Part shown: positions 1-64,000 of the stretch, piece by piece | Position numbering within the stretch: position 1 is the stretch's first letter | How the letters are laid out: every line of letters begins with the position of its first letter | Assembly (NCBI GenBank): GCA_046350615.1 | Contig: JAXMAA010000002.1 | Location: 277,204 to 341,203, forward strand | Direction: 5' to 3' | Origin: Candidatus Saccharimonadales bacterium | GTDB lineage: Bacteria > Patescibacteriota > Saccharimonadia > Saccharimonadales > UBA7683 | Length of the DNA: 64,000 nt | The notes under the pieces: model-generated | Told to the model about the DNA's origin: nothing | The model's database searches: none | Seen by the model: the letters and a program-made list of their open reading frames with translations, nothing else | Program-made: the position numbers and the translations under genes

Positions 1-2
1 AA

Positions 3-200
3 GACTACCAGGCACGTAAACCAGATGCGCCTACGGAGATAAATAAGCAGCGAGCAAAAGAAATTATCCATATACCAAAACTTTCTTTCCACGATGCAGC
101 ATATGTGCTTAACACCATAAACAACCCTGACAGTAAGCTGAGATTTGAAATGACGAAAGAAGGAGGCCTGAATGTTCGCCTTACAGAAGTCGAAGACTAA
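3..200 (+). CDS. C-terminal end of an unidentified protein (5' part outside window), upstream member of the T4SS-like cluster
   Basis: Reading frame open from window edge to TAA 198-200 (...NTINNPDSKLRFEMTKEGGLNVRLTEVED*); overlaps the next ATG at 172 as in a coupled operon. No recognisable motif. Confidence 0.3.
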   Translation, partial: DYQARKPDAPTEINKQRAKEIIHIPKLSFHDAAYVLNTINNPDSKLRFEMTKEGGLNVRLTEVED

Positions 201-363
201 AAGTAACAGTAGACAACAAATAGCCATTAAAGGTGTTCGCGATGGGATTCTAATCCTGCCTGGCAACCAGTACCGAGCAGTGCTAGAGGTATCGAGCCTT
301 AACTTTGAGCTCAAAAGTGAAGAAGAACAGGACGCTATTATCGATACCTATGAAGCTTTTTAA
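172..363 (+). pseudogene. VirB4/TraE-like conjugation ATPase, fragment 1 of 4 (N-terminus)
   Basis: 63 aa ending ...SEEEQDAIIDTYEAF, then in-frame TAA (361-363) and TGA (391-393); the same frame resumes at 415. A T5 run (357-361) and G4 run (405-408) bracket the disrupted 50 nt. Confidence 0.6.
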
Positions 364-414
364 ACTCTGGTGGGCAGTAGTCTTCAAATCTGATCCGCAC
401 CCGCGGGGATAGAC

Positions 415-804
415 ATGGATAAATACCTTGAAGAGCTCAATGAACGCCTGCACGGCGAGACCGAAAAAGTATATAAGCAACAGCTCAAAAACTATGATGA
501 GTTTATCCGCTCACTCATTACGACCAATAAGATCTTAACCAGACACTTTTACCTGATCGTGCCGTACACTGCTACCAGTAAGACTGACTTTGAGTTGGTA
601 CAAGAACAGCTCAACCTAAAGCTGGATATTGTAGCTAAAGGCATGACCAGACTTGGCATGCACACCAAGGAGCTCAGTAGCCTTGAAGTACTCGATTTGT
701 TCTATAGCTTCTACAATCCGGTTCAAGCTAAGGTGCAGCCATTAACCGAACAAGCGTTGCGCCTCATACATACAGCGCTCGTAGAGAGAGGAGACGAAGT
801 ATGA
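415..804 (+). pseudogene. VirB4/TraE-like conjugation ATPase, fragment 2 of 4
   Basis: Same frame as fragment 1 (IDMDKYLEELNERL...); ends TGA 802-804 overlapping ATG 801 in another frame that is open from 732, so a -1 frame change or a split gene. Confidence 0.55.
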
Positions 805-1301
805 ACTCACCGCTTGCTACCTTAAAAGAACGTAAAATCGCCCGACAAGAAAAACAAAAAGAACTAAAGTTAAGTTTTGGCGAACAAGACGCCGTTGATG
901 TGCTCAGTTACGCCGGACTTGAAGAAAATACGGACTATCTCTGTATAGATGGCGTGTATATTCGTACTCTCTACATCTCTGGCTACCCATTTGTCGCTAA
1001 CTCCGGCTGGATGGACAGCCTGATTAACTTCAATCACGACACAGATATTAGTTACCATTTGCATGAAGTGAACGCCCTCCATGCACTGCCAAAACTTCAC
1101 CGCAAGATTACTGAACTTGAATCAACTAAACGAGCCATGATGCGTGCTGGCAAGATTGTTGGTAGTGAGATTACTGATCCACTTGAATCGGCGATTGAGC
1201 TACGAGATAAGATCCAGCGTGGCCAGGAAAAACTGTTCCAAATGTCGATCTATATCGCTATCCGTGCAGAGAGTCTAGAGGAGCTTAATAAAACGACATA
1301 G
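801..1301 (+). pseudogene. VirB4/TraE-like conjugation ATPase, fragment 3 of 4 (middle domain)
   Basis: IDGVYIRTLYISGYPFVANSGWMDSL... resembles the VirB4 middle domain; terminated by in-frame TAG 1299-1301, and the same frame continues into fragment 4. Confidence 0.6.
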
Positions 1302-1316
1302 CTCCTTGAAGCCACT

Positions 1317-2534
1317 ATGTCAGCCAGGTTGTTTTACTCCAAAGTTGCTCGTTACCAGCAACTTGAAGCATTGCAGTCTATCTTGCCACGCGGCGAAGAC
1401 CAGCTAGCGCAGAAACGAAACCTAGACAGCAGCTCAGCGGCGTTAACGTTCCCATTCATGAGCTCAGAACTCGTCCAAGAAACCGGCATTTTGTATGGCG
1501 TGAATAAGTCCAACAACTCACTGGTTATCTTAGATCGGTTTGGGCTGCATAACGCTAACTCCATTGTCTTTGCTCAGTCGGGCTCGGGTAAAAGCTACAC
1601 GACAAAAGTAGAAATCCTGCGCCAGCTCATGCAAGGTACTAAAGTGCTGGTCATCGATCCAGAACGAGAGTATAAGCGACTCAGTGAAACAGTTGGCGGC
1701 ACGTACATTAAGCTGTCTGCTAAGAGTAAAGAGAAGATTAACCCGTTTGATCTTGCCACAACCTTCCATACCAAGTCTGATCTAGCTGAGCACGTCCAAG
1801 ACCTAACGGCCGTAATTGACCTGATGGCTGAGGGTCTAGATAAACGCGAGAAGGCTGCCGTAGATAAAGCCATTCTTAAAGTCTACAAGCAGGCCAAGAA
1901 AGAACAGCCTTTGCTTGAAGACCTCTACGCCGAATTGCATAAGCTTGGTCAACTGCAGCTATGTGAGCGGCTCGAGAAGTATATTACGGGCTCAAGCTCG
2001 GAGATCTTTAACTCACACACCAACATAAAGTTAGAAAACCGCTTGGTGATATTCGACATCAAGGACATGCCGGCAAATCTACGACCGATCATGATGCTGA
2101 TCATCTCCAATTTCATTCAGAACCAAGTCAAAGCAAAGCCTGAGAAACGAATGCTCGTCATCGACGAAGGTTGGTTGCTGCTGCAACACGAACAAAGCGC
2201 CCGCTTCATTGCCGGCCTGGTTCGCAGGGCTCGAAAGTATTACCTAGGTGTATCGTTCATCTCGCAACAAGCCGATGACTTCCTCAAGAGTGACTACGGT
2301 CGCGCTATTGCCTCACAATCTGCGCTGCGTATTCTCATGCGCCAAGACACGACAACTATTAAGACAGTCGTCTCAGAATTTAACTTGTCCGAGTATGAGC
2401 AACAATTCTTACTGACCTGTGAACGTGGTGACGCACTCATCATTGCTGACCAAAACCATGTAGCCGTCAAGGTGGTAGCTAGCGATAAAGAGCACCCGCT
2501 CATCACGACCGATCCAACGGAGCTCTACGCATGA
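1317..2534 (+). pseudogene. VirB4/TraE-like conjugation ATPase, fragment 4 of 4 (complete ATPase domain)
   Basis: Walker A AQSGSGKSYTTK, Walker B RMLVIDEGW, conserved FISQQ...; 405 aa. The four fragments sum to about 763 aa, the size of a single VirB4. Confidence 0.8.
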
Positions 2535-3007
2535 ATCTAGGCCTGCTGACTTTTGGTGCCGTCACCGGCGGGAACCTCAAGAAGCAGGTCGCTATTGTCT
2601 TTGCCACGATGGTTATTGTAGTCGCACTACCATTTGCTGCCGTCTTTGCTATGGGCGAGAGTGTCGTGACCTTTCTGTCTGGTGTGCCAAGCTTAGAGGC
2701 TGCCGAGAACGAAGGTTTTTACATGGGTGGCCCCGTTGCAGGTGATACCTATGAGTGGGGCAACTGCACCTATTGGGCATTTGCGATGCGCCTGATGGCG
2801 GGCTATCCTATTCCGACAAGCTGGGGCAATGCTAACACCTGGGACGATAGAGCTCGCCGTGATGGCTATGTGGTAGATCACTCACCGGAAGTTGGAGCAG
2901 TATTTCAAAGTGATGCTGGACAGTGGGGTCATGTAGCATATGTGTCAAAAGTGAATAGCCAGAACGGTCAATGGAGAATCTCAGAGATGAACTTTAATTG
3001 GACTTAA
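2531..3007 (+). CDS. Membrane-anchored CHAP-domain peptidoglycan hydrolase (VirB1-analogue of Gram-positive T4SS); possible 3' frameshift
   Basis: N-terminal TM helix; CHAP catalytic Cys in WGNCTYWAF, His in WGHVAYV, then ISEMN. 4-nt overlap with upstream ATPase. Another frame continues 3003-3116 with a plausible CHAP C-terminus (LNIVSKRTFSPEAAGSYNFIH...). Confidence 0.75.
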   Translation: MNLGLLTFGAVTGGNLKKQVAIVFATMVIVVALPFAAVFAMGESVVTFLSGVPSLEAAENEGFYMGGPVAGDTYEWGNCTYWAFAMRLMAGYPIPTSWGNANTWDDRARRDGYVVDHSPEVGAVFQSDAGQWGHVAYVSKVNSQNGQWRISEMNFNWT

Positions 3008-3085
3008 TATTGTCAGTAAACGAACGTTTAGTCCTGAAGCAGCTGGGTCGTATAACTTCATTCATAACAAGATAGGAGCAAGTTT

Positions 3086-3454
3086 GTGGACACCACAGCC
3101 TATCTCACTACCATAATTGCATTACGCCGTGGCATTTCGCCATCCATATTGCTGATCTGCTTTATGGTGTACTGGCTGACGAAGCTAGTAGTAGCAACTG
3201 TTAATCGCCTGTACTTACATAAGAGGCAAATGGTATGGCTTGAACTAACGCCACCTGCTGGACTCGTCAAAACACCCGAGTCTACAGCCCAACTATTCTC
3301 GATAGTTCATGGGCTACGATCAGCCAGGTCACTTAAGGAACAGTTGTTAAATCGAACACCCGTTATGAGCCTAGAAATTGTTTCGACAAAACATGAGGGT
3401 ATCCGTTATTTGATACAGATTGAAGTCAGAATGCCAATACCCTGCAAAAGATAA
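3086..3454 (+). pseudogene. VirD4/TraG-like type IV coupling ATPase, fragment 1 of 3 (membrane N-terminus)
   Basis: GTG start after AGGAG; TM segment ISPSILLICFMVYWLTKLVVA; ends at TAA 3452-3454 in the same frame as fragment 2. The alternate frame 3424-3492 reads SQNANTLQKIIAAYLYPGKNKDN. Confidence 0.55.
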
Positions 3455-4330
3455 TTGCTGCATACCTATACCCGGGCAAAAACAAAGATAATTGAGCGCA
3501 CCTTGCACGCGCCTGATTTTGTGAGCGAGTTTACTCAGAATCATCACTTTGTATTGCCGCTGGCAACAAGTAAAGCGTTTGAGCAACATGATCCGCTGTC
3601 ATACATCACGGCCGCCATGACTAAACTTGAAAATGGCGAGAGTCTATCGATGCAACTGATTATCCAACCAATAAAGTCCAAAGAGGCAAGTAGGTTGTCG
3701 CGCAGGATTCTAGGCAATGAAGATATCTTGAAGCGAGTATCCCGTGGCAAGCTGTCGCCATTCAATAAGGCTGGAGAACTATTTGCTGGGGCAGTACTAG
3801 CAACCACCGAAACTATTGGAGATGTATATAACGGATCAACTGCCAGCTACTACCAAGGTAAATCTGCAAAAGATGCCACATTCCAATCCCAGGTGCAAAA
3901 ACGGCAACGACCTGCACGAACATTGAGTGCCTTTGAACTCGAGCTCATGGAGTCGATGCACCAAAAAGTCTCCCAGGCCTTATTTCAAGTTGACTTGCGG
4001 CTAATGGCAAGTAGCCCTAACGCTAAGGAACATCTCGCGACCCTCCGATCCGCGCTCGATGGCTATTCAGTCCCACAATACCAAGCATTAAGAGCCAAGA
4101 AGCGACTACCCGTTATTCAAAAGTATCGAACACATCTTGCGAGTTTGCGACTACCAAGCTTATTTACGAAACAGTCACTTATTCTTTCTGCCGGTGAGGT
4201 ATCGAGCCTATTTCATTTTCCGGCTAGTCATATTAGCAAAACCGACAACCTAGTGACGTCGCTCAGTAGAACGCTCCCAGCGCCAGTATCAGCTCAAGTC
4301 TGGCCAGCCGCTCTCTATTTTGATCGGTGA
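3455..4330 (+). pseudogene. VirD4/TraG-like type IV coupling ATPase, fragment 2 of 3
   Basis: Same frame as fragment 1; no motif of its own; overlaps fragment 3 by 11 nt in a different frame that is open from 4257. Confidence 0.5.
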
Positions 4331-5669
4331 GAATAATCACCATGATGTTACAACTCCGATTGGCCTAACTGAAGCTGAGCGGCAACGACATATGTATATT
4401 GTTGGTGGCACCGGTAATGGTAAGACGACCATGTTACTGTATGCAATCTTGCAAGATATTAAAAATGGTGAGGGCTTAGCCGTTATTGATCCGCACGGTG
4501 ATCTCGCTGAAGCAATCCTGCACCATGTTCCCAAAGATCGCATAGATGATGTTATTTATCTCAACCCAGACGATCTGACCTATCCAATCGGCGTGAATCT
4601 ACTGGAACTTACCCCAGGACTTAAGGGTGATGATCTGCTCAGAGAAAAAGACCTCATCACTGAATCGACTATCTCAGTACTACGAAAGATATTCTCGGAA
4701 GATGATTCAGGCGGCCACCGTATTGAGTACGTACTTAGAAACACCATCCAAACAGCACTAACACTGGATAATCCTAATTTGTTCACCATCTTCCGACTTC
4801 TCAACGATAACAAGTATCGTCGAGAGATAGTTAAAACACTTGATGATGAAGACTTACGTAATTTCTGGAAGAACGAGCTTGGTAAAGCCGGTGAGTTCCA
4901 AAAGGTTAAGATGGTTGCTGGTATTACCGCTAAGATTGGTCGGTTTCTGTTTTCTGGCTCCGCCAAACGAATCCTTGAACAAGACAAGTCCACCATAGAT
5001 TTTGGAGACATCTTGGATTCAGGCAAGATCCTGATTTGCAACTTCTCAAAAGGTGCACTCGGCGAAGATACCTCATCACTCTTCGGAACCACTATACTTG
5101 CAAAACTCCAGGTAGCTTCGTTGAGACGAGCCCGACTCAAACAGGCTGATCGTCTACCGTTCTATCTCTACGTTGATGAGTTTCAGAACTTTGCGACTAT
5201 GAGCTTTGTACAGATGCTCAGTGAAGCGCGAAAGTATAAGTTGTTCCTTATCATGGCCGAGCAGTCCACTAGCCAACAAGATCAACAGCGACTTGTAGAT
5301 ATTATTTTAGCTAACGTCGGTACCGTTATTTGTTTCCGCTCTGGTAGCCCGGCCGATGAGCGTTATGTACTACCATTATTTTATCCGTACATTGAGCAAG
5401 GTGAAATTTCCAACTTGCCAGCTTACAACTTCTATATGCGCATAGCAGCCGTCACTGCCCAGGAACCATTTTCTGGTCAGACATTGCTGCTTAATGAGGC
5501 AGATGATGAAACGGTATTCAAAGAAGCTATCCGTTCATCACGAGAGAAGTACGCCAAGAAAGTCGATAAGGAAAAGACTAAACCCGTTTTGACGACAAAA
5601 ACAAATGCGAGCACAAAAAAGCGCACAATAACTCGCAGCGCACGGGATCGGGACAAAAAACCAAGCTAG
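4320..5669 (+). pseudogene. VirD4/TraG-like type IV coupling ATPase, fragment 3 of 3 (NTPase domain)
   Basis: Walker A VGGTGNGKTT, Walker B FYLYVDEFQNF, AEQSTSQ; basic C-terminal tail. The three fragments total about 860 aa. Confidence 0.75.
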
Positions 5670-5824
5670 AGATAAGAAGCCAAATTAAACTTTAGCCGTC
5701 GTCCGTAATTAGGGCGTTGGGTATCCATAATCACAATGGCGTATAATAACAATGAGATACGAACAGCATAGATCTCTTGGGCCAGTCCGTCAGATTTAAC
5801 GAAATGTTTTGAAAGGATAGCTAT

Positions 5825-7072
5825 ATGTACACATACTTACTGTTTCAGCTAGTCGGAGTATTATTTACTGTGACAGCATTGCTATTTTTCGCTTATAAAC
5901 TAGGCTTTTTCAAATGGCTTATAGCCTGGATAAAGCGATTGCCGAAGCTTAGTTTAGTGCTGTTACTAATCGGACTTGGCTGCATTCTAATTGGCGGGCA
6001 AAAATATAGTCTGCACTTTGCGATGCCACCATACATCCATTCGATGACCCCAGACAACAAGCCGCCGACGTTACCTATTCCTAGTGCTGTCAGATTCTTA
6101 CTCGATTCTCGCCATTTCGAGCAAGTAAAAGATATTGGGGCCAACCCTGCTTCGGTGCCAGCACCCCTTAATAGATCGACCAGCGAAACGGTTAAAATGC
6201 ACTTAACTACCAAGGAGGTCATTAGTGAAGTTGCTCCTGGAATTTACAATAACTACTGGACATTCGACGGCCAGGTACCAGGGCCAATGCTCCGTGTTCG
6301 TGAGGGTGATACTGTTGAAACGAGCATCACAAATGATCCAAGCAGCCTACATGAGCATAATATAGATTTTCATGCCGCTACTGGGCCTGGTGGCGGTGCG
6401 ACCCTAAGCATGGTTAAACCTGGCGAGACCAAAACATTTACCTGGAAAGCATTGCAGCCGGGGTTATATATTTATCACTGTGCCACCTCTAATGTCAGCG
6501 TTCATAACTCCCACGGACAATACGGCATGATTCTTGTTGAGCCAAAAGAGGGTCTACCAAAAGTAGACAAGGAGTTCTATGTTGTGCAAGGAGAGTTGTA
6601 TACCCAGGGCGGTATTGGCAAGAAGGGCTTGGTGCTATTTGATCCACAGGCTTTACTCGACAACAATCCAACCTATGTAACTTTTAATGGCAAGATTAAT
6701 AGCTCACCAATCATAAAAGTAAAAAAAGGTGAAACGGTACGACTATACGTTGGGAATGGCGGCGTCAGCTTGGTCTCGTCATTCCATATCATTGGTGAGA
6801 TTTTTGATAAAGTCTACGTTGAAGGTGGCCTAGGTGACGGAGCGCTTACGAACAGAAACATTCAAACGACCGCCGTACTACCCGGTGGCTCGACAATAGT
6901 AGAGTTTAAAACAGATGTCCCCGGTAAGTACTTACTCGTTGATCACGCACTCTCTCGAATGAACAAAGGCGCCTGGGCAACCCTAGAAGTTGAAGGTGAC
7001 CCAAGTCCAGATATATTCCGATCCAACTCGCCCGAGGATCACTCCATGCCAGAACACAAATCTATGCATTAG
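5825..7072 (+). CDS. nirK: Copper-containing nitrite reductase (NirK-type two-domain multicopper oxidase) with N-terminal membrane anchor
   Basis: HEHNIDFHAATGPGGGA and YIYHCAT...HNSHGQYGMILVEP (type-1/type-2 Cu ligand pattern), second cupredoxin domain FHIIGEIFDKVY; two N-terminal TM helices; His/Met-rich tail EDHSMPEHKSMH. Confidence 0.8.
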   Translation: MYTYLLFQLVGVLFTVTALLFFAYKLGFFKWLIAWIKRLPKLSLVLLLIGLGCILIGGQKYSLHFAMPPYIHSMTPDNKPPTLPIPSAVRFLLDSRHFEQVKDIGANPASVPAPLNRSTSETVKMHLTTKEVISEVAPGIYNNYWTFDGQVPGPMLRVREGDTVETSITNDPSSLHEHNIDFHAATGPGGGATLSMVKPGETKTFTWKALQPGLYIYHCATSNVSVHNSHGQYGMILVEPKEGLPKVDKEFYVVQGELYTQGGIGKKGLVLFDPQALLDNNPTYVTFNGKINSSPIIKVKKGETVRLYVGNGGVSLVSSFHIIGEIFDKVYVEGGLGDGALTNRNIQTTAVLPGGSTIVEFKTDVPGKYLLVDHALSRMNKGAWATLEVEGDPSPDIFRSNSPEDHSMPEHKSMH

Positions 7073-8718
7073 AAATGCTTACGCAGGTGGGACATACTAT
7101 AGTCCCAGGTAGCATCAGTCTTCTTCTTTGGGTTAAAAATATTATCTGGATCAAAAATATGCTTTGTGTGCACAAAGTAGCCATAAACTTCTGGGCCATA
7201 CATCTTTTTAAGCCATGGCCCTCGACTTAGTCCGTCGTTATGTTCACCACTTAAGCTTCCGCCGTACTGCAACACCAATTCGTTTACTGCCTTCATGACT
7301 GGTTTAATTTTGGCCACTTCTTTGGGGTCTTCAATTTTCATGAGCGGGATAATGTGGAAGTTACCGTCGCCCATGTGACCGGCAATGGTGGCAAGCAGTT
7401 TATATTTTTTGAGAATCTTGCGGAGCTGGGGTAGAAACTTTGGCAATACCTCTGGCGGCACAACTAGGTCATCAATAAATGGAGCAGTGTGTTTGTCTTT
7501 TACTTTTTGGCGGAGCAAGTTGAAGCTCTCTCGTCGCATAATCCAAAACTTACGTGCCTTCTCTTCACTAGCATCTTCTTCGTAGGTTTCATAGCTGTCA
7601 AACGGCCGCAGATCAAGTCGCATAGCATGTACTTTCTCGGAAACTTCTTCAGGTGTATCACCGTTAAATTCAACCAAAAGTACCATCTTAGGAATGCCTC
7701 GAAATAGTTTGAAAAGATCGGGCAGTAGCTCCAGCCCAAGCTTGATTGTTCCGAGCCAGCCCAGAGTATGATGGAAATAATAAAACAGCTTGAAGCTGAG
7801 CATGAGCGTGTAATTATCGAAACCTTCAAACGTAGCCGGTTCATGTTCTCGGACTGTGTTAATTATTTTACCAAGCTGTCTAATATCACGGAGAAATACC
7901 ACCAAGGTTCCAGAATGCTTTGGTGCCGGCACAAGTCGCAGATGAACATCGGTCACAATACCGAGTGTTCCCTGAGAGCCAACAATGAGCTGAGTCATGT
8001 CGAAGATACCCGTCTCACGGTCCCAGACATTCCATAGATGGTAACCTGTAGAATCTTTGCTAACCTGTGGCTTGGCGGCTTTAATTGCATCGTAATGTTC
8101 TTCGAGTAGCTGGTAGACTTTTGTGTATAGCCGTCCTTCGTAATCTTTTTGTGCCATCTTAGCTTTAAGTTGAGCCTTATGCAGTGGCTTTACACTATAT
8201 TCATTGCCATCAGCTAGTATTACGGACAGGGCCGGTACAAACTGTTCGGTCTTGCCATACTGCAATGACTTCTCGCCACCAGAGTTATTAGCAACCATAC
8301 CCCCGAGCGTGCATAGATCTTTGCTGGCTGGATAGCATGGTAGCAGGGCATCTTGCTTGAGTGTTTCTTGCTCGAAATCACGGTAATACACTCCTGGTTG
8401 AACGCGGGCTGAACGCGGGGTAACGGAGTGGATTGTAGTGAAGTGCGGAGTCATATCAAGCACAATCGATTCACCGATTGCACCACCGCTCATATCGGTA
8501 CCAGCTGAACGAACTACAATTGAATGATCACCGTGCTTACCGCCAGCAACCAGGTTAACAACTCGTGAAACATCTGCCGAATCTTTTGGCGCAAGTACCA
8601 ACTGGGGCCGAAGTTCAAACATACTGGCATCATGGCTACAACGCTCCAATGACGCTTGGTCTGTAGAAATATCTCCCAAGAAACCGTCCATTTTGAGTGC
8701 TGTGATTATAGAATCCAT
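7069..8718 (-). CDS. FAD-linked oxidase / dehydrogenase (GlcD / D-lactate dehydrogenase-like, PCMH FAD-binding fold)
   Basis: 549 aa; VVRSAGTDMSGGAIGESIVLDM and GSQGTLGIVT are typical FAD_binding_4 motifs; C-terminal FAD-oxidase domain (HMGDGNFH). Confidence 0.75.
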   Translation of the reverse strand: MDSIITALKMDGFLGDISTDQASLERCSHDASMFELRPQLVLAPKDSADVSRVVNLVAGGKHGDHSIVVRSAGTDMSGGAIGESIVLDMTPHFTTIHSVTPRSARVQPGVYYRDFEQETLKQDALLPCYPASKDLCTLGGMVANNSGGEKSLQYGKTEQFVPALSVILADGNEYSVKPLHKAQLKAKMAQKDYEGRLYTKVYQLLEEHYDAIKAAKPQVSKDSTGYHLWNVWDRETGIFDMTQLIVGSQGTLGIVTDVHLRLVPAPKHSGTLVVFLRDIRQLGKIINTVREHEPATFEGFDNYTLMLSFKLFYYFHHTLGWLGTIKLGLELLPDLFKLFRGIPKMVLLVEFNGDTPEEVSEKVHAMRLDLRPFDSYETYEEDASEEKARKFWIMRRESFNLLRQKVKDKHTAPFIDDLVVPPEVLPKFLPQLRKILKKYKLLATIAGHMGDGNFHIIPLMKIEDPKEVAKIKPVMKAVNELVLQYGGSLSGEHNDGLSRGPWLKKMYGPEVYGYFVHTKHIFDPDNIFNPKKKTDATWDYSMSHLRKHF

Positions 8719-8804
8719 ATACCCTAAGCTTAGTTTGTTAGTAGCCCTTTTTGCAAGACCCCCATGTTGCTTATGTGGTAGTATGAAAATAGATTGGATG
8801 CAAG

Positions 8805-9998
8805 ATGAGTAAACATGAAGTTGTGATTATTGGCGGGGGCTTTGCAGGTGTTAAGGCAGCGCTAGAGTTAGTTGATGATCCGAAAGTTAAAGTAACGCTA
8901 GTCAGCGAACGTCCAGACTTTCGCTATTACCCGACACTCTACCGGACAGCTACCGGTGGACGCAAAATGATTTCAAGTATCCCACTCGTAACTATTTTCG
9001 CTGGTAAATCAATCACTATCCTGCAAGACAGCGTTACTACAATTAACCGCCAAGAGAAGACTATAGCTACTAAAGCTGGGCGGGCAGTAAAATACGACAG
9101 TTTACTGCTCTGTCTTGGGGTGCAAACAAACTACTTTAATATCCCTGGGTTACAAAAGTATTCGTACGGTATTAAAACCATTGAAGATGCCGAGGAGCTA
9201 AAAAACCATCTACACCAACAGTTAATTCAACAATGGCGTCCAGATACCAACTACATCGTTATCGGAGCTGGCCCTACTGGGGTGGAGCTAGCCGGAGCGC
9301 TACAAGCCTATGTGGTGAAGCTTCTGCGTGACCATGGTATCTCAAAACGAAGCGTACACATTGAGCTTGTCGACACTGCTCCTCGTATTCTCCCGCGTAT
9401 GCCAAAGGCTGTATCTCGCCGGGTCGCGAGACGACTTCGAAAGCTCGATATACGAATTCTCACAAACCGCCATGTTGATACACTAGACGAAACGACGCTC
9501 ACTGTTGATGACAGACCCATTCGCAGCCAGACTGTTATCTGGACTGCGGGAGTCACTAACAATTCTTTCTTTAAAACAAACAAATTCCAATTAACTGCAG
9601 GTGGTAAAGTACGAGTTGACCAATATTTACAGGCCGAACCTAGTGTCTACGTGGCCGGAGATAACGCTGATACTCCGTATAGTGGCATGGCTCAAACCGC
9701 ACTTTATGACGGTAAATTTATTGCTAGCAACATTACACGACTAGCACATAGTCAAGATGCTCGATCGTATGTCGCCAAGCGACCGATCTATGTTACGCCA
9801 GTAGGTCGACATTTTGCTGCCGTACAATGGGGTGGACTAAGAATATACGGGGTGGCTGGCTGGGGACTTCGGAAATTAGCAGATTACGTTGCCTATCACG
9901 ATTACCTGCCCTGGCGATTGGCAGCTACACTTTGGCTGGCCGAAAACGACGAGGAGAACACCTGCTCACAGTGTTTAGAGCGCGGCGAGAGCTCGTAG
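8805..9998 (+). CDS. ndh: Type II NADH dehydrogenase (NDH-2) family FAD-dependent oxidoreductase, island copy
   Basis: Two dinucleotide-binding motifs VVIIGGGFAGV and IVIGAGPTGVELAG; GDNADTPYSGMAQTA. Paralogue of 38366-39547. Confidence 0.75.
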   Translation: MSKHEVVIIGGGFAGVKAALELVDDPKVKVTLVSERPDFRYYPTLYRTATGGRKMISSIPLVTIFAGKSITILQDSVTTINRQEKTIATKAGRAVKYDSLLLCLGVQTNYFNIPGLQKYSYGIKTIEDAEELKNHLHQQLIQQWRPDTNYIVIGAGPTGVELAGALQAYVVKLLRDHGISKRSVHIELVDTAPRILPRMPKAVSRRVARRLRKLDIRILTNRHVDTLDETTLTVDDRPIRSQTVIWTAGVTNNSFFKTNKFQLTAGGKVRVDQYLQAEPSVYVAGDNADTPYSGMAQTALYDGKFIASNITRLAHSQDARSYVAKRPIYVTPVGRHFAAVQWGGLRIYGVAGWGLRKLADYVAYHDYLPWRLAATLWLAENDEENTCSQCLERGESS

Positions 9999-10068
9999 CC
10001 TCGCTAAGTGTCGATGGTCAAAATAGCCGCGAGTTTGTCCTATGGCAAGAACGTTGTAAGATGGTCGT

Positions 10069-10512
10069 ATGATTAAAAAAGCTACACATTGGTTCTCGAA
10101 AAACATCATCTTTATCACCTGGCTCATAAGCATCGGCGCTGTTTTTGGTAGCATGGGACTGAGCGAGGTCATGCACCTCATACCATGTGCACTTTGTTGG
10201 TACCAACGAATTTTGATGTTCCCACTTGCGTTCATACTGGGTGTTGGCGTGTATAAAAAAGACAATAACGCTGCATATTACGTACTGCCTCTCAGCATGC
10301 TGGGTATAGTTGTGTCCTTTTACCACTCACTACTTCAATGGGGAATAATTAAAGAAGTTGTGCAGACTTGCTCAATCGATAGCTCGTGCGCCGTTCCGCA
10401 AATTAACTGGTTTGGGTTTATAACTATTCCGTTCATGGCATTCATTATGTTCGTACTCATCACAGGCCTTATGTTGGCTCAAGCGCATATCAATAAGAAG
10501 CTACTCAAGTAA
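10069..10512 (+). CDS. Disulfide bond formation protein, DsbB/BdbC family
   Basis: 147 aa, four TM segments, first periplasmic loop PCALCWYQR (CxxC), second Cys pair in QTCSIDSSC. Confidence 0.7.
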   Translation: MIKKATHWFSKNIIFITWLISIGAVFGSMGLSEVMHLIPCALCWYQRILMFPLAFILGVGVYKKDNNAAYYVLPLSMLGIVVSFYHSLLQWGIIKEVVQTCSIDSSCAVPQINWFGFITIPFMAFIMFVLITGLMLAQAHINKKLLK

Positions 10513-10701
10513 CATTATTCTCCAAGGGGGAGAGGATGTTCAATTGTATATACTTCCTTCCTCTGTCTTCTCATTGTACGGGTGAACCAAAAGCATCAAG
10601 GTAGTACTTTCAGTCTCCACCTTGACACTTTTGGTTGCAGCCCGAATCTCCTTTGCCAGAGAGGCAGAAAGTCCTCTCATGAATTAACAAAGGAGGGTTT
10701 C

Positions 10702-11016
10702 ATGGAAACTCAAGCGCAAGACATAGCAAAATTAAATGATAGGTTCCGAGGGATGTGTTTAGATGTGTTCTATACACCAGGCGTACGTGATGGGATTATG
10801 GATCTTATTGGCCTATCTCAAGCAGTTGAGAATTTCAATAGCTTTAATGAGGATAATGATCCGCATGGAGAACATGATTTTGGATCACTGCGTTTTGAAG
10901 GTAAGAAGATCTTCTGGAAGATTGATTACTATGACCAGGATTTAAAGTTCTGGTGCGATCCACTTGATAGCGCCTGTCGTAGAACGCTAACTATTATGCT
11001 CGCAGACGAGTATTAG
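10702..11016 (+). CDS. DUF3768-family protein (typical of plasmids/ICEs)
   Basis: ATG 10702 preceded by AAGGAGGG; FNSFNEDNDPHGEHDFGSLRFEGKKIFWKIDYYD matches the DUF3768 core as I remember it. The 10582 start in the track has no RBS and a non-conserved extension. Confidence 0.6.
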   Translation: METQAQDIAKLNDRFRGMCLDVFYTPGVRDGIMDLIGLSQAVENFNSFNEDNDPHGEHDFGSLRFEGKKIFWKIDYYDQDLKFWCDPLDSACRRTLTIMLADEY

Positions 11017-11075
11017 TTAGTTGTCCTGAGCATGACGAAAAACTGCTCAAACGCATAACTTGTAACTTAGAGCCT

Positions 11076-11396
11076 CTAGGGCATTACCGCATCTAGTTCT
11101 TCACCGGCGAAGCTTATGATTTCTCCGAAACTCTCATTCTTAGCAAACTTTTGCCATCGTTGAGCACGTTCTGATGTTCCATTGTGTGTGTCCTCACTCA
11201 TAGCATCTCGGGCTTCTTGAGATTCCCACTCTGCAACAGCAAAGTAGCAACCAGGCTCATTGCGCACTTTATGAATATGCGTCCCGGCAGCGCCAGGATA
11301 TTCTTGGAGCACAGTGCTGCTTTCGCGCCAATGATCTATAAACGCCTGTTCATCTTCTGGATTATTGAGTTTTATTTTCCATATATATCGATACAT
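11076..11396 (-). CDS. Antibiotic-biosynthesis-monooxygenase (ABM) domain protein
   Basis: 106 aa ferredoxin-like fold pattern: FIDHWRESSTVLQEYPGAAGTHIHK...YFAVAEWESQEARDAM. Confidence 0.6.
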   Translation of the reverse strand: MYRYIWKIKLNNPEDEQAFIDHWRESSTVLQEYPGAAGTHIHKVRNEPGCYFAVAEWESQEARDAMSEDTHNGTSERAQRWQKFAKNESFGEIISFAGEELDAVMP

Positions 11397-11407
11397 GAGC
11401 TTACCTC

Positions 11408-11950
11408 TTAATAAAAAGTTACTGGTTTGTTGTTACTATCTACTGTCCGAACTAGCACTTCTGCATATTCTAAGTCGAAACCTGGGAATTCGGGATGCTC
11501 TTTCGGTAGTGTTGGTTTCATTTCGGCTAAGACCTTATCTGCTTCCTCGTGTGTCATTTGGTCGATAGGTTTCTCGATAACCTCATATAAATACTTGCCA
11601 TCTTCGAGCTTACTATAGGCAATCTTGATGGCATATGCCTGTTGCTTGTACCAGTTACTTTTTTCTATGTCGGCAAGGATACCTTTGATATTGTTGAGCA
11701 AATGAGTTGCAACACGCAATTCGGCAGCATCCCAATCTTCATCATCACTACCACCAGCATCTAATTCACCATCATTACGCTGAAACTCTAAGTCAGTAAT
11801 ATCTCCTATAAGCATCTGGGTGTTGAGTTTAAGATCATCAAAGTCAGGTGTTTTAATTGCTGCAAGTTCATCAATTGCCTCAACAGCACCTTTGCTCCTG
11901 GCGATGATATCCTTAACTTCGTGGATGTAGGCTTGCTCTTTTTTATTCAT
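11408..11950 (-). CDS. Hypothetical acidic protein
   Basis: 180-aa ORF tightly packed between neighbours (gaps of 4 and 11 nt); acidic stretch GGSDDEDWD; no motif recognised. Confidence 0.45.
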   Translation of the reverse strand: MNKKEQAYIHEVKDIIARSKGAVEAIDELAAIKTPDFDDLKLNTQMLIGDITDLEFQRNDGELDAGGSDDEDWDAAELRVATHLLNNIKGILADIEKSNWYKQQAYAIKIAYSKLEDGKYLYEVIEKPIDQMTHEEADKVLAEMKPTLPKEHPEFPGFDLEYAEVLVRTVDSNNKPVTFY

Positions 11951-11954
11951 GATA

Positions 11955-12737
11955 TTATCTTATCAATTCCAACGCAGAAGAACCATTGCTTAGAACATTG
12001 TCCAAGCCTATGGCATGCACAACTACGTCATCTATACCCGTCGATTCAAAGACAGACTGTGCGTATTCAAGAAAGGTCTTGGCTTGTCGGTCGCTTGCCA
12101 ACACAAACAATAGTGCTGGGTAATCGCCGTCTGGCCAGCCTTCATCGTCACAGTGCTCAAGAAGCTTATTAAATCGTTTTCGGACTAAGAATGGTTGGCT
12201 ATCATGGTGAAGTTCAACAAAAAACTCGTTGGGTTTAGTGCCGCTTGTTTCTTGGCGGCGTAAGTAGAGATGTGGGCGTGGTAGTGGAAAGTCTGTGTCA
12301 CCAGCTATTTCAGTGGCACTGTAGATATAGAACTCGTCGGGGTAGGCTTGCTTAATGTGGTTGGCTAACTGAAACGTAGTCAGGCAGTGCTGGATAAAAC
12401 TTTCGGTTTTGGCGTTGTACATGGCATGCAGTGCTTTTTTGGATAGGTCAGTGTTTTTGAGTAAGTAGGTGATCCCTTTGGGAGCAATGGTGTACCTAGC
12501 GCCCTTACGGTCTATGCGGTATGAGTTATCGTATTGCTTAGTTAAGTACTTTGACTCAACAAGGTTTTGTAGCATTCGGTTTAAGCTGTTTTTATTAACC
12601 CCACGATATTCTGCCAATAATGACGAAGTTACAAAGCGAAATTTATATACAATCTTTAAAGTATGGAGCTGTTTACTGCTTAACTTTTCCAAAACCTGCT
12701 TCTCTTTCATAGACCGTCCGCACTTTCTTCTTCTCAT
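11955..12737 (-). CDS. Replication-relaxation family (wHTH) protein
   Basis: N-terminal winged-helix pattern LSSKQLHTLKIVYKFRFVTSSLLAEY...LNRMLQNLVESKYLTK resembles PF13814. Start may be the second ATG (12710). Confidence 0.5.
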   Translation of the reverse strand: MRRRKCGRSMKEKQVLEKLSSKQLHTLKIVYKFRFVTSSLLAEYRGVNKNSLNRMLQNLVESKYLTKQYDNSYRIDRKGARYTIAPKGITYLLKNTDLSKKALHAMYNAKTESFIQHCLTTFQLANHIKQAYPDEFYIYSATEIAGDTDFPLPRPHLYLRRQETSGTKPNEFFVELHHDSQPFLVRKRFNKLLEHCDDEGWPDGDYPALLFVLASDRQAKTFLEYAQSVFESTGIDDVVVHAIGLDNVLSNGSSALELIR

Positions 12738-12856
12738 CTATATATACTATATATAAGAGGATGAGTAAATAAGTCTGATTCTTATCTGTTAATAGTCTAT
12801 TAATAAGGCGTTATGCACGACGCTTTTTACTGTGGATAAAATCATACATAAAGCAC

Positions 12857-12886
12857 TTGCAACTATCCGTGCTCGGATAGTATACT
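12857..12886 (+). promoter_or_regulatory. Candidate promoter with palindromic operator for the small-ORF/recombinase unit
   Basis: TTGCAA (12857-12862), 18 nt, TATACT (12881-12886); the spacer is the perfect palindrome ACTATCCG-TGCT-CGGATAGT (12862-12881). Confidence 0.35.
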
Positions 12887-12907
12887 AGTAGTGTAAGGAT
12901 AACTATT

Positions 12908-13084
12908 ATGTCCAAAGAGGGTATGGTTCAGACACTTCCTAAAGAAACGATTGAGGCACTACGCCTGATCTTGGAACGTGAGCAGTCCAGGCATATCGAA
13001 GATGCCGAGGTGATCGAGATCGGTGAGTCGCTCCTGACCTTTTATGAACTCCTCGGACAACAAAGTGAGCCAAGCGATGAGTAG
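12908..13084 (+). CDS. Small acidic helical protein (58 aa) translationally coupled to the serine recombinase
   Basis: ATG 12908 with AAGGA 8 nt upstream; its stop TAG (13082-13084) overlaps the recombinase ATG (13077) in the sequence ATGAGTAG. Below the 60-aa cut-off of the ORF track. Confidence 0.4.
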   Translation: MSKEGMVQTLPKETIEALRLILEREQSRHIEDAEVIEIGESLLTFYELLGQQSEPSDE

Positions 13085-14567
13085 CGACAATAAAGCCGTT
13101 ATCATAGCCCGGGTGTCGAGTAAGCGCCAAGAGGATGAAGGCTATTCGCTTCCTGCTCAAAAGCGACTACTCAACAGCTATGCCGTCGATAAGGGCTTAA
13201 ATCCACTTAAGAGTTTTGAGATAGCCGAGTCGGCTTCTAAAACTGAGCAACGCCGTATCTTTAAAGAGGCCATGAAGTTTATTGAAGATAACAACGTGAA
13301 GCATTTAATCGTAGAGAAGGTTGATCGACACGTTCGCAACTTACATGACGCAGTTGAAACCAACGATTGGTTAATGGCAGATGAGGCCAAGCGAGTTCAC
13401 TTTGTAAAAGATTCGCTGGTGATGCATAAAAACTCTCGTTCGCAAGAATGGCTCAACTGGGGCATCCGAGTCGTTATGGCCAAAAACTATATCGATAACC
13501 TACGCGAAGAAGCCATGAAAGGCTGGGCTGAAAAACTAGCCCAAGGGTGGCTCCCTGGTGTTCCGCCTCCAGGCTATATGACCGTTACCGAAAATGGTAA
13601 GCGCATTCATAAACCCAATCCTGATACCGCACGGCTTATGAAACGAGTGTTTGATCTGTATCTTGAGCCAAGTCAGTCGATAGCTTCAGTGGCTCAGGAA
13701 ATGGCAAAGATGGGCATCCGCACCCGTAAAGGCCATCCATACTACAAAAGTCAGGTGCAGCGCATTCTTACCAATCCATTTTACATCGGGATTAACCGCC
13801 ATAACGGCAAAGACTACCCAGGCGTACAAGAAACGTTTATCTCTAAGGATGTATTCGATAAGGTGCAAAAGAAGATGCGACGCAAGACGCCAACTAGATA
13901 CCGCAAACATAATCCGGTATTTAAAAACCTTATTCACTGCACGGGATGTGGTGGGCTGGTGACGTGGCAACTCCAAAAAGGTCGCTACTATGGCTCATGC
14001 CAGCGCAAGAGTGATGAGTGTCGTGGTCGCAAGCTCCTCAGAGAGGATACCATCGAAGAAGAAGTAGCACGTATGCTTCAGAACCTCGTAAGCCCATCTC
14101 CCGAAGTTATTGAATGGGTGGCTGAAGCTATGCGCACCAAGCACCACGACACTATTGAGGATAATTCTAAGCTCATAGCGTCTATTGAGGCGCAGTTAGG
14201 TCGCATTAAGCGTATGGATAGTAATCTCTACGACGATAAGCTGGCAGGAGATATAAGCGAGGAACGATACACTCAGAAGCACCAGGAGCTTAACCAGACT
14301 CGTCTTGAGCTTGAAGAGAAGCTTGGCAGCGTTGATAAAACCCTATCTGTGATACTAGACAAGAAACTGGTGCTGCTCGAGCTATCCCAAAAGGCCTCAG
14401 AAATCTATGCCCACAAGACACCAGAGCAGAAACGCACGATAATAACCAAACTTTTCAGGAAACTAGAGTATACCGAAGGTTCCGTATCTGTTATGTACAC
14501 GAATTTTAGCCGAGCAATCGCTCAAAATGTAACATTAACCCGTACTTTATTAGGAGGTACAAAATGA
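13077..14567 (+). CDS. Large serine recombinase (resolvase/invertase N-domain + recombinase domain + zinc ribbon + coiled coil)
   Basis: AVIIARVSSKRQEDEGYSLPAQ (catalytic Ser motif), recombinase domain, CTGCGG...C zinc ribbon, long C-terminal coiled coil. Start placed at 13077 (MSSDNKAVII); the track start 13044 is also possible. Confidence 0.85.
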   Translation: MSSDNKAVIIARVSSKRQEDEGYSLPAQKRLLNSYAVDKGLNPLKSFEIAESASKTEQRRIFKEAMKFIEDNNVKHLIVEKVDRHVRNLHDAVETNDWLMADEAKRVHFVKDSLVMHKNSRSQEWLNWGIRVVMAKNYIDNLREEAMKGWAEKLAQGWLPGVPPPGYMTVTENGKRIHKPNPDTARLMKRVFDLYLEPSQSIASVAQEMAKMGIRTRKGHPYYKSQVQRILTNPFYIGINRHNGKDYPGVQETFISKDVFDKVQKKMRRKTPTRYRKHNPVFKNLIHCTGCGGLVTWQLQKGRYYGSCQRKSDECRGRKLLREDTIEEEVARMLQNLVSPSPEVIEWVAEAMRTKHHDTIEDNSKLIASIEAQLGRIKRMDSNLYDDKLAGDISEERYTQKHQELNQTRLELEEKLGSVDKTLSVILDKKLVLLELSQKASEIYAHKTPEQKRTIITKLFRKLEYTEGSVSVMYTNFSRAIAQNVTLTRTLLGGTK

Positions 14568-14647
14568 AGAATCAAACTAATAAAAAATCACCCAGCAACA
14601 GAGGTGAAATAAAAGAAAAGGAGTTAGAAATGTCGTTGCGTTCTATA

Positions 14648-14721
14648 TGGCTGGGGATGAGGGATTCGAACCCCCGATCCTGGGACCAGAACCCAGTGCC
14701 TTACCGCTTGGCCAATCCCCA
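14648..14721 (-). tRNA. tRNA-Gln (anticodon CTG), CCA encoded
   Basis: Reverse complement TGGGGATTGGCCAAGCGGTAAGGCACTGGGTTCTGGTCCCAGGATCGGGGGTTCGAATCCCTCATCCCCAGCCA. It has a 7-bp acceptor stem, a GTTCGAATC T-loop and anticodon loop TTCTGGT, and is close to E. coli tRNA-Gln. Confidence 0.9.
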
Positions 14722-14808
14722 ATAACTTTGTAATTTGTTTCTGGAACGGATTGATTATACCTAAAAATGGTGCGTTTGTCAGTAGCTGAAGCCCGGATTC
14801 ATTAGTGC

Positions 14809-14889
14809 GTCATCTTGAGCGAATTCGAAAGACCTGACTGATTCATTACGTTATTTACTAGACCCTTCGATGCCGCTCAGGTAATAGAC
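14809..14889. repeat. GTCAT-hairpin palindromic repeat element (inverted pair of modules)
   Basis: GTCATCTTGAGCGAATTCGAAAGACCTGAC (14809-14838) and, inverted, GTCTATTACCTGAGCGGCATCGAAGGGTC (14861-14889). Same family as 26.3, 37.2, 43.4, 55.0 and 58.5-58.8 kb. Confidence 0.6.
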
Positions 14890-14945
14890 GGCGGTGGAGT
14901 TTGGGGATAGTATCTGCTATACTTATAAATACATTAACAACGTAA

Positions 14946-15065
14946 CAATATAAAGAGTGTGGCGAGAGATCTAGCTCGTTGACCCACCGGCAACCTACGA
15001 TTATTTAGGGTTTTCCTTGGATATCGAAAGGTGCTCCAACTAGCCGCGTGAGCGGAAAGATATTG
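14946..15065 (+). promoter_or_regulatory. S-box / SAM-I-like riboswitch aptamer
   Basis: P1 CAATAT/ATATTG (14946-51 / 15060-65); AAGAG; GTGG...CCAC P2; conserved GGCAACC and AAGGTGC blocks; P4 CCGC-GTGA-GCGG. Downstream gene is a Cys/Met-metabolism PLP enzyme. Confidence 0.65.
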
Positions 15066-15072
15066 TGATTTT

Positions 15073-15106
15073 ATATCCTTTCCGTGTACGCAGAAAGGAT
15101 ATTTTT
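15073..15106 (+). terminator. Riboswitch expression platform: intrinsic terminator that also sequesters the RBS
   Basis: 10-bp stem ATATCCTTTC / GAAAGGATAT with 10-nt loop, followed by TTTTT. The 3' arm contains the AAAGGA Shine-Dalgarno 6 nt before ATG 15107 and resembles the P1 3' strand GAAAGATAT (possible antiterminator). Confidence 0.6.
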
Positions 15107-15442
15107 ATGTCAAACTTTAATACCTGTGAGCATGATCATCAAGATGTAGGTGGCTTTTTAGACGCGGTTGCCGAGGAGGGTGCGGCGCTTCAAATTGCAG
15201 CGGCGCTCGGTTCTGCTGAGCCAGTGCGACTGCAGCGGCGACCGACAATTATCGATTTCGCGCTAGGCAGTATACCATCGCCGCTTAGTCCAGAAACACC
15301 AGAGGGCAACCTTCATCAAACTGCGAAAACATGCGCCCGGGCGATCATCGCCGGCGAATGCACGCAGTATGCTCTTGAGCCGACCGAAAGTCTGGTACAG
15401 TTCACTATTCATAGGCGCCATGAGACCAAGGGTGGGTGCTAG
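15107..15442 (+). CDS. Hypothetical 111-aa protein, first gene under the SAM riboswitch
   Basis: ATG directly after the terminator T-run with embedded SD; MSNFNTCEHDHQDVGG...; no motif recognised. The track start 15065 (GTG) would lie inside the aptamer. Confidence 0.45.
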   Translation: MSNFNTCEHDHQDVGGFLDAVAEEGAALQIAAALGSAEPVRLQRRPTIIDFALGSIPSPLSPETPEGNLHQTAKTCARAIIAGECTQYALEPTESLVQFTIHRRHETKGGC

Positions 15443-15449
15443 GAGGCTT

Positions 15450-16577
15450 ATGTCAGAAACTCTAGTACCAACATTTGATTTGGTTGAAGACCTGAGGATA
15501 GCATTGGGGGCTAAAGATACGTTTGGCAGCGTAGACCTTTATCCGCGTGATGGTACGAAGCAGCTCTGGGAAACGGAGGGTCGCTGCGGTGAGTTAGTGG
15601 GTGTGGATGAAGGAGATCTTATATTGTGCGCAAGTGGCATGGCGGCAATTACGGGAACAATCGGAAGCCTTGTAAAAGCAGGTGATACCTTTGCCATCGC
15701 AGAGCAGACTTACTCGCAGACGCAGATGTATGCAGATAAACTGAGGCAGTTTGGCGTGGATGTTATTCGCTTTGACTCCGGATCTCCTACGGCGGTCGAA
15801 CGACTTATTAGTCGGCGTCGACCTGACCTCATATTTACCGAGACGGTGAGCAATGGCCCTGATATGCCTGTAACAGATATTCGGCACCTAATTTCCGTGT
15901 GTGATGATCAGCAGTACGAGCCGATTATTTTACTTGATAACACGCTTCCACTTTCCACAGGGTTTGACGTTACTCCTCTGCTCAGTGAACGGCAAAATGT
16001 GCTTGTAGTTGAGAGTGCAACAAAATCGTACGCGCTGAACCAGGAGCTTGCAGGGTTGGTCTACGGTAAAAATCGCGCATTACTCAATACCATACGACGG
16101 GTACGGAGAACCGAAGGTTTTGGTCTCAATGTAGCCGCTCTCCAGCGCCTTGATACCGTACTGCCCGCATCGCCAGATGTCTTCCATGCGCGCAATAGGA
16201 GGATATTCGAGGCGAGTGCTTTTATAGCCCAGACATTAGCGCATTCTCAGGGTGCCGGGGAAGCATTCGTTGTAAGCCACCCGGCATTAGACACTCATCC
16301 TAATAATCAATTTGCACGTACTGCCCTCGAGAACGGTTCCGCTCCAGTCTGCTATGTGCAATCACTAGGCCAAGAGGGTGATCAATATCGTATTGCGCAG
16401 TGCTTATGGTCGCATAGTGGTGTCCGCGAACAGGCCGAGCTTGGCCAGAGTTTTGCTTTTGACACGGCACGCATACTGCCAGATAGCAAGGCGCCTGTTG
16501 TGAGAATCGCCGCTGGGGCGAAAGGCGACTATCGGCTCCTGGCAAGCTCCATGGCAGAAGCGCTCAGGTCTCTCTAG
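15450..16577 (+). CDS. Cys/Met-metabolism PLP-dependent enzyme family protein (divergent cystathionine gamma-synthase/lyase-like)
   Basis: AGGAGG at 15441-46 then ATG 15450; SGMAAITG, DNTLPLSTG, ESATKSYALN (PLP-lysine motif S-x-T-K). The track start 15369 lacks an RBS. Confidence 0.65.
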   Translation: MSETLVPTFDLVEDLRIALGAKDTFGSVDLYPRDGTKQLWETEGRCGELVGVDEGDLILCASGMAAITGTIGSLVKAGDTFAIAEQTYSQTQMYADKLRQFGVDVIRFDSGSPTAVERLISRRRPDLIFTETVSNGPDMPVTDIRHLISVCDDQQYEPIILLDNTLPLSTGFDVTPLLSERQNVLVVESATKSYALNQELAGLVYGKNRALLNTIRRVRRTEGFGLNVAALQRLDTVLPASPDVFHARNRRIFEASAFIAQTLAHSQGAGEAFVVSHPALDTHPNNQFARTALENGSAPVCYVQSLGQEGDQYRIAQCLWSHSGVREQAELGQSFAFDTARILPDSKAPVVRIAAGAKGDYRLLASSMAEALRSL

Positions 16578-16599
16578 CCCGCCTACGGTATAACAACCA

Positions 16600-17163
16600 T
16601 TATAGCAATCGAAGATCTTCCAGCCCTTCGGGTAAAAAGCCTTGGGGATGTTTAAAGTTGGTCTCCCATTTGGTTCCTTTTGCGTAGCCAAGATCCTTCA
16701 TCAATTTAGTCGGCGCATTTCTTAGATGGAGTGGTACTTGTGCATCGGGAAAATCCTTTGCGGCTTGCAAAGCGGCGTACATGGCATCTGCCACTTCTCG
16801 AGATTTCTTGCTTTTGGCGAGTGCTACGGCACAATGGAACAGGCTATACTGCCCTTCAGGCAGGCCAATTCGTTCTATCGCTTGAAAAGCGGCAGTTGCG
16901 AGTGCTAGTGCGCCATTGCCGGCTAGGCCAATATCTTCTGAGGCAAAAATGACCATTCGCCGTGCTATAAACTTTGGGTCTTCGCCAGCATCAATCATCC
17001 GCGCCAAGTAATACAGTGTGGCGCTCACATCGGAACCGCGCATACTTTTAATAAAGGCTGAGATGAGATTGTAGTGATATTCGCCGCCTTTGTCATAACC
17101 GAGCAAGCGTTTTTGGGCCGCGGTTTTAACGGTTTCGGGCGTAACTTTTTCAGCAAGCTGCAA
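16600..17163 (-). pseudogene. rarA: Replication-associated recombination protein RarA/MgsA, C-terminal fragment (MgsA_C domain)
   Basis: GGEYHYNLISAFIKSMRGSDVSATLYYLARMIDAGEDPKFIARRMVIFASEDIGLA is the conserved RarA C-domain; out of frame with the N-terminal part. Confidence 0.8.
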
Positions 17164-17771
17164 GGCAAGTTCGAGGTTAGAAAGTGCAACCCTTGGGCAT
17201 CGCCGCCGCTTATCTCTGCAAGTAGATTGATGGCCTGTTTGCTTATTCGCTTAGTGGCTTTTTCAAGTTTTATAGCTCGCTTGATAATTGCCACCATATC
17301 TTCTTTGCTGTGCGGTTGAAGAACGATTATGCGGGATCGTGAAAGCAGTGGTGCAATAACCTCAAAGCTTGGGTTCTCGGTAGTAGCACCGATGAGGGTA
17401 ATGAGGCCGGATTCGACATGGGGTAAAAATGTATCTTGCTGGCTTTTAGAAAAGCGGTGGATCTCATCAATAAATAGCAAGGTTCTTTTTTGCAGGTTCC
17501 AGTTAACCCGGGCACGCTCAACAACCTGTACCACCTCGGCTTTTTTGGCCGTAACTGCGGAAAGCTCTACAAAATCTATGGCAAGCTCGGTGGCAATAAT
17601 GCGCGCCAGAGTAGTCTTGCCTGATCCTGGCGGCCCCCAAAAGATCAAACTGGTCGGCTGTTTCTTTTTAATAATCTCGCGAATAATATCACCTTGTTTG
17701 GTCAGGTGATTTTGGCCAATATATTCATCCAGTGTTTTGGGCCGCATCCGTTCGGCGAGTGGTTGCTCCAT
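17025..17771 (-). pseudogene. rarA: RarA/MgsA, N-terminal AAA+ fragment
   Basis: MEQPLAERMRPKTLDEYIGQ..., Walker [10 protein letters not shown], Walker [11 protein letters not shown]. After ...AEISGGDA the frame runs into nonsense, and the other frame reads RVALSNLELALQLAEK. A 1-nt deletion near 17192-17198 would explain it. Confidence 0.8.
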
Positions 17772-17813
17772 AGTTCTATTGTAACCCGACCACGAAAAAT
17801 CTATACTAGGGCC

Positions 17814-18314
17814 ATGAGCGATATCACAAAACAAGATCTCGACAATCTAGAGGAACGGCTTTCTAAAAAGATTGACAGCCAAGGGGTGGAGCTTCGTAAG
17901 GAGATTAAAGAATCCGGTAATCAACTCCGTAAAGAAATTAAAGAATCCGGTAATCAACTCCGTAAAGAAATTAAAGAATCCGGTAATCAACTCCGTAAAG
18001 AAATTAAAGAATCCGGAGATCAACTTCGCAAGGAGATCAAAGAATCGGCAGATACTGTGCTGGAAGTTATAAGTAGTCTTGCGACTTCATCGAGCAACCA
18101 ATTTATTCAAATTGACCAAAAACTTGAAGATTTACGTGCCGATCTTACAATCATAAAACGTCAAATCAATAACATTAATGCTGATATTGACAGGGCATTC
18201 AAAAACAAAACCGTTACTGAAGAGGAGACAACTGCGCTCATTGCCGGACAACGTCGTCTGGAGCGGTGGGTTGAGCAGATTGCCTCAGAGACTGGCATCA
18301 AGCTAACCGCATAG
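17814..18314 (+). CDS. Coiled-coil protein with five tandem 11-residue repeats (LRKEIKESGNQ)
   Basis: ATG 17814 (MSDITKQDLDNLEERL...). The track start 17694 would overlap rarA's 5' end on the opposite strand. Confidence 0.55.
   Translation: MSDITKQDLDNLEERLSKKIDSQGVELRKEIKESGNQLRKEIKESGNQLRKEIKESGNQLRKEIKESGDQLRKEIKESADTVLEVISSLATSSSNQFIQIDQKLEDLRADLTIIKRQINNINADIDRAFKNKTVTEEETTALIAGQRRLERWVEQIASETGIKLTA
17892..18056 (+). repeat. 5 x 33-bp in-frame tandem repeat (three central copies identical)
   Basis: CTCCGTAAAGAAATTAAAGAATCCGGTAATCAA units at 17925, 17958 and (with two changes near its end) 17991, flanked by diverged copies at 17892 and 18024. Confidence 0.9.
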
Positions 18315-18315
18315 T

Positions 18316-18861
18316 ATGAGATATGCAGCGTTACTTCGCGGCGTCAATGTTGGCGGCAAAAACAAAATTGCGATGGCTGATCTTGTATTGAGCCTTGAGA
18401 CCCTGGGTTTCACCGAGGTGTCGACACTGCTTAATAGCGGCAACGCAGTATTTACTGCTGCGGGTACGGCGCAGTCTATCGCACAAAAAATTGAGGCGGC
18501 ACTTGTTCAATCGTTTCAGTTCGATAGCGAGCTGATAAAAGTTTTAGTGCTTTCTCAAAAAGATATCAAGAGAGTTATCGATCAGGCACCAAAAAACTTT
18601 GGCTCACAACCGGATACATACTACAGCGATGTGGTATTTCTCATTGATTTCCCTACCGAAGAAGCGTTTGCCGAAACCGAATGCAACCCTGAGGTGGACA
18701 GCGCATGGCGTGGTGAGGGTGTTATATACTATCAGCGTCTTGGTGAGGGTCGCACCAGGAGCCGGCTTGGCAAAATTATTGCCAAACCAGTTTACAAATC
18801 AATGACTATCCGTACATTCAACACCGTCAAAAAGCTTTATCAACGGACGAGTGAAGTGTGA
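18316..18861 (+). CDS. DUF1697 family protein
   Basis: MRYAALLRGVNVGGKNKIAMADL is the characteristic DUF1697 N-terminus. Confidence 0.7.
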   Translation: MRYAALLRGVNVGGKNKIAMADLVLSLETLGFTEVSTLLNSGNAVFTAAGTAQSIAQKIEAALVQSFQFDSELIKVLVLSQKDIKRVIDQAPKNFGSQPDTYYSDVVFLIDFPTEEAFAETECNPEVDSAWRGEGVIYYQRLGEGRTRSRLGKIIAKPVYKSMTIRTFNTVKKLYQRTSEV

Positions 18862-19445
18862 TGAAGCACGTCGTGATCTACGTTCCCGGCCTTGGAGATA
18901 AGATGAAGTGGCTTGTTTGGTTGCAGAAGTGGGCACTCAGCTTGTGGCGGATTCGCGGCGCGAAGCCCATAGTTATAACAATGCGCTGGACGGATCCAAT
19001 CCCGCTTCAGCCACGATTTAATAAGCTACTGGACTGCATAGATCGGCTTCACGGCGAGGGCAAAACGGTTTCATTAATCGGCACAAGTGCTGGAGCAAGT
19101 GCAGTGGTGACGGCGTTTGTTCAGAGGCGTGAGAAAATTAGAGGCGTAGTAACCATATGCGGCAAACTACAAGGTGGTATCCCTGATTCCGTGAAACAGC
19201 TCAATCCTTCGTTTACTGAGTCGCTTGATCAGCTTGGGCATTCAATGAAGAAACTTACGCCAGATTTAAAAAAACGAATACTGAATGTTTATTCGCCTCT
19301 CGATGCAGTCGTGCCGCCCGACCAAGCTGTTATTGCGGGTGCTCAAAAGATTGAAACCCATGGCCTCGGGCACAACCCCACCTGCGCATACGTCCTCTTA
19401 TTCAAATCAAGTGAAATCACTCGATTTCTGAAGAGGAAGTCATAG
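18858..19445 (+). CDS. Alpha/beta-hydrolase-like protein
   Basis: G-x-S-x-G nucleophile elbow in LIGTSAGAS; C-terminal HGLGHN; 4-nt overlap with the upstream gene. Confidence 0.5.
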   Translation: MMKHVVIYVPGLGDKMKWLVWLQKWALSLWRIRGAKPIVITMRWTDPIPLQPRFNKLLDCIDRLHGEGKTVSLIGTSAGASAVVTAFVQRREKIRGVVTICGKLQGGIPDSVKQLNPSFTESLDQLGHSMKKLTPDLKKRILNVYSPLDAVVPPDQAVIAGAQKIETHGLGHNPTCAYVLLFKSSEITRFLKRKS

Positions 19446-19479
19446 AATTACTGGCGCTCCTGTTGGCGGTTGTCGAAAC

Positions 19480-19509
19480 TTGACAAACAATCATAAAGTA
19501 TGATATTAT
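19480..19509 (+). promoter_or_regulatory. Candidate sigma70-type promoter upstream of typA leader
   Basis: TTGACA (19480-19485), 18-nt spacer, TATTAT (19504-19509) preceded by TG (19501-19502, extended -10 TGaTATTAT). Confidence 0.4.
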
Positions 19510-19566
19510 AAAAAGATAGGGATATCACAGTAACCCTGTGGTATACTAGTGGTAACGTATTTTAGT

Positions 19567-19596
19567 GCGCCATACAATCCGGGCGCTTTTATTTTT
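19567..19596 (+). terminator. Terminator-like hairpin in the typA leader (attenuator, short transcript end, or terminator of the upstream gene)
   Basis: GCGCC (19567-71) / GGCGC (19582-86) stem, 10-nt loop, followed by TTTTATTTTT; 12 nt before typA ATG. Confidence 0.3.
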
Positions 19597-19607
19597 GAAA
19601 GACAGGT

Positions 19608-21434
19608 ATGCAGCAAGATCCAAGCAAAATTAGAAACATTGCGATTATCGCGCACGTTGACCACGGTAAAACTACACTTGTGGACGGCCTGTTGAAGCAA
19701 TCCCACACATTCCGTGATAACCAGGCTGAAATGAGCCAAGAGCTGATTATGGATAGCGGAGATCAAGAGCGTGAGAGGGGTATTACAATTACCGCTAAGA
19801 TTACGGCTGTTCAACATGGAGATTATCGAATTAACATCATCGACACCCCCGGCCACGCTGATTTCTCAGGGGAGGTAGAGCGAACACTCAATATGGCGGA
19901 TGGCTGTATTTTGATTGTTGATGCACAGGAAGGGCCAATGCCGCAAACCAAGTTTGTGCTGACTAAAGCGCTGGCTAACGGCTTGAAGCCAATTGTAGTC
20001 ATTAATAAAATCGATAAACCCGGCAACCGTTTGGGCGAAGTTGAAGACGAGTTGGCAGATCTCTTTTTAGAACTTGCTGTGCACGAAGATCAGCTTCATT
20101 ATCCGGTGTATTACGCTATCGGGAGAGAAGGTAAGGCTTGGGCGGAGGTTCCGGCCGACCCTACCAAAGAGGGCGATCTAGAGGTTATTTTCGAGGCTAT
20201 CATCAACGAAGTGCCGGCCCCTGATGTAGAGCTTGAAAAGCCATTCCAGATGTTGGTTACAGCATTGGCGTACGATTCTTTTAAGGGAAAATACGCAATT
20301 GGTCGCATCAACCGTGGCAAAATTTCTGCTGGCGATCAGGTGGCAGTTTGCAAAAAAGATGGTAGCACTCTTAAGACAAAGGCTGAGCTCGTGTTTATGA
20401 GTCGTGGCGTAACAAAGTTTGAGGTGGAAGGTGGTATTGCTGGCGATATCGTGCAAATTACTGGCCTGAAAGATGTGCAAATTGGCGAAACGGTTGCGGA
20501 TACTAATAGCCCAGAAGCGTTACCGGTTTTAGAGGTTGAAGCACCAACTTTGCAGGTCTACATTGGCCCAAATACGAGTCCATTTAAAGGTACCGAAGGT
20601 GAATTTAACACTTCTCGTCAGATTGCAGATAGATTAAGCAAAGAACTGGAAATGAACATTGGTTTGAGGGTTGAAGAACACGGCATCGGCTTTTTAGTCT
20701 CGGGCCGTGGCGAACTTCACCTTTCGGTTTTGATCGAAACCATGCGCCGAGAAGGCTATGAATTTGAAGTTGGCCGACCGCAGGTCGTAACAAAAGAAGA
20801 AGATGGCAAAACAGTGGAGCCACTTGAAGAACTTATCATTGAAGTTCCAGCCGAGCATGCAGGTAGCGTCCAGATGGAACTTGGTCAGCGCCGTGCAACA
20901 CTTAAAGAACAGTTTACTACCAGTCAAGGCGCAACTAAACTTATCTACGAACTGCCAACCCGAGCACTTCTTGGCCTACGAAACATCTTAGTCACCGCAA
21001 CCAAAGGAACTGTCATTATGAACAGCCTTACCATCGGTTACCAGCCACAAGGTCCGTCCTTGCAGCAGCTACGAAGCGGTGCACTTATTTCATTTGAGCA
21101 GGGTATAGCAACGCCGTACAGCCTAGAAAATGCCCAGGCCAGAGGTGAGGTGTTTGTTGGCCCAGGTGCTAAAGTATATGCCGGCCAGGTAATTGGTCTT
21201 AATAACCGAACAGAAGATCTCGAGATTAATATTGTAAAAGAAAAGCACCTTACCAATATTCGCAGCTCCAGTTCAGATGGTATTGTCCAGCTCGTCCCTT
21301 ACACACAGCTGAGTCTCGAACAATGTCTCGATTTTATCGAAAATGACGAGCTACTCGAAGTGACCCCACAAAACCTCCGCCTCCGGAAACGTGAGCTTGA
21401 TCCAAACAAGCGAAAACGCCTCAAAAAATCCTAA
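19608..21434 (+). CDS. typA: Translational GTPase TypA/BipA
   Basis: 608 aa; G1 [10 protein letters not shown]3 DTPGHADF, G4 NKID; full-length EF-G-like domain order with the BipA C-terminal domain. Confidence 0.95.
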
Positions 21435-21485
21435 CAACCACGCCTAAACACATACTGAACTCACTTACTCAACTCAACACACTTT

Positions 21486-22184
21486 AAAAAGGTCTCACCT
21501 TTTAAGGTGAGAAATAGTGTAATATAGTATTATGCCTTCACGAAACGTTATCAAAGAGTTTGCTCCTGGTCAGTACTACCATATATACAACAGAGGGGTT
21601 GCCAAATTACCAATATTTTTAGATGCACAGGATAAACATGTATTTCTCAAGATCTTGAGGCGACATCTTGACCCACATGATAAGAGTCTGAGGGACGATG
21701 GCGTAGTGTATCGCAAATTTAACACAGATATTGAACTTCTATGTTACTGCCTGATGGGTAATCATTTTCATCTTCTTTTTTACGTTAAAGAAGATGGTGA
21801 CCCGAATGCCCTCAGCGTGTTTATGCAATCAGCGATGACGGCCTATACGATGTATTTTAATAAACGACATAAACGTGTAGGCGCATTGTTTCAAGGGGTC
21901 TTCAAAGCTTCTAGGATTACCAATGAGAACTATCTGACCCACATCACTCGATACATCCACATCAATCCCCAAACCTATAAAACCTATGCGCATTCAAGCA
22001 TCGGCTATTATCTGGGACAGAAGCGCTCAAGCTGGCTTAATCAAGATAGGGTACTTGCAATTTTTGAAGGAGAAGACTATTCGTCTTTCCTTGAGGACTA
22101 TGAAGAGCAAAAACTCATTATGGAAGAAATTAAATCTGAATTAGCAAATTACCGAAATTAACAGATGAAAAGGTGAGACCTTTT
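21486..22184 (+). mobile_element. Y1 (HUH) transposase gene bracketed by 17-bp inverted repeats (RAYT/IS200-like unit 1)
   Basis: Left AAAAGGTCTCACCTTTT (within 21486-21503) and right AAAAGGTGAGACCTTTT (22168-22184) are exact reverse complements. GGTGAGAAAT follows on both sides (21506-21515, 22189-22198). Confidence 0.5.
21532..22161 (+). CDS. IS200-like / REP-associated tyrosine transposase family protein (COG1943, Y1_Tnp)
   Basis: YHIYNRGVAK..., HUH motif GNHFHLLFY, YFNKRHKRVGALFQGVFKA, catalytic-Tyr region TRYIHINP. Confidence 0.8.
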   Translation: MPSRNVIKEFAPGQYYHIYNRGVAKLPIFLDAQDKHVFLKILRRHLDPHDKSLRDDGVVYRKFNTDIELLCYCLMGNHFHLLFYVKEDGDPNALSVFMQSAMTAYTMYFNKRHKRVGALFQGVFKASRITNENYLTHITRYIHINPQTYKTYAHSSIGYYLGQKRSSWLNQDRVLAIFEGEDYSSFLEDYEEQKLIMEEIKSELANYRN

Positions 22185-22249
22185 ATTTGGTGAGAAATTT
22201 ACTGGGAGCCATTGCTTATGTATAATGGGGTGAAAGCGAGGAGATTGAT

Positions 22250-23161
22250 ATGGGGAGTTCGCCACTTGTTCTGAAAGACCTTACTAAGCGGTATGGATCG
22301 GCGAAAGGGATCGAAAAGGTGAATCTTGAGGTTCCGGCTGGTGAGATTTTTGGCTTTCTCGGGCCTAACGGAGCTGGCAAATCTACTGCTATTCGAACAA
22401 TAATGAACTTTTTAAGGCCCACAAGTGGAACGGCAACTATTTTTGGGTTAGATAGTGTACGAGATAGTGCAAAGGTAAAAAGCAGGATAGGTTACCTGGC
22501 TGGTGATTTCGAGCTGTACGATACCCTTACCGGCGCACAATATCTTACTTTTATTGCGCATCTTCGGGGTGTAAAGAATGTAAAACAACAGGTTGATGAG
22601 TTTGCAAATATGCTTGAGGCACAACTCGAAAAAAAGCTTGGTACACTCTCGCGCGGCAACATGCAAAAAATCGCGCTGATTGCCGCATTGCTCCATGATC
22701 CTGACCTACTTATTTTAGATGAGCCTACGACTGGCCTTGATCCGCTTATGCAGAACCGTTTTTATGATTTGATGAGGGAACGAGTTGCGCGTGGCAAAAC
22801 TGTATTTATGTCTTCTCATATTCTTTCTGAAGTGCAGACCATATGCGATCATGTTGCATTTATGAAGCAAGGCGAGCTAGTTGAGACAATTGATGTTAGT
22901 GGGCTGCGAAAAAGTCATAAAAAAGAGGTGCACGTACGTGTGGGTGTCAAAAATGGTCGTCTACCAAAACCAACATTTCAGGATGTTGAGGTTATTAAAC
23001 ATACCAAAAATGAACTGTCTTTTATTACCGCAGAGCCGAGCAAGAGCTTGCTCAGGTGGTTGAGTATTCAGCAGCTCGAAGATGTGACTATTCAAAACGT
23101 CTCTCTTGAAGACCTCTTTCTGAGACTGTACGGTGGAAAAATGGAGGAAGAGCGTGTTTAA
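22250..23161 (+). CDS. ABC transporter ATP-binding protein (ABC-2 type)
   Basis: Walker A GPNGAGKST, signature LSRGNMQK, Walker B LLILDEPTTGLD. Confidence 0.9.
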   Translation: MGSSPLVLKDLTKRYGSAKGIEKVNLEVPAGEIFGFLGPNGAGKSTAIRTIMNFLRPTSGTATIFGLDSVRDSAKVKSRIGYLAGDFELYDTLTGAQYLTFIAHLRGVKNVKQQVDEFANMLEAQLEKKLGTLSRGNMQKIALIAALLHDPDLLILDEPTTGLDPLMQNRFYDLMRERVARGKTVFMSSHILSEVQTICDHVAFMKQGELVETIDVSGLRKSHKKEVHVRVGVKNGRLPKPTFQDVEVIKHTKNELSFITAEPSKSLLRWLSIQQLEDVTIQNVSLEDLFLRLYGGKMEEERV

Positions 23162-23957
23162 AAACATATTTACAAAAACACTCTACGACAAGCGCAGTTT
23201 TATGTTTGGCTGGTCACTGGGGCTTGCGATAATGGCTGGCATTACAATTGCATTCTTCCCAACCATTAAAGATCAGATAGGAACTTTGTTCGCTAATGTG
23301 CCCAAGGCGCTCGAAAGCGTTACGGGAACTTCTGAAGATTACAAAAACATTGTTGGTTATGTTGCCACGGGCGTATTTGATCTGCGCATACCGATGTTGA
23401 CCATCACAATGGCAATTATTTTAGCACTCGGCTTGAGTGCGGGCGAGGAATCTTCAGGGAGACTTTATCAGCTGCTCGCACAGCCGGTTACCCGCACAAA
23501 GGTGGTGCTGCAAAAATGGATGGCTATGACAGGAATCTTCTTTTTGACACATGTAATGCTGCTCATTGGTATCTGGATGGTTATTGTATTGGTTGGCGAA
23601 AATATGGCGTTTTCTAAAATATGGGCGGGCACGCTGATGTGTTTTTTGCTGACCCTAGCGAGCGGTTCACTTACCTTGGCGCTTGGTTTTGGGCTGGGAA
23701 GAAAGGGGCTGACTACAGTGCTCATTACAAGCTATACATTCGGTAGCTATTTGCTTACATCTTTTGCGGCACAAATTGACTGGTTAAAGCATGTTGAGCC
23801 GGTCTCGCCGTTTCATTACTATAAGGCTTCTGATGCGATTAAGGTCGGTCTTAGTTTACGGCATATTATAATCTTACTATTGATTACGTGTATTGCCGTG
23901 GCAATTGGCACGGTACTCTTTAATCGTAGAGATATTGGTACGCACAATGCGTCGTAA
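23133..23957 (+). CDS. ABC-2 family transporter permease
   Basis: 274 aa with about six TM segments, overlaps the ATPase gene 3' end; the start could also be GTG 23154. Confidence 0.7.
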   Translation: MEKWRKSVFKNIFTKTLYDKRSFMFGWSLGLAIMAGITIAFFPTIKDQIGTLFANVPKALESVTGTSEDYKNIVGYVATGVFDLRIPMLTITMAIILALGLSAGEESSGRLYQLLAQPVTRTKVVLQKWMAMTGIFFLTHVMLLIGIWMVIVLVGENMAFSKIWAGTLMCFLLTLASGSLTLALGFGLGRKGLTTVLITSYTFGSYLLTSFAAQIDWLKHVEPVSPFHYYKASDAIKVGLSLRHIIILLLITCIAVAIGTVLFNRRDIGTHNAS

Positions 23958-25737
23958 ACGAATCGTTGCAATTTTACTTACAGCCCTCTTTACTTGCGGC
24001 TTTTTTGTACAATCAGCTGCAGCGCAATCAGTGAACGACTTCCGCATACAATCATTTGTTGCCGATTACTATCTTACGCAGAACAAAGAAAACGTTGCTG
24101 AGCTAAAAGTGGTAGAAAAAATAGAAGCCATCTTTCCTGATTATGATCAAAACCACGGCATTGAACGAGTAATTCCTAAAACATACAAGGATAGTAGCTT
24201 AAATCTTAAAGTTGAAAGTGTTACGAAGACAGATGGATCAAAGTGGGACTACGCAACTCGGGGTGACAGTGGTAACGAGATTCTCCGTATTGGCGATGCC
24301 AACCGCTATGTTCATGGTCTGCAAACATATGTCGTCACGTATACTATGCATGATATTGTGCGCTTTTATGATACTCACGATGAGTGGTATTGGGATGTGA
24401 ACGGCGACCAGTGGCTGCAGCCATTTGATAACGTCTCGGCGAGAATTCACATCCCTTTATCACTCGCAGAAAAATTAAATACTGAAATGAAATGCTTCAC
24501 TGGAGCATACGGTAGCGCCACGAGCAACTGTACCTTGATACGATCTGAGCCTGCTGACGGTGAAGTGGTTGTTGCTGTTGAGACCACCCAGGCCCTTGGC
24601 AAATCCGAGGGGCTTACGTTTGTACTCGGCTTTGAGCAAAACACCTTTGCGAAATATAAGGTGAATGCAGCCTATGTGATACTGGGTATCCTACTTATTA
24701 TTGCAGCGGTATTGATTATTCCTGGCATCGCCTTTATGGTGATGTACCGAAAATGGCGTACCCATGGTAAAGACCCTGCTGGCAAGGGCGTTATTGTGCC
24801 GCAATATGTGCCGTTAAAAGATCTCGATCCTATTTTGAGTGATCTTATTTTGAATGAACGGCTGCAAACAAAGGCAATTAGCGCGGCAATGCTGGATCTG
24901 TGTATTGCGGGGTATATCAAGTTGTATGAAGTAAAAAAGGATAAAATTGTAGGCTCATCAACACAGTACGAGGTTGAGTTGGTGAAAGACTCGCCCGCAC
25001 TAAGCCAGGAGCAACGGAAAGTGATAAGCATGCTATTTACAGAGCAGGTTGTAGGAGAACGTATTAACCTCAACGAGTTAAAAAACAAGTTGTATAAAGA
25101 GGTTTCTACACTTCAGAAGTCGGCATCGGCACGTATTGCCGAGTTCGGCTACTTTAGGGAAGATCCAGAAGTTGCTCGCAAAAAATACTATGGGTGGGGC
25201 ATGCTACTCTTGGTGCTTGGTTTCGCTCCGCTTTTTATCTTTCCGCCACTTGCTTTAGCGACCGCAAGCATTGGCATAGCCGGAGTTATAGTTCTTGTCT
25301 TTAGCGCTGCAATGCCCGCAAGAACTGAAAAAGGCGTTGCGGCCAAAGAATATCTCCTTGGCCTGGGAGAGTATATGAAGTTGGCCGAAAAAGAACGGAT
25401 TGAGTTTTTACAAGCCCCCGGTACGGTCGAGAAGATTGATGTTACTGATACGCAAAAGCTTGTGAAGCTATATGAAAAACTTTTGCCGTACGCCGTGCTT
25501 TTTGGAATCGAAAAACAATGGGCAAAACAGTTCGCGCAGCTTTATCAACAACCACCCGATTGGTATAGTGGCAGCACTGCCTTTAATGCGGCAGTGTTCT
25601 CAAATGCAATCAGCGGTTTTAATACTGTATCGAAATCAAGCTTCACAGCACCAAGCAGCTCGGGATCATCGGGTTTCTCTGGTGGGGGAGGTTTCTCTGG
25701 CGGTGGCGGTGGAGGCGGCGGAGGCGGCGGTTGGTAG
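23947..25737 (+). CDS. DUF2207 domain membrane protein
   Basis: ATG 23947 gives signal peptide MRRKRIVAILLTALFTCGFFVQSAAA; extracellular N-domain, TM helices, and the family-typical Gly-rich tail SGGGGFSGGGGGGGGGGGW. Confidence 0.75.
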   Translation: MRRKRIVAILLTALFTCGFFVQSAAAQSVNDFRIQSFVADYYLTQNKENVAELKVVEKIEAIFPDYDQNHGIERVIPKTYKDSSLNLKVESVTKTDGSKWDYATRGDSGNEILRIGDANRYVHGLQTYVVTYTMHDIVRFYDTHDEWYWDVNGDQWLQPFDNVSARIHIPLSLAEKLNTEMKCFTGAYGSATSNCTLIRSEPADGEVVVAVETTQALGKSEGLTFVLGFEQNTFAKYKVNAAYVILGILLIIAAVLIIPGIAFMVMYRKWRTHGKDPAGKGVIVPQYVPLKDLDPILSDLILNERLQTKAISAAMLDLCIAGYIKLYEVKKDKIVGSSTQYEVELVKDSPALSQEQRKVISMLFTEQVVGERINLNELKNKLYKEVSTLQKSASARIAEFGYFREDPEVARKKYYGWGMLLLVLGFAPLFIFPPLALATASIGIAGVIVLVFSAAMPARTEKGVAAKEYLLGLGEYMKLAEKERIEFLQAPGTVEKIDVTDTQKLVKLYEKLLPYAVLFGIEKQWAKQFAQLYQQPPDWYSGSTAFNAAVFSNAISGFNTVSKSSFTAPSSSGSSGFSGGGGFSGGGGGGGGGGGW

Positions 25738-25770
25738 CCTTGGAGCCAACTTGTATAATTAAAGTTTGTT

Positions 25771-26202
25771 ATGTATCAATATCGTAAAACCAGAAAACGC
25801 TATGCAAGAGCGAATAAAGCTGATAAAACTTCCAGCAAAGGGTGTACATTTTGCACATCTGAGATAGCGGAGCGATCGTTGATAGACGGTGAGCATGCCT
25901 TCTTGGTGCCAAATAGAGTTTTTTACGATGCGTGGGAGCTAAACGATGTTGTTGACCATCTTTTGCTTATCCCAAAGCAGCACGCAAAAAGTCTTGCAGG
26001 TCTGAGCGATGAGGCTCGGCAAGAAATCATGCAAATGATGGCGACCTACGAAGCGAAAGGTTACAACATTTACGCCCGTGGCGTGGGTAGTATCATGCGC
26101 TCCGTAAAAGACCATCAACACACTCACTTCATCAAAACGAACAATAAAAAATCAAAATTCGCATTGTTTCTTGAAAAACCATATCTACTGATAAAGAAAT
26201 AA
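25771..26202 (+). CDS. HIT (histidine triad) family protein
   Basis: HLLLIPKQH and histidine triad DHQHTHFI. Confidence 0.7.
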   Translation: MYQYRKTRKRYARANKADKTSSKGCTFCTSEIAERSLIDGEHAFLVPNRVFYDAWELNDVVDHLLLIPKQHAKSLAGLSDEARQEIMQMMATYEAKGYNIYARGVGSIMRSVKDHQHTHFIKTNNKKSKFALFLEKPYLLIKK

Positions 26203-26292
26203 ATGATATACCGATGTTATGAATGAACAGCATTTACCTCGCGGTCGTTGCCTTATTCTTTCCAGCGGTTCGCCGCATCAAGAGATGTTTCT

Positions 26293-26480
26293 AAACCCGA
26301 ATCACGAAACTCCACCCCTGTCATCCTGAGCGTAGTCGAAGGATCTGGCGACTATTAACAGGTGAAGTTAGATCTTTCCTCCTTCGCTGAAGCTACGGTG
26401 GACAGGTCGACAAGCTCAAGATACCTGAGTCTCAAAACTCACCAGTGTCATCCCGGACTTGATCCGGGATCTGGATTCCC
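26293..26480. repeat. Left half of a composite palindromic repeat (GTCAT-hairpin family) split by an IS
   Basis: Outer arm AAACCCGAATCACGAAAC (26293-26310) and inner arm ACCTGAGTCTCAAAACTCAC (26423-26442) have reverse-complement partners at 27655-27672 and 27608-27628. Modules GTCATCCTGAGCGTAGTCGAAGGATC and GTCATCCCGGACTTGATCCGGGATC. Confidence 0.75.
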
Positions 26481-27578
26481 GTATTAACCGCATAATTTCG
26501 GTTGACCCTCTAAGCACTGTACGTCCTTTGAGTTGCGCAGTACATAGGTAACCCATCCTTCGTAGGCAGTTGGTGTACGCCAACCTCGAGCCTTGTTTTG
26601 CAGTGCCCGTACTCTTCGAAAGCTAGATTCACAGCTATTGTTGGTTGCGGGTAAATGCAACTCTGGATAGTATAGATAGCTTCGGTAGTCTCGGAAGTTT
26701 TGTACTAATCCTCGTAAAATACTTGCAACTTCGGTTCTGGGTGTTTGCATCGCATAATCACTCAATAGCCCGAGCACCCTAGAGACCCGCTCGTCATCGG
26801 GTGACTCCAGTACTATATGCACCAGTTCATGCACCCAGTATGTCTCGGGTGTAGCTCGGTGCCATAGTCGCATGTTCTTGTTGAGCTCTTTCAGTACATG
26901 AAAGCAGCATCGTTGCTGCACCCAGCCTCGCTGCCTCGCAATACGTAGGAGCCCCCGATGTCCATCGCTGACGAGTGCTCTTGTTTGAGCAAGCATCTCT
27001 GAGGGAACATGCGAGAGTGCTCTTTGCCACCCAATGCCGGTTTCAGCACCTCGAGCCGTTGTGGTGGCGCACACTGCAGCCCGATTACTCCGGAGCGGGC
27101 GTACGAGAATGAGATATGTAACGTACTGCACCGCACCTATCTTTTGATGCAGTGCATCTGCAAGAAGGATATGAGGCTCTACGCAGGTCATAGACTCTTT
27201 GGCGGCAGCACGAACGACACTTTCCCGAGCAGAAACGACCCTTCGCTGGATGGTAGACGGTGTGTAGCTTGTGCGCTGAGCATGAGCAGCAAGCGACCCA
27301 ATACAGTTACACCGGTACAGCTCAAGTAGATGTACATCTGGCCGCCTCTTTTTTGGACCTCGTTTTGCAGGGTATACTCTCCAGGTTTGTTTACAGGCGG
27401 CACATTGTCTTCGTTTGCCACCGTAGCGTCGCACACGGGCGCTGCAGCAGGTGCTTTTTTGTTGTCGTATTTCCATACACCAGAAAAGCACAGCCACCCA
27501 TGATTATCCAGCCCTTTTTACAGATGGCAGGTCGTGAGCAGTGCAAGTGAGGGTCAACCGAAATTATGCGGTTAATAC
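26481..27578 (-). mobile_element. Insertion sequence, IS256-like (about 1.1 kb, 30-32-bp perfect terminal IRs, 8-bp direct repeat)
   Basis: IR-L GTATTAACCGCATAATTTCGGTTGACCCTC (26481-26510) equals the reverse complement of 27549-27578. GGATTCCC flanks both ends (26473-80, 27579-86). The IR/TSD boundary is ambiguous by up to 2 bp (4-8 bp TSD). Confidence 0.85.
26484..27497 (-). CDS. DDE transposase (IS256/Mutator-like motif spacing) with N-terminal Cys-rich zinc-finger-like segment
   Basis: LLADALH (D), LVSDGHRGLLRIARQ...QQRCCFHV (D), TNNSCESSFRRVR (E+R); D-63-D-110-E spacing; the stop codon lies inside IR-L. Confidence 0.75.
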   Translation of the reverse strand: MAVLFWCMEIRQQKSTCCSARVRRYGGKRRQCAACKQTWRVYPAKRGPKKRRPDVHLLELYRCNCIGSLAAHAQRTSYTPSTIQRRVVSARESVVRAAAKESMTCVEPHILLADALHQKIGAVQYVTYLILVRPLRSNRAAVCATTTARGAETGIGWQRALSHVPSEMLAQTRALVSDGHRGLLRIARQRGWVQQRCCFHVLKELNKNMRLWHRATPETYWVHELVHIVLESPDDERVSRVLGLLSDYAMQTPRTEVASILRGLVQNFRDYRSYLYYPELHLPATNNSCESSFRRVRALQNKARGWRTPTAYEGWVTYVLRNSKDVQCLEGQPKLCG

Positions 27579-27672
27579 GGATTCCCGTCTTCACGGGAAT
27601 GACGGATGTGAGGTTTTGAGACTCAGGTCAAGATGACACAGAAACAGATCGGGGGTTTCGTGATTCGGGTTT
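27579..27672. repeat. Right half of the composite palindromic repeat split by the IS
   Basis: ATTCCCGTCTTCACGGGAATGAC hairpin module, GTGAGGTTTTGAGACTCAGGT (27608-27628) and GTTTCGTGATTCGGGTTT (27655-27672) mirror the left half. Confidence 0.75.
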
Positions 27673-27698
27673 CTAATAATTGATGCTATAGTAATTTT

Positions 27699-27935
27699 AT
27701 GAAGATCAATCGGAGAAACTCTACCATTTTAATTTGTGCACTCTGCGCAGCATTCATTTTTCTTGCAGGATTTGTGCTAGGGAAGATTGTTCATAACTCC
27801 ACACGAAATCCAGATGAAGAAGGAGTTTCTTGCACCATGGAAGCTAAGATCTGCCCCGACAGCTCGGCAGTTGGCCGAGAAGGGCGAAACTGCGAATTTC
27901 CAGAATGCCCAGATAAGCCGGCTGCTAAGCAATAA
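27699..27935 (+). CDS. Small membrane-anchored Cys-rich protein (78 aa)
   Basis: N-terminal TM/signal STILICALCAAFIFLAGFVLG; four Cys in the exported part (CTMEAKICPD...CEFPEC). Confidence 0.45.
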   Translation: MKINRRNSTILICALCAAFIFLAGFVLGKIVHNSTRNPDEEGVSCTMEAKICPDSSAVGREGRNCEFPECPDKPAAKQ

Positions 27936-28046
27936 GAGCATACATACGCGTAGGATTGTTTAGTAGATGCGTATCACCCGGATTTCCCAGAAAATGAGTA
28001 ATCTAGATTTAAGAACTATTTAATTTTTGCTCGCTACAATTCATTT

Positions 28047-28694
28047 ATGAGTCACATGAAGGATCGTCGCAAGGATGAACGCCCACGCGAGAAGTTGGCT
28101 CAAAAAGGAGTGGCAGCGCTTTCCGATTATGAACTTCTGGTGGCAATAATTGGTAGTGGAAACAAGTATGCAGATGTGACAAAAATAGCACACGATGTCC
28201 GAAAGTTAATTGTCGATAAAGCCAGCGAGCTCAGGTATGAGGATCTTTTACAAATTAAGAGCCTCGGTCCGGCAAAAGCCACCAATATTATGGCGGGCTA
28301 TGAGCTGTGGCGCCGCCAGTTTGAGGTCCCTGAGCGTCCAATTATTGACTCGCCAGATAAAGCAGTTGCACAACTTGGCTATATCAGGAGTAAAAAGCAA
28401 GAATACTTCGTCTGTCTCACGCTTGATGGCGCTAACAGATTAGTCACCAAGCGTATTATTAGCATCGGTACGCTCACCGCCAGCCTCGTTCATCCACGAG
28501 AGGTTTTCGCCGAAGCCATAACCGATCGTGCGGCGAGTGTCATTGTGGCCCATAATCATCCGAGTGGAAGCTTAGAGGCGAGCGAGGCGGATAGAGCCGT
28601 TACGCAGCGTCTTATAGAATCTGGCAGTGTTCTCGGTATCTCGGTTAAATATCACGTTGTTTTGACTAAAGATTCCTATACGACGATAAATTAA
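28047..28694 (+). CDS. radC: RadC-like JAB/MPN domain protein
   Basis: N-terminal HhH region (KSLGPAKATNIMA) and JAB motif AHNHPSGSLEASEAD. Confidence 0.85.
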   Translation: MSHMKDRRKDERPREKLAQKGVAALSDYELLVAIIGSGNKYADVTKIAHDVRKLIVDKASELRYEDLLQIKSLGPAKATNIMAGYELWRRQFEVPERPIIDSPDKAVAQLGYIRSKKQEYFVCLTLDGANRLVTKRIISIGTLTASLVHPREVFAEAITDRAASVIVAHNHPSGSLEASEADRAVTQRLIESGSVLGISVKYHVVLTKDSYTTIN

Positions 28695-28853
28695 ACCGTT
28701 ATGCAGAGGCAAGATGATCTCGATGACACAATCACACTGGCGAGGCAGGTGAATGAAGGTGGGGTGGAAGTGCGATTATTGAGTAATGAGTTTAGGGTTA
28801 TCACCTAGACTCATCAGATAGCGAACTAAAGTAAAATTTGTTACACTTAGGCT

Positions 28854-29870
28854 ATGAAGTATACGCGGTCAAAAACTCTCTCATTCGTGAATAATAAGGG
28901 TGGGGTAGGTAAATCTACGCTCGCATACAACACTGCCGTGCAGTTCGCGAACAAAGGTTACAAAACCGTATTGATAGATCTTGACTCGCAGTGCAATTTA
29001 ACCAGACTGGCTCTCGGCGAAGAGTATTTCGAAAATACAATCTTCTCGGCAGCATCAAAAACTATCTATGATGTACTCAAGGGTGTCATAGAGGGGGGTG
29101 CCGATATCGATACTGCAGCACAGTTTGAGGCTGCCAAAGGCGCTAGCAATCTCTATGTATTACGTGGTGACATGCGTCTGAGAGAATACGAAAACGTACT
29201 TTCAACGGCGTACAATGCCGCTGCAGCAGGTCAGCGCATAGGATACTTCACTACCAGTGCAGTAGATCGTTTCTTGCGAGAAAAAGGCATGAGCGAACAA
29301 GTGGATATCTTTATTATTGATACTTCGCCAACGCTCGGATTGCTAAATCGAGTGATATTTTTAGGAACAGATTATTTTGTGGTACCGCTTATGCCCGATG
29401 CGCTTAGCCTGCAAGGTATCGAAAACCTTGGTAATATTTACGAGCAATGGAAGATAAACTGGCGTGACACAGGCAAGGCACTGGCGCGAGATATCGAGAA
29501 CCAGTTTGTATTGAGCGGCGAAGGACTATTTATAGGATATATCCTGAACTCATACAATGTATATGGTCAGCAACCCATACGTGATCATCAGAAGTGGATA
29601 GACCAAGTGCCGGGTAAGGTAAAAACGTTTCTCAGTGAAAAGCATTGTCGCAACGGGCTGGTCGCCAGTAGCAGCGCTAGTTCCTTACATGACATACAGG
29701 ACTATGGCAGATTGCCCGCAATCACGCACGAGAATGGTGTTGCTATATTCAATATTGACCCGGCCAAGGCGGAGGCCACACAGCCAGGATCTCGCGAGAA
29801 CATAGAAAAAGCCAAAAAAGAATTCGATGAACTGTCGGACAACATATTGGCGGTATTAGAAAAATATTAG
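28854..29870 (+). CDS. ParA/MinD-superfamily ATPase with about 90-aa C-terminal extension; no adjacent ParB
   Basis: Deviant Walker A NNKGGVGKST, Walker B/A' FIIDTSPT; 338 aa. Confidence 0.75.
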   Translation: MKYTRSKTLSFVNNKGGVGKSTLAYNTAVQFANKGYKTVLIDLDSQCNLTRLALGEEYFENTIFSAASKTIYDVLKGVIEGGADIDTAAQFEAAKGASNLYVLRGDMRLREYENVLSTAYNAAAAGQRIGYFTTSAVDRFLREKGMSEQVDIFIIDTSPTLGLLNRVIFLGTDYFVVPLMPDALSLQGIENLGNIYEQWKINWRDTGKALARDIENQFVLSGEGLFIGYILNSYNVYGQQPIRDHQKWIDQVPGKVKTFLSEKHCRNGLVASSSASSLHDIQDYGRLPAITHENGVAIFNIDPAKAEATQPGSRENIEKAKKEFDELSDNILAVLEKY

Positions 29871-30047
29871 CTTTAGTGACGGCGAAGTGAAGTAAGAGCG
29901 GTTGTCTGAAGTGGTCTTCTCTATATCATAGCGAAGATGGTGTATATAAATACAATCTCATCTCGTTAATATGTCATAGGTGATATGTAATAGTAATTGA
30001 CATATATTTCGCTATATATCAATAAAAGCTTGTTTTGTTGATATATA

Positions 30048-31202
30048 GTGTATACTTTATATATGACCTTTGATCCAAAAATACCGTACAAAGTGCCCGC
30101 ACTACGGGCGTATAGGCTAAAGAAGGTTCAGTCGTCTCTTGTAAAGGAGTTGACCGAGGCGAATATCGCCATTGCACAGATAAAGGGCTTTCTACGCGGC
30201 TTGCCGCAATCGAGTGTTGCTTTGATGAACCCACTCTTTGTCAAAGAGGCTGTCGAAAGCTCAGAGATTGAAAACATCAACACGACACTGCTAGAAGTCA
30301 TGCAACGCCAGGTAGCCCCTGATATCGAAAGCAAAACCGGGAGCCAGCTGGTCGTGAACTATACTCTTGCATCGCACTGGGCGGTGCGTAATCTAGAAAG
30401 GCTAGGCCTGATATCTCGACTAGTGACAGGCATTCAGCATAAGCTTGTTCCTGGTGGCACTGAAGGATATCGACGACTCCAAGTAGTCATTGGTGACGGT
30501 CGTGGTAAGGTGCATTACACACCACCGCTGGCTAGCGATATACCCGGGCTTATATCAGACTGGGAAAAACTAGTAAACGGCAACAAGGAGATTGACCCGC
30601 TGGTAATAGCCGCAGTAGCACACTATCAGTTTGAAGCAATTCACCCGTTCGAAGACGGCAATGGTCGCACTGGACGCATGCTTATAAATTTGCAGATGGT
30701 TCAAGCGGGACTGCTAGACGTACCCGTGGTACATATTAGCCAGTACATCAACGCTCATAAATCACGCTACTATAAGTTATTACGAGAGACTACCTCTGAA
30801 GATAAATTAGAGGACTTCGTTAGGTTTATGCTAAAAGCATTTACTACACAGGCGAACCACAGCTTCGCCTTGTTGCAGCGCGTGCAGGAACTGCAGTTCG
30901 AGTTCAAGCACGAAATTCGTAGTAAGCTGCCAAATATCTATAGCCACGAATTACTCGACGCTATATTTAGCCGACCAGTTCAGACACCTGTGCGTCTCGC
31001 AAAAGATACGGGCTTGCACTATGTGACAACAAGCAAACACTTGAAGAAACTTGAAGAAATAGGCCTGTTGACGAGCTCAAAGCAAGGTAAATATATGTAC
31101 TATATCAACGATAGGTTGCTAGAATTAATAGAAGAAAAAGGGCACATGAAACCAAAGAAATCTGCGGTGGTAGAGACCGTTGTCATAGACGAGGAGGATT
31201 AA
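30048..31202 (+). CDS. fic: Fic family protein (AMPylase-type) with C-terminal wHTH
   Basis: Canonical Fic motif HPFEDGNGRTGR; N-terminal inhibitory-helix-type motif SSEIEN (S/T-x-x-x-E-G/N). The start could be ATG 30063. Confidence 0.85.
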   Translation: MYTLYMTFDPKIPYKVPALRAYRLKKVQSSLVKELTEANIAIAQIKGFLRGLPQSSVALMNPLFVKEAVESSEIENINTTLLEVMQRQVAPDIESKTGSQLVVNYTLASHWAVRNLERLGLISRLVTGIQHKLVPGGTEGYRRLQVVIGDGRGKVHYTPPLASDIPGLISDWEKLVNGNKEIDPLVIAAVAHYQFEAIHPFEDGNGRTGRMLINLQMVQAGLLDVPVVHISQYINAHKSRYYKLLRETTSEDKLEDFVRFMLKAFTTQANHSFALLQRVQELQFEFKHEIRSKLPNIYSHELLDAIFSRPVQTPVRLAKDTGLHYVTTSKHLKKLEEIGLLTSSKQGKYMYYINDRLLELIEEKGHMKPKKSAVVETVVIDEED

Positions 31203-33116
31203 ATGGACGAGAACGATACAGACATTTATGAAGTCAGCGGCGCATCGCCTGAGTTTCGTACGCAGCTCGCGAAGCAACTGGAGGAGTTGGTGCCGGAGGC
31301 GATTGCTGATGGGAAAGTTGATGTGGCGAAGCTCAAGGAGCTGCTACAGGAGGACGCTGGTGATACGAACGAGCGATTCGGTCTATTCTGGCCGGGTAAG
31401 AAGCGTGCGATGCGTGCGGCGCAGGAGCCAACAACTGCGACACTAAAGCCTGCCAAGGAGCAGAGTAAAGATTGGGATACTACCCAGAATATCTTTATTG
31501 AGGGTGACAACCTCGAAGTGCTGAAGGTGCTGCAAAAGCAGTACCACAACGCTATCAAGATGATTTACATCGATCCGCCATACAACACTGGCAAAGATTT
31601 CGTCTACCCCGATAACTTTGCCGAAGGCCTGCAAAACTACCTCGAGTTTAGCAAGCAAGTCGACGATGGTAGTAAGAAGATTAGTACCAACACCGAAACC
31701 GCCGGCCGCTATCACAGCAACTGGCTAAACATGATGTATCCACGCCTCAAGCTAGCACGGAATTTGCTGACGGATGACGGGGTTATTTTTATTTCAATTG
31801 ATGACGCCGAGTATGTTAATTTGAAAAAAATTTGTGATGAAATATTTGGCGAAAGTAATCAACTTGAATCACTAGTATGGAAGAAAAGAGCAACTCCACC
31901 TAACGATAGAAATATTGGTAGGATTCACGAGTACGTACTAGTCTATGCGCGTCATTCAGAAAAAGTTTCATTGGGGCTGTTACCGCGAGACGAGAAATCT
32001 GTAGATCGATACTCAAATCCCGATAATGACCCCAGGGGTCCATGGTCCGCATCAGACCTGAGCGCCAATGGAAAAGGCGGTCGACTATCCTTGTCTACTA
32101 TTTATCCGATTACTAATCCCGCCGATGGCAAGGAGTACATGCCCACCGAAGGACGATGCTGGCTCTTTGGTAAAGATAAAATGCAAAGATACATAGAAGA
32201 AGGTAGGGTTTCTTTTAGAACTAGCACAGGGGCCCCTTACTTGAAAAGATATCTTAAAGAGGTCCGTAATGGATTAACTCTACCTACAATTCTGCTCGAG
32301 TCTGGTTTTTCGAGTACGTCTGCAGCGGAGGTTAATAAGCTTTTTGATGGTAGGGCTATTTTCGAGTATCCAAAACCTACGCTTCTAATGAAGCATCTAC
32401 TGACCATTGGCATGCCAGATGGAGGCTATCTATTAGATTTCTTCTCTGGCTCTGGTACGGTCGCTCACGCTGTGATGCAGCTCAACGCTGAAGACGGTGG
32501 CAATCGCAAGCATATTCAGGTGCAGCTGCCCGAGCCGACCGACGAAAAGAGCGAAGCCTACAAAGCTGGCTACCGTAAGATTAGCGACATCGCTCGTGAA
32601 CGCATCAACCGCGCGGGCGAAAAGATCAAGGTAGATTTTGCCGATAAACTTGCCGAGCGCGATGCGCCACTTGATATTGGCTACCGCACCTACCAATTGA
32701 GCGACACTAACTTCCGCAAATGGCAAAGTAGCGCCACGAATGACCTTGGCGAATTGCAAGCGCGTCTCGACCTCATGCGCGAAAGTGCCGACGATAACGC
32801 CAGCGAAGAAGACTTGCTGGTAGAAGTGATGCTAAAAATGGGCTTGCCGCTAACTAGCCGCACCGCCAGCCGCGAAGTCACCGAACTGACCGTCCACCAA
32901 GTTGTACCAGAAGACGAAGAACACGCCGACGTACAGCCAGTCTTTTACCTAAATGAACACGTCAAGCCAACCCTTGAACAACTCCGACGACTAGTCACCG
33001 AACTCACCCCAAGCAAATTCGTAATACTCGACGACGCATTCCAAGGAGACAACGAACTAAAGACCAACCTCGTGCAGACGTGCAAGAGCTACGATGTAGA
33101 GTTGTGGACGGTGTAG
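31203..33116 (+). CDS. mod: Type III restriction-modification methyltransferase (Mod), N6-adenine beta-class
   Basis: Motif IV IYIDPPYNTG precedes motif I DFFSGSGT; central variable (target recognition) region; ATG immediately follows the fic stop. Confidence 0.85.
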   Translation: MDENDTDIYEVSGASPEFRTQLAKQLEELVPEAIADGKVDVAKLKELLQEDAGDTNERFGLFWPGKKRAMRAAQEPTTATLKPAKEQSKDWDTTQNIFIEGDNLEVLKVLQKQYHNAIKMIYIDPPYNTGKDFVYPDNFAEGLQNYLEFSKQVDDGSKKISTNTETAGRYHSNWLNMMYPRLKLARNLLTDDGVIFISIDDAEYVNLKKICDEIFGESNQLESLVWKKRATPPNDRNIGRIHEYVLVYARHSEKVSLGLLPRDEKSVDRYSNPDNDPRGPWSASDLSANGKGGRLSLSTIYPITNPADGKEYMPTEGRCWLFGKDKMQRYIEEGRVSFRTSTGAPYLKRYLKEVRNGLTLPTILLESGFSSTSAAEVNKLFDGRAIFEYPKPTLLMKHLLTIGMPDGGYLLDFFSGSGTVAHAVMQLNAEDGGNRKHIQVQLPEPTDEKSEAYKAGYRKISDIARERINRAGEKIKVDFADKLAERDAPLDIGYRTYQLSDTNFRKWQSSATNDLGELQARLDLMRESADDNASEEDLLVEVMLKMGLPLTSRTASREVTELTVHQVVPEDEEHADVQPVFYLNEHVKPTLEQLRRLVTELTPSKFVILDDAFQGDNELKTNLVQTCKSYDVELWTV

Positions 33117-33118
33117 GG

Positions 33119-34162
33119 ATGGGCGCAAAACAGCATAATCCATCCTCTGCCGCACAGTATCTGACCTTCGTGGCGGCGACGGGTGATGACGAAAAAAGCT
33201 TCGAGATGCGCTATGCGGATGAAAATATATGGCTGACGCAGAAGATGTTGGCGGAGTTGTACGGAGTGACAAAACAGACAATTAGCGATCATCTCGCGAA
33301 GCTTAAAGATGATAACGAGATTGATCGGGCAACTGTAAGGAAATTCCTGACAGTTCAAAAAGAGGGTGATCGTACTGTCAAGAGAAATCTTGAACACTAC
33401 AACCTGCAAGCTATCGTATCTGTTGGGTTTAAGATCGAAAACGATCGTGCAGTGCAATTTCGCAAATGGGCGCGCCAAATTGTCAAAGATTACACGATTC
33501 AGGGTTGGACGATGGATGTAGATAGGCTCAAAAAAGGACACATGTTTACGGATGAATATTTTGACCGCCAGCTGCAACAAATCCGCGAAATCCGTCTCAG
33601 CGAACGCAAGTTCTATCAAAAAGTTACTGATATTTATGCCACAGCGTTTGACTATGACAAAACTGCCAAGACAACGCAAGATTTTTTCAAAATAGTGCAA
33701 AACAAGTTGCATTATGCCGTCCACCGCCATACTGCCGCAGAGATTATCCATGCGCGGGCTGATGCCAAAAGAGAGCACATGGGTCTGACCTCGTGGGAGT
33801 CCGCGCCTGAGGGAAAAATCGCCAAAGCTGACGTCTCGATTGCCAAAAATTACCTTAGCAAAAAAGAGATGTCGTATCTCGAACGTATTGTTTCGCTCTA
33901 TCTTGACTTTGCCGAACTACAAGCCGAGCGCAAAATTCCTATGAGTATGGAAGACTGGGCGAAGCGCCTCGACGGATTTCTCGAATTCAACGGTAATGAA
34001 GTTCTTGTTGGGGCGGGCAAAATATCTGCCGAGCAAGCCAAGCTTTACGCTGAAACTGAGTTCGAGAAATATCGCATTACACAAGATAGGCTCTATGAGA
34101 GTGATTTTGATAAGTTTGTAAAAGCAGAACAAGTGGTGAAGAGGCTAGAAGATGAAAATTAA
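33119..34162 (+). CDS. rhuM: RhuM family protein (DNA-binding protein commonly embedded in R-M loci)
   Basis: ENIWLTQKMLAELYGVTKQTISDHL... and YNLQAIVSVGFKIENDRAVQFRKWARQIVKDYTIQGW match the RhuM core. ATG 33119 lies 2 nt after the mod stop. Confidence 0.75.
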   Translation: MGAKQHNPSSAAQYLTFVAATGDDEKSFEMRYADENIWLTQKMLAELYGVTKQTISDHLAKLKDDNEIDRATVRKFLTVQKEGDRTVKRNLEHYNLQAIVSVGFKIENDRAVQFRKWARQIVKDYTIQGWTMDVDRLKKGHMFTDEYFDRQLQQIREIRLSERKFYQKVTDIYATAFDYDKTAKTTQDFFKIVQNKLHYAVHRHTAAEIIHARADAKREHMGLTSWESAPEGKIAKADVSIAKNYLSKKEMSYLERIVSLYLDFAELQAERKIPMSMEDWAKRLDGFLEFNGNEVLVGAGKISAEQAKLYAETEFEKYRITQDRLYESDFDKFVKAEQVVKRLEDEN

Positions 34163-37058
34163 ATATGACTCTGGACAACCATTTCAAATCCAGGCCATAA
34201 ATGCCATTGCCGATATATTTGAAGGACAACCGCATGATTCGGAGGTGTTTTCGACTGCATTGAAAACGCGGACAGCGAGCGGAACGCAGGCAGGGTTGTT
34301 TAATGAAATTGGCGCGGTCGGTAATAATTTACTACTCGACGAAGATTCGATACTTGAAAACGTTCGGGCTATTCAAAACGAGAATGGTATTGAACCGTCA
34401 GAGCGACTAGATGGCATGAACTTTAGCGTCGAGATGGAGACGGGTACAGGTAAGACCTATGTGTATTTACGCACGGCGTTTGAACTTGCAAAACGCTATG
34501 ATTTTACAAAGTTTATCATTATTGTGCCGAGTATTCCGATAAAAGAAGGTGTCAAAAGCAGCATCACTAGCATGCGTGAACATTTTAGCGAGCTGTATGC
34601 CATGCCATTTGATATGAGCGTCTACGACGGCAAAGGTCCAGAGGTAGTGCAAAGTTTTGCAACCAGTACGAATATGCAGTTTATGGTTATGACTATCGAT
34701 GCAATACGAGGTAACCGCACGCTGGTTATACGTCAAGAGCGGGATAAGCTGAATGGTATTGCCCCAATAGAGTATCTAGCCGCGGTAAATCCGATTGTTA
34801 TTATGGATGAACCCCAGAATATGGAAAGTGAACTATCTACCAGTGCCATCGCCGACCTTAACCCAATGGCCACTCTTCGCTACAGCGCGACCCATCGTCG
34901 TGATTACAATATGATGTATCGGCTCGATCCGGTCGATGCACACCGCGAAAAGCTTGTGAAGAGCATTGTGGTAGCAAACGCGCAACAAAAGGGCAGCGAT
35001 GCGAAACCGTATATAAAACTCCTTGACGTACGTAATACACCCAGACTTGAAGCACATCTTGAATTGTTGGTGCGCAACAAAAACGGTAACGTCGGACGTA
35101 AGTCGCTGTGGGTGAAGCACCACGACGCGCTTGATAGTCGCACCGGTAATAGTATTTACGAAGGCTATACGATCAACGATATTTCGACAATTCCGGCGAA
35201 TGTGGAGATTGGTGCGCATGGTGTGTTGATGCTCGGTGATAATTGGGGCGGCAATGAAGACCAGATACTACGTGAAATGATTCGCGAGACCGTAAAAGAG
35301 CACATTAAACGTGAGTATTATTTGCGCGACACTGGCATTAAAGTTTTGAGCCTGTTCTTTGTTGACCGAGTGGCAAGTTACCTGACTTATGACGATGACG
35401 GCAACGCGGTTGATGGTCGGTTCGTAAAATGGTTTGACGAGCTCTACCGTGAAGAGCGAGCTAAAAGTCCGCACTACGTAGAGATGTTACCCGAAGAGCC
35501 AAATGAAGTGCGAGCAGCTTACTTTGCCGAGATGCGAAAAAGTGGCAAGACAAGCCTAGTTGATAGCAAAGAAGGCAAAGGAAATGCAAATGATGAATCT
35601 GCGTACGATTTGATTATGCGTGGGAAAGAGCGATTGCTCGATCAATTAAATCCGGTAAGATTTATTTTTAGCCACTCGGCTCTTAAAGAAGGCTGGGATA
35701 ACCCAAACGTCTTCCAGGTATGCATGATGCGCGAAAGTAGCAGCGAGAATGATCGCCGCCAGACGATTGGTCGTGGGTTGCGCCTGCCAGTGCGACAAGA
35801 TGGTACACGTGTATTTGATGAGCAGATTAACCAACTAACGGTGATTGCAAATGAGTCGTACCGTGATTTTGCTGGCAACTTGCAGAAGGAATACAAAAAG
35901 GCCGGTATACAAATTGGCTACATACGAAAGGGCGAGTTTGCACGAATTGTACAGCACGATGACGTCTCGAAGACACTTGGGCACGAAGTCTCTCGTGAAA
36001 TTTGGGAACACTTGGAACGTCGCGGCATGATTGATAGTGAGGGTAAAGTATTAGCCAATTTTGCGCCGAAGAATCTTGGGTTTACACTCGATCTGCCTGA
36101 TGAGTTGCGGCGATATCATGACGAAGTTGTCGATATTATAGAGAGTTGTAAGATCGATAAGTTTGTGAAAGATGCGCGCAAAAAGGAGACGATTCAGTTC
36201 TATGAAAAAGTGCTGTATGGGCCCGAGCTCGAAATGCTCTGGAAGAAGATCTCGCGTAAAACGACGTATCGCGTGACGTTCGATAATGGTCAGGTAGTCA
36301 CGGCGGCAATTGAAGCAATCAAGCGTACGCCGGAAATTAAACCTCTACGTATTGAAGTGACGAAAAATAAAGTGCAACTCATTCGCGGGGGTGTTCACCA
36401 TGCCGGAATGGTGGGTGAGAGCACGAGTGATCTGACGGGGACGTTTGAGCTGCCAGATATAATAAGCGAGCTGCAAGACGAGACCAGCCTAACAAGGAAA
36501 ACAATTGTAGATATCTTGCTTGGTAGTGATCGCTTGCACGAGTTTCTAGAAAATCCATATGACTACATACAGATGGTGAAAAGTGCAATTAAATCAGTGC
36601 TCGCAAGTGTAGTTGTGGACGGTGTTCAATATGAGAAGGTTGCCGAAGAGGTCTATGAGCTGCGAGAATTTCAACGTGATAGCGAAGGGGAGACCGAGCG
36701 ATTTGTCGATCGGCTGTATGAGGTCCAGAATTCGCAAAAATCAATCACCAACAAGCTAGTACTTGATTCTGTCACTGAACAGAATTTTGCAAAATATCTA
36801 GATAGTCGCGAAGATATTAAGCTGTTTTTGAAACTGCCTGCAAAATTTGTCATACCTACGCCAGTGGGTGATTACAATCCCGATTGGGCTATTGTAAAGG
36901 AGGTTAATGGCCGCGAAAAAGTATATATGATTCGTGAAACTAAGAACGGTGGCGAACGTGAATCTGAGCTACAGAAAATATCGTGCGCAGCAAAACATTT
37001 CGAGGAAATCGGAGTGCACGATTATGCGAAGTCAACACCAGAAGACTGGAGGGTATAA
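34152..37058 (+). CDS. res: Type III restriction enzyme Res subunit (SF2 helicase + C-terminal endonuclease)
   Basis: Motif I METGTGKTYVY, motif II IIMDEPQN, motif VI QTIGRGLRLPV; 968 aa; overlaps the rhuM 3' end by 11 nt. Confidence 0.85.
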   Translation: MKIKYDSGQPFQIQAINAIADIFEGQPHDSEVFSTALKTRTASGTQAGLFNEIGAVGNNLLLDEDSILENVRAIQNENGIEPSERLDGMNFSVEMETGTGKTYVYLRTAFELAKRYDFTKFIIIVPSIPIKEGVKSSITSMREHFSELYAMPFDMSVYDGKGPEVVQSFATSTNMQFMVMTIDAIRGNRTLVIRQERDKLNGIAPIEYLAAVNPIVIMDEPQNMESELSTSAIADLNPMATLRYSATHRRDYNMMYRLDPVDAHREKLVKSIVVANAQQKGSDAKPYIKLLDVRNTPRLEAHLELLVRNKNGNVGRKSLWVKHHDALDSRTGNSIYEGYTINDISTIPANVEIGAHGVLMLGDNWGGNEDQILREMIRETVKEHIKREYYLRDTGIKVLSLFFVDRVASYLTYDDDGNAVDGRFVKWFDELYREERAKSPHYVEMLPEEPNEVRAAYFAEMRKSGKTSLVDSKEGKGNANDESAYDLIMRGKERLLDQLNPVRFIFSHSALKEGWDNPNVFQVCMMRESSSENDRRQTIGRGLRLPVRQDGTRVFDEQINQLTVIANESYRDFAGNLQKEYKKAGIQIGYIRKGEFARIVQHDDVSKTLGHEVSREIWEHLERRGMIDSEGKVLANFAPKNLGFTLDLPDELRRYHDEVVDIIESCKIDKFVKDARKKETIQFYEKVLYGPELEMLWKKISRKTTYRVTFDNGQVVTAAIEAIKRTPEIKPLRIEVTKNKVQLIRGGVHHAGMVGESTSDLTGTFELPDIISELQDETSLTRKTIVDILLGSDRLHEFLENPYDYIQMVKSAIKSVLASVVVDGVQYEKVAEEVYELREFQRDSEGETERFVDRLYEVQNSQKSITNKLVLDSVTEQNFAKYLDSREDIKLFLKLPAKFVIPTPVGDYNPDWAIVKEVNGREKVYMIRETKNGGERESELQKISCAAKHFEEIGVHDYAKSTPEDWRV

Positions 37059-37218
37059 AACGCAAGGATAGTATAAGCTTGGCGGTGTCTGTACGCATAG
37101 TTTATGAGGCACTTACGGGTGAATTTCAGAGTGCTGTGAGGCCTGGTGGAGTTGTCCAAGATCCACTGGGCTATTTTCTAATTATATCATACTAATTATG
37201 CTCTTGTCAAATTTTGTG

Positions 37219-37328
37219 CCTCCACCCCTCAAATCCTCTCGTCCGTCATTCCCGAGCGAGCGGGAATCCAGTTCAAATACCAGATCCCGGATCAAGTCCG
37301 GGATGACACAGAGGGGCTTAGAGGGTCG
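37219..37328. repeat. GTCAT-hairpin palindromic repeat element
   Basis: CCCCTCAAATCCTCT...GTCATTCCCGAGCGAGCGGGAATCC...GATCCCGGATCAAGTCCGGGATGAC...AGAGGGGCTTAGAGGG; outer arms are inverted copies. Confidence 0.7.
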
Positions 37329-37354
37329 TTTGAAAATTATGTTACTATGGCGAT

Positions 37355-37543
37355 ATGACAAAACGACTGTATCGTTCGACTGAAGAGAAAATGATTGCTG
37401 GTGTATGTGGTGGATTGGCACAGTACTTTGCTATAGATCCGGTGATTGTACGAATTATCTTTTTCATCCTGTTGCTCCCAGGAGGGCTACCTGGATTCTT
37501 ACCGTATGTAGTGTTGTGGATTGTTGTTCCCGTTAAAAAATAG
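37355..37543 (+). CDS. PspC domain-containing small membrane protein
   Basis: LYRSTEEKMIAGVCGGLAQYFAIDPVIVRIIF is the PspC domain signature. Confidence 0.85.
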   Translation: MTKRLYRSTEEKMIAGVCGGLAQYFAIDPVIVRIIFFILLLPGGLPGFLPYVVLWIVVPVKK

Positions 37544-37563
37544 GAGGCCAAGATGGCCTCCTA
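37541..37563. terminator. Bidirectional intrinsic terminator between convergent genes
   Basis: 10-bp stem TAGGAGGCCA / TGGCCTCCTA with 3-nt loop; the A6 run upstream gives a U-tract for the minus-strand gene, with a weaker T-rich tail for pspC. Confidence 0.7.
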
Positions 37564-37584
37564 TTGTATGTATTAACGTACTGA

Positions 37585-38226
37585 TTACAGTACGTCTACA
37601 CCGTCATTATCGTTAGAAACTACATTACCCGAGTTAACGTTTGTATTTACGTTATTTGTGATGCTCGTAGTAGTTGATGATGAGCTGGTGCTGTTGCCGC
37701 TATTACGGTTATCAGTGTAGGTGTTACCATTATCGCTGACGTTGGTATTGGCGGTGTTTGTTGTGGTAGTGCTTGTGTTGCCATTGTTGAGATTGAGCCC
37801 AAGCGTATTGCCGCTCCATCGATTATCGGTGTAAGTGTTGCCGCTGAATCGACTATCAACAGTGGTGTTGCCATTGTTTCGGGTATCAATAGTTGTGGTC
37901 GTGGTGTTAGTGGTGGTTGAGGTATTGGTCTGGTTGAAGCTTCCAGAAACACTACCAAAGTCTCGGCCAAGACCCCATACTACACCTGCTGTGCTCACTG
38001 GTGAGACTACAGCTGCAGAAGTGGTTGGTACCTCGCAACTTGCGCCAATACTCTGTGTGGTGGCTGGACTGTTTGCCTGGGATGCTGCAAATGCAGTAGT
38101 AAGTTGCGCCTTTAAGACTGATACAGTAATCATACTCACAACTGGAATTGCTACGAGCATACCAGCGAATGCTGCTAACATTGTTTTATTATTTTGATAT
38201 TGAGCTGTCGCTACGGCATCGGCCAT
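37585..38226 (-). CDS. Secreted/anchored Asn-Thr-rich repetitive protein
   Basis: N-terminal TM MLAAFAGMLVAIPVVSMITVSVL; C-terminal half is low-complexity N/T/S with recurring SGNTYTDNR units. Confidence 0.5.
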   Translation of the reverse strand: MADAVATAQYQNNKTMLAAFAGMLVAIPVVSMITVSVLKAQLTTAFAASQANSPATTQSIGASCEVPTTSAAVVSPVSTAGVVWGLGRDFGSVSGSFNQTNTSTTTNTTTTTIDTRNNGNTTVDSRFSGNTYTDNRWSGNTLGLNLNNGNTSTTTTNTANTNVSDNGNTYTDNRNSGNSTSSSSTTTSITNNVNTNVNSGNVVSNDNDGVDVL

Positions 38227-38365
38227 ACAACTACCCTCCTCGCATTAAGTTTAGTTATAGACTCCCACCAATCGTAGTTTAACGATACGCCCATTTACAA
38301 AACACTGTCAATATGTTTTAAAACATAAGCGTGATTAACTGTGGATAACTAGCCTTGATAAATAT

Positions 38366-39547
38366 TTAAAACTTTGCGATTCGATAGGCGTGTCGCCAAG
38401 TTTTGATAGCATCTTTATAGGGTTGGAAGTTGCGAAAGATCATAAAATCAGCTTGTCGACGAATAGCCCAGCCGTGCCTACCACTGACAACTTGGTTGCC
38501 TTTTTGTGCCGCTGCCCATTTAGGGCCAGCCGTGACAACATAGAGTGGCTTGCGGTTTCGATACAGAGCGGGTGTTTTGCCGGCTCGCTCACGAATAAGG
38601 TTACTACTTACAAAATTGGCATCGTGAAGTGCAGTTTGGGCCATGCCAGAATACTGAGTATCAGCATTGTCGCCAAGTATATATATGTGAGATTGACCTG
38701 GGACTTGGAGGTATTCATCAACGACAACACGTCCGCCACGGCCAAGCGTGAAGATCTCTGAGTTCTTACTATAAAAATCTACCGGCTTGCTGCCTGCCGT
38801 CCAGACGATAACATCCGCTTCAAGCTCACCGCTCTTCATGCAGAGTGCATCCGACTTGCAGGCGGCAACTTGTGCACCAAGATGAATTTCAACGCCAAGC
38901 TTTTGCAAATGACGATGTGTTTTTAAAGCAGCTTTTGGAGCGAGCATTGGCAGTATGCGGTCTGCTGCATCAACCAAAATGGTTTTTACTCGAACAGGTT
39001 TAATGCCGTATTTTTTTGCAACTAACCGCGAAAACGCCGGAATCTCACCTGCCAGTTCAACACCAGAAGCGCCAGCACCAACAATCACCACACGGAGCGG
39101 TTTTGACGCGCTGCGGCTCAAGATCTCAACCAATTTTTTACGAAGTTTAATGGTGGAGCTGATATCGTGCATACTTTCGGTGTGTTCCGCGAGACCTTTG
39201 ATGCCAAAATAATTAACCTGATTGCCGAGTGCTAAAACAAGTTTGTCGTAAGGATATATCTCACCTTCCATAGAAACCAGAAGTTGTTTTTTTGCATCAA
39301 TGTAGGCCGCAGCATCAAGCGCCAGTGTTACATTGTGCACCTCTGAAAAGATCTCCCTGAGCGGAATAACCACCTCCATTGGTGAGTGGCCAACGGCAGA
39401 ACGGTATAATGCGCCGTGATATTCAAAATGTGTGTTGTTAGAAACCAGCGTAACCTCAAAGCCGGCTTTATTTGCCAGATTGAGTGCCGTTTTCACACCA
39501 CCAAAGCCACCGCCAACTACAACCACCCGAGTTATCTTCTTTGCCAT
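38366..39547 (-). CDS. ndh: Type II NADH dehydrogenase (NDH-2) family oxidoreductase, second copy
   Basis: VVVVGGGFGGV and VVIVGAGASGVELAG dinucleotide motifs; GDNADTQYSGMAQTA shared with 8805-9998. Confidence 0.75.
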   Translation of the reverse strand: MAKKITRVVVVGGGFGGVKTALNLANKAGFEVTLVSNNTHFEYHGALYRSAVGHSPMEVVIPLREIFSEVHNVTLALDAAAYIDAKKQLLVSMEGEIYPYDKLVLALGNQVNYFGIKGLAEHTESMHDISSTIKLRKKLVEILSRSASKPLRVVIVGAGASGVELAGEIPAFSRLVAKKYGIKPVRVKTILVDAADRILPMLAPKAALKTHRHLQKLGVEIHLGAQVAACKSDALCMKSGELEADVIVWTAGSKPVDFYSKNSEIFTLGRGGRVVVDEYLQVPGQSHIYILGDNADTQYSGMAQTALHDANFVSSNLIRERAGKTPALYRNRKPLYVVTAGPKWAAAQKGNQVVSGRHGWAIRRQADFMIFRNFQPYKDAIKTWRHAYRIAKF

Positions 39548-39623
39548 TACGCTTTAGTTTACCATTTTAGGAGTTAATGATCACCCTATAAACTGAAATA
39601 GATAACCTATATACTAGCTAATA

Positions 39624-40147
39624 ATGATGAAGTTTATTGTTGGCACCAAAATGAGCAAAAAGTATCTGTAGTTAAAAGAGTGGTTGCGGATATTGTGAAG
39701 GATGATGTTTTAGTTGAGGCCATCGATATTCCATCACTTGTTCCGGATACCCCATATAACGAAGAAACTAAGCAAGGTGCCTATAATCGTGCCCGGCAGC
39801 TTATTAAGAGCCATGCGTCTGCGTATTGCATTGGTTTAGAAAGCGGGTTGGTTGAGAGATATAATTTATTATTTGAAGAAGCATGGGCATGTGTTTGCTA
39901 TAACAACCAGGTTTATTATGGCTATTCAAGCGGTCTCGTAATTCCAGAATATGTGCGCCAGAAAATGAAGGAGCTCAATCTCGAACATGGCCCTACTATG
40001 AACCATATTCGTGGTGAACTGGGTCAATTTGATGATAGAGACACTTGGGGGACATATTCCGGCAAGGCAATTCTTCGTACCATTAGTATTGAGGAGGCTC
40101 TGCGCAACGCTCTGGTTCAGTTTTTCTCCATCCGAGAGCCTCTATAA
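39624..40147 (+). pseudogene. Inosine/xanthosine triphosphatase (YjjX/DUF84 family), frameshifted near the 5' end
   Basis: MMKFIVGTK in one frame stops at TAG 39666. The other frame reads NEQKVSVVKRVV...IDIPSLVPDTPYNEETKQGAYNRA (DUF84 core). One extra A in the A4 run 39648-39651 would join them. Confidence 0.7.
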
Positions 40148-40185
40148 CAAGTAATTTTACTCTATAATCGTATATACTACAAAGT

Positions 40186-40983
40186 ATGGCACAAATCGGG
40201 TATCGGGGGATATACAGTAAAAAAGCGAAAGGGCCGTTTCGGATCTCTCGTTCTAAGATAGAATTATTTCAACAATGCCAGCGTTGTTTTTGGCTAGAGA
40301 CGGTCAAAGGAATCAAGCGACCTGATAGTCCGCCGTTTAATATTAATAAAGCGATTGATGAGCTCTTCAAAAAAGAATTTGATGTGCACCGAAAAGCAAG
40401 AACACAGCATCCGTTGATGAAGAAATTTGGTGTTGAGGCGATTCCATTTGCGCATGATCAAATGGACGAATGGCGCGAGAATTTCGTAGGGGTACAATAC
40501 CACCACGAGCCAACAAATTTATTGGTCTTTGGGGCGGTTGATGATGTTTGGGTGAATCCAAAAGACGAACTCATTGTGGTAGATTATAAAGCCACAGCGA
40601 AGCAGCAGCCAGTGAGTGAATTAAGACCAGTTGGCAGTTGGCATGACATGTATCGTCGCCAGATGGAAACCTATCAATGGCTGCTCCGGCAGAACGGTTT
40701 TGAGGTTAGTGATACCGGTTATTTCGTATATACAACTACCAACTCCAACGCCGATGTTTTCGGTGATAACCTCAGTTTTGAAACGAACGTCATAGCCTAT
40801 ACAGGTTCGGCCGATTGGGTCGAGCCGATACTCGGCAACATAAAAAACTGCCTTGATAGTACCGTCATGCCGTCAGTCGGTGAGGCTGCTATGGGCGGGG
40901 AGTGCGATTTTTGCGGTTACTCTCGTGCTCGCACCGAATATACACTACAATTTATTCAGCAACAAAAACATAAAAACGAATAA
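40186..40983 (+). CDS. PD-(D/E)XK nuclease superfamily protein with Cys clusters (Cas4/RecB-nuclease-like)
   Basis: CQRCFW near the N-terminus, GAVDDV...VVDYKAT (D...D/E-x-K), and C-terminal CDFCGY. Confidence 0.6.
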   Translation: MAQIGYRGIYSKKAKGPFRISRSKIELFQQCQRCFWLETVKGIKRPDSPPFNINKAIDELFKKEFDVHRKARTQHPLMKKFGVEAIPFAHDQMDEWRENFVGVQYHHEPTNLLVFGAVDDVWVNPKDELIVVDYKATAKQQPVSELRPVGSWHDMYRRQMETYQWLLRQNGFEVSDTGYFVYTTTNSNADVFGDNLSFETNVIAYTGSADWVEPILGNIKNCLDSTVMPSVGEAAMGGECDFCGYSRARTEYTLQFIQQQKHKNE

Positions 40984-41187
40984 GGAAGCTTTATAAGTGC
41001 ACATGCTCATGCCCTGTATCGTAAGAATAAAGGCACCTCGATTATTACGTGGTCTGCTTACATTGCAACTTCAGTTATTTGGCTTCTGCATGGCCTGAAA
41101 ATATGCGATGTCTCACTCATAGTAATGCAATCTATTTGGACAATTCTATCGATTCTTGTTGTGCTCGGTCTGCTTATTCAGCACTAG
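40984..41187 (+). pseudogene. Possible 5'-truncated PQ-loop/SemiSWEET-like remnant
   Basis: Open frame with no canonical start: ...SFISAHALYRKNKGTSIITWSAYIATSVIWLLHGL...SIWTILSILVVLGLLIQH. It aligns by eye to TM2-TM3 of SemiSWEETs; TM1 and the PQ dipeptide are missing. Confidence 0.25.
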
Positions 41188-41273
41188 TCAATGGAGGTCG
41201 ACAGCTATATGATGTGGGATAGATTTAATTAAAGAGAGCCCTTGGCCTAAGGGCTCTCTTTAAATTGGGTAGC

Positions 41274-42938
41274 CTAGTGAACGGCGACAGGTTTTTCGGT
41301 AGCAGATTTACCAGTCTCAAGATCTCGAATGTTCGGCAGCAGAACAGAAGTGAGAAGTGTGGCGATGGTGAAGAATATGGTGAGTGACATTGCCGTTTTA
41401 TTACCCTCAACCGTGGCGTGCTCACTTGCATCAGTGATTACCTTGGCTATTACTGGTGGAACATTTTTATGATCCTCAGCAGAAGCAAATTCGATATTGC
41501 TACCAGCCGCTTTAACCTGCGCCACTACTGCGGGCTTAAGTTGCGCAGGCAGCTCTGAGCTGGTCTCAACATTCTTTACAACACTGCTTGAAATGGTGGC
41601 AATTAATGCGGCACCAATAATCGCTGAGCCAAAACTTTGACCAACCTGACGCAAGGTGTTGTTAACGCCAGATGCCTCACCGGATTGATCAACCGAAACC
41701 GCCGAGAGGGTAAGGTTACTGAGCTGGCTAAAGCCGAAACCAAGGCCAAGACCAAAGAGTGCAAGTCCCGGTGCAAAGCTCCAAACCGTAGCATCAACGG
41801 AGAATGCGAAGTAGAGTAATACTGATCCAAGGGTGCTCACTAAGAACCCAATCTGGATTACTTGCTTTGGAGTGAATCGTTTTGTGAGTTTGAGTGCGAG
41901 TGGCGCGCCAATCATAACTGCAAGAGACATCGGCAGTAGGCCAAGGCCAGTCTTGAATGCGTCGAAGTGCAGCACACTTTGGTAAAAGATCGGTGTTGAG
42001 AAGATCAGACCACTCATAGCAAGAGCCTGAAAGGCGGTGGTTACACTGCCTGCGGTAAACTGTTTATTGGCGAACAGGCTGAGTGAAACGAGTGGTGTGT
42101 GGCCTTTTTGTTCTCGGTGGTGTTCAAATAGTGCAAAGAATGCGAGCAGGGCGAGACCAAAGGCAATCGCGATCGGGGCGATAGAGAGGCTGAATGGAGC
42201 AAACGAGTGACCAAAGATTGCAAATGGTGCTTTGGCAGTGAACCAGCCATAGCTGCTTGATTCGATTAAGCCGTAGACTACGCTTGTTAGGCCAACAGAG
42301 CTGAGTAAAATACCAACTCCATCAAGTTCAATCTTCTCAGACTTGTCTCGTGCTTCGTGGAGGAATCGTGCACCAATAAGGAGCAGAGCAACAACAACAA
42401 GGTTGATTCTAAATGCCCAGCGCCACGAATAGTTGGTGGTGAGCCACCCACCCAATATTGGTCCAAACGAGGCGGCACTGGCGGCAACAGCACCCCAGAT
42501 AGCAAAGGCCAGCGCGCGATCTTTACCACGATATTCATTCACCAAGAGTGACGAAGTTGCTGGCATCATCAAGGCTGCGCCAATGCCTTCAATAATAGCG
42601 TTCCCAATAATGACCCACATGATGTTTGGGGCAACAGATGTCACCAGCGAGCCGGCCGCAAAGAGCAAGGCACCAACAATAAACATCCGTTTACGGCCAA
42701 ATAAATCGCCGAGGCGACCGCCAGTGACAGTGAGGGCAGCGAGTGTGAGCGCATAGGCAGAAATAACCCACTGAATATTCTGCACCGTAGTGTTAAGATC
42801 GTTCAAAATGTTGCGGATTGAAACATTTAATACGGTGGTGTCGATGATAATAATCATCATAGCGACGGAGAGCACAATCAGTGGTAGCCACTTGGCAAAC
42901 CCTTGACGCTCCTTAAACTTTGCTTTTATTTTTTCCAT
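41274..42938 (-). CDS. MFS transporter, 14-TM DHA2 (EmrB/QacA-like) drug:H+ antiporter family
   Basis: 554 aa; motif A-like GGRLGDLFGRKRMF; 14 predicted TM segments. Confidence 0.85.
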   Translation of the reverse strand: MEKIKAKFKERQGFAKWLPLIVLSVAMMIIIIDTTVLNVSIRNILNDLNTTVQNIQWVISAYALTLAALTVTGGRLGDLFGRKRMFIVGALLFAAGSLVTSVAPNIMWVIIGNAIIEGIGAALMMPATSSLLVNEYRGKDRALAFAIWGAVAASAASFGPILGGWLTTNYSWRWAFRINLVVVALLLIGARFLHEARDKSEKIELDGVGILLSSVGLTSVVYGLIESSSYGWFTAKAPFAIFGHSFAPFSLSIAPIAIAFGLALLAFFALFEHHREQKGHTPLVSLSLFANKQFTAGSVTTAFQALAMSGLIFSTPIFYQSVLHFDAFKTGLGLLPMSLAVMIGAPLALKLTKRFTPKQVIQIGFLVSTLGSVLLYFAFSVDATVWSFAPGLALFGLGLGFGFSQLSNLTLSAVSVDQSGEASGVNNTLRQVGQSFGSAIIGAALIATISSSVVKNVETSSELPAQLKPAVVAQVKAAGSNIEFASAEDHKNVPPVIAKVITDASEHATVEGNKTAMSLTIFFTIATLLTSVLLPNIRDLETGKSATEKPVAVH

Positions 42939-43378
42939 AGATTCTCCTTTTTGAGGCTAGTTATTGTTTTCTCCAATATTTTTTCGAGCGTTCGTAGCTC
43001 GCCATTACTAACTGCATCAAAGCGCACACTGAGCTCGTCAATAAATTGTTGCCGAAAGCTATTAAATTGCTCTTTGGCTTCATCTGCGAGCTGCACCAGT
43101 GTAACTCTTCGGTCGTTTGTATCTGTACGACGTTCCACGAGTAGTCGTCGCTCAAGTTGGTCGACCATTTGTGAGACTGCCGAGGGCGTGATGTTAAACA
43201 GCCTGGCAAGTTCACCCGTTGAGCGGGGACTGTGTTTGATAGAGAAGAGAAGCTCCATTTGGGCGCGTGAAAGCTCGAACCTTGCCAAAAAACCATCACG
43301 GCTTGTTGCCATACAAGCTTGTAGCTCGCCTATGTTGAAGACGATCTTCTCGAGTAGTTGCTTACGTGTATTTTCCAT
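42926..43378 (-). CDS. MarR family transcriptional regulator
   Basis: 150 aa wHTH (TGELARLFNITPSAVSQMVDQLERRLLVERRTDTNDRR); overlaps the MFS gene start by 13 nt. Confidence 0.85.
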   Translation of the reverse strand: MENTRKQLLEKIVFNIGELQACMATSRDGFLARFELSRAQMELLFSIKHSPRSTGELARLFNITPSAVSQMVDQLERRLLVERRTDTNDRRVTLVQLADEAKEQFNSFRQQFIDELSVRFDAVSNGELRTLEKILEKTITSLKKENLWKK

Positions 43379-43435
43379 AAGTCACTTAATAGTTTAGTGA
43401 CTGAAATGTTTGCTGTCAAGTGGTTTCTTACTCGA

Positions 43436-43537
43436 CTCTCAAAACCCCAAGCTTGTCATTCCCGACTCCGATCAGGAATCTATAGTAAATCACTGGATCC
43501 GCCATGGCGGATGACAGACAGGGTTTTGAGGCTCAGG
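43436..43537. repeat. GTCAT-hairpin palindromic repeat element
   Basis: CTCTCAAAACCCC...GTCATTCCCGACTCCGATCAGGAATC...GGATCCGCCATGGCGGATGAC...GGGTTTTGAGGCTCAGG; same outer-arm motif (CAAAAC / GTTTTGAG) as at 26.4/27.6 kb. Confidence 0.7.
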
Positions 43538-43589
43538 TGTTTCTTGTTTTGCTTCTTGGGGCAAAGCTGGTTTGCGTTAAAATAGAATA

Positions 43590-44267
43590 GTGAAGTTGAA
43601 GTTATTGAAAAAGTATCGAGAACTTGGTGACATCTGGTCATTCATTTTTGAACCTATCGAGCCGTTGGCATGGCTCGCGGGGCAGTATATTAACATAACA
43701 ATGCCCGATGTGCCGCCTGTTGACCAAGATCGTCTTTTTACCATCGCCTCCGCGCCGCACGAGCGTACGTTGCTGGTTACGACATATCTTGGCCCGAGTC
43801 GCTACAAACAGCAGATGGCACAGCTTCAAGTTGGCGAGGTTGTTGAGGCTGATCAACTAGGTGGAGACTTCATCTGGCAAGATGATGGCCGAAAGAAACT
43901 TTACATAGCTGGCGGCATTGGAGTGACGACGTTTCGCAGTATTATATTAGATCAAATTGATAAAAAAATACCAAATGATGCACTGCTGCTCTACGCAGGC
44001 ACACAAGTACGCCGGCCGTTTATGGATGAGCTTCTCTCGGCTCTTTCTGCAGATCGAAGCCTTACTATGAACATATATGATCAAGAACGTCTCACGCTCG
44101 CAAAATTACTCGCTGATGTTCCTGATATTTTTGAAAGAACGGTATATTTGGCCGGTTCGCAATCATTCTCCGAAACACTCGGTGAGGGATTAATCAAACA
44201 GGGCATCAATCGCCAACAAATAAAATACGACTACTTCGACGGCTACACAGATATTGAATATCAATAA
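43590..44267 (+). CDS. Ferredoxin-NADP reductase-type FAD/NAD(P)-binding oxidoreductase
   Basis: GTG start; FAD motif RLFTIASAP (R-x-Y/F-S/T), NAD motif YIAGGIGVTTFRSI. Confidence 0.65.
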   Translation: MKLKLLKKYRELGDIWSFIFEPIEPLAWLAGQYINITMPDVPPVDQDRLFTIASAPHERTLLVTTYLGPSRYKQQMAQLQVGEVVEADQLGGDFIWQDDGRKKLYIAGGIGVTTFRSIILDQIDKKIPNDALLLYAGTQVRRPFMDELLSALSADRSLTMNIYDQERLTLAKLLADVPDIFERTVYLAGSQSFSETLGEGLIKQGINRQQIKYDYFDGYTDIEYQ

Positions 44268-44300
44268 TCAAAAGTGCAATAAGTAGCCTATAATGAAAGT

Positions 44301-45386
44301 ATGGAAATGCTTTTGATTGTTTTATTGGTTTTGGTGGTGCTTGGGTTTGGGGCGGTGATTTTTGTATTAAATCAGAAGCTCTCGAAACCTCAGAATGATC
44401 AAGCGGCGCAGTATTTAAAGACAGACCTGGATAATTTGAGTAAGGGTGTGGCAGAGCTCAGGCAGAGCTTGAACGAGAATATTAACGAAAAACTCAATAA
44501 GTCTCAGTCAGAACTGAACTCAAGTATTCAGCGGCAGTTTGAGCAGAGCGCTAAGATTATTGCTGATGTTACCAATCGCCTGACGAAGCTTGACGAGACC
44601 AATAAGCGGGTGGTAGATGTGGCCGATGAACTCAAGACCCTGCAAAACGTGTTGCAAAACCCGAAACAGCGAGGTGTGGTTGGCGAGTATTACTTGCAGA
44701 GTGTGTTAGAAAATGTCTTGCCACCTGGACGTTTTCAAATGCAGTATAAGTTTAATGATGGCGAGACTGTAGATGCAGTAATTTTTTTGCAAGACGGGAA
44801 AGTTCTGCCAGTAGACTCAAAGTTCTCATTAGAAAACTATAATCGGCTCATTGAAGAGGCAGATAAAGCCACCAAAGAAGCTTTGGTCAAAAAGTTTAAA
44901 GTTGATCTTAAAAACCGTATTGATGAAACCAGCAAGTACATTCGACCAAGCGAGAACACCATGGATTTCGCCTTCATGTTTATCCCTTCGGAATCTTTGT
45001 ATTACGATCTGCTTATTAATAAAGTTGGTACCAGAGCGACCAACTCGCGTGATCTCATTGAGTATGCTTTTCAAGAGAAGAAGGTGATTATTGTGAGCCC
45101 AACTAGCTTCATGGCCTACCTTCAAACTGTTCTACAGGGCCTCAGAAGCTTACAGATTGAAGAACAGGCTAAAGAGATCCAGAAGCGCGTTGGCGAACTT
45201 GGGCGGCATATCGGCGCATACGAGACCTTAATGCAAAAACTTGGCGGTAGCCTCGGCACCACGGTTAGTCATTATAACAATGCACATAAAGAGCTGAAGA
45301 AAATAGATAAAGACGTGGTTAAAATAGCCGAAACAAACCCTTCAGTTGAGCCACTTTTAATAGATAAACCACAGCAGGAGGAGTAA
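44301..45386 (+). CDS. rmuC: DNA recombination protein RmuC
   Basis: N-terminal TM, long coiled coil, conserved C-domain (DAVIFLQDGKVLPVDSKF..., FAFMFIPSESLYYD). Confidence 0.9.
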   Translation: MEMLLIVLLVLVVLGFGAVIFVLNQKLSKPQNDQAAQYLKTDLDNLSKGVAELRQSLNENINEKLNKSQSELNSSIQRQFEQSAKIIADVTNRLTKLDETNKRVVDVADELKTLQNVLQNPKQRGVVGEYYLQSVLENVLPPGRFQMQYKFNDGETVDAVIFLQDGKVLPVDSKFSLENYNRLIEEADKATKEALVKKFKVDLKNRIDETSKYIRPSENTMDFAFMFIPSESLYYDLLINKVGTRATNSRDLIEYAFQEKKVIIVSPTSFMAYLQTVLQGLRSLQIEEQAKEIQKRVGELGRHIGAYETLMQKLGGSLGTTVSHYNNAHKELKKIDKDVVKIAETNPSVEPLLIDKPQQEE

Positions 45387-45763
45387 TGGGTTCATTCATT
45401 GAAATTAACGATACGCTCAGAATAAATAAAGAACAGGGTTTTCCGGTAGAACTTGATCTTGAGGAGCATATTAAGGCACCTTATTCTCTGGAGTTGGTCA
45501 AAGATAAGGTGTTCCATTTTCAGTCAAAGCCAGCTATTAGGCTCTACAAGGTGCCTCCAGTTAGAAATTTTCTGGTTGAAGATCTGGATGGCAAGTGGGT
45601 TTACTGGGGCCTTTGTTTTATCCAATCGATTGAACACGATTACATAAAGCAAGAGACGTCAGGAACTTTTAAGATAGTTCGCCTTAACACTCCAGAGGAA
45701 ATGAAGGAAATGTTCAAGTTAACTCATTTCTTAAACCCTGAGCAGAACTATTTTAGTGAATAA
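45386..45763 (+). CDS. Hypothetical protein (125 aa)
   Basis: ATG overlaps the rmuC stop (TAATG); no motif recognised. Confidence 0.45.
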   Translation: MGSFIEINDTLRINKEQGFPVELDLEEHIKAPYSLELVKDKVFHFQSKPAIRLYKVPPVRNFLVEDLDGKWVYWGLCFIQSIEHDYIKQETSGTFKIVRLNTPEEMKEMFKLTHFLNPEQNYFSE

Positions 45764-45772
45764 GGTGCGTGA

Positions 45773-46291
45773 ATGAAGCGAGTGTCTATTATTGGCTGCC
45801 CAGGATCAGGTAAATCTTATTTTGCCCGGCAACTGCATGCTGCAACTGGACTTCCATTATTTCATCTTGATAAGATTTACCATGAGCTCCATCTTGAAAA
45901 TGATAGAATCGAGAATCGTAATCTGTGGAGGTCAGAGCTGAATAAGGTGATTAAGAACGATAGCTGGATCACGGACGGTAATTACTTCAGCACACAAGAT
46001 TTGCGGTTGCCTCTATCGGATACGATAATCATTTTTGATTATCCACTCAGGATTGTTTACAGGAGGCTTCTTAAGCGTCGCTGGGTGTATCGTAACGCAA
46101 AACGACCAGACATGCCGGATGATTGGTAGGAGTCGCTCAATTTAGCCTTTATACGATCGCACGTTCTTGGTTTTCGTAAAAAATACCGGAGCCAAGCCGT
46201 GCCAATACTCGAGTTGTTACCAGAAAGCATTGAAGTGGTGACATTCAAGAAACCGAAGCAGGCCAGACAATATCTTGCAAGTATAAAATAA
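45773..46291 (+). pseudogene. P-loop kinase-like topology-modulation (FlaR-like) protein interrupted by an in-frame TAG
   Basis: Walker A GCPGSGKSY. The ORF stops at TAG 46127-46129, but the same frame continues 54 codons (ESLNLAFIRSHVLGFRKKY...KQARQYLASIK*) to TAA 46289-46291, giving a normal family length of about 172 aa. Confidence 0.6.
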
Positions 46292-46315
46292 AACTCCCCG
46301 GAAGCGGGGAGTTTT
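46290..46315. terminator. Bidirectional intrinsic terminator
   Basis: AAAA-CTCCCCG-GAAG-CGGGGAG-TTTT between convergent genes (FlaR-like on +, aquaporin on -). Confidence 0.75.
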
Positions 46316-46376
46316 GAGAACGGTCAGTCACGATCCGATTTTTTGCCTTATTAAGACGATGTAACTACAGTATATA

Positions 46377-47204
46377 CTACTTTTTGCCTTTTTTAAAGAC
46401 CTTTGTTACTTTTGCCTTTACGGCAGCTTTCTTATCTACTTTGAACGGGTTAACACCACTCAGAGCAACGGCTAAGTTAACACCAATCGCACCACCTGCG
46501 AGCGTGCCGATAATAGATTCCCAAGTGAAGCGGCTTGCGGGCGTCTTTGTGGTTTGTTCTTTCTCTTCTCCCATGAGTGACTGTAGTGAGCTCTGGCTAT
46601 CTTTCTCTGCCGAAGCGAGTGCGATTGCCGGATTGAGTGTAGCGCCATCTACTTGGGCAACACGGGGCGTCTCATTACTTTTTGCGTTCTTCAAGAGGTC
46701 AGAAGATTGTGCTGCCTGACCAATTAATCCACCACCCACTGCAATACCTACGAGTAAACCAAGGCCAATTGCTACTGCCTTTGTGCCATCATTGAGTTTG
46801 TGCTGTACGGCAGCACCAATCGCAAACGTGAAGGCGGCAGTACCTGCAATTTCCGCAACCACAAGCCGTGGGTCGAAGTGATTTATATCTAACGCCAATC
46901 CAAAGTGACCGCCTTTAAACCACTGTACTAAAAGCAGTGCCAATAGTGCTCCAGCGAACTGCATAGCCCAGTAAAACGGCACTTTAAGAGTTTCTAGCTT
47001 GCGTGCACTCCAGAGCCCAAAAGTGACTGCTGGGTTAACGTGTGCACCAGAAACTGCACCAATCGCAAGCGCTAACACTAGCATCGTAAAGCCAACAATC
47101 AAAAGATTACCTTGAGTAACGAGTGCGACGGTAGTGAGTAAAAATGTACCCACAAGTTCTGCTGCCAATACTGACGGCTGTAAACTTAAGTTTTTTAATT
47201 TCAT
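46377..47204 (-). CDS. MIP-family channel (aquaporin/glycerol facilitator) with extended C-terminal region
   Basis: Two NPA boxes (SGAHVNPAVTFG and ATLNPAIALA); 275 aa; Lys-rich tail. Confidence 0.85.
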   Translation of the reverse strand: MKLKNLSLQPSVLAAELVGTFLLTTVALVTQGNLLIVGFTMLVLALAIGAVSGAHVNPAVTFGLWSARKLETLKVPFYWAMQFAGALLALLLVQWFKGGHFGLALDINHFDPRLVVAEIAGTAAFTFAIGAAVQHKLNDGTKAVAIGLGLLVGIAVGGGLIGQAAQSSDLLKNAKSNETPRVAQVDGATLNPAIALASAEKDSQSSLQSLMGEEKEQTTKTPASRFTWESIIGTLAGGAIGVNLAVALSGVNPFKVDKKAAVKAKVTKVFKKGKK

Positions 47205-47525
47205 TATTCTGAACCCTCCTTAGTTGTTCTAGCTATTAGATATACTGCAAAACTATAAAAATTACAACTCTTGTGCTTGTGGGCATCCGATGCAGGCCGC
47301 TCGATATTGCACTCGGCGCCGAAAACATTATACTTAAACTTGGAGGACCATTCGTGTCACTCCATCAAGCCGGGTTATATGCCCGGTTTATTGATTTCGC
47401 AAGATCAATAATAATGAGCTCCTCTTTGTTATTCCGTGCTTGATATAGAATCCAGTATGTATGATCGCTCGCGGTACAGTCTGTTTAGTATTTCGAATCT
47501 CAAAGTTCGGATTTGCAAATTGTTC

Positions 47526-47927
47526 CTACGAACAATTTGAGCAGTAGCCAGTGATCTCAAGGTCGTGGCGGAGTGGGCGGAAGCCGTTGTTGGCGGCAGT
47601 CTGTTCTATAGCGTACTCAATCTCTGGCGTGTGAACGTCAATAACTGAGCTGCAACGGAGGCAGGTGAGATGGTGATGGTGTTCTTGAAAGCTCTCGCCA
47701 AGTTCAATGCGATATTTAAAGCCGGTTGAAACTTTTTTTGCGATATTGAGGTCAACGAATAAATCGATGGTACGGTACACGGTAGCACGATCTATTTGAG
47801 GTAGGGAAGTGATGAGCTCTTGCATGGTTGCTGGCTGTGTTGCCAAAAGCGCACGCAGTATAGCAAGGCGGGTTTTGGTGGCGCTGAAGCCTTGTTGTTT
47901 CAATAATGATTTAATTTCTTCTTCCAT
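47526..47927 (-). CDS. zur: Fur-family metalloregulator, probably Zur
   Basis: 133 aa; wHTH N-domain; metal sites HHHHLTCLRC and CSNC. It is divergent from a COG0523/ZIP gene set, hence the Zur assignment (inference). Confidence 0.7.
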   Translation of the reverse strand: MEEEIKSLLKQQGFSATKTRLAILRALLATQPATMQELITSLPQIDRATVYRTIDLFVDLNIAKKVSTGFKYRIELGESFQEHHHHLTCLRCSSVIDVHTPEIEYAIEQTAANNGFRPLRHDLEITGYCSNCS

Positions 47928-47983
47928 GATATCTCCTGTTGCAGTTTACCTATTTTTTGCGAAACCAATGCAATAATAATAAC

Positions 47984-48005
47984 AAATTGCGACATATTTG
48001 CAAAA
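47984..48005. promoter_or_regulatory. Candidate Zur/Fur operator, copy 1
   Basis: AAATTGCGACATATTTGCAAAA, 31 nt upstream of ATG 48036; 19/22 identical to 51091-51112; imperfect palindrome TTGCnA...T..GCAA. A related half-site, TTGCGAAACCAATGCAA, lies at about 47958-47974. Confidence 0.45.
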
Positions 48006-48035
48006 AAAGTGTTCATACTGCACACTGTGCAAGTT

Positions 48036-48447
48036 ATGAAAAATGCAATAAAGTCGCAAAAAGACATAGTCATCGTTACTGGAGTGAAGTTTTCGGTATT
48101 AAAACGAGCATTCGCAGCCGGACAGCAGGTTACGTACATTCAGGGCCCAGCTGGTCAACTAAAAATGAACGCTGCCGCTGGAGTTTTCAGGCAGCTGAAA
48201 GATTCATACGAAGTCTGGGCCACTACGTATGACGACGAAACCATTGAAACACTCGAGTATTTGCAGTGGGCTGAAAGAGGTGTAGTGCATACGGTCAATT
48301 TATTAGACAGAAAAGCAGTCGATACATTTGTTTCCCTGATAGCACAAAGACAGACAGAAACCGGAGCAACGGTTCATCTTGTGCATTACGGAGGCGCCTC
48401 AGATACGCCAATAGCGCTTCCGAATGAGAGTCTATTCCAGGCGCACA
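48036..48447 (+). pseudogene. Atypical SDR-like Rossmann-fold protein, 5' part (interrupted by IS200-type element)
   Basis: MKNAIKSQKDIVIVTG...; reading frame ...FQAH is continued exactly at 49024 (TWDIQPD...) if 576 bp are removed. Confidence 0.6.
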
Positions 48448-49023
48448 GTACCCCGACCGTAAGGTCGTGGGCAGTATGCCCTAACCCACTAGCTTGTTTG
48501 CCGCTTTCGGCCTGCACCGACTATCATGAGTAGGTAATGCCAACGCTCTATCGTCATAAATCCCACTGTGTATTCCTCTGTGACTACCATATAGTGTTTC
48601 CGACCAAATACCGACGCAGTATCATCAACGAAGGCGTTAAGGCCTTCATTACATCTCGTATCAAAGAAATCCAGGACCACTACCCTGAAGTCATCTTCAA
48701 AACTGCCAATACCGACAAAGACCACATACACATGCTCGTTTCCATTCCACCAACGTGGTCCGTAGGTAAGGTGGTGGGTATAATTAAGGCAAACACTGCA
48801 AGAGGCATGAAGGCCGAGCTACCATTTCTAAAAAAGATCTACTGGGGCACAGACAGTATTTGGTCGGAAGGCTACTTTGTTAGCACAGTTGGCATAAACG
48901 AAAGCACTATACGAAGCTACATAGAAAACCAAGGCAAACAGGATAGTGGGCAAACTAACCTTCGGTTAGTTTGAAGGAGCCAATACCCCGACCGTGAGGT
49001 CGTGGGAAGTTTATTGGCGCACA
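48448..49023 (+). mobile_element. IS200-type minimal insertion sequence (tnpA only)
   Basis: Subterminal hairpins CCCCGACCGTAAGGTCGTGGG (48451-71) and CCCCGACCGTGAGGTCGTGGG (48986-49006); flanked by GGCGCACA at 48440-47 and 49016-23; 576 bp. Confidence 0.85.
48537..48974 (+). CDS. tnpA: IS200/IS605 family Y1 transposase TnpA
   Basis: 145 aa; HUH motif DHIHMLVSIPP; catalytic Tyr region SEGYFVSTVG; YHIVFPTKYRR. Confidence 0.9.
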   Translation: MPTLYRHKSHCVFLCDYHIVFPTKYRRSIINEGVKAFITSRIKEIQDHYPEVIFKTANTDKDHIHMLVSIPPTWSVGKVVGIIKANTARGMKAELPFLKKIYWGTDSIWSEGYFVSTVGINESTIRSYIENQGKQDSGQTNLRLV

Positions 49024-49505
49024 CGTGGGATATACAACCTGATGTATTACCTCATTTGGTCGCCAACAACTGTGTTACTTTACTGAACACTTTACAATCC
49101 ATGAAACGCTACAAGCTGTTTGAGAATCAGGCGGCCTCAAAAGTTGTTTTTATTTCTGCGGCTGCGGCAGTCAGGGTGAAGCAAGAGCTGGGTCTGGATA
49201 GTGCACAAAAAGGTGCGGGCCATAATTTAATACGAAACATTGCGCTCGATTTAACGCCTGAGAATATTTTTGTAACCGAGATCATGCCAGGCAGCACTGA
49301 TACCGGCTTCTTCGATAATGATTACACGCTGGAGACGGCAGTCCGCATTACGAAAAATCTCGGGTATCATCCAACAAAAGAGACATATCCAGTCTTTACT
49401 GCGGAACAAATTGGGGATGCTGCCAAGTATGTACTTGATGCCAAGTGTAATGTACGTGAGCTCGTGCTACTGCCGTACGGACAGTTTCCGCATCTTGGAG
49501 CTTAA
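49024..49505 (+). pseudogene. Atypical SDR-like protein, 3' part
   Basis: ...VVFISAAAAVRV...LDSAQKGAG (SDR Y-x-x-x-K position with Asp instead of Tyr)...FVTEIMPGSTDTGFF; in frame with 48036-48447 after excision of the IS. Confidence 0.6.
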
Positions 49506-49515
49506 GGAGGAGAGA

Positions 49516-51090
49516 ATGAATAAAATCGAAACACAAGCATTTGCAATGTTGGGACCACTTGGTTCAGGTAAAACAACAACTTTAAATAATATGCTGAACG
49601 TTTTGCACCCTGAGGAAGTTGAGCAGACACGCATTGTTGTGAATGATGTCGGTGAGGCTAATATAGACTACCGAAGGCTCATAGGGGGTGGCGGGCAAGA
49701 TGCTGATATCCGTGCGCTTACGGCGGGATGTATTGGCTGCTCTGATGTCAGCCAGTTTCGCGAGATAGTGGAGGCAGCGAAAGAAGATGGTGTACGATTT
49801 CTGCTCATCGAACCTACGGGAATTGCCCCTGGTAATGAAATTGCTGAAGTGGTTGAAGCCGCAGGATTGCCATTCTCAGCTTTGACGCTTGTTGATGTAA
49901 AGCACTTTGCCGTACATCAGCTTTACGATGTTATGCCCTCGCAATTGCTTGTGGCGAGCCACGTTGGCTTAACACATGTCGGACATCTAGATGGAAATAT
50001 CTGGGAAGACGATGGTATGCAGGAGGTGTTGGCATTTATTGGCCAGCATGCTCCAGGGGTTCAAATTGATGTCATGCAAGCCGGAACTGTAGATAGAGAC
50101 TTTGTTGAACTACAGTTGGGTATAAAAACTGGGGTGCGGCGTAGGCTCGGGAGAATTGCAGTTGGTCATAGTTGTGATGCGGACTGCCAGCATAATCACC
50201 AGGAGCATCATCATGGAGGCAATATTCATGCCTTTAGTTTCACAACCGATGCTAAACACCCTGAGGAATTAATTGAAGCCTTAAGTGCGTTTCCAGGTAG
50301 CCATCTCGTACGAGCGAAAGGCGTTGTTGGCGGTTATCGCTTTGATTTGGTTGGTGATGACATGACGGTTCAAGAAATTGATGACCTGAATGAACCAGTA
50401 GTGAACCTTATTTATGTCGGTGAAGCACCGGATTTTAGTGGTGAAGAACGGTTATCACCTCTCCATGCGCATCAGGAAACTTCCGGCAAAAAGGCGGTAG
50501 TCGGTAGCGTGAGAAAACTCTCAAGTGCCCAGCGCGAAACATTAATTACTGATCATCTGGCTTATTATCCTCAAAATGTTATCAATGTTGCAGGTGGGCT
50601 TGTTGTGGACTGCGAGGCCGACAATGCGTACGAAATTGCCTTCTGGCGAGAGAGTGACGATCTTAGTTTGGGTGTAAAAAAATTGGCGATGGATGCATAT
50701 GTAGCACACCGCCTGAGAGCACTCCATCATCTTACATATCACAAAGATCCAGATTGGAAAGAGGCAGATGTGGCGTACTACAAGCGGCGTCTCGGAGCAT
50801 CACTTGGTTGGAACTATTATCATCTAAGTGATTACATGCGTGAAGAGGACAGAGCGGTGATAGGGGCTGCGCAGCCTGCACGGCTACTATTAGAGGGCTT
50901 CATGCAGCTTGAAGTTTTGGCATTTGATGAGGGGAGGGCAGAGGAGAAGCCAGAATTTATTCGCGCAGTCATGGAGCGTGCAGTTAAGGAAGGGACGATA
51001 ACGTTGGCCGAATATCAGGGTTTACGTATGCACGCATATGAACTTGCTGCGGGCAATAAAGAGTGGACTGAGCGATGGCAAAATCTTTAG
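49516..51090 (+). CDS. COG0523 (CobW/ZigA/YciC-like) G3E GTPase metallochaperone with long C-terminal extension
   Basis: AAGGAGG then ATG 49516; P-loop GPLGSGKTT; metal motif region TAGCIGCSD (CxxC instead of canonical CxCC); His-rich HSCDADCQHNHQEHHHGGNIH; about 200 extra C-terminal residues. Confidence 0.75.
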   Translation: MNKIETQAFAMLGPLGSGKTTTLNNMLNVLHPEEVEQTRIVVNDVGEANIDYRRLIGGGGQDADIRALTAGCIGCSDVSQFREIVEAAKEDGVRFLLIEPTGIAPGNEIAEVVEAAGLPFSALTLVDVKHFAVHQLYDVMPSQLLVASHVGLTHVGHLDGNIWEDDGMQEVLAFIGQHAPGVQIDVMQAGTVDRDFVELQLGIKTGVRRRLGRIAVGHSCDADCQHNHQEHHHGGNIHAFSFTTDAKHPEELIEALSAFPGSHLVRAKGVVGGYRFDLVGDDMTVQEIDDLNEPVVNLIYVGEAPDFSGEERLSPLHAHQETSGKKAVVGSVRKLSSAQRETLITDHLAYYPQNVINVAGGLVVDCEADNAYEIAFWRESDDLSLGVKKLAMDAYVAHRLRALHHLTYHKDPDWKEADVAYYKRRLGASLGWNYYHLSDYMREEDRAVIGAAQPARLLLEGFMQLEVLAFDEGRAEEKPEFIRAVMERAVKEGTITLAEYQGLRMHAYELAAGNKEWTERWQNL

Positions 51091-51112
51091 ATATTGCGAC
51101 AAAATTGCAAAA
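51091..51112. promoter_or_regulatory. Candidate Zur/Fur operator, copy 2
   Basis: ATATTGCGACAAAATTGCAAAA, 51 nt upstream of the ZIP transporter ATG. Confidence 0.45.
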
Positions 51113-51162
51113 CTGTATGAGAAAATATACACTTTAATTACAAGATACACATAAGGATTTAC

Positions 51163-52023
51163 ATGGCGAATTACGGACACATCATCATTTTTTCACTGCT
51201 TGGAGGGGTCTTCTCGTTGGTAGGTGGTGTCATTTTACTGAGTAAAAAGAGCTGGGCAGATCGGCTGGCAGCGTACGCTACGCCATTTGCGGCTGGGGCA
51301 CTGCTTGCGGCAGTCTTTCTTGACCTTCTCCACGAAGGAGTTGAAAAGGCTGATCCTTACACTGTTTTTCTTTCTGCACTGGTGGGGATGGTACTCTTCT
51401 TTTTTGCGGAACGGTTTTTGCATTGGTTCCATCACCATCATGGAGAGAAAGAATCGCATAGAGATGCAACTACTGGCCTCGTGATTGTTGGTGATACGCT
51501 CCACAATGCCTTGGATGGAGTTGCTATTGCGGCAAGCTTTTTAGTAAGCGTGCCAACGGGGATTATTACCACTGTTGCTGTAGCTGCGCATGAAATTCCG
51601 CAGGAGATCGGTGATTTTGGACTGCTGCTTAAAAAAGGTCTTTCACGTAAGAAGGTATTACTTGTGAATGTTCTGAGCGCCTTGGCGACGCTTGTATTGG
51701 CACTGCTTACCTTTTGGCTTGGAAACGAAACATCTCTGCCGATCGGTGTGTTGCTTGGTCTAAGCGCTGGCTTTCTGCTTTATATTGCCGCGAGTGATAT
51801 CATCCCAAGTATTCATGATGAGGTGCCAAGCAATAAGCTGTTTGATATCCGTCCTTTTCTTTTAGTGTTCGGTGCGGTTTTGGTCGGTATTACGATAAAT
51901 ATTGCTCATAAGTATATAGATGCGGATCATACACATACTTCAGAGCATGGCGTACATGGGTCCGCTGAAGACCACGATCACGAAGCTCATGATGAAGAGC
52001 ACGATCATTCGCACGATGATTAG
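51163..52023 (+). CDS. zupT: ZIP family metal (zinc) transporter, ZupT-like, with His/Asp-rich C-terminal tail
   Basis: HNALDGVAIAASF and AAHEIPQEIGDFG motifs; internal HWFHHHHGEKESH loop; tail HTHTSEHGVHGSAEDHDHEAHDEEHDHSHDD. Confidence 0.8.
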   Translation: MANYGHIIIFSLLGGVFSLVGGVILLSKKSWADRLAAYATPFAAGALLAAVFLDLLHEGVEKADPYTVFLSALVGMVLFFFAERFLHWFHHHHGEKESHRDATTGLVIVGDTLHNALDGVAIAASFLVSVPTGIITTVAVAAHEIPQEIGDFGLLLKKGLSRKKVLLVNVLSALATLVLALLTFWLGNETSLPIGVLLGLSAGFLLYIAASDIIPSIHDEVPSNKLFDIRPFLLVFGAVLVGITINIAHKYIDADHTHTSEHGVHGSAEDHDHEAHDEEHDHSHDD

Positions 52024-52081
52024 TTAACCGATAGCAGCAAGGCGGCTTAATTCCTTGTCCTCTTACCTGTTATGTACTATC

Positions 52082-53401
52082 TCATTCAGGATCTTGGTAG
52101 AGAAAATCGATGCCTAAGGCTGCTGACCAGCTAAAGTTCTTGGCGCCAGCTGGCCTGCCATCGAGGGGGCTAAAGTATTCGTAGGCACCGTGTTCTTCAA
52201 TAAGCTTTAAAGAGGCCTGGCGAATTTCCGCAGCCTCAGTTATGTAGCCATAACGCTCAAGCCCGTCTGCAATCAGCCAATTGGTATTGATCCAGGTGGG
52301 ACCTTGCCAATACCGAACGTGTTGGAAGAACTTGGAGTGAGTTGGTACGGATGGAACGGGGTATTTAGTCTTCCAACCACGTGATTTCATAAGTTCAACC
52401 AGCTCGGCTGCCCGTTTTTTAGAGACAGTGCCAGCATACAGGGGCAGGAATGTCATAACGCTGGGTTCGGTAATGAGTTCAAATGTGTCAAAGCTTCTAC
52501 TGAAGTACTGCTGGTGTGTTTCGTTCCAGAGCAGCTCAAGGGCGTGGGGAGCCTTTTTCATTCTCTCCCAGAGCCAGCCGGGTAGATCAGTTTTGATCTC
52601 GCTGGCAATCTCGGTGATGAGAGTGTTGGCGCGGATCAGGATACAGTTAAATGCTAAATCTTCAATACTGAGATGTGCGTGTCGAAGAATCAGCCGAGTT
52701 TCGTAGTGTTTGCGCCGCAAGCGCCGAACGATACTGTATAAACCAAGGGCATCAATGGTGTCAATGCGCTCATAAGCGGGTAAAAACTTGGTGTCGTGCC
52801 GTAGTGTGTTGAATAGACTGTGTAGCTTGAGCGCACGGACGGTCTTGATCCACAACGGAAGATCGCTCAGGTGCATTTCGCTCATCCAGCTTGGAGTATT
52901 ATCAAGGCCGCATTCCCAGGGGTGAATAAGTACCGCCAGGCCTTCACCGTGTGGATCGCGTTCGCGGTAGATCCATTCATGGTAGCGAACTAAATCATCA
53001 AAAATGCTTTTGTACCACTGTTGGCGGTCTTTTTTGTTCATGCCTTTACCAATGCGAGCAACGGCTTCGGCAATCATTGGCGGTTGAGTGATGCCACTGG
53101 TTTTAAGATGTTTCGGCGCATTTTTTGAAACGTTGGAATGCCAAATATCATCTTTGTAGTGCTTCTCATCTCCATAAATGATGTTGGGAATCATGCCGTT
53201 CTTCCATTGGCCGCGGAAGAGGTTTTTGATCTCGCGTTTGGCGCGGTGAACGTTGTAGTGCCTCAAGCCGATTGCAATAAAGCAACTATCCCACAGCCAC
53301 TGATGCGGGTAGAGGTGAGGCGCCGGCCGAGTCCAACCATTAACCCGATTTTGTTCCAAAACCTGTTTACAATATTCAAATAGTTTTTGTTGCCCATCCA
53401 T
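52082..53401 (-). CDS. (alpha/alpha)6-barrel glycoside hydrolase, GH63/MGH-like (glucosyl-/mannosylglycerate hydrolase-like)
   Basis: HLYPHQWLWDSCFIAIGL and GPTWINTNWLIADGL resemble GH63-type motifs; the family call is from memory only. Confidence 0.5.
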   Translation of the reverse strand: MDGQQKLFEYCKQVLEQNRVNGWTRPAPHLYPHQWLWDSCFIAIGLRHYNVHRAKREIKNLFRGQWKNGMIPNIIYGDEKHYKDDIWHSNVSKNAPKHLKTSGITQPPMIAEAVARIGKGMNKKDRQQWYKSIFDDLVRYHEWIYRERDPHGEGLAVLIHPWECGLDNTPSWMSEMHLSDLPLWIKTVRALKLHSLFNTLRHDTKFLPAYERIDTIDALGLYSIVRRLRRKHYETRLILRHAHLSIEDLAFNCILIRANTLITEIASEIKTDLPGWLWERMKKAPHALELLWNETHQQYFSRSFDTFELITEPSVMTFLPLYAGTVSKKRAAELVELMKSRGWKTKYPVPSVPTHSKFFQHVRYWQGPTWINTNWLIADGLERYGYITEAAEIRQASLKLIEEHGAYEYFSPLDGRPAGAKNFSWSAALGIDFLYQDPE

Positions 53402-53547
53402 ATCTTAGTTACTAGTATAGCTAAGAAATCTCCAAACCTTAAGCACCAAACTACAAATAAATACTAAATTCTAAGCTCTACATGCTAAACAAACCTCTAA
53501 ATTCGAATGATCGAAAATTCAGCTTAAGCGGTCAGACTAGCCGATGC

Positions 53548-54045
53548 TTAACGGTAATTTGTGAATTCTAACGGGAAGTCGAAGTCGGCTTCTTTGAGAA
53601 GCTGAATGACGGCTTGGAGCTCGTCGCGTTTTGCGGATGAAATGCGGATTTCCTCACCTTGAATTTGGGCTTTGACTTTCGGATATTCATCTCTTAGCAG
53701 TTTGGTGATCTTCTTGGCTTTTTCTTGATCTAAACCTTTTTTGAACGCAAGATCCCATGTCATCTTTAAGTTTAAGGTAACAGGCTCTTTGCTAGTATCA
53801 AGCAGTTTTTGGCTGACGCCGCTGCCGGCCAGTTTTTTACGTAAAATATCAATGATGCTATCGAGGTGGAATTGGTTATCACCAGTAATTTTCACTCCAG
53901 CCTTATTATCAACAAATTCGAGTGCGGCAGAGGTGCCTTTAAAATCATAGCGGCTCGCAATTTCTCGCTGCGTTTGCTCAACAGCGTTGGTAACTTTTGC
54001 TATGTCGTAATCTGAAACAATATCAAATGAACTATCTTTTGCCAT
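53548..54045 (-). CDS. yajQ: YajQ family nucleotide-binding protein (UPF0234)
   Basis: MAKDSSFDIVSDYDIAKVTNAVEQTQREIASRYDFKG is the conserved YajQ N-terminus; 165 aa. Confidence 0.85.
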   Translation of the reverse strand: MAKDSSFDIVSDYDIAKVTNAVEQTQREIASRYDFKGTSAALEFVDNKAGVKITGDNQFHLDSIIDILRKKLAGSGVSQKLLDTSKEPVTLNLKMTWDLAFKKGLDQEKAKKITKLLRDEYPKVKAQIQGEEIRISSAKRDELQAVIQLLKEADFDFPLEFTNYR

Positions 54046-54114
54046 GATTGTAGTATACCACTTGCAAGAAGTTTAAGTGTTTGCTTAAATATTAAGTACG
54101 AAAAAGGAGATTGC

Positions 54115-54669
54115 ATGAAATTATTAGTAGTACTAGCAAGTGTTAGAAAAGGCCGGGCTGGCGAAAAAGTGGCCAACTGGTTTGTTGAACAAGTGAAAAA
54201 GGACGGTCGTTTCGAACCGGAGCTGGTAGATTTAAAAGAGCTCGAACTCTCCTACGAGCTTCCCGCGACATTGCCCTCAATGGTAAAAAATGGTGAATAT
54301 GAAAACGAAGACGACCGTAAGTGGGCCGAGATAGTTAAACGAAATGATGCAGTGGTATTTGTAAATCCAGAGTATAATCACAGTTTCCCTGCCAGTGTAA
54401 AAAATGCGGTCGATCATCTTTTTGAAGAATGGAATGGTAAACCTGCTGCAGTAGTGAACTACGGTGCCTCAAGTAACGCATTTAGCTTTGCCGCTTTCTG
54501 GGTTGTTGCAACGTGGGTGAAGATGGACATGGTTGGTCCGCGAGTTTCAATTCCGGAAGTCTGGGCAGCTTTTAATGAGAACGGCGAACTCGCTCATGCG
54601 GATTATCATGAATATGAAGTGAAAGGCGTGCTTGGTGCGCTTGAAAATAAGGTCGCAGCTAAAAAATAA
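54115..54669 (+). CDS. NAD(P)H-dependent FMN reductase (flavodoxin-like fold)
   Basis: MKLLVVLASVRKGRAG..., VFVNPEYNHSFPASVKNAVD typical of the FMN_red family. Confidence 0.75.
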   Translation: MKLLVVLASVRKGRAGEKVANWFVEQVKKDGRFEPELVDLKELELSYELPATLPSMVKNGEYENEDDRKWAEIVKRNDAVVFVNPEYNHSFPASVKNAVDHLFEEWNGKPAAVVNYGASSNAFSFAAFWVVATWVKMDMVGPRVSIPEVWAAFNENGELAHADYHEYEVKGVLGALENKVAAKK

Positions 54670-54704
54670 CTCGCAACCGATACAATATAAGGTCGGATCT
54701 TACT

Positions 54705-54890
54705 ATGAGGTCCGATCTTGTAGTTTTGTATAATGCAGTTATGGAAGAATTACCCTGTAGCGAGAAGCTAAGTTTTGATACCAAGGAAGCCGCCGAGGGC
54801 GCAGCGGTGTATGCAGAGCATCGACATGGTGCAAAACTAAGAATTTATAAGTGTAAACATTGCAGCCTCTGGCACTTAGCATCAGCTTAA
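54705..54890 (+). CDS. Small zinc-ribbon-like protein
   Basis: 61 aa (or 49 aa from MEELPCSEK...); ...YKCKHCSLWHLAS; Cys pairs compatible with a zinc ribbon; function unknown. Confidence 0.4.
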   Translation: MRSDLVVLYNAVMEELPCSEKLSFDTKEAAEGAAVYAEHRHGAKLRIYKCKHCSLWHLASA

Positions 54891-54978
54891 TGTTATACTT
54901 ATCTTGATGGCACGAAAGAATTTCTTTTTTAGTTTTTTTGAAACCCGCTAAGCGAGGCCGCTTTGTCATAAACAAACT

Positions 54979-55002
54979 CCTCGCAAGCCGGCGAGGTTTT
55001 TT
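54979..55002 (+). terminator. Intrinsic terminator
   Basis: CCTCGC-AAGCCG-GCGAGG followed by TTTTTT. Confidence 0.6.
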
Positions 55003-55021
55003 AATAAAACCGCTTTCTGCT

Positions 55022-55046
55022 GTCATCCTGAACTTGATTCAGGATC
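55022..55046. repeat. Solo GTCAT-hairpin module
   Basis: GTCATCCTGAACTTGATTCAGGATC (stem TCCTGAA / TTCAGGA). Confidence 0.6.
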
Positions 55047-55098
55047 CAGACAAAACAGTTGGTCGAAAGTATTAAATATAAGATAGAATAGATACCAT

Positions 55099-56121
55099 AT
55101 GGATACAATTGCTTACACCAAGGAACTGCTTTTCAAAAAATTGGAAACTCTTGAAGACAAAAAAAGTATTTTACGAGCACCAGAGCTACGCCAGCTCTAC
55201 GGTGCGATTAAAGATCAGCCAGAAGAGCAACGTGCGGCGTTTGGTCAGGCAGTTAATGCTCTGAAGCAAGAGCTAGAAGCTCTCGCCTCAGAGGATCTCA
55301 GATCTCAGGTCTCAGATCTCAGATCTATCGACGTAACCGCACCAATGGATGTGAATGCTGAACCACCGCAGCTGCTACCTACCGAAGATGGCACCATTCA
55401 CCCGATTAGTGCTGAGATCCAAAAGATCGCCGACATCTTCTATCGTATGGGCTTTGAGGTTTCGCAGTCTCGCGAGATTGATGACGAGTACCATATGTTC
55501 ACCAGCCTCAATTTCCCCGAAGGCCATCCGGCGCGTGACGATTACGACACCTTTATGACCGAAGAGGGTTTCGTGGCGCCAGCACATACCTCAACCATGC
55601 AAAACCGTATCATTAAAGCTCGCAGCGATAGTCTTGAAAAGGGCGAACCAATAGCTGTTCTGGCGGTAGATAGAGTATTTCGTAATGAAGATCTTGATGC
55701 GCGCCATGAACATACCTTTCATCAGGCTGAGGGTGTGTACGTTGGTAAAAATATAACCGTCGGTAATCTGGTGGCAACACTTAAGACATTTCTAACAACC
55801 TATTTTGGTAAAGAAGTGCAAACAAAAATTACTCCGTTTTATTTTCCATTTACCGAACCAAGCTTTGAGTTTTCCCTTTCTTGCCCTTTCTGCGAAGAAG
55901 GTCAGGATTGCCGGGTCTGTAGTAGCGAGCGCTGGATAGAGCTGCTCGGCTGCGGCATGATCCACCCAAATGTCTTAAAAGAAGCAGGTGTTGACCCAGA
56001 AAAATATACCGGATTTGCCTGGGGTTGTGGTATCGAGCGGCTTGTGATGATGCGCTACAATATCGAAGACATTCGCCACTTTAACAGCGGCAAGCTAGCT
56101 TTCCTAAGGCAGTTCAAATGA
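55099..56121 (+). CDS. pheS: Phenylalanine--tRNA ligase alpha subunit
   Basis: 340 aa; class II motifs HPARDDYDTF, VFRNEDLDARHEHTFHQAEG, GFAWGCGIERLVMM. Confidence 0.95.
   Translation: MDTIAYTKELLFKKLETLEDKKSILRAPELRQLYGAIKDQPEEQRAAFGQAVNALKQELEALASEDLRSQVSDLRSIDVTAPMDVNAEPPQLLPTEDGTIHPISAEIQKIADIFYRMGFEVSQSREIDDEYHMFTSLNFPEGHPARDDYDTFMTEEGFVAPAHTSTMQNRIIKARSDSLEKGEPIAVLAVDRVFRNEDLDARHEHTFHQAEGVYVGKNITVGNLVATLKTFLTTYFGKEVQTKITPFYFPFTEPSFEFSLSCPFCEEGQDCRVCSSERWIELLGCGMIHPNVLKEAGVDPEKYTGFAWGCGIERLVMMRYNIEDIRHFNSGKLAFLRQFK
55295..55326 (+). repeat. Heptanucleotide tandem repeat (ATCTCAG x 4.6) inside pheS
   Basis: ATCTCAG ATCTCAG GTCTCAG ATCTCAG ATCT encoding DLRSQVSDLRS. Confidence 0.85.
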
Positions 56122-56738
56122 GCAAAAAACTAACAGTATATGCGTTCATTGATAGCCAAAACTTAAATTTGGCAATTCGTGATATGGGCTGGCGCCTAGA
56201 TTTTACTCGTTTCAGAGTGTATCTCAAAGAAAAGTATGGTGTTGATAAAGCATATATATTTATTGGCTATATGCCCAGTAATCGCGAGCTTTATTCATTC
56301 TTACAGGATGCAGGATTTAACTGCGTATTCCGCCCAACCCTAACCTATAAAGATGGTAAAACAAAAGGGAATTGTGACGCTGAGCTTGTTTTACAGGCGA
56401 TGATAGATATTGAAGACTATCAAAAGGCAATCATTGTCACAGGTGACGGTGATTTCTATTGCCTCGTCGATCATCTTATTTCGATAGGCAAATTAGGTTC
56501 GCTTCTAGTGCCTAATAGAAATAAGTACTCGGCTCTTTTAAAACTTAAAGAATTCAAACCATATACTCGCGATATGAATGACCTGCGGAAGAAGCTAGAA
56601 TATAAACCCGCAAAAAAGAAGAACCCCCGCAAGGACGGGACCTTACAGGGGAAATCTTCCATTGGTGATACAAAAAGATTAGCAAAAAAGACTAAAAAAG
56701 TCAATAGCAATCGAGTTAAAAAAGAGGATCAAAAATGA
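56118..56738 (+). CDS. NYN/LabA-like domain protein with basic C-terminal tail
   Basis: YAFIDSQNLNLAIRD..., NCDAELVLQAM..., IIVTGDGDFYCLV; 4-nt ATGA overlap with pheS. Confidence 0.75.
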   Translation: MSKKLTVYAFIDSQNLNLAIRDMGWRLDFTRFRVYLKEKYGVDKAYIFIGYMPSNRELYSFLQDAGFNCVFRPTLTYKDGKTKGNCDAELVLQAMIDIEDYQKAIIVTGDGDFYCLVDHLISIGKLGSLLVPNRNKYSALLKLKEFKPYTRDMNDLRKKLEYKPAKKKNPRKDGTLQGKSSIGDTKRLAKKTKKVNSNRVKKEDQK

Positions 56739-57157
56739 TGATATTGCAGGACGCAAAGCAGTTTTTAGACCAGTTTGAAACCTGTGTACTTGCCACTGTC
56801 GGCAAAAAGAACCAACCTCAAGCTGCAACAGTAGGTTTTTCGGTGGATGATGACTTCAAGGTAATGGTTGCCACCAATGAGAAAACAAGAAAAGCTACAA
56901 ACCTTGCAGAAAACGCGAAGGTTGCGCTAGTTGTTGGGTTTGAGGGTCCTAAAACGTTACAACTTGAAGGTATTGCAGAAAAACTAAATAAAGCAGAGTA
57001 TCAAGATCGTATCAATCTTCACTTTGAGAAAGTTCCAGGTGCAAAGAAGTTCGCAGGGGAAGCCGGCCAAAACTACTATCTCATCACCCCAACTTGGCTC
57101 CGTTTCACCGACTACACAAACGAAAATCCAATTTTTGAAACAAAGGATTTCCTATGA
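56735..57157 (+). CDS. Pyridoxamine 5'-phosphate oxidase-like FMN-binding split-barrel protein
   Basis: 140 aa; FETCVLATVGKKNQPQAATVGF... pattern; 4-nt overlaps on both sides. Confidence 0.6.
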   Translation: MMILQDAKQFLDQFETCVLATVGKKNQPQAATVGFSVDDDFKVMVATNEKTRKATNLAENAKVALVVGFEGPKTLQLEGIAEKLNKAEYQDRINLHFEKVPGAKKFAGEAGQNYYLITPTWLRFTDYTNENPIFETKDFL

Positions 57158-57480
57158 GCAGAGTTAAGATTGTAACGTTCGTACCAGCGGAAAACGCTGA
57201 CGACATCCGTCGGGCATTGGGTGAGGCGGGTGCAGGTCAACTTGGAGAGTATTCGTTCTGCAGCTATTCGGTATTGGGCACTGGGCGTTTTTTGCCCTCA
57301 GAAGGTGCTAATCCGCATATTGGCCAGCCAGGGGAGCCCGAAGCAGTGCAGGAAGAGCGGGTTGAGGTTACTTGCGACCGAGGTATTGCTAAACAAGCTA
57401 TTGAAGCCATGAAGAAAGCCCACCCGTATGAGGAGGTCGCATTCGACATCTATCCACTCATTGAGGAGAAAGAGCTATGA
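57154..57480 (+). CDS. COG3323 / NIF3-insert-domain-like (YqfO C-terminal-like) small protein
   Basis: 108 aa; KIVTFVPAENADDIRRALGEAGAGQLGEYSFCSY...G.F.P..GANPHIG...EERVEV...KKAHPYEEVAFDIYPL. Confidence 0.6.
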   Translation: MSRVKIVTFVPAENADDIRRALGEAGAGQLGEYSFCSYSVLGTGRFLPSEGANPHIGQPGEPEAVQEERVEVTCDRGIAKQAIEAMKKAHPYEEVAFDIYPLIEEKEL

Positions 57481-58055
57481 AAAACGCAATCTTAATTCCA
57501 GGTAGACCAGACAAAGACGAACATTACGACCCAGCACGACGCTCAAACAGTGAAGACCACTGGTTTAGTTGGCTCAAGCGTCAGCTAATACTCAAGGATA
57601 TCCATACAGTTTCAATTGAGCTGCCCTTTCCGTTTCGGCCGAGATACGATGAATGGAAGCGGGAATTTGAGCGTTTTGACATAACGCCAGAAACAACTCT
57701 TGTTGGCCACAGCTGTGGCGGAGGATTTTTAGTACGTTGGCTGAGCGAGAATAAAAATATCAAAGTTGGCAAAGTTGTTCTGGTCGCGCCATGGATAAAC
57801 CCGCTGAACTACGAAGTTTCTGATACCGCCGACTTCTTTGATTTTGAAATTGACTCAGAGTTTCCAGCTCGAACAAAGGGTGTAAGCGTGTTTATTTCTA
57901 GCGATGACGAACCGAGTGTGGTAAGAACTGTAAATATTCTGAAAGAAAAAGTGCAAGGCATAACCTACCGTGAATATACAGACAGAGGCCACTTTACGTA
58001 CGGCGTCATGCAAACTGACGATTTTCCCGAGCTACTACAGGAGGTATTAAGATGA
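57477..58055 (+). CDS. YdeN/RBBP9-type serine hydrolase (alpha/beta fold)
   Basis: ILIPGRPD...; nucleophile elbow VGHSCGG; C-terminal D...GHF. Confidence 0.65.
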   Translation: MKNAILIPGRPDKDEHYDPARRSNSEDHWFSWLKRQLILKDIHTVSIELPFPFRPRYDEWKREFERFDITPETTLVGHSCGGGFLVRWLSENKNIKVGKVVLVAPWINPLNYEVSDTADFFDFEIDSEFPARTKGVSVFISSDDEPSVVRTVNILKEKVQGITYREYTDRGHFTYGVMQTDDFPELLQEVLR

Positions 58056-60676
58056 AAATTAGTTTGAACTGGGTGAAGCAATATACGGATGTCGATCTTT
58101 CTACTGATGAATTGGTGAAGTTGGCAACTGAACGTCTTGGTGGAGTTGAAGGTGTTATTGATCTTTCGAAGCAATATGAGGGTATTATTGTGGCTAAGGT
58201 TGTTTCATGCGTAAAGCATCCTAACGCAGATAAGCTTTCGCTTTGTAAAGTTGATGACGGCAGAGTTGTGGGTGATGTGGCCCGTGATGAAAATGGCTAT
58301 GTGCAGGTGGTGTGCGGCGCACCGAATGTGCGTGAAGGGCTTTTGGTGGCATGGATTCCGCCAGGTGCGACTGTTCCAGCTAGTTATGGTGAAAAAGAGC
58401 TGTTTGTTTTGGAGGCGCGTGATCTGCGAGGCGAAACAAGCAATGGCATGCTGGCGAGCCTCGCAGAATTGGGTCTGGGCGATGATCATTCGGGTATTTT
58501 GGAGATTGATCCTGAAGAAAAGACTGCCGGTATGCCTCATCCTGAGCCTGTCGAAGGATCTAGTGGCGGTAGCAGCGGGGAGCAGATCTCTCGACAAACT
58601 CGAGATGACAATACCGTGAAGCCAGGAACACCTTTCAAAAATCTGTATGATCTTGATGACACAATTCTAGAAATTGAAAACAAGATGTTTACACATCGAC
58701 CCGATGGTTTTGGTCATCTCGGCGTAGCGCGAGAGATTGCTGGTATTCAGCATAAGGCATTCAAATCTCCAGAGTGGTATTCACAGCGCGTCATTTCGAC
58801 CGAAGTGGAGAAATCTGACCAAGGTTCTCGAAAAGCTCAAGATGGCCTAGCAAGTGGTCTCAGTGTGTCAATTCAAGATGGCGATCTTTGTCCACGTTAT
58901 ATGGCGGTGGTGCTTGAAGATGTCAAAATTGCGCCAAGCCCGCTTTGGCTGCAAAGTTACTTGAAGCGAGTAGGCGTGCGTCCAATCAATAATGTTGTTG
59001 ATGTAACTAACTACATGATGTTACTTACCGCGCAACCGCTTCACGCTTTTGATTTCGACAAGATAGCGAGAGACGGCAAGGCCGAAATTACCGTTAGAAG
59101 GCCAAAAGACGGCGAAAAAATGACGTTGCTTGACGGCAAAACACTTGAGCCTCATAAAGACGCAGTTTTAATTTGTAGCGAAGCTGGCCCAATTGCGCTT
59201 GGCGGCATCATGGGCGGTGGCAATTCTGAAGTTGATGAAAATACGAGGCGGATTGTTTTGGAGTGCGCTACTTTTGATATGTATAACATCCGAAAGACAA
59301 GTATGGTCCACGGTATTTTCACAGATGCTGTAACCCGTTTCACTAAAGGCCAGCCAGCAGCTCAATTACCGCCGGTTATCGTTAAAGCCATCAGTATGTT
59401 CGAGGAGTTGGCACGCGCTAAGCAAACTGGAGAGATTGTGGATACTGCAGTTGCGAATTACGACCAACGATCAACAAATCACGATTACATCGAAATTGAT
59501 GCGAAATTTATTAATGATAGACTTGGCTCGAAGTTCAGTAACGAGCAAATTATCCAGCTTCTTACTAATGTTGAAATCGAGGCTCACGAGGCTTCCGGCC
59601 CAATTGAAGTACGTCCACCGTTTTGGCGAACCGATCTTGAAATCAAAGAAGATATCGTGGAAGAAATCGGTCGTCTCTATGGCTTTAATCAGCTTCCAAT
59701 CGCGCTACCAGAGCGGAGCATCGCACCAATAACTCCGGATTCAACACGAACACTCAAAGCAAAAATCAGAGGCGGCTTTGCAAGGGCCGGCGCTAATGAG
59801 GTCCTCGGCTACAGCTTCGTTCACGGAAACTTGCTAGCCAAAGCCGGCCAAGATTCAACACGAGCATACGCAATCAGGAATGCGCTAAGCCCCGATCTTC
59901 AGTACTACCGCCTCAGTTTATTGCCAAGTTTGCTTGAAAAAGTTCACCCCAATATTAAAGCGGGATATGGGCAGTTCAGCCTGTTTGAAATCGGTAAAGT
60001 GCACTACAAAGGTGAAATGGATGAGAGAGAGCTAAATGTACCGAATGAGGATGATCACGTTGCTTGCGTGATTGCGTATGACACAAAGGTGGCCCCGAAG
60101 GGTTCACCATATTATGCAGCCCGTCGATACTTAGCTGAAATAGATTCCGACCTTGTCGAGTCGCTTGTTCCTATGAAAGATTTCAATCTTGCGGCCGACG
60201 AATGGGGTCAGCAGCTTGCTGCGCCGTACGAACCAGATCGCAGCGCACTCGTTGTGGTTGATAATCAAATTTGGGGCGTAGTTGGCGAATTTAAAACGAC
60301 AATTCAAAAGGCCTTTAAGCTTCCGGATTATGCCGCCGGATTTGAAGTTCACCTCGGTGTTTTGCAATCAAAAGAAGTGGGTTACAAACCACTTTCAAGA
60401 TTCCCATCAAGCGAGCAAGATATCACGCTCAAAGTCGCCAGTAGCGTGAACTATGCCGAACTAGCATCGAGCCTTGCCCAGATCATGGAAGACAGTGAGT
60501 ACCAATACACACTTGAGCCACGTGGTATCTATCAAAAAGAACCTAAGACCAAAAACATTACTTTCCATCTCACGCTCTCTCACCGCGAACGCACTCTCAC
60601 CACCATCGAAGTCAATAAACTAGTAGAGAACTTAACTTGGCAGGCCCACGAACGGTTCGCAGCCGAGCAGGTTTAA
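58052..60676 (+). CDS. pheT: Phenylalanine--tRNA ligase beta subunit, with two repeat-derived in-frame insertions
   Basis: 874 aa; N-terminal tRNA-binding domain (VKHPNADKLSLCKVD), B3/4, B5 and C-terminal FDX-ACB domains in the usual order. Confidence 0.95.
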   Translation: MKISLNWVKQYTDVDLSTDELVKLATERLGGVEGVIDLSKQYEGIIVAKVVSCVKHPNADKLSLCKVDDGRVVGDVARDENGYVQVVCGAPNVREGLLVAWIPPGATVPASYGEKELFVLEARDLRGETSNGMLASLAELGLGDDHSGILEIDPEEKTAGMPHPEPVEGSSGGSSGEQISRQTRDDNTVKPGTPFKNLYDLDDTILEIENKMFTHRPDGFGHLGVAREIAGIQHKAFKSPEWYSQRVISTEVEKSDQGSRKAQDGLASGLSVSIQDGDLCPRYMAVVLEDVKIAPSPLWLQSYLKRVGVRPINNVVDVTNYMMLLTAQPLHAFDFDKIARDGKAEITVRRPKDGEKMTLLDGKTLEPHKDAVLICSEAGPIALGGIMGGGNSEVDENTRRIVLECATFDMYNIRKTSMVHGIFTDAVTRFTKGQPAAQLPPVIVKAISMFEELARAKQTGEIVDTAVANYDQRSTNHDYIEIDAKFINDRLGSKFSNEQIIQLLTNVEIEAHEASGPIEVRPPFWRTDLEIKEDIVEEIGRLYGFNQLPIALPERSIAPITPDSTRTLKAKIRGGFARAGANEVLGYSFVHGNLLAKAGQDSTRAYAIRNALSPDLQYYRLSLLPSLLEKVHPNIKAGYGQFSLFEIGKVHYKGEMDERELNVPNEDDHVACVIAYDTKVAPKGSPYYAARRYLAEIDSDLVESLVPMKDFNLAADEWGQQLAAPYEPDRSALVVVDNQIWGVVGEFKTTIQKAFKLPDYAAGFEVHLGVLQSKEVGYKPLSRFPSSEQDITLKVASSVNYAELASSLAQIMEDSEYQYTLEPRGIYQKEPKTKNITFHLTLSHRERTLTTIEVNKLVENLTWQAHERFAAEQV
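58536..58609. repeat. GTCAT-hairpin palindromic element inside pheT (insertion 1)
   Basis: CTCATCCTGAGCCTGTCGAAGGATC (58536-60) matches the intergenic module GTCATCCTGAGCGTAGTCGAAGGATC at 26.3 kb at 22 of its 25 bases (one-base gap). An inverted partner GATCTCTCGACAAACTCGAGATGAC lies at 58585-58609. Encodes ...PHPEPVEGSSGGSSGEQISRQTRDD... Confidence 0.65.
58790..58846. repeat. GTCAT-hairpin palindromic element inside pheT (insertion 2, 57 bp = 19 codons)
   Basis: GTCATTTCGACCGAAGTGGAGAAATCTGAC (58790-58819) plus an inverted module whose reverse complement GCCATCTTGAGCTTTTCGAGAACC (58823-46) resembles GTCATCTTGAGCGAATTCGAAAGACC at 14809. Confidence 0.55.
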
Positions 60677-60683
60677 CCTTTCC

Positions 60684-60727
60684 AAAGACGGTTCTCGGAA
60701 ATATGAAAGACGGTTCTCGGAAATATG
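60684..60727. repeat. 2 x 22-bp perfect tandem duplication
   Basis: AAAGACGGTTCTCGGAAATATG at 60684-60705 and 60706-60727, immediately after the pheT stop. Confidence 0.9.
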
Positions 60728-60738
60728 AAAATGATGGT

Positions 60739-61356
60739 TTAATAGTCAGCTAGTTCGTGCTTGATTTTTTCTAGTGCATCGTGCGTATCTTTGTAGTCGT
60801 TTACAAATTCTAGATAATCCGAGTGCGTTTCTTTAAATTGGTCTAATATTTTTTGTGGACTAACCCAAGCGGCTTGTTTTGCGCCCAAGTAGTACGGAAG
60901 GCTTGAGTACTCCCATTGCATGTAGTCTCTGGGGTTCAAATGAATATAGCGCGAAACATGTTCGAGATATTCATCGCTCGTAATCATTGAAGCCTTAAAC
61001 CGATCTTGAAATAGCGGCCCGACACGCCTGTAGCGCTTGTTGTAGTGCTTGGTGTACGATGTGGCGACCCCTCTCAGTAACCGTGTCATTGCCTCGGGTT
61101 CAACTTGATAAACCAGTAGGTGAAAGTGGTTGGGCATCAAGCAAAATGCGAGTAATTCCAATATTGGATGTAACCAATCATATTCGCGCCCTTTGTTGTC
61201 TCGAGCAGGTTCTCTGTCAAGGTAGCGTTTTAGAAGGTTTAAAAACACAGCGTAATCTTGCTTATCATGAAAAATTACCTGCTTTGCAACCCCACGATTG
61301 TAAATATGATAGTAGCAATCCTCAAGATAAATTTTTTCACGGTTTTTACTCGACAT
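60739..61356 (-). CDS. IS200-like / REP-associated tyrosine transposase family protein (COG1943), second copy
   Basis: YHIYNRGVAKQVIF..., HUH motif PNHFHLLVY, HYNKRYRRVGPLFQDRFKA, SRYIHLNP; paralogue of 21532-22161. Confidence 0.8.
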   Translation of the reverse strand: MSSKNREKIYLEDCYYHIYNRGVAKQVIFHDKQDYAVFLNLLKRYLDREPARDNKGREYDWLHPILELLAFCLMPNHFHLLVYQVEPEAMTRLLRGVATSYTKHYNKRYRRVGPLFQDRFKASMITSDEYLEHVSRYIHLNPRDYMQWEYSSLPYYLGAKQAAWVSPQKILDQFKETHSDYLEFVNDYKDTHDALEKIKHELADY

Positions 61357-61424
61357 GAATATATATTAAACAATCAAAACTAAATTTCCAAGAACCGTCT
61401 TCGGAAACGTGATAAAATGGAGAT

Positions 61425-63203
61425 ATGAAGCAGATTGGAAAAATTTTAAAGTTTGCCGGGCATCTGTGGCCATACTACATTGGCGTTTCTATTGGAACGG
61501 TTCTGATGGCGCTGCTCAATCAGGCGCAGCCGCTGCTAACTAAAATGGCGATAGATAGGTTACCAATGGTTGTGGGCGGACAGAACGATTTCATGCCGGT
61601 ACTGCTGATTGTGGTGGCCCTCTTTGCAAGTGATGTGGGAGCAACACTTATTAGCAACATCTCCGGTTATTATGGCGATATCATGGCCGTCAAGTTGCGC
61701 TACTTTCTTTCGACGAAGTACTACGATCATCTTTTAACTCTGAGCCAAAAGTATTACTCCAATGAGCTGACAGGCACCATCATTAATAGATTGAGCCGTT
61801 CAATTACGGGCGTTACAGATTTCATTAATATGTTCGCCAATAACTTTTTTCAGTTCCTCCTTACAACCGTATTCACGCTGGTTATTGTAGCTCGTTACAG
61901 CTGGATTGTTGCGCTACTTTTTGCCTCGTTGTACCCAATATTTTTGTGGTTGACTGGCCGAACCAGCAAAAAATGGCAAGTGTATCAAAAAGAAATCAAT
62001 GATGCGAGCGATATCGCCAGTGGCCGATTTGCCGAAGTGATAAGCGAAATCAAAGTAGCAAAAAGCTACACCTCTGAAAAATCTGAAAGCTCATTTTTCA
62101 AAAACATGCTCCGAAAAACGGTTAAAACCACTCGGCCGCAATCTCAGTTATGGCATCGTGAAGACATCTTGCGTCGGCTGGTTTTAAACGTGATCTTTGG
62201 CGTTGTCTATATCTATATATTCTGGGAAGCGGTCAATGGCAGATTTACTGTAGGTGAGACCGTGCTGCTTATCCAGTACGGGGCGTTAATTCGGCTTCCA
62301 ATCTTCAGTATGAGTTTCTTGGTGGATCGCACACAGCGGGCTATTGCTGATAGTAAAGATTACTTTACCGCCATGAACGAATCGCCAAGCGTACTTGACC
62401 AAGCGGGTGCGAAACAGCTCAGGGTTACGAATGGCGTGGTGCGGTTCAGTAGTGTAAACTTTGCTTACGAAGACGCCCAGCCAGTGCTCCGCGAAGTATC
62501 TTTCAAAATCGAAGCTGGTCAGAAATTGGCGCTGGTTGGTGAGAGCGGCGAGGGTAAAACTACCATCACTAACCTGCTACTTCGCTTGTATGATCCAAGC
62601 TCGGGTGCTATTACTATTGATGAAACCAATATTGCAGACATAACGCAAAAGAGTTTACGCCAGAACATCGCAGTTGTATTTCAAGAGGCCACACTTTTCA
62701 GCGGCACAGTGCGCGAAAACATTGCCTATGGCCGGCCAACTGCGTCTGAAAAAGATATTGAAAAGGCGGCTCGAGCTGCCAACGCTTGGGACTTTGTTAA
62801 AAATTTACCAAATGGCCTTGATACGCTGGTTGGTGAGCGCGGCATGAAGCTCTCAGGTGGTCAGAAGCAACGCATCGCCATTGCTCGGGCAATCTTGAAG
62901 GATGCACCGATTTTAATTCTTGATGAGGCCACGTCGAGCCTCGATAGCAGAGCCGAGCATGAAGTGCAAATGGCTCTTGAAAAACTCATGAAGGGCCGCA
63001 CTACACTTATTATTGCGCACCGTCTTTCAACTATTGCCGGTGTTGACCAAATTGTTACCCTCAAGAAAGGCAAAGTTGATGAGATAGGTACGCCGGCAGA
63101 ACTGGCCAAGACCAAAGGCATATACGCACAATTACTGAAACTACAAAGCAACACCGACGAAAAAACCAAAAACAAACTAAAAGAATACGAAATAGCCGCC
63201 TAA
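61425..63203 (+). CDS. ABC exporter, fused permease/ATPase (MsbA/MdlB-like)
   Basis: 592 aa; six-TM N-domain; Walker A GESGEGKTT, signature LSGGQKQR, Walker B ILILDEATSSLD. Confidence 0.9.
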   Translation: MKQIGKILKFAGHLWPYYIGVSIGTVLMALLNQAQPLLTKMAIDRLPMVVGGQNDFMPVLLIVVALFASDVGATLISNISGYYGDIMAVKLRYFLSTKYYDHLLTLSQKYYSNELTGTIINRLSRSITGVTDFINMFANNFFQFLLTTVFTLVIVARYSWIVALLFASLYPIFLWLTGRTSKKWQVYQKEINDASDIASGRFAEVISEIKVAKSYTSEKSESSFFKNMLRKTVKTTRPQSQLWHREDILRRLVLNVIFGVVYIYIFWEAVNGRFTVGETVLLIQYGALIRLPIFSMSFLVDRTQRAIADSKDYFTAMNESPSVLDQAGAKQLRVTNGVVRFSSVNFAYEDAQPVLREVSFKIEAGQKLALVGESGEGKTTITNLLLRLYDPSSGAITIDETNIADITQKSLRQNIAVVFQEATLFSGTVRENIAYGRPTASEKDIEKAARAANAWDFVKNLPNGLDTLVGERGMKLSGGQKQRIAIARAILKDAPILILDEATSSLDSRAEHEVQMALEKLMKGRTTLIIAHRLSTIAGVDQIVTLKKGKVDEIGTPAELAKTKGIYAQLLKLQSNTDEKTKNKLKEYEIAA

Positions 63204-63218
63204 CTCTCACAGAGTATT

Positions 63219-63842
63219 TCAATTTAGGCTGGTTGCCGCCACTTTTCTTTCAGTTGCCAGTACGAGGTCTATGAATGCACCCCAGGCATTAGGGTCGCTA
63301 TCAACAAGATGGCAGTCCCAGCCTTTTTCGATCGCCGTTTCAAGCTGCTCGGTGGGCAAAATGAGCTCTTGTGCATAGGCAATCTGGTCCGCAAGTCCAT
63401 TTTCAAGCGCTTCTGGTTTTGCACGCGATCCATATACGATGTGAGTTGCTTCCAAAGGACTGCCGCTACCAAAAACGCCTATTGCGGATTGCACCACGAG
63501 CGGTCCGGCAAAACCTTTGGTGCGAACAAGCCGGTGGGAAAGTTCTACGGTCATCAGTAAGTCGGCGGTGGGCTTGTCGAGTAAGTTGAGTAGGTCTCGT
63601 TCTGACATTCTTGTTTTAAATCTTCTGCCTCCGTTGGTGTAGCGCTTGATTTCGTAGTCACATGTCGTGCCCGAGGTGCCAAGCAGGCCATGTTTTTTCA
63701 CCTCATAATGCGCCATTGGGGAAGTGAGTGCGGACATAGCAAGAAGGCGGGCATTAGTTATCGGTGTTTCACGCATAAGTATGTAATGTATATATTGCAG
63801 ATTACATAAAATTGCAAGCAAGAGCGGTATAAATGTAGGCAA
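63219..63842 (-). CDS. Hypothetical protein
   Basis: 207-aa ORF (185 aa if started at ATG 63776, MRETPITN...); no motif recognised. Confidence 0.4.
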   Translation of the reverse strand: MPTFIPLLLAILCNLQYIHYILMRETPITNARLLAMSALTSPMAHYEVKKHGLLGTSGTTCDYEIKRYTNGGRRFKTRMSERDLLNLLDKPTADLLMTVELSHRLVRTKGFAGPLVVQSAIGVFGSGSPLEATHIVYGSRAKPEALENGLADQIAYAQELILPTEQLETAIEKGWDCHLVDSDPNAWGAFIDLVLATERKVAATSLN

Positions 63843-63875
63843 AAGGCCGCATTAATGATGTATAATCTCAGTACT

Positions 63876-64000
63876 ATGGTAGATATAGAAAAAATCATCC
63901 GAGAATACATTACAAAAACAGTGCATATGTCGTTGGCGACGGTAAAAGATAACAGGCCGTGGGTTTGTGAGGTCCATTTTGCGTATGATGAGAACCTGAA
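63876..64000 (+). CDS. Pyridoxamine 5'-phosphate oxidase family protein, 5' part (continues beyond window)
   Basis: MVDIEKIIREYITKTVHMSLATVKDNRPWVCEVHFAYDENL... is the typical N-terminus of PNPOx-like/general-stress-protein-26-type proteins. Confidence 0.55.
   Translation, partial: MVDIEKIIREYITKTVHMSLATVKDNRPWVCEVHFAYDENL

Follow-up and report, generated by a model that had tools for sequence, protein, structure and literature searches.

The window analysed here is a stretch of 64,000 nucleotides from Candidatus Saccharimonadales bacterium (GCA_046350615.1, JAXMAA010000002.1:277204-341203), and its first 14,721 positions carry T4SS genes, a block of cargo genes, a module that ends in a large serine recombinase, and a tRNA-Gln gene. 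All of the genes that a sequence-only reading had named in this part (VirB4-like, CHAP, T4CP, cargo, DUF3768, Replic_Relax and recombinase) were found where it had placed them. The features are listed by position in the window, strand and description.

3..200, +, 3'-terminal 65 codons of the PrgI/VirB3-like T4SS gene (88 % identity to residues 105-169 of the 169-aa L012 protein by tblastn)
172..804, +, TraC-like (TrsD-type) T4SS gene (210 aa in relatives, which match PF26593)
801..2534, +, VirB4-family ATPase (PF19044, PF12846, PF01935; 577 aa in relatives)
2531..3116, +, CHAP-domain cell-wall hydrolase (PF05257; 194 aa in relatives)
3086..5669, +, type IV coupling protein (T4CP), a DUF8128 N-terminal part and a VirD4/TraG-type ATPase (PF10412, PF12696 and PF02534 on the C-terminal piece)
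5825..7072, +, copper-containing nitrite reductase (NirK) with an N-terminal membrane segment (TIGR02376, 320.3 bits; cut-off 296.3)
7069..8718, -, FAD-linked oxidase/dehydrogenase, GlcD/D-2-hydroxy-acid dehydrogenase-like (PF01565, PF02913)
8805..9998, +, NDH-2-like FAD-dependent pyridine-nucleotide oxidoreductase (PF07992)
10069..10512, +, DsbB/BdbC-type disulfide oxidoreductase (PF02600; NF002849, 124.9; cut-off 124)
10702..11016, +, DUF3768 protein (104 aa), conserved first gene of the right-hand module (PF12599; 90 % identity to the L001 protein)
11076..11396, -, ABM-family monooxygenase-like protein, accessory (PF03992)
11408..11950, -, hypothetical 180-aa acidic protein, accessory (no family match)
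11955..12737, -, wHTH and Replic_Relax protein, candidate MOB_C-type (PD-(D/E)XK) relaxase (PF13814, 27.6 bits; cut-off 25.3)
12738..12907, no strand, divergent control region, highly conserved (near-invariant across five elements)
12908..13084, +, conserved small ORF of 58 aa (61 aa in relatives) that overlaps the start of the recombinase gene (81 % identity to the L001 61-aa protein)
13044..14567, +, large serine recombinase (507 aa), intact, with Resolvase, Recombinase and Zn-ribbon domains (PF00239, PF07508, PF13408)
14568..14647, no strand, element right end (80 nt) abutting the tRNA 3' end (conserved between elements in alignments)
14648..14721, -, tRNA-Gln(CTG), host attachment site, 3' end toward the element (ARAGORN, Rfam)

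The rest of the PrgI/VirB3-like gene and the genes for TrbL/VirB6 and the VirB2-like pilin lie left of the window; in relatives these three genes occupy ~2.3 kb upstream of its start point, which bears out the earlier proposal that the left part is missing here. The VirB4 Walker motifs are AQSGSGKS (A) and MLVIDEGW (B), and more than 100 VirB4 homologues were found at 91-99 % identity, with lengths of 556-589 aa. The coupling protein, with Walker A motif GGTGNGKT, has 850-863 aa in relatives. Both ATPase genes are fragmented in this sequence, as had been noticed. VirB4 is split by an in-frame TAG at 1299-1301, where the six relatives inspected have AAG, and tblastn and DNA alignments of the T4CP gene revealed two scrambled patches, 3116-3143 and 3424-3475, of which the latter contains a TAA at 3452; at 4291 an additional A causes a +1 shift. 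Two further genes are also broken. The TraC-like gene has four 1-nt indels (355 -1, 368 +1, 391 -1 and 406-408 +1), leading to an in-frame TAA at 361 and TGA at 391. An extra A at 2996/2997 shifts the frame of the CHAP gene, so that the tblastn match falls in two frames, and an intact 194-aa CHAP protein (P0305) matches the window translation on both sides of the frameshift.

The recombinase is uninterrupted. PF00239 covers residues 18-168, PF07508 residues 193-280 and PF13408 residues 293-345, and the catalytic RVSS was read from the translation in the motif ARVSSKRQ. The Replic_Relax protein is a candidate MOB_C-type relaxase on the strength of its Pfam match, which is marginal. PF13814 is used as MobC in CONJscan (PMC5357655) and has been assigned to the PD-(D/E)XK fold (PMC3424549). 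In the alignment the catalytic PD reads PH in the window's clade. The single-sequence structure model was poor (pLDDT 40.6) and the fold is not readable from so weak a model; the order of secondary structures (alpha, three betas, alpha, beta) is, at low confidence, compatible with a PD-(D/E)XK core. A tblastn search for a plasmid homologue of this protein found none. In the control region, a -35 box (TTGCAA) and a -10 box (TATACT) stand around the palindrome CTATCCGTGCTCGGATAG (about 12863-12880), and the region is possibly an operator, an oriT or both. The small ORF has no family match and is possibly a directionality or regulatory factor.

The cargo of this copy is redox cargo, namely NirK, the FAD oxidase, the NDH-2-like enzyme and DsbB. 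NirK is named from its score above the TIGR02376 equivalog cut-off, and its exact protein is present in five independent contigs. NCBIfam matches to the FAD-linked oxidase fall under the equivalog cut-offs, and Pfam, NCBIfam and PHROG had no match to the 180-aa acidic protein. The slot between the T4CP and DUF3768 genes is the position at which cargo varies; across relatives it spans 368 to 5033 bp and its contents vary.

The architecture of the family was drawn from about 100 fetched loci or contigs (L-numbers). Its core is a seven-gene mating/transfer cassette encoding a VirB2-like pilin, TrbL/VirB6, a PrgI/VirB3-like protein, a TraC/TrsD-like protein, VirB4, the CHAP hydrolase and the coupling protein, and the full left-hand gene order is visible in L001, L012 and L116. 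Most of the fetched loci are class A, with a cassette and no recombinase module. In the recombinase-linked subtype, class B, the cassette is followed by the variable cargo slot, by a maintenance/processing module (DUF3768, the relaxase candidate and the small ORF) and by the large serine recombinase. This layout was seen in 13 other fetched loci. Of the features expected of an integrative conjugative element (ICE), this one has a site-specific recombinase at the element end, a T4CP, and a mating-pair-formation T4SS with VirB4, of which the window holds VirB4, the TraC/TrsD-like gene, the PrgI 3' end and CHAP, and relatives alone the pilin and TrbL; occupied and empty sites among relatives define the right end only. 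A prophage or phage-derived island was not indicated: the recombinase had no relative in IMG/VR, and none of the PHROG matches was informative.

The recombinase stop codon at 14567 lies 80 nt from the tRNA-Gln(CTG) 3' end, exactly as the sequence-only reading had it. Wherever this end of the element can be seen, a tRNA-Gln (TTG or CTG) follows the recombinase; the junction is complete in L001, L002, L003, L028, L104 and L105, and in L022, L023 and L077 the tRNA end is cut by the contig end. Integration at a tRNA 3' end is more typical of tyrosine integrases. Over 11,023 bp, L001 and L002 share 99.7 % identity, which stops at the tRNA 5' end; beyond it the flanks are unrelated. Of the 35 mismatches between them, eight fall in the 75-nt tRNA, beginning with its 10th nt counted from the 3' end, and this places the junction about 10 nt or less from the 3' end of tRNA-Gln. 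The comparison with related genomes that had been suggested did yield an empty site, in L100-L101, where enolase is followed by tRNA-Gln(CTG) and then by ordinary genes, whereas in L003, L104 and L105 this same site holds at least 9.7 kb of recombinase-to-T4SS genes. The L100 flank is 97 % identical to that of the occupied L105, and the window shares the tRNA-Gln/MgsA/BipA neighbourhood with this type of site. However, L100 and L105 also differ in the tRNA itself (about 84 % identity) and in some 200-300 bp upstream of it, and it is therefore possible that a larger donor segment was gained there by homologous recombination. No empty site was found in the window's own host species; the best relative of the flanking PLP gene has at most 52 % identity. 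The left end lies outside the window; among relatives, similarity ends at the operon promoter, about 85 bp ahead of the pilin gene, and variable defence genes are found further left. In the comparison of composition that had been suggested, the tetranucleotide distance of the island is 0.179 and that of the remaining window 0.145 +/- 0.014, GC skew is positive outside the island and flat within it, and GC content is the same. The claim that an ICE-type island ends at the tRNA-Gln 3' end is supported in this Saccharibacteria genome by the layout in 13 loci, the near-identical copies with unrelated flanks and the empty site in a relative.

It had further been proposed that this island is immobilised, with broken ATPases and retained cargo, and a recently inactivated ICE that kept its cargo and recombinase would indeed account for lesions that stand in the deposited sequence and whose fragments NCBI annotates as separate proteins. 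Decay is also found elsewhere in the family: the L096 cassette has its T4CP in five pieces and only the C-terminus of VirB4, VirB4 is truncated or internally deleted in L087 and L090, and the L104 recombinase has a 106-bp deletion. The breaks in the island, roughly a dozen small indels and one nonsense codon, are strongly clustered: 8 indels and the nonsense codon were counted within 4.1 kb, and in the remaining ~49 kb rarA alone was seen to be split as well. The breaks of the T4SS genes all fall in the portion of the element shared with other co-occurring cassettes. What speaks against inactivation is that amino-acid decay is missing, with a single private substitution in 879 conserved columns over the four broken genes pooled (0 of 403 in VirB4). 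Several indels pair up as length-compensating, yet stop codons remain inside the pairs, a pattern that selection cannot explain. Seven truncated products were looked up, and all exist only in the one NCBI MAG and nowhere else among about 15 billion proteins, whereas the exact NirK, NDH-2, DsbB, ABM and 180-aa proteins are also in Logan or ENA assemblies. Across several separate samples, the short-read assemblies are consistent with one another and disagree with the MAG. In L111, L112, L114 and L115 (98.9-99.4 % identical to the window cassette) and L113 (96.5 %) the genes are intact, and the first four match the window nearly everywhere but at the lesion sites, differing mostly by indels (9 gap positions and 7 mismatches for L111). 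L115 has an intact 210-aa TraC-like gene that differs at exactly the four indel sites, L111-L114 lack the extra A in the CHAP gene, and L111 and L112 have a single open T4CP frame across all break sites. L106, L109 and L110 are 100 % identical to the window cargo, the adjoining cargo being 100.000 % identical over 5.1 kb to a contig of a dataset whose cassette contig is lesion-free, and L116 is an intact sibling carrying the same cargo. The substitutions, the lesion-free contigs and the MAG-only fragments are therefore not those of a degenerate ICE with genuine lesions under relaxed selection, and we regard real breaks as unlikely. Because independent assemblies of the same element have them intact, the broken genes are almost certainly assembly errors. 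Judged from these alignments, what interrupts the TraC-like, CHAP and T4CP genes is most likely a set of consensus errors in this particular MAG assembly. The VirB4 TAG at 1299 is probably another; no near-identical independent contig spans that site, and this counts on the side of a real lesion. Thus, the ICE-type island stood and the immobilised element did not, and the ICE copy in the window is, as an element, probably intact.

Mobility of the whole block can also be questioned. The cassette might be a resident chromosomal 'lifestyle' T4SS, with only the DUF3768/Replic_Relax/recombinase module mobile, as a small integrative mobilisable element beside it at tRNA-Gln. Patescibacteria T4SSs are described as chromosomal, mostly without relaxases and probably co-opted for other roles (PMC12102498), one T4SS is essential for epibiotic growth (PMC10633639), class A cassettes without the module are the majority, and VirB4 is extremely conserved (94-99 % at the protein level and 75-85 % in DNA). 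However, a cassette beside tRNA-Gln without the recombinase module was seen in no locus, and at the empty L100 site both are missing within 9 kb. The near-identity of L001 and L002 spans the whole pilin-to-recombinase block, class A cassettes that are 100 % identical over 6.3 kb occur with three different right flanks, some genomes have two copies (L048 and L093 are on one contig), and the T4CP type co-varies with the presence of the recombinase module. The essential Southlakia system also lacks a coupling protein, whereas the cassette studied here always has one. A resident cassette is for these reasons very unlikely. We find it just as hard to credit that the element spreads mainly by natural transformation and homologous recombination of its flanks, rather than by its own conjugation, and that the T4SS has a different role, for instance in delivering protein or DNA to the host bacterium. 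Natural competence does occur in Saccharibacteria (PMC10633639), and at the L100/L105 site the tRNA and its upstream sequence were swapped together with the insertion despite the 97 % identical flank. But tRNA-Gln insertions are found in hosts whose flanks are altogether different (VanY, enolase, a PLP enzyme and a 645-aa protein) and at both Gln isoacceptors, which requires site-specific integration, and purifying selection has retained the recombinase, the T4CP and the relaxase candidate alike. Comparison of the recombinase with that of L022 gave 99 % protein and 91 % DNA identity and no gaps.

The element resembles Firmicutes-type MPF_FATA ICEs with serine recombinases (Tn5397/CTn-type, streptococcal; PMC4701971) in its single-strand operon of VirB4, a CHAP/VirB1-like hydrolase and a VirD4-type coupling protein, and in having a large serine recombinase at one end, cargo between modules and site-specific integration. 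It differs from them in host phylum (Patescibacteria), in its very small size (about 11.3 kb in L001, cargo excluded), in having a VirB2-like pilin, which Gram-positive systems lack, in its relaxase candidate (Replic_Relax/MOB_C-like rather than MOB_T or MOB_P) and in targeting a tRNA gene 3' end. MOB_C relaxases (pAD1 TraX/CloDF13 MobC type, restriction-endonuclease fold) share with the Replic_Relax protein a wHTH N-terminus followed by the Replic_Relax domain; the marginal Pfam score, the PH in place of PD and the lack of a plasmid homologue by tblastn set it apart from them. The T4SSs described for the Patescibacteria clade (Quinonero-Coronel et al. 2025, PMC12102498) and for Southlakia epibionticum (Wang et al. 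2023, PMC10633639) come from the same organisms (Saccharimonadia) and share VirB4, TrsD-like, PrgI/VirB3, VirB6 and VirB2-like pilin components and a peptidase downstream of virB4. The essential Southlakia system has no recognisable T4CP or relaxase (PMC10633639), whereas here a coupling protein is always adjacent and, in class B, a MOB_C-like gene and a serine recombinase follow. The remark, made earlier, that T4SS genes in such organisms are linked to the epibiotic lifestyle is for this reason only loosely relevant.

We consider it likely that positions 1 to 14,721 are the right-hand ~14.7 kb of an integrated ICE, a member of a Saccharibacteria-specific family, and that its breaks are consensus errors. 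The published view is that most Patescibacteria T4SSs are without relaxases and not conjugative (PMC12102498); unlike the systems in that view, copies of this element are insertion-polymorphic and found in different contexts. The recombinase would excise the element as a circle, which the relaxase candidate would nick, possibly in the conserved region 12738-12907, and the coupling protein would pass the DNA to the T4SS. In the recipient, the large serine recombinase would insert the element again at the 3' end of a tRNA-Gln gene.

The part of the island that lies in the window carries the following features, listed with window coordinates and, where applicable, strand.

3-200 (+), 3' end of a PrgI/VirB3-like gene
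172-804 (+), TraC/TrsD-like gene
801-2534 (+), VirB4 ATPase gene
2531-3116 (+), CHAP hydrolase gene
3086-5669 (+), coupling-protein (T4CP) gene
5825-7072, copper nitrite reductase (NirK), above the TIGR02376 cut-off
7069-8718 (-), FAD-linked oxidase
8805-9998, NDH-2-like oxidoreductase
10069-10512, DsbB/BdbC protein
10702-11016, DUF3768
11076-11950 (-), ABM protein and a 180-aa protein without assigned function
11955-12737 (-), wHTH/Replic_Relax protein
12908-13084, 58-aa ORF
13044-14567, large serine recombinase, 507 aa
14648-14721 (-), tRNA-Gln(CTG), 3' end 80 nt from the recombinase stop

The genes named in the sequence-only reading were all found at the places it gave for them. The tRNA-Gln(CTG) gene is the sole tRNA gene of the window. 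Phage origin found no support, as there were no relatives of the recombinase in IMG/VR and no informative PHROG matches. The compositional check proposed for the island was positive, mildly, for tetranucleotide distance (0.179 in the island vs 0.145 +/- 0.014, within the window) and negative for GC content, which makes no distinction (0.452 vs 0.457 elsewhere in the window). GC skew is flat across the island and steadily positive in the remaining window. The highest tetranucleotide distance outside the island belongs to a defence/mobile block at 30042-37055 (+) that encodes a Fic/DOC protein, a type III restriction-modification methylase (N6_N4_Mtase), a RhuM-family protein and a Res-type helicase-endonuclease.

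Scanning a single genome per species yielded 79 loci, almost all labelled Saccharibacteria, and the same seven-gene cassette (pilin, TrbL, PrgI, TraC-like, VirB4, CHAP and T4CP) is present in nearly all of the full-length ones. Downstream of the cassette there are two main arrangements, here named class A and class B. In class A, which includes most loci, a PLDc_2 nuclease gene comes next. Class B loci have, in this order, variable cargo, DUF3768, Replic_Relax, a small ORF and the serine recombinase. This class consists of the window and 13 loci from relatives (L001, L002, L003, L005, L022, L023, L028, L033, L077, L088, L104, L105 and L116), and DUF3768 is absent from a few of them, e.g. L003 and L028. 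In all class B loci with a visible end, a tRNA-Gln gene with anticodon TTG or CTG follows the recombinase.

T4CP and DUF3768 are separated by a slot of 368 bp to 5 kb, whose content in other copies is an MFS transporter, an EamA transporter with an aldo-keto reductase, or a HATPase protein. The cargo block of the window has identical copies in several public datasets (SRR30350716, ERR15976506, ERR14790701, ERR14790703, SRR28385526 and SRR28385528). An intact sibling, L116, carries the same NirK, FAD oxidase, NDH-2 and DsbB cargo and shares 88% DNA identity with window 73-11049. The host already owns one further enzyme of the NDH-2-like type, as a second paralogue, 34% identical to the island copy, is found outside the island at 38396-39493 (-).

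The island's left end falls beyond the window, and flank comparison did not define the left boundary in relatives, because similarity stops at the operon promoter and is followed by variable defence genes, which may belong to the cargo or to the host. This hotspot left of the pilin gene includes an MmeI-type RM system and a PLD-helicase in L001 (1-6883), a C5-methylase, an NgoFVII endonuclease, a Z1 protein, a Shedu-like protein and DUF2779 in L022 (181-6854), and a reverse-transcriptase-like ORF in L116 (2-475).

The right-hand junction was located using two near-identical copies. Between the pilin gene, where the L002 contig starts, and the tRNA, L001 (complete genome CP064998.1) matches L002 over 11,023 bp at 99.68% identity, and their flanks beyond the tRNA are unrelated. 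Eight of the 35 mismatches fall inside the 75-nt tRNA gene, starting with the 10th nucleotide counted from the 3' end, which places the junction between host and element at or just past the tRNA 3' end. The right flanks vary by copy (VanY genes, enolase or a 645-aa protein), and in the window the flanking gene encodes a PLP enzyme behind a SAM riboswitch. No direct repeat of the tRNA-Gln 3' segment, which the sequence-only reading had proposed as an att signature, was found in the window or in loci L001-L010. This is expected with a serine recombinase and is uninformative on the left end.

An empty site was found in a sister host. In the contigs L100 and L101, ordinary genes directly follow tRNA-Gln(CTG), and at the same point L003, L104 and L105 carry the recombinase, Replic_Relax, T4CP, CHAP, VirB4 and TraC-like genes, in all at least 9.7 kb. 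The flank from BipA to enolase is 97% identical in L105 (occupied) and L100 (empty). The window shares the tRNA-Gln/MgsA/BipA neighbourhood with the site in L003, L104 and L105. For the window's own host species the search for an empty site was negative in the collections searched, where matches to the PLP flank gene are distant (33-35% identity in JGI metagenomes, 52% at best in the protein collection). Between the window host and the L105 host, protein identity is 78% for BipA and 67-73% for MgsA, compared to 94% for VirB4 and 88.5% for the recombinase. The recombinase-less class also looks recently mobile, as a 6.3-kb stretch with the cassette and PLDc_2 nuclease gene is 100% identical in the class A loci L011, L012 and L013 and is followed by three different right flanks. 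Some genomes contain two cassette copies (L048 and L093 are on one contig). Together, these sequence comparisons suggest that the elements are mobile and transferred. The interpretation of the island as an integrative conjugative element (ICE) is thus supported by insertion polymorphism, by near-identical copies in unrelated contexts and by an architecture that is common to the family.

Despite the 97% identical flank, L100 and L105 have unrelated sequence in the 200-300 bp ahead of the tRNA, and the tRNA-Gln gene itself is only ~84% identical (L100 11275-11651 vs L105 7159-7448), with compensatory changes in the acceptor stem. It looks as if the tRNA region was exchanged along with the island. 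Separately, L104 has a 106-bp deletion in the serine recombinase gene (~3187-3399, vs 8601-8706 in L003) of an otherwise 99.8% identical element copy, and the T4SS genes on this contig (TraC-like, VirB4, CHAP and T4CP) are intact. This is possibly a genuine immobilisation; its source is a short-read contig of 5.5x coverage.

The Replic_Relax protein matches PF13814 slightly over the cut-off. In Pfam, PF13814 corresponds to the MOB_C relaxases (PMC5357655), and the fold assigned to it is PD-(D/E)XK (PMC3424549). The PD motif is PH in the window's clade and is kept in more distant class B members. A single-sequence AlphaFold model of the protein was too poor for use (pLDDT 40.6), and a search for plasmid homologues found none. 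Judged from sequence, a relaxase function is plausible. The region between the Replic_Relax gene and the small ORF is near-invariant across elements and includes a promoter in which a palindrome is embedded; this region could be an operator, an oriT or both.

Directly to the right of tRNA-Gln, the onset of ordinary host DNA is marked by a SAM riboswitch (RF00162, 14945-15066 (+), 48.3 bits vs a gathering score of 44.4) upstream of a PLP-dependent Cys/Met-metabolism gene (15369-16577). Further along, five tandem 33-nt repeats encoding LRKEIKESGNQ units are present at 17859-18056 (+) within an ORF for a 206-aa protein (17694-18314), and an IS200-like Y1 transposase gene (48534-48971 (+); PF01797, E = 7.5e-32) shares its frame with the unassigned 207-aa ORF that directly precedes it.

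Judged against full-length relatives, four transfer genes of the window are interrupted. The TraC-like gene has four single-base indels in 52 nt, creating two short out-of-frame stretches with TAA at 361 and TGA at 391. VirB4 has TAG at 1299, where all six relatives inspected have AAG. The CHAP gene contains a single additional A at 2997, and the T4CP gene has an out-of-frame patch bearing TAA at 3452 and an additional base at 4291. No common sequence motif, such as a methylation motif, was evident at the lesion sites on inspecting the alignments. An alternative genetic code or programmed recoding was rejected, as TAA, TAG and TGA are each found in frame and, of the four stops, three lie inside short indel-bounded out-of-frame patches. 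Over the remaining ~49 kb of the window, the sole broken gene found was rarA/MgsA (16600-17834 (-)), with a -1 frameshift near 17190, at GGDA|..ALSNLE, which is probably a consensus error of the same kind. Adjacent ORF pairs in the same frame were considered as further split genes and rejected, as they prove to be distinct genes.

The sequence-only reading took the broken ATPases as evidence for an immobilised element. Neutral decay that produced about a dozen indels should also have left many missense changes, and few private substitutions were observed. Across alignment columns with a conservation of at least 90% in 40-67 homologues, substitutions private to the window number 0 of 86 columns in the TraC-like protein, 0 of 403 in VirB4, 0 of 69 in CHAP and 1 of 321 in T4CP. 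These counts are not above those of a typical intact member, and VirB4 is without excess change also in comparison with 119 database proteins. Several of the indels form length-compensating pairs 14-40 nt apart, and as stop codons persist in the patches between them, the pattern cannot come from selection. The seven truncated products that were looked up (63, 129, 166, 405, 158, 291 and 449 aa) are all confined to a single record, the NCBI Candidatus Saccharimonadales MAG (MFO0971391-97, on a 347,752-bp contig). This record includes proteins MFO0971391-MFO0971409, with locus tags around U0520_03545 to U0520_03610. The exact NirK, NDH-2, DsbB, ABM and 180-aa proteins of the island are present also in Logan or ENA assemblies.

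Independent contigs cover most of the breaks. A short-read contig from SRR30350716 (L106) is 100.000% identical to window 4802-9940, two shorter stretches (L109 and L110) are 100% identical to the window and L107 is 99.92% identical. From the same dataset as L106, contig L111 matches window 2318-4808 at 99.36% identity; in it the 194-aa CHAP gene is intact and the T4CP frame is open, with a gene call of 526 codons. It differs from the window at 9 gap positions and 7 mismatches, and the gaps are exactly at 2997, 3116-3143, 3424, 3465-66, 3475 and 4291. L112 (SRR28385526) has the same sequence as L111 over the entire stretch, and L114 (ERZ724549) agrees with L112 across the CHAP frameshift and the 3116-3143 patch. 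L115 (ERZ724528), which is 98.9% identical, includes an intact 210-aa TraC-like gene and shows gap differences to the window at 355, 368, 391 and 406-408. At the VirB4 TAG site the best identity among the fetched contigs is at most 87%, so the contig comparison covers the other lesions only.

All five short-read contigs with identical cargo end at the left between window 4779 and 5421, and one ends at the right at 10581. These end points are where the sequence starts being common to other cassettes, and every lesion (355-4291) falls within this shared part. Reads of co-occurring cassette variants, or unpolished repeats, may have corrupted the MAG consensus. Most likely, the breaks are not biological and the immobilised appearance is an assembly artefact: they are absent from independent assemblies, private to one MAG and unaccompanied by protein-level decay. 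Loss of T4SS function would have been striking where a T4SS can be essential, but its appearance here does not survive checking, and similar 'pseudogenes' in conserved mobile modules of MAGs need a read check before they are interpreted. Decayed cassettes were also seen in other Saccharibacteria genomes, namely L096 (10001-13687; T4CP in five pieces and the C-terminus only of VirB4), L087 (9333-11011; a truncated VirB4 adjoining another serine-recombinase fragment) and L090 (3223-4494; VirB4 with an internal deletion).

Quinonero-Coronel et al. derive the Patescibacteria T4SS clade from monoderm conjugation systems and consider it probably co-opted for other roles; relaxases are usually absent, and of the 109 found 58 are MOB_C and few are near virB4 (PMC12102498). 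Wang et al. found an essential T4SS in Southlakia epibionticum that has neither a coupling protein nor a relaxase (PMC10633639). In contrast to the latter, the cassette studied here is always accompanied by a coupling protein, and class B differs from the clade as described in adding a MOB_C-like gene and a serine recombinase and in being insertion-polymorphic. With this combination it looks like a bona fide ICE lineage. In the full-text literature searched, we found no description of Saccharibacteria ICEs at tRNA-Gln that use a serine recombinase.

The insertion polymorphism at tRNA-Gln, the near-identical copies in unrelated contexts and the relaxase candidate suggest that at least one widespread Saccharibacteria T4SS lineage is still part of conjugative elements, moving defence genes as well as metabolic cargo such as nitrite reductase and flavin/NAD(P)H-type oxidoreductases. 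Tentatively, and at a little short of even confidence, we propose that the piliated Patescibacteria-type cassette with its coupling protein is the engine of very compact ICEs (~11 kb without cargo). These would probably be self-transmissible between Saccharibacteria, inserting at tRNA-Gln by means of a large serine recombinase, using a MOB_C-like relaxase and shuttling defence and redox cargo (NirK, NDH-2-like, FAD oxidase and DsbB) among ultra-small epibionts. If true, this would contradict the view of Patescibacteria T4SSs as essentially non-conjugative chromosomal systems, and would offer a natural vector for genetic work on Saccharibacteria.

Follow-up and report, generated by a model that had tools for sequence, protein, structure and literature searches.

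AniA of Neisseria gonorrhoeae, a class II two-domain copper nitrite reductase (NirK), is a membrane-tethered lipoprotein. TsNirK from Thermus scotoductus (PDB ID: 6HBE; PMC6400189) is the only described NirK precedent that we found for a Gln-type type-1 copper site (T1Cu). A distinct NirK clade has been reported in CPR bacteria, including Parcubacteria, whose genomes lack a conventional chain, contain an NDH-2-like gene, and deliver electrons to NirK "by unknown means" (Danczak et al. 2017, PMC5581439; PMC12931201). A cupredoxin is usually present elsewhere in these NirK-bearing genomes (PMC5581439, PMC12931201). In Saccharibacteria, ndh and cyo (cytochrome bo3) were described as a "linear chain" that uses scavenged quinone (Starr 2018, PMC6031116; Nicolas 2021, PMC8407418). 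A scavenged quinone and an unknown NirK donor are thus both already published for CPR (PMC6031116, PMC8407418, PMC5581439, PMC12931201). The type IV secretion systems (T4SSs) of Patescibacteria are usually chromosomal and lack a relaxase (PMC12102498).

The window, that is, the whole 64-kb stretch of DNA that was analyzed, contains four adjacent redox genes, and a second NDH-2 gene lies farther along the chromosome. A first-pass annotation had placed NirK, an FAD-linked oxidase, NDH-2, and DsbB side by side, and the coordinates were confirmed, as were the families, the latter by profile searches and PDB relatives:

5825–7072, forward strand: NirK-type copper nitrite reductase, 415 aa (TIGR02376, AniA alignment, hydropathy, AF2)
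7069–8718, reverse strand: FAD-linked oxidase/D-2-hydroxyacid (D-lactate-like) dehydrogenase, 549 aa (Pfam)
8805–9998, forward strand: type II NADH dehydrogenase (NDH-2), 397 aa (Pyr_redox_2)
10069–10512, forward strand: DsbB/BdbC-type disulfide oxidoreductase, 147 aa (PF02600, 57 bits)
38366–39547, reverse strand: second NDH-2 paralog, chromosomal (Pfam)

The FAD oxidase gene is convergent with NirK (4 nt overlap), and NDH-2 is divergent from it across an 86-nt spacer. The CPR host that had been supposed was borne out: the organism belongs to Saccharimonadales, and its FAD oxidase is 100% identical to a protein annotated as Candidatus Saccharimonadales. The window chromosome is syntenic with Saccharibacteria contigs. 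We lean toward the view that the four genes constitute a conserved Patescibacterial membrane redox module, which would be quinone-linked and non-pumping and would balance redox by passing the electrons on to nitrite.

The NirK protein scored 320.3 bits against TIGR02376, above the curated equivalog cut-off of 296.3, and matched Neisseria AniA with E = 1e-104. Alignment to AniA located the type-2 copper (T2Cu) ligands at H183, H218, and H374 and the catalytic pair at D181 and H321; the T2Cu His triad, D181, and H321 are invariant in 53 clade members. At T1Cu, H178, C219, and H227 are present, and the axial position is occupied by Q232. The axial Met is thus replaced by Gln232, and every other copper ligand (T1Cu His2-Cys and T2Cu), like the catalytic Asp and His, is kept and does not vary within the clade. 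Gln is found at this position in all of the 120 best homologs as well. Met is found in all non-CPR NirKs examined but one, a protein of an unclassified bacterium (L084) that has Leu. A laccase-like protein instead of NirK was ruled out, as the copper ligands are kept and Gln is a functional T1Cu variant known from TsNirK (PMC6400189). For the latter reason, the axial Gln232 is the mark of a NirK subclass and no ground for exclusion. The His/Met-rich tail noted in the first-pass annotation is present (SPEDHSMPEHKSMH), but it is not conserved, being variable or absent in homologs.

The two N-terminal transmembrane (TM) helices predicted at first reading were recovered by hydropathy (residues 5–23 and 39–57) and in the AF2 model (helices 3–25 and 40–57). 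The two-helix hairpin is conserved across the NirK clade, its connecting loop carries five Lys/Arg residues that bear on the topology (sequence and hydropathy), and a conserved linker (62–117) follows it. This N-terminal module was found in NirK proteins only. Invariant or near-invariant features specific to the Gln clade are Y2, Y4, the F65-A66-M67-P68 motif, H72, the extra His176 and His230, and Gln232. No donor gene was found within ±10 kb of the annotated CPR NirK loci, and the other three genes of the cassette all encode predicted quinone reducers. The T1Cu sites of laccases oxidize quinols. All these points would suit a self-sufficient chain in which this NirK clade oxidizes quinol directly at the membrane surface, without cupredoxin or bc1, by means of the conserved TM hairpin, the juxtamembrane linker, and a low-potential His2-Cys-Gln T1Cu. 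The Gln-type, hairpin-anchored Saccharibacteria NirK would then be a quinol:nitrite oxidoreductase fed by scavenged membrane quinol. If this were true, the 5-kb cassette would amount to a complete anaerobic electron-transport chain, free of cytochromes and portable by horizontal transfer, and the smallest known, running from NADH, D-lactate, and thiols via quinone and NirK to nitrite. We nevertheless consider direct quinol oxidation improbable. A quinol-dependent NirK is without precedent, and the anchor calls for no special explanation, since extracytoplasmic enzymes of monoderms all need a tether. Moreover, residues 64–83 of the linker are modeled with low confidence (AF2, monomer model), and cupredoxins occur elsewhere in NirK-bearing CPR genomes (PMC5581439, PMC12931201).

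The FAD oxidase contains the Pfam domains FAD_binding_4 and FAD-oxidase_C (90.8 and 154.1 bits), and its nearest solved relatives in the PDB are glycolate oxidase, LDHD, LctD, and D2HGDH. Its GHMGDGNFH and GEHNDG segments align to glycolate oxidase (PDB ID: 9QGZ; motifs HxGDGNxH and GEH). By domains and active-site motifs, the protein belongs to the GlcD/LDHD/D2HGDH/YdiJ group of the VAO-PCMH superfamily. It fell under every NCBIfam equivalog cut-off, including those of GlcD (209.7 versus 567.9) and YdiJ (267 versus 1350, covering profile positions 18–539 of 1018, the N-terminal half). No Fe-S domain was found in it and no TM segment by hydropathy, and the enzyme is predicted to be cytoplasmic.

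The best PDB matches of NDH-2, over residues 1–361, were Bacillus subtilis YjlD (3.8e-38) and C. thermarum NDH-2 (3.2e-35). Both dinucleotide-binding GxGxxG motifs are present (GGGFAG and GAGPTGVELAG), and the quinone motif AQxAxQ reads AQTALY, with the first Gln retained and Tyr at the second. The C-terminal region aligns, hydropathy predicts no TM segment, and the protein passes no NCBIfam equivalog. The protein is 72% identical to the copy in contig L006 and 58% to those in L175 and L176, and is the NDH-2 paralog that accompanies the FAD oxidase. The second NDH-2, outside the cassette, is 34% identical to it and has an ortholog in Saccharibacteria contig L010 (61% identical, conserved synteny). 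DsbB scored 124.9 against NF002849 (cut-off, 124). It has four hydrophobic (TM) segments by hydropathy, and C40xxC43, the quinone-site R47, and a second pair, C101x5C107, can be read from its sequence. Its closest homologs occur in FAD oxidase–NDH-2–DsbB operons. Pfam and motif scans found no DsbA/BdbD-type partner in the window; in L006 and L179, DsbA-like genes occur close to the module.

The pairings NirK–FAD oxidase, FAD oxidase–NDH-2, FAD oxidase–NDH-2–DsbB, and NirK–DsbB recur across Patescibacteria. NirK and the FAD oxidase are convergent in L006, L015, L022, L032, L035, and L039, and L006 has NirK–FAD oxidase–NDH-2 in a housekeeping context. NDH-2 and the FAD oxidase are divergent in all five long Saccharimonadia contigs, two of which have a complete cyo operon next to the pair; in aerobic relatives (L175 and L180), the cyo quinol-oxidase operon neighbors it. 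FAD oxidase, NDH-2, and DsbB form a tight operon in L177 and L178, and NirK adjoins DsbB in L036. Native chromosomal versions of the module occupy the trmD–bipA region, sometimes beside the cyo quinol oxidase. The gene identities and this recurrent linkage are the observed part of the explanation. The idea of a kit put together ad hoc on a mobile element was not borne out; the block is better described as one copy of a module conserved among Patescibacteria. Weighing against the module is the limited adjacency of NirK and the FAD oxidase, which holds for about 6 of about 38 Patescibacteria NirK loci. Gene order also varies among lineages, and the nearest relatives differ: DsbB is nearest to the L177/L178-type operon (68%), and the FAD oxidase and NDH-2 to L006/L175-type loci, which suggests mosaic assembly. 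Variable order and split affinities would both be expected of four unrelated accessory genes gathered fortuitously in a variable region by the T4SS. Such an origin is very improbable in our view, as five pairwise or triple linkages recur over several Patescibacteria classes and the cassette moves as a unit. Given pairwise linkages that recur in many Patescibacteria genomes, the block is not a random cargo mix. A further caveat on the module is that linkage of genes is not biochemical coupling.

The cassette sits between the coupling-protein gene of a T4SS cluster and a region with DUF3768, relaxase-like, serine recombinase, and tRNA-Gln genes:

415–5669, forward strand: type IV secretion backbone (Pfam; order conserved in ~25 metagenome loci)
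from 415, forward strand: o415, first gene of the backbone
801–2534, forward strand: VirB4 (Pfam), in-frame TAG at 1299–1301
2531–3007, forward strand: CHAP hydrolase (Pfam)
3086–5669, forward strand: coupling protein (T4CP), in-frame TAA at 3452–3454 and frameshift near 4292
5515–10600 (~5.1 kb), no strand assigned: recently exchanged cassette, differing from L173 at only 13 of 5086 nt
10582–14567, no single strand: mobility-associated genes past the cassette (Pfam)
10582–11016, forward strand: DUF3768 (Pfam)
11076–11396, reverse strand: ABM (Pfam)
11408–11950, reverse strand: gene labeled "unknown," among the genes after the cassette
11955–12737, reverse strand: Replic_Relax/MarR-like (relaxase-like), Replic_Relax 27.6 bits (cut-off, 25.3)
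13044–14567, forward strand: large serine recombinase (Resolvase and Recombinase domains)
14648–14721, reverse strand: tRNA-Gln(CTG), 80 nt past the recombinase gene (ARAGORN and Rfam tRNA)

The cassette comprises the last ~50 codons of the T4CP gene, the intergenic region, the four redox genes, and ~90 nt more. It shows 99.7% DNA identity to the independent contig L173, with a sharp jump from ~85% to ~100% at ~5515. The T4SS genes alongside are only 62 to 86% identical, which indicates that the cassette was swapped recently between strains with diverged backbones, and it moves as one unit. In related loci, a homolog of a relaxase, of DUF3768, or of a serine recombinase comes immediately after the T4CP gene, and none of 80 related T4CP loci has the block downstream. 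This absence and the identity jump bear out the earlier claim of a mobile block. Contigs L002, L172, and L173 all stop at window position ~10581–10631, and the T4CP/cassette junction is shared by seven independent assemblies. No flanking repeats were found at the cassette borders, and no close enough genome without the element (empty site) was found. The first-pass term "island" fits in part. Beyond the block come a relaxase-like gene, a large serine recombinase gene, and a tRNA-Gln gene at which the element may end on the right. However, the left end is beyond the window, T4SSs of Patescibacteria are usually chromosomal (PMC12102498), and VirB4 and T4CP are disrupted in the window copy; L172 and L173 carry intact versions (T4CP, 859 aa; VirB4, 573–577 aa).

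As a quinone-linked module, the four proteins would work as follows. On the cytoplasmic face, the flavoprotein NDH-2 would oxidize NADH and pass the electrons into the membrane quinone, and the D-2-hydroxyacid dehydrogenase would do the same with, most likely, D-lactate, both steps being deduced from family membership. DsbB would transfer electrons from extracytoplasmic thiols to the quinone, which, judging from the literature, is probably scavenged by the organism. NirK, which its two-helix hairpin would anchor on the extracytoplasmic side of the membrane, would reduce nitrite to NO as an oxygen-independent sink, taking the place of the cyo quinol oxidase in aerobic relatives. The carrier from quinol to NirK, absent from the window, is most probably a cupredoxin encoded elsewhere, as in other NirK-bearing CPR genomes. 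With no proton pump among the four enzymes, the payoff would lie in redox balance instead of respiratory energy conservation: NAD+ would be regenerated, lactate oxidized, and the quinone pool kept oxidized for disulfide formation at low oxygen.

Partners were sought by Pfam scans of those ORFs of at least 120 aa that do not overlap longer genes and by motif scans of small ORFs, with a few ORFs left out (e.g., 15065–15442 and 63219–63842). As had been claimed at first, the 64-kb window yielded no quinone or NirK-donor partner: no cupredoxin, cytochrome c or other cytochrome, quinone-synthesis gene, DsbA, or bc1 complex was found in it. These absences weigh against the proposed quinone chain, as does the toxicity of NO, no nor gene having been seen. 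The sub-threshold equivalog scores of the FAD oxidase, the lack of an NCBIfam equivalog for NDH-2, and the AQTALY form of its quinone motif count against it too. The missing donor says little, because a cupredoxin is usually encoded elsewhere in NirK-bearing genomes. In native loci, a Ni- or Cu-superoxide dismutase gene lies directly upstream, a Crp/FNR-type regulator is near the module in L179, and NirK is often by itself (L007 and L009–L012). Nitrite detoxification for a partner organism has also been suggested (PMC5581439, PMC12931201). These observations would suit a stress or detoxification locus, co-regulated under oxidative or nitrosative stress, and the dismutase neighbors fit it equally well. 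There, NirK would clear nitrite or produce NO, whether for signaling or to attack the host; NADH and lactate would be re-oxidized by NDH-2 and the FAD oxidase via any available acceptor, and DsbB would make disulfides. We regard such a locus as rather unlikely, as three of the four proteins come from families with membrane quinone as the defining acceptor and the linkage to cyo or NirK points to a shared pool and a terminal sink. In addition, NO is more toxic than nitrite, as argued in PMC5581439.

The window NirK shares with AniA (PDB IDs: 1KBV and 5TB7) a catalytic core that is about 55 to 57% identical, the T2Cu His triad, the T1Cu His2Cys, the Asp/His catalytic pair, and the SSFH[IV] motif. 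It differs in having Gln232 for the axial Met148, two extra invariant histidines (176 and 230), and a tether made of the conserved two-TM hairpin and a ~45-residue conserved linker in place of a lipid anchor. With TsNirK (PMC6400189), it shares the His2-Cys-Gln T1Cu with identical His-x4-Gln spacing, but the two are distant in sequence (E = 2.5e-33). TsNirK has three domains, a buried Gln site fed by a fused cupredoxin domain, and Ser for the catalytic Asp, whereas the window NirK has two domains and the Asp still in place, with no donor fused to it. The published CPR NirKs were stated to conserve the canonical ligands, with a cupredoxin in the same bins, and neither the Gln subclade, the linkage with the FAD oxidase, NDH-2, and DsbB, nor a mobile cassette is described in PMC5581439 or PMC12931201. 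The Saccharibacteria ndh and cyo chain (PMC6031116, PMC8407418) resembles the present locus in the NDH-2 family, the "oxidoreductase" neighbor of the cyo operon (L175 and L180), and the likewise missing quinone synthesis. In the window, NirK replaces the heme-copper oxidase as the linked terminal enzyme, a DsbB joins the group, and the whole set is mobile. The T4SS cluster resembles the MPF-FATA-like T4SSs of Patescibacteria (PMC12102498) and monoderm ICEs in VirB4, coupling protein, CHAP hydrolase, TrbL/VirB6-like, PrgI-like, and VirB2-like pilin genes in conserved order. Unlike these, its VirB4 and T4CP genes are disrupted, a relaxase-like gene and, next to a tRNA, a large serine recombinase come after the cluster, and it bears a metabolic cassette absent from the 80 related loci. 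The individual parts of the block were thus already known, and its linkage, mobility, and unusual copper site are the new details.

The four open reading frames of the redox block lie exactly where the first-pass annotation had placed them, and they are assigned as follows.

5825–7072, + strand: NirK, copper nitrite reductase, 415 aa (TIGR02376)
7069–8718, − strand: FAD oxidase, 549 aa (FAD_binding_4 and FAD-oxidase_C)
8805–9998, + strand: NDH-2, 397 aa
10069–10512, + strand: DsbB/BdbC, 147 aa (PF02600, NF002849)

NirK scored 320.3 bits against the TIGR02376 cut-off of 296.3 and matched AniA, the NirK of Neisseria, with E = 1e-104. The FAD oxidase fell below all equivalog cut-offs; its closest solved structures are glycolate oxidase, mouse LDHD, LctD, and D2HGDH, and its match with YdiJ is confined to the flavoprotein half. 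The closest solved relatives of the third protein are NDH-2 enzymes, with Bacillus subtilis YjlD and Caldalkalibacillus thermarum NDH-2 at the top. DsbB matched PF02600 and narrowly exceeded the NF002849 cut-off; its four hydrophobic segments, C40xxC43, R47, and C101x5C107 are present, and the quinone-site Arg is kept. A second NDH-2 paralog (38366–39547, − strand) lies in conserved synteny with other Saccharibacteria and is 61% identical to the copy on contig L010. It is only 34% identical to the cassette NDH-2, and thus the genome has two distinct NDH-2 types.

The first-pass annotation had supposed a CPR host, and sequence identity and gene order bear this out. A FAD oxidase with 100% identity to the window protein carries the annotation Candidatus Saccharimonadales bacterium. 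Beginning at 17694, the window shares its gene order with L010, a 713-kb Saccharibacteria contig whose NirK is identical to a protein named Candidatus Saccharibacteria bacterium by NCBI; the common order is a YtxH-like gene, BipA (90% identical), an ABC transporter, DUF2207, the second NDH-2, a PDDEXK nuclease, and RmuC. A second accessory region at ~26484–37058 breaks this synteny and contains a Mutator-family transposase, RadC, a ParA-like ATPase, Fic, an N6/N4 DNA methylase, RhuM, and a 968-aa helicase-endonuclease (restriction-modification or defence). Three dispersed IS200/Y1-type transposase genes (21532–22161, 48537–48974, and 60739–61356; one full-length match and two weaker) and a metal-homeostasis cluster at 47526–52023 (Fur-family regulator, 590-aa CobW/G3E GTPase, and ZIP transporter) are also found. 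The claimed absence of donor and quinone partners held for the 64-kb window: no cupredoxin, cytochrome c, or quinone-synthesis gene was detected by Pfam scans of ORFs of at least 120 aa, which left out ORFs inside longer genes and a few others (e.g., 15065–15442 and 63219–63842), or by motif scans of ORFs smaller than 120 aa. The same scans of the window gave no DsbA. In the promoter and terminator scan of 5600–11100, the counts equaled the shuffled-sequence level.

The four genes are recurrently linked in other genomes. NirK and the FAD oxidase are convergent in loci from Saccharimonadia, Yonathbacteria, and Minisyncoccia (L006, L015, L022, L032, L035, and L039). In L006, they form a trio with NDH-2 in housekeeping surroundings without a type IV secretion system (T4SS), with VKOR and DsbA a few kilobases off, and the three proteins (NirK, FAD oxidase, and NDH-2) are 85, 83, and 72% identical to the window copies. 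All five FAD oxidase loci on long Saccharimonadia contigs (L175, L176, L179, L180, and L181) share the order NusB-RNaseIII-S16-TrmD-SOD-NDH-2(−)-FAD oxidase(+), which leads to a complete cyo quinol-oxidase operon in L175 and L180 and via DsbA to BipA in L179. The 386-aa gene after the L175 FAD oxidase was considered as a NirK candidate and rejected, as it has no similarity. The closest DsbB homologs (L177 and L178) are located in tight, co-directional FAD oxidase-NDH-2-DsbB operons, and NirK is directly followed by DsbB on a Doudnabacteria contig (L036). Some conjugative systems have DsbB as a T4SS accessory, but this role was dropped for the window protein because the operons of its closest homologs have no T4SS. 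The native NirK of L010 is in the same trmD–bipA region as the redox loci of L175–L181, and this region therefore acts as a variable redox locus in Saccharimonadia. The window block is a copy of this locus at another place, with its orientation inverted. The contents of the region vary among L175–L181 and L010 and include Ni- or Cu-SOD, NDH-2, FAD oxidase, NirK, the cyo operon, UbiA/CyoE, and DsbA.

The region around the block may be an integrative and conjugative element, the left end of which would lie beyond the window. On the 5' side are the T4SS genes for VirB4, a CHAP hydrolase, and the coupling protein (Pfam), and on the 3' side are DUF3768, an ABM protein, a weak Replic_Relax match, a large serine recombinase, and tRNA-Gln. 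Just beyond the element, beside tRNA-Gln, a SAM (S-box) riboswitch (14945–15066, + strand; 48.3 bits versus the cut-off of 44.4) precedes a Cys/Met-metabolism PLP enzyme (15369–16577, + strand). The T4SS backbone gene order is kept in ~25 metagenome loci, and all 80 related coupling-protein loci lack the four redox genes; in several of them, relaxase-like, DUF3768, or serine-recombinase genes come directly after the coupling protein. The junction between the coupling protein and NirK recurs in seven independent assemblies. Compared with locus L173, the T4SS genes show 62–84% DNA identity, whereas VirB4 and the C-terminal part of the coupling protein are 94–98% identical at the protein level, indicating that most differences there are synonymous. 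The DNA identity to L173 leaps to 100% at ~5515, within the last ~50 codons of the coupling protein, and the 5086 nt from this point to the contig end at 10600 contain 13 mismatches. L172 is a mosaic within the block (95.3% for NirK and 99.9% for the FAD oxidase). The identity jump and the mosaic are the mark of a recent exchange of the cassette by recombination between diverged backbones. Three assemblies end at most 50 nt past DsbB, which suggests that the right-hand junction is variable. At the cassette borders, the only repeats were short matches of the kind expected by chance, with nothing to mark an insertion.

VirB4 (801–2534) has an in-frame TAG at 1299–1301, where L173 has Lys, and the coupling protein (3086–5669) has an in-frame TAA at 3452–3454 and a frameshift near 4292. 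L172 and L173 carry intact versions of both; there, and in L094 and L105, the orthologs of the disrupted T4SS genes are uninterrupted single ORFs. The secretion/conjugation machinery may be decaying with the redox cassette intact, or the VirB4 and coupling protein disruptions may be assembly errors; the identical Logan contigs begin at ~4779, past the disruption sites. The T4SSs of Patescibacteria are mainly chromosomal and without relaxase (PMC12102498). The MgsA/RarA recombination ATPase (16600–17834, − strand), which is in one frame in the L017 homolog, is the third disrupted gene in the window, being split into two overlapping ORFs (AAA domain, 17025–17834; MgsA_C, 16600–17163).

We propose an electron flow for the module based on the known functions of its relatives. 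NDH-2, the FAD-linked 2-hydroxyacid dehydrogenase, and DsbB normally reduce membrane quinone, and all three would do so here. NirK would be the only candidate quinol reoxidizer within the block, standing to the dehydrogenases as the cyo oxidase does in aerobic relatives. None of the four enzymes is expected to pump protons, so that nitrite reduction via the module would build no proton-motive force without a bc1 complex or NDH-1, according to standard stoichiometries. The benefit is likely redox balancing at low oxygen, with NAD+ regeneration, lactate oxidation, and an oxidized quinone pool for disulfide formation. The carrier from quinol to NirK is most probably a cupredoxin encoded elsewhere, because cupredoxin genes have been reported in other NirK-bearing CPR genomes (PMC5581439, PMC12931201). 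Alternatively, NirK may oxidize quinol directly. Even as a mere sink for redox balancing, the module would explain possible nitrite use by fermentative epibionts in low-oxygen habitats.

The N terminus of NirK has hydrophobic helices at residues 5–23 and 39–57 by hydropathy, and at 3–25 and 40–57 in an AF2 model of moderate confidence (pLDDT 74.9). The loop joining them contains five Lys/Arg residues, and the positive-inside rule thus places the catalytic domain, as a prediction, outside the cell. Most non-CPR homologs align only from residue ~93–110 onward; the two-helix hairpin and a conserved linker of ~45 residues (LHFAMPP...PPSLP...FERV..DIG) are CPR-specific. A search with residues 1–110 found no such module outside NirK, all 16 matches being NirK-like proteins or fragments. 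The C-terminal His/Met tail is variable among homologs and absent from P0002, a NirK with 85% identity, and it was dropped as a conserved copper-handling feature.

All copper-binding His/Cys residues of NirK, as well as its catalytic Asp and His, align to AniA and are invariant across 53 clade members. The axial position of the type-1 copper is Gln232 in place of Met, and Gln is also found in 120/120 best homologs. Among loci from named genomes, Gln defines a Patescibacteria subclade (n = 29), and its sister subclade mostly has Met; the non-CPR NirKs examined have Met except L084 (unclassified bacterium), which has Leu. An axial Leu is also a rare variant in the Minisyncoccia NirK of L035, and the axial Gln of L041 has a separate origin inside the Met-type CPR subclade. 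His176 and His230 (window ~6350–6352 and ~6512–6514), which flank the type-1 copper ligands, are additional residues shared by all 53 Gln-clade sequences in the alignment; AniA has Pro and Asn at these sites. In a neighbor-joining tree without bootstrap, all 40 sequences classed as CPR by locus number (a few bear non-CPR bin names, e.g., L019) form one clade, and the window NirK is sister to L006 within the Saccharibacteria Gln group. A non-CPR donor was rejected on the basis of this nested position, which points to an origin within the phylum.

Several genome surveys left open how CPR bacteria use NirK, NDH-2, and quinol oxidase without a recognizable chain or quinone synthesis. CPR NirK and its missing donor (PMC5581439, PMC12931201) and Saccharibacteria ndh and cyo with scavenged quinone (PMC6031116, PMC8407418) have been described, and Jaffe et al. 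raised lateral nirK spread within CPR as a hypothesis only (PMC7304191). The four-gene linkage network is new and tells which proteins belong together for reconstitution. Also new is a concrete nirK cassette that was transferred recently and is located next to a T4SS/recombinase region; it is direct evidence for the ongoing exchange of a block with nirK between Saccharibacteria lineages. The third new point is the recognition of the Gln-type NirK clade, a well-defined target for the question of an unconventional electron donor. This natural clade is large, and its members are two-domain NirKs that have a conserved membrane hairpin and, as predicted from the aligned ligands, a stellacyanin-like His2-Cys-Gln copper site. 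The sole described NirK found with His2-Cys-Gln is that of Thermus scotoductus; it is a three-domain enzyme, unlike the two-domain window NirK, and its His2-Cys-Gln site is buried and supplied by a fused cupredoxin (PMC6400189).

Follow-up and report, generated by a model that had tools for sequence, protein, structure and literature searches.

The pheT gene of the window, the 64-kb stretch of DNA analysed here in its entirety, contains two palindromic insertions in its reading frame. Both pheT segments are very probably copies of a non-autonomous, REP-like palindromic element, built as inverted dimers of CGTC/TGTC-tagged hairpin units and read through as loops of the protein. An earlier note on this DNA had claimed two palindromic elements in frame in pheT; we confirm the observation and find its interpretation essentially right. 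The gene and its insertions are laid out as follows.

58052–60676 (+): pheT, phenylalanine–tRNA ligase beta subunit, 874 aa, intact (from the ORF list and Pfam)
58517–58615 (+): insertion 1 by its protein-alignment bounds, residues 156–188, EKTAGMPHPEPVEGSSGGSSGEQISRQTRDDNT; 99 nt, 33 codons
58529–58615 (+): palindromic core of insertion 1, an inverted heterodimer of two REP-like units; 87 nt, 29 codons
58533–58565 (+): left REP-like unit of insertion 1; CCTC tag, stem ATCCTGAG/CGAAGGAT, loop CCTGT
58580–58612 (−): right REP-like unit of insertion 1; TGTC tag, stem ATCTCGAG/CGAGAGAT
58789–58846 (+): insertion 2, a REP-like dimer encoding (R)VISTEVEKSDQGSRKAQDG, residues 247–265; left unit intact, right unit decayed
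58787–58820 (+): left unit of insertion 2; CGTC tag, stem ATTTCGAC/GGAGAAAT, tail CTGA

The encoded protein shows a 100% match to a protein of an NCBI Candidatus Saccharimonadales MAG and possesses five Pfam domains: tRNA_bind, B3_4 (E = 6e-58), B5, tRNA_synthFbeta and FDX-ACB. With 874 aa, it lies ~44 aa above the typical Saccharibacteria PheT (824–836 aa). The surplus residues are confined to two segments (~156–188 and 247–265): the first adds 33 aa behind the tRNA-binding (B2) domain, and the second contributes ~19 aa to the linker preceding the B3/4 domain. Both insertions are stop-free in the pheT frame, and all domains of the gene are intact. Three of the six frames of the inserted elements are open, and the frame in use is the hydrophilic one. 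The hydrophilic character previously ascribed to the encoded stretches is borne out by GRAVY values of −1.44 and −1.18, compared with −0.31 for the whole of PheT. The spacer peptide of insertion 1, SGGSSGE, is of low complexity.

Within insertion 1, CTCATCCTGAGCCTGTCGAAGGATC is located at 58536–58560. The inverted partner proposed for this segment is present: the arms at 58537–58561 and 58584–58608 measure 25 nt and are 76% complementary, and the palindrome reaches outward to GGTAT...ATACC at 58529–58615. In insertion 2, GTCATTTCGACCGAAGTGGAGAAATCTGAC occupies 58790–58819, and the stretch 58790–58846, said to span 19 codons, corresponds precisely to codons 247–265 (57 nt).

Related units are found between the genes of the window. 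They share a plan in which a YGTC tag is combined with a stem of 8 positions that opens with AT, a loop of 4–6 nt and a short tail. A strict structural definition recovered 10 units, three in pheT and seven intergenic, where 1.5 ± 1.2 were expected (maximum 7 in 200 shuffles); a looser one recovered 14 against an expected 2.1. The intergenic copies referred to below are these.

14806–14888: degenerate intergenic dimer (the 14.8-kb copy) between a tRNA gene and a SAM riboswitch
26317–26350 (+): intergenic unit, the nearest in sequence to the left unit of insertion 1
26431–27620: third composite element, units 26444–26476 (+) and 27575–27606 (−), interrupted by an IS256-like insertion at 26481–27578
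37228–37323: composite intergenic element, outer inverted repeat CTCAAA... and inverted units 37242–37273 (+) and 37278–37310 (−)
43438–43535: composite intergenic element, CTCAAAACCC...GGGTTTTGAG and inverted units 43452–43485 (+) and 43491–43518 (−)
55019–55051 (+): single intergenic unit upstream of pheS

Dimers are thus formed at 26431–27620, 37228–37323 and 43438–43535 as well as at 58529–58615. The IS256-like element has a clear 8-bp duplication, GGATTCCC, which can be read directly from the sequence. Translation of the unit upstream of pheS gives HPELDSGS, the in-frame site 2 peptide of other PheT homologues.

A covariance model, R1, was trained on eight intergenic units only and never saw the pheT units. 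Its top non-training matches in the window are the three pheT units (E = 6e-5, 0.004 and 0.02). The best of all is the left unit of insertion 2 (28.6 bits, E = 6.4e-5), followed by the right unit (21.6 bits, E = 0.0038) and the left unit (18.7 bits, E = 0.021) of insertion 1. R1 did not detect the right module of insertion 2. Of the inverted structure earlier described for this segment, the left unit is intact and the right-hand module is decayed.

At the level of plain sequence, the left unit of insertion 1 aligns with intergenic positions 26320–26346 at 24/26 with one gap (z = 5.2), with a Smith-Waterman score of 40 against a null of 25.6 ± 2.8 (maximum 36 in 60 dinucleotide shuffles). The 22/25 identity that the earlier note gave for this pair fails as an ungapped count, as no match to CTCATCCTGAGCCTGTCGAAGGATC with up to three mismatches was found at 26.3 kb, but holds in its gapped form, which exceeds the shuffles. 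For insertion 2, no significant plain-sequence relative was found within the window (best z = 1.8, at an unrelated place). Its supposed resemblance to the 14.8-kb copy amounts to 22/30 ungapped by our own count and is non-significant alone, whereas insertion 2 is placed in the family by R1 and by the 49/56 nt that it shares with an element elsewhere in pheT of other organisms. In the 14.8-kb dimer itself, 14806–14839 is an R1 training sequence and the partner at 14856–14888 reaches only E = 5.9. Measured against shuffled sequence, segment 1 stands out by plain sequence and both segments by the structure-aware model.

The match of insertion 2 lies after FDFDKIA (site 3) in the pheT genes of two other Saccharimonadales, L082 and L083, where 49/56 nt agree overall and the left unit agrees at 29/29 with L083. 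This similarity to copies elsewhere is overwhelming, and because the alignment is to an element elsewhere in pheT of other Saccharimonadales, insertion 2 is mobile. The same L082/L083 element shares 30/32 positions of its right unit with the right unit of insertion 1. These results weigh against the idea that both segments are ordinary lineage-specific linker expansions, produced by slippage or low complexity, whose likeness to intergenic DNA is coincidental. Such an origin would suit the low-complexity SGGSSGE spacer, the variable length of the linker at site 2 (with a similarly long linker in S. haemolyticus PheT) and the lack of a significant plain-sequence match of insertion 2 in the window. 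However, it does not account for E-values of 6e-5 to 0.02 from a model blind to pheT, for the 24/26 alignment of insertion 1 to an intergenic copy at z = 5.2, for the 49/56 nt shared with an element at another pheT position in other organisms, or for a tag/stem/loop/tail architecture that recurs in 30 distinct units. Given the shuffle-tested similarity, the 49/56 match and the covariance model E-values, we regard linker expansion as effectively refuted.

All of the 30 distinct units that were parsed have the tag, stem, loop and tail in common. The tag is CGTC in 13, TGTC in 14, CCTC in 2 and TCTC in 1; the pheT units carry CCTC (58535), TGTC (58610, minus strand) and CGTC (58789). Every unit has a stem starting AT...AT, but the scan itself required TCAT. 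Whereas intergenic units form up to 7–8 of 8 stem pairs, the three pheT units form 6/8, with G.A/A.G at positions 6–7. Stem pair 8, on which the scan placed no separate requirement, is Watson-Crick in 26/30 units and comprises four pair types. Parsed with an 8-position stem, loops measure 4 nt in 9 units, 5 nt in 11 and 6 nt in 10. The tail is CCAG in 8/30 and CTGA, CTAG or CTGG in the remainder, and the pheT units end in CTAG, CTGC and CTGA. The stretch 58529–58615 folds into one long imperfect hairpin, GGTAT...ATACC (−13.1 kcal/mol, z −1.2), and the fold of the 61-nt stretch 58788–58848, which holds insertion 2, does not surpass that of shuffled sequence (z +0.8). As palindromes, the intragenic copies are weak in thermodynamic terms compared with the intergenic composites, whose DNA fold z-scores are −2.4 (37228–37323) and −3.0 (43438–43535).

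The pheT and intergenic units fit the published CGTC-tagged REP superfamily (Di Nocera, De Gregorio & Rocco 2013, BMC Genomics 14:522; PMC3733652). There, the repeats are defined by a CGTC tag with the variants TGTC and CCTC, a stem of ~8 bp opening with A then T, a loop of 4–5 nt and a short unpaired tail mostly fitting CCA. They occur in five phyla, mostly in alpha-Proteobacteria, in many genomic copies that are mostly intergenic and frequently form inverted dimers, often heterodimers. Some copies are intragenic and in frame, including in tRNA synthetase and pseudouridine synthase genes. The units described here resemble them in the terminal unpaired tag, the inverted dimers and the intergenic majority accompanied by intragenic in-frame copies, and in part in the AT stem start, the short loop and the tail; likewise, they flank no transposase gene within the 64-kb window. 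They differ in their host, as the parts of the text consulted make no mention of Saccharibacteria/CPR lineages for CGTC repeats. Moreover, many of our units, including all three in pheT, have 6/8 Watson-Crick pairs with tandem G.A/A.G at positions 6–7, loops extend to 6 nt rather than 4–5 nt, and some intergenic dimers bear extra outer inverted repeats (CTCAAAACCC). Nor does that description include units that recur at five sites of a single gene throughout a clade.

Rickettsia palindromic elements (RPEs) are selfish palindromic repeats that lie both within and between genes in a host-dependent bacterium with a small genome; they sit in frame in housekeeping genes that are unrelated to each other, and the fold and function of the protein can accommodate them (Ogata et al. 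2000 Science 290:347, via PMC10969869 and PMC3733652). The pheT elements are similarly palindromic and in frame, leave the gene undisrupted and occupy fold-compatible, probably exposed sites. Whereas RPE-1 measures ~150 bp and encodes a conserved peptide, with a size of around 100–150 bp for the families RPE-1 to RPE-10, the pheT elements measure 57 and 87 nt, and whereas RPEs hit dozens of genes per genome, one gene is affected in this 64-kb window. The connection is provided by the assignment of RPE-4 and RPE-6 to the CGTC-tagged superfamily in PMC3733652. The parallel drawn by the earlier note with RPEs applies at the level of kind, in tag and dimer organisation and, in part, in AT-started stem and loop.

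Among 120 close PheT homologues, site 1 lacks an extra of at least 8 aa in 97, including the closest (77% identity), and is extended by at least 8 aa in 23. The alignment columns of insertion 1 are filled in at most 7/120, and E. coli PheT has 4 residues at this site against 38 in the window. In 12 of the 23 extended homologues the peptides are translations of units (VIPAQAGI...LDSRLRGND, RHSERSE...RSFDSAQDD, LSSPGLTRGSS...). Inserts of this type are present in ~23/120 of the closest homologues at five recurrent loop sites, and none were found in PheT of deeper Saccharibacteria. One and the same site can be occupied by differing unit subtypes in differing frames, whose peptides differ completely. 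In the orthologue alignment both segments are extras relative to most relatives. The fixed PheT junction implied by the earlier note does not apply to site 2, a linker of variable length (a 15-residue gap in E. coli, a linker of similar length in S. haemolyticus).

At the DNA level, units inside pheT were confirmed in L001, L002, L008, L015, L081–L084 and L205. Sister genomes are polymorphic for presence and absence: in the closest relative, L001, site 1 is empty, the window having +96 nt there, and the DNA of insertion 2 is identical (100%). At least 120 metagenome contigs contain the 26-nt pattern of the left unit of insertion 2, and on unrelated contigs from metagenomes this 26-nt unit lies in frame within TruA, TatD and a PrmC-like methyltransferase. 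An allele with a site-1 insert, P0039, was assembled on 9 contigs, and analogous in-frame pheT inserts exist in JGI, ENA, Logan and NCBI assemblies. It is therefore very improbable that the inserts are assembly artefacts, created by repeat-induced chimeric joins. The window does derive from a MAG, misassembly is a classic problem with repeats and, relative to L001, pheT is mosaic; however, the frame is open across both inserts with all domains intact, insertion 2 is present in a second MAG, and the breadth of assemblies just listed, with one allele on 9 contigs, speaks against such joins.

Insertion 1 is not a private, recent insertion. From sequence comparison it appears old and common to L081, a 61% identical relative with a homologous site-1 insert that includes ~24 nt of left flank, at 77% nt identity over the region. 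The window and L001 are 92–97% identical at 58052–58280 and 58650–59500 but 65–82% identical at 58277–58650 around site 1, which is no better than the identity to relatives with 61–65% protein identity. Because insertion 1 appears old and its absence from L001 falls in a divergent, recombination-like mosaic block, it may have been inherited or acquired by recombination here, instead of having inserted within this lineage. Whether an older insert-bearing pheT allele was indeed inherited or recombined in, with L001 carrying a different allele of the block, is a question on which we find the balance even. The drop in identity around site 1 and the L081 homology, near gene-wide divergence and including the left flank, fit this scenario. 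On the other hand, the mosaic could also stem from chimeric MAG assembly of co-occurring strains, and two compensatory stem differences between the window and L081, which leave the hairpins pairable, could mean independent insertions of subfamily members at a hot spot. The allele scenario touches the arrival route only; the element would still be a REP-derived insertion relative to the ancestral gene.

The AlphaFold model of PheT has a mean pLDDT of 88.7. Only two segments fall below a pLDDT of 50, residues 163–183 and 250–265, and both are coil without secondary structure; the two inserts are thus the only long disordered loops of the model. All five recurrent insert sites fall between secondary-structure elements. 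Given their low pLDDT, the inserts are likely to be surface-exposed, and we infer from the model that they form disordered, exposed loops.

Could these loops have been co-opted? The loops or the mRNA hairpins might serve PheRS and be kept by selection, for example because they help to bind tRNA or a partner, pause translation or affect the stability of the mRNA. In line with such a role, five loop sites are repeatedly occupied by differing unit subtypes, the two compensatory stem changes between the window and L081 preserve hairpin pairing, and insertion 2 is 100% identical in two MAGs. Furthermore, an R1 scan of 80 Saccharibacteria pheT loci with 3-kb flanks, an ascertainment-neutral sample, placed 12/13 matches with E up to 1 inside pheT and not in its neighbours. 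However, site 1 has no insert in 97/120 close homologues and deeper Saccharibacteria have none. Since most close homologues and the deeper Saccharibacteria lack any insert, no insert is required for PheT function. In addition, peptides at one site differ wholly between subtypes, the segments are predicted to be disordered, the identity of insertion 2 between MAGs sits in a block that is 97% identical anyway, and the intragenic hairpins are weak. We consider co-option unlikely.

The reading we prefer, that of a REP-like element tolerated in coding sequence, implies that elements lodged in pheT where the protein has loops or linkers. As pheT is essential, the survivors would be those copies that have a multiple of three bases, no in-frame stop, a hydrophilic unstructured peptide and a permissive site. 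These copies would simply be translated as disordered surface loops, and conservation of the frame and of the absence of stop codons suggests that the inserts are indeed translated. For PheRS function, an insert would be neutral or nearly so. Recurrent use of five sites across Saccharimonadales would then reflect selection for permissive sites, possibly along with target preference and the spread of insert-bearing alleles by homologous recombination. Arrival would have been by transposition, probably as single-stranded hairpin DNA via an HUH/Y1 enzyme, as proposed for REPs. Sequence inspection of the pheT insert boundaries identified no target-site duplication, target motif or transposition event. 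A candidate mobiliser, not linked to the units, is encoded next to the gene.

60677–61424 (−): RAYT-like Y1 (HUH) transposase cassette directly downstream of pheT, ORF 60739–61356

The ORF matches Pfam Y1_Tnp (E = 7.5e-9) and scores 45 bits against NCBIfam REP_Tyr_transpos, under the cut-off of 80. The cassette is flanked by its own hairpin repeats, I4 and I8 (TTTCCAAAGACGGTTCTCGGAAAT type), which are unrelated to the units. R1 found no match within 60677–61424, and the window holds no transposase gene flanked by units. In L082–L084, no such cassette separates pheT from the ABC transporter gene. REPINs consist of GTAG-type REPs, which also flank their cognate RAYT (Bertels & Rainey 2011, PMC3116915). 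Our elements share with the REPIN/RAYT system the inverted REP-hairpin doublet as a non-autonomous mobile unit, and a RAYT-like Y1 gene adjoins pheT; unlike in that system (PMC3116915), the units carry a YGTC tag, and unrelated hairpin repeats surround the RAYT-like gene. We rejected REPIN/RAYT membership, as the units do not surround the RAYT-like gene, the tag is not GTAG and the protein scores 45 against a cut-off of 80 bits. Derivation from a TIR transposon, as a MITE, was rejected as well: the outer inverted repeats (CTCAAAACCC) present on the intergenic composites are absent from the pheT copies, and no duplication was seen at any pheT insert boundary.

A bolder hypothesis, possible but doubtful in our view, is that pheT in Saccharimonadales is a preferred long-term harbour for a cross-phylum CGTC-type hairpin family, with five loop sites hit or re-hit by differing subtypes, neighbouring genes spared and hairpins kept pairable by compensatory changes. 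If true, this would mean that selfish DNA is directed by site or structure to an essential gene of an ultra-small genome, or is actively maintained there, as opposed to inserting at random and then being passively tolerated. In that case, the clade would offer a natural system in which to find the enzyme that mobilises CGTC REPs.

Rickettsia is the best-known example of palindromic selfish DNA that has settled in frame in essential genes. Members of the Candidate Phyla Radiation have tiny, host-dependent genomes with little intergenic space, and our literature search found no paper linking Saccharibacteria or Patescibacteria to REPs or MITEs. The present case is the Rickettsia-type phenomenon in a new lineage, the uncultured Saccharibacteria/CPR, with the same gene colonised repeatedly, and extends palindromic selfish DNA in essential genes to the Candidate Phyla Radiation. 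The inserts account for the length heterogeneity of the universal marker PheT (824 to 960 aa in close relatives) and may distort marker-gene alignments and phylogenies. The units also produce many spurious small ORFs (motifs VISSEVEKS, SFRAKSRNL and DSRLRGND). The repeated use of loops provides a map of permissive PheRS sites, and the filled, empty and re-filled sites of pheT constitute a comparative data set on the movement of CGTC REPs.

The pheT gene of this uncultured Candidatus Saccharimonadales (Saccharibacteria/TM7, CPR) genome, ORF 58052-60676, encodes an 874-aa protein that matches the NCBI MAG protein "phenylalanine--tRNA ligase subunit beta" at 100%. All five Pfam domains of PheT are present:

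Pfam domains of the window PheT (residues)
45-155, tRNA_bind
280-454, B3_4
480-545, B5
549-768, catalytic-like
782-872, FDX-ACB

As Saccharibacteria PheT usually measures 824-836 aa, the protein is about 44 aa over length. In an AlphaFold2 model based on a 94-sequence alignment (mean pLDDT 88.7), values below 50 occur only at residues 163-183 and 250-261/263-265, both without secondary structure. These stretches fall within two segments, residues ~156-188 (insertion 1, site 1) and 247-265 (insertion 2, site 2), which an earlier note had read as palindromic repeats inserted in frame and tolerated as surface loops. The model agrees with that reading.

Both sequences quoted in the earlier note are present at their coordinates. 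At site 1, aligning the 120 closest homologues with MAFFT leaves the columns of window residues 156-188 occupied by at most seven sequences, confirming that these residues are extra relative to relatives. The window has 38 residues where E. coli PheT has 4, and in the closest relative (P0002, from MAG locus L001; 77% identity) the site is empty, the window DNA being 96 nt longer. The segment contains an inverted repeat with 25-nt arms (58537-58561 and 58584-58608; 76% complementary), and the palindrome reaches outward to GGTAT...ATACC, spanning 58529-58615, 87 nt, exactly codons 160-188. The proposed likeness to the intergenic copy at 26.3 kb stands, with the match corrected from 22/25 to 24/26 with one gap. 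The alignment score of 40 compares with 25.6 ± 2.8 (maximum 36) in 60 dinucleotide-preserving shuffles, and three control pheT segments scored at null level; the likeness is beyond chance. Ungapped searches of the window with both modules, allowing up to 3 mismatches, returned the queries themselves only. The family is too divergent for ungapped patterns, which made it necessary to define units by structure and to build a covariance model.

In each unit an unpaired tag, which may be CGTC, TGTC or CCTC, precedes a stem of eight positions starting with A then T, a loop of 4-6 nt and a short tail (CCAG, CTGG or CTGA). The strict definition yielded 10 units in the window against 1.5 ± 1.2 expected (maximum 7 in 200 shuffles). 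All ten look like family members, and three lie inside pheT (58535, plus; 58610, minus; 58789, plus). In 12 of 30 distinct units, including all three from pheT, stem positions 6-7 are a tandem G.A/A.G, and pair 8 behind them is Watson-Crick and covaries. This non-canonical mismatch motif recurs, and standard energy models give it no credit. Intergenic units mostly form inverted dimers, two of them with an extra outer inverted repeat and a third interrupted by an IS256-like element. A covariance model, R1, was built from eight intergenic units with pheT excluded and run without filters on the whole window. Its top hits were the eight training units, then exactly the three pheT units, and an intergenic unit left out of training ranked below these.

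Intergenic dimers with outer repeats, and R1 hits in pheT
37228-37323, intergenic dimer with outer inverted repeat CTCAAAACCC...GGGTTTTGAG
43438-43535, intergenic dimer with the same outer inverted repeat
58533-58565, R1 hit in pheT, E = 0.021
58580-58612, minus strand, R1 hit in pheT, E = 0.0038
58787-58820, R1 hit in pheT, 28.6 bits, E = 6.4e-5

Over the whole window, R1 gave no convincing match in any gene other than pheT. DNA fold z-scores were weak for the intragenic copies (-1.2 and +0.8) and better for the intergenic composites (-2.4 and -3.0), and Rfam returned only tRNA and a SAM riboswitch in the window, with nothing at the elements. A tRNA gene (14651-14721, minus) and the SAM riboswitch (14945-15066, plus) have a degenerate REP dimer between them, at 14806-14888. 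A putative fourth pheT unit at 58713-58741 (GGTCATCTCGGCGTAGCGCGAGAGAT; GGTCATCTCGGCGTAGCGCGAGAGATTGCT), with GTCAT, a 5-bp stem and a GCGTAG-containing loop, passed a first loose scan and failed the strict definition. It codes for residues conserved in all homologues (the PheT motif GHLGVAREIAG), and its unit likeness is probably due to chance, because it is missing from the R1 hits at E up to 10.

Insertion 2 occupies 58790-58846, whole codons corresponding exactly to residues 247-265, as had been claimed. Of the two modules proposed for it, the left is a recognisable unit and the right half is decayed. Its resemblance to the 14.8-kb copy amounts to 22/30 by ungapped count and is non-significant alone, and plain local alignment of the segment against the window found no significant relative (z = 1.8). 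Site 2 is a linker of variable length between the conserved WY and L.V...CP motifs. The predicted absence of these residues from orthologues held for E. coli PheT, which has a 15-residue gap, and not for S. haemolyticus PheT, whose linker is of similar length; protein alignment alone is therefore non-decisive here. At the DNA level, insertion 2 aligns over 49/56 nt (left unit 29/29) to an element elsewhere in pheT, after FDFDKIA at window residue ~340, in two contigs of other Saccharimonadales, L082 (Logan) and L083 (JGI). Insertion 1 matches this element too, its right unit agreeing with the element's right unit at 30/32. An element at differing pheT sites in different organisms is expected of mobile DNA and not of an indigenous linker; as sequence evidence, this match at another pheT position is proof of the mobility of segment 2. 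The proposed DNA similarity thus stands for both segments, against shuffles for the first and in other pheT genes for the second.

Presence in sister genomes is patchy. In L001, where site 1 is empty, insertion 2 is identical and lies within a block 97% identical between the two genes. Around insertion 1, identity to L001 falls to 65-82%, no closer than far more distant relatives. A homologous site-1 insert exists in the relative L081 (protein 61% identical), including the ~24 nt that separate the conserved GATCC from the first tag, with 77% DNA identity to the window across the insert region; a second version is common to L008 and L205. Given the low-identity L001 block and the homologous L081 insert, insertion 1 is probably an old insert that only some lineages have kept, or one exchanged through recombination, as opposed to a fresh private insertion. 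Two compensatory stem differences separate window 58533-58612 from L081 6482-6543. In the left unit, ATCCT/AGGAT stands against ATTCT/AGAAT, with pair 3 changed from C-G to T-A; in the right unit, pair 8 has changed from G-C to C-G. This points either to some constraint on the hairpins or to the arrival of distinct family members at one spot. Over its full length, the window pheT is a mosaic relative to L001 3001-5526, in which nucleotide identity switches between 92-97% in some blocks and 45-80% in others, the latter including the entire 3' half from ~59600. This suggests recombination between diverged lineages or a chimeric MAG assembly.

Inserts of at least 8 aa among the 120 homologues form five clusters, near window residues 152-155, 253, 340, 513 and 830 (sites 1-5), all located between secondary-structure elements of the AlphaFold2 model. 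About 23 of the 120 proteins carry recognisable translated-unit peptides:

Peptides derived from units in PheT homologues
VIPAQAGI...LDSRLRGND
RHSERSE...RSFDSAQDD
LSSPGLTRGSS...LDSPIESEND
HPELDSGS...IPNQVRND
VISTEVEKSDQISRQARD

The intergenic window unit 55019-55051 likewise translates to HPELDSGS. One site can hold several subtypes, in differing reading frames relative to the tag, and at site 3 the subtype differs between close relatives (proteins P0014/P0015 versus P0024). Units inside pheT were confirmed in the DNA of L001, L002, L008, L015, L081-L084 and L205. The 960-aa PheT P0098 (L084 6001-8883) bears REP-like inserts at four to five loop sites, with a 66-aa compound insert at site 1; the 13-kb L084 contig holds four more units in intergenic DNA. 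The insert-bearing allele P0039 was assembled on nine contigs, which counts against an assembly artefact. Among the loci and homologues compared, deeper-branching Saccharibacteria, including oral Nanosynbacter, have no inserts in PheT. Judged from these sequences, units have repeatedly colonised the same five loops of pheT in a Saccharimonadales clade. Eighty genome loci, each with pheT and 3-kb flanks, form an ascertainment-neutral set; of their 13 model hits at E up to 1, 12 fell inside pheT. With just four of the 80 loci informative, this may point to a preference of the units for this gene. L081-L084 were picked for long PheT, so the unit enrichment there is unusable as evidence.

The insertion peptides are strongly hydrophilic, with GRAVY values of -1.44 and -1.18 against -0.31 for the whole PheT. 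Three of the six frames are open per element, and the frame used is the hydrophilic one; the other frames give VCLILSLSKDLVAV... or stop codons. The hydrophilic frame in use, the restricted open frames and the disordered loops thus fit a selective filter in an essential gene, by which the surviving copies would be those that are in frame, stop-free, hydrophilic and located in loops. Frame and stop codons behave consistently in many independent inserts, from which we infer that the inserts are translated; peptides across the insert junctions of the window PheT would then include ...EIDPEEK/TAGMPHPEPVEGSSGGSSGEQISR and VISTEVEK.

The left unit of insertion 2 is not confined to Saccharibacteria: its 26-nt pattern TCRTTTCGASCGAAGTSGAGAAATCT was found in at least 120 metagenome contigs (L085-L204). 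Among the matches listed, G+C content ranges from 28 to 63%, samples include soil, gut, rumen and marine sources, and the pattern lies mostly between genes; in-frame copies among them occur in genes for TruA (L176), a PrmC-like methyltransferase (L134) and TatD (L132). The same 26-nt unit also gives rise to VISSEVEKS, SFRAKSRNL, CHFERSREIS and RFLDFARND, peptides common in spurious ORFs. A protein search for other hosts, made with a 50-aa concatenation of the element-encoded peptide, brought up no candidates.

At the insert boundaries, neither a target-site duplication nor a common target motif is visible. Boundaries without duplication are compatible with, though no proof of, single-strand hairpin transposition of the IS200/IS605/RAYT type. 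The window holds the following transposase-bearing DNA:

Mobile elements in the window
26481-27578, IS256-like element; Mutator-family transposase ORF 26484-27497, minus, 337 aa, below the NCBIfam IS256 cut-off
60677-61424, RAYT-like cassette, 748 bp, between pheT and an ABC transporter gene
60739-61356, minus, RAYT-like Y1 transposase gene (Pfam Y1_Tnp), immediately downstream of pheT

The cassette is absent from the pheT-ABC transporter junction in L082, L083 and L084, where the two genes directly adjoin or overlap each other. The hairpin repeats that belong to the cassette, TTTCCAAAGACGGTTCTCGGAAAT, form a tandem duplicate at the pheT side and are inverted at the other. A role of the RAYT-like protein as cognate transposase is unsupported, since these flanking hairpins are unrelated to the YGTC units and the protein scores 45 bits against NCBIfam REP_Tyr_transpos, under the 80-bit cut-off. 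The IS256-like element, which ends in ~30-nt perfect terminal inverted repeats, has inserted into a REP dimer and is flanked by a clean 8-bp duplication of the target, GGATTCCC, at 26473-26480 and 27579-27586. A 21-nt inverted repeat AAACCCGAATCACGAAACTCC, 95% complementary (26293-26313 and 27652-27672), brackets the entire nest of REP dimers and IS element, which suggests elements inserted into elements. Elsewhere in the window, about six copies of a 33-nt head-to-tail repeat (17859-18056; detected as five overlapping 66-nt copies, 68-100% identical) lie inside ORF 17694-18314 and code for LRKEIKESGNQ-like repeats.

The units are reminiscent of the CGTC REPs, which Di Nocera et al. 2013 (PMC3733652) define by a CGTC tag with variants TGTC and CCTC, stems of 8-9 bp starting with complementary A and T, loops of 4-5 nt and CCA-like tails. 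The paper describes frequent dimers, an occurrence in five phyla and no flanking transposase, and places RPE-4 and RPE-6 of Rickettsia in the class. It further records that several species have intragenic copies, some of them within genes for tRNA synthetases and pseudouridine synthases, and that recB of two Xanthomonas species carries different REPs at roughly one position. The window units share the tag and the dimers with the class as outlined there; they also show the A/T start, which the scan itself required. Their stems are somewhat less perfect, and loop length and tail differ modestly as well. The repeats flanking the window RAYT-like gene contain no YGTC units, which mirrors the statement in that paper that CGTC REPs have no transposase of their own. 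The first-described RPE elements, as summarised in PMC10969869, are ~150 bp long and lie in frame in many Rickettsia genes. A full-text literature search over a subset of journals found no paper in which REPs or MITEs come up alongside Saccharibacteria, Patescibacteria or CPR.

The R1 hits, the 49/56-nt match and the disordered loops bear out the earlier reading in kind: the window pheT carries REP/RPE-like palindromic selfish DNA in frame in an essential gene, tolerated as disordered loops. To this our analysis adds a connection with the CGTC REPs as a class, proof that segment 2 is mobile and the repeated colonisation of pheT at the same five loops. The finding would carry more weight if pheT turned out to be targeted by these elements, or actively maintained as their harbour.
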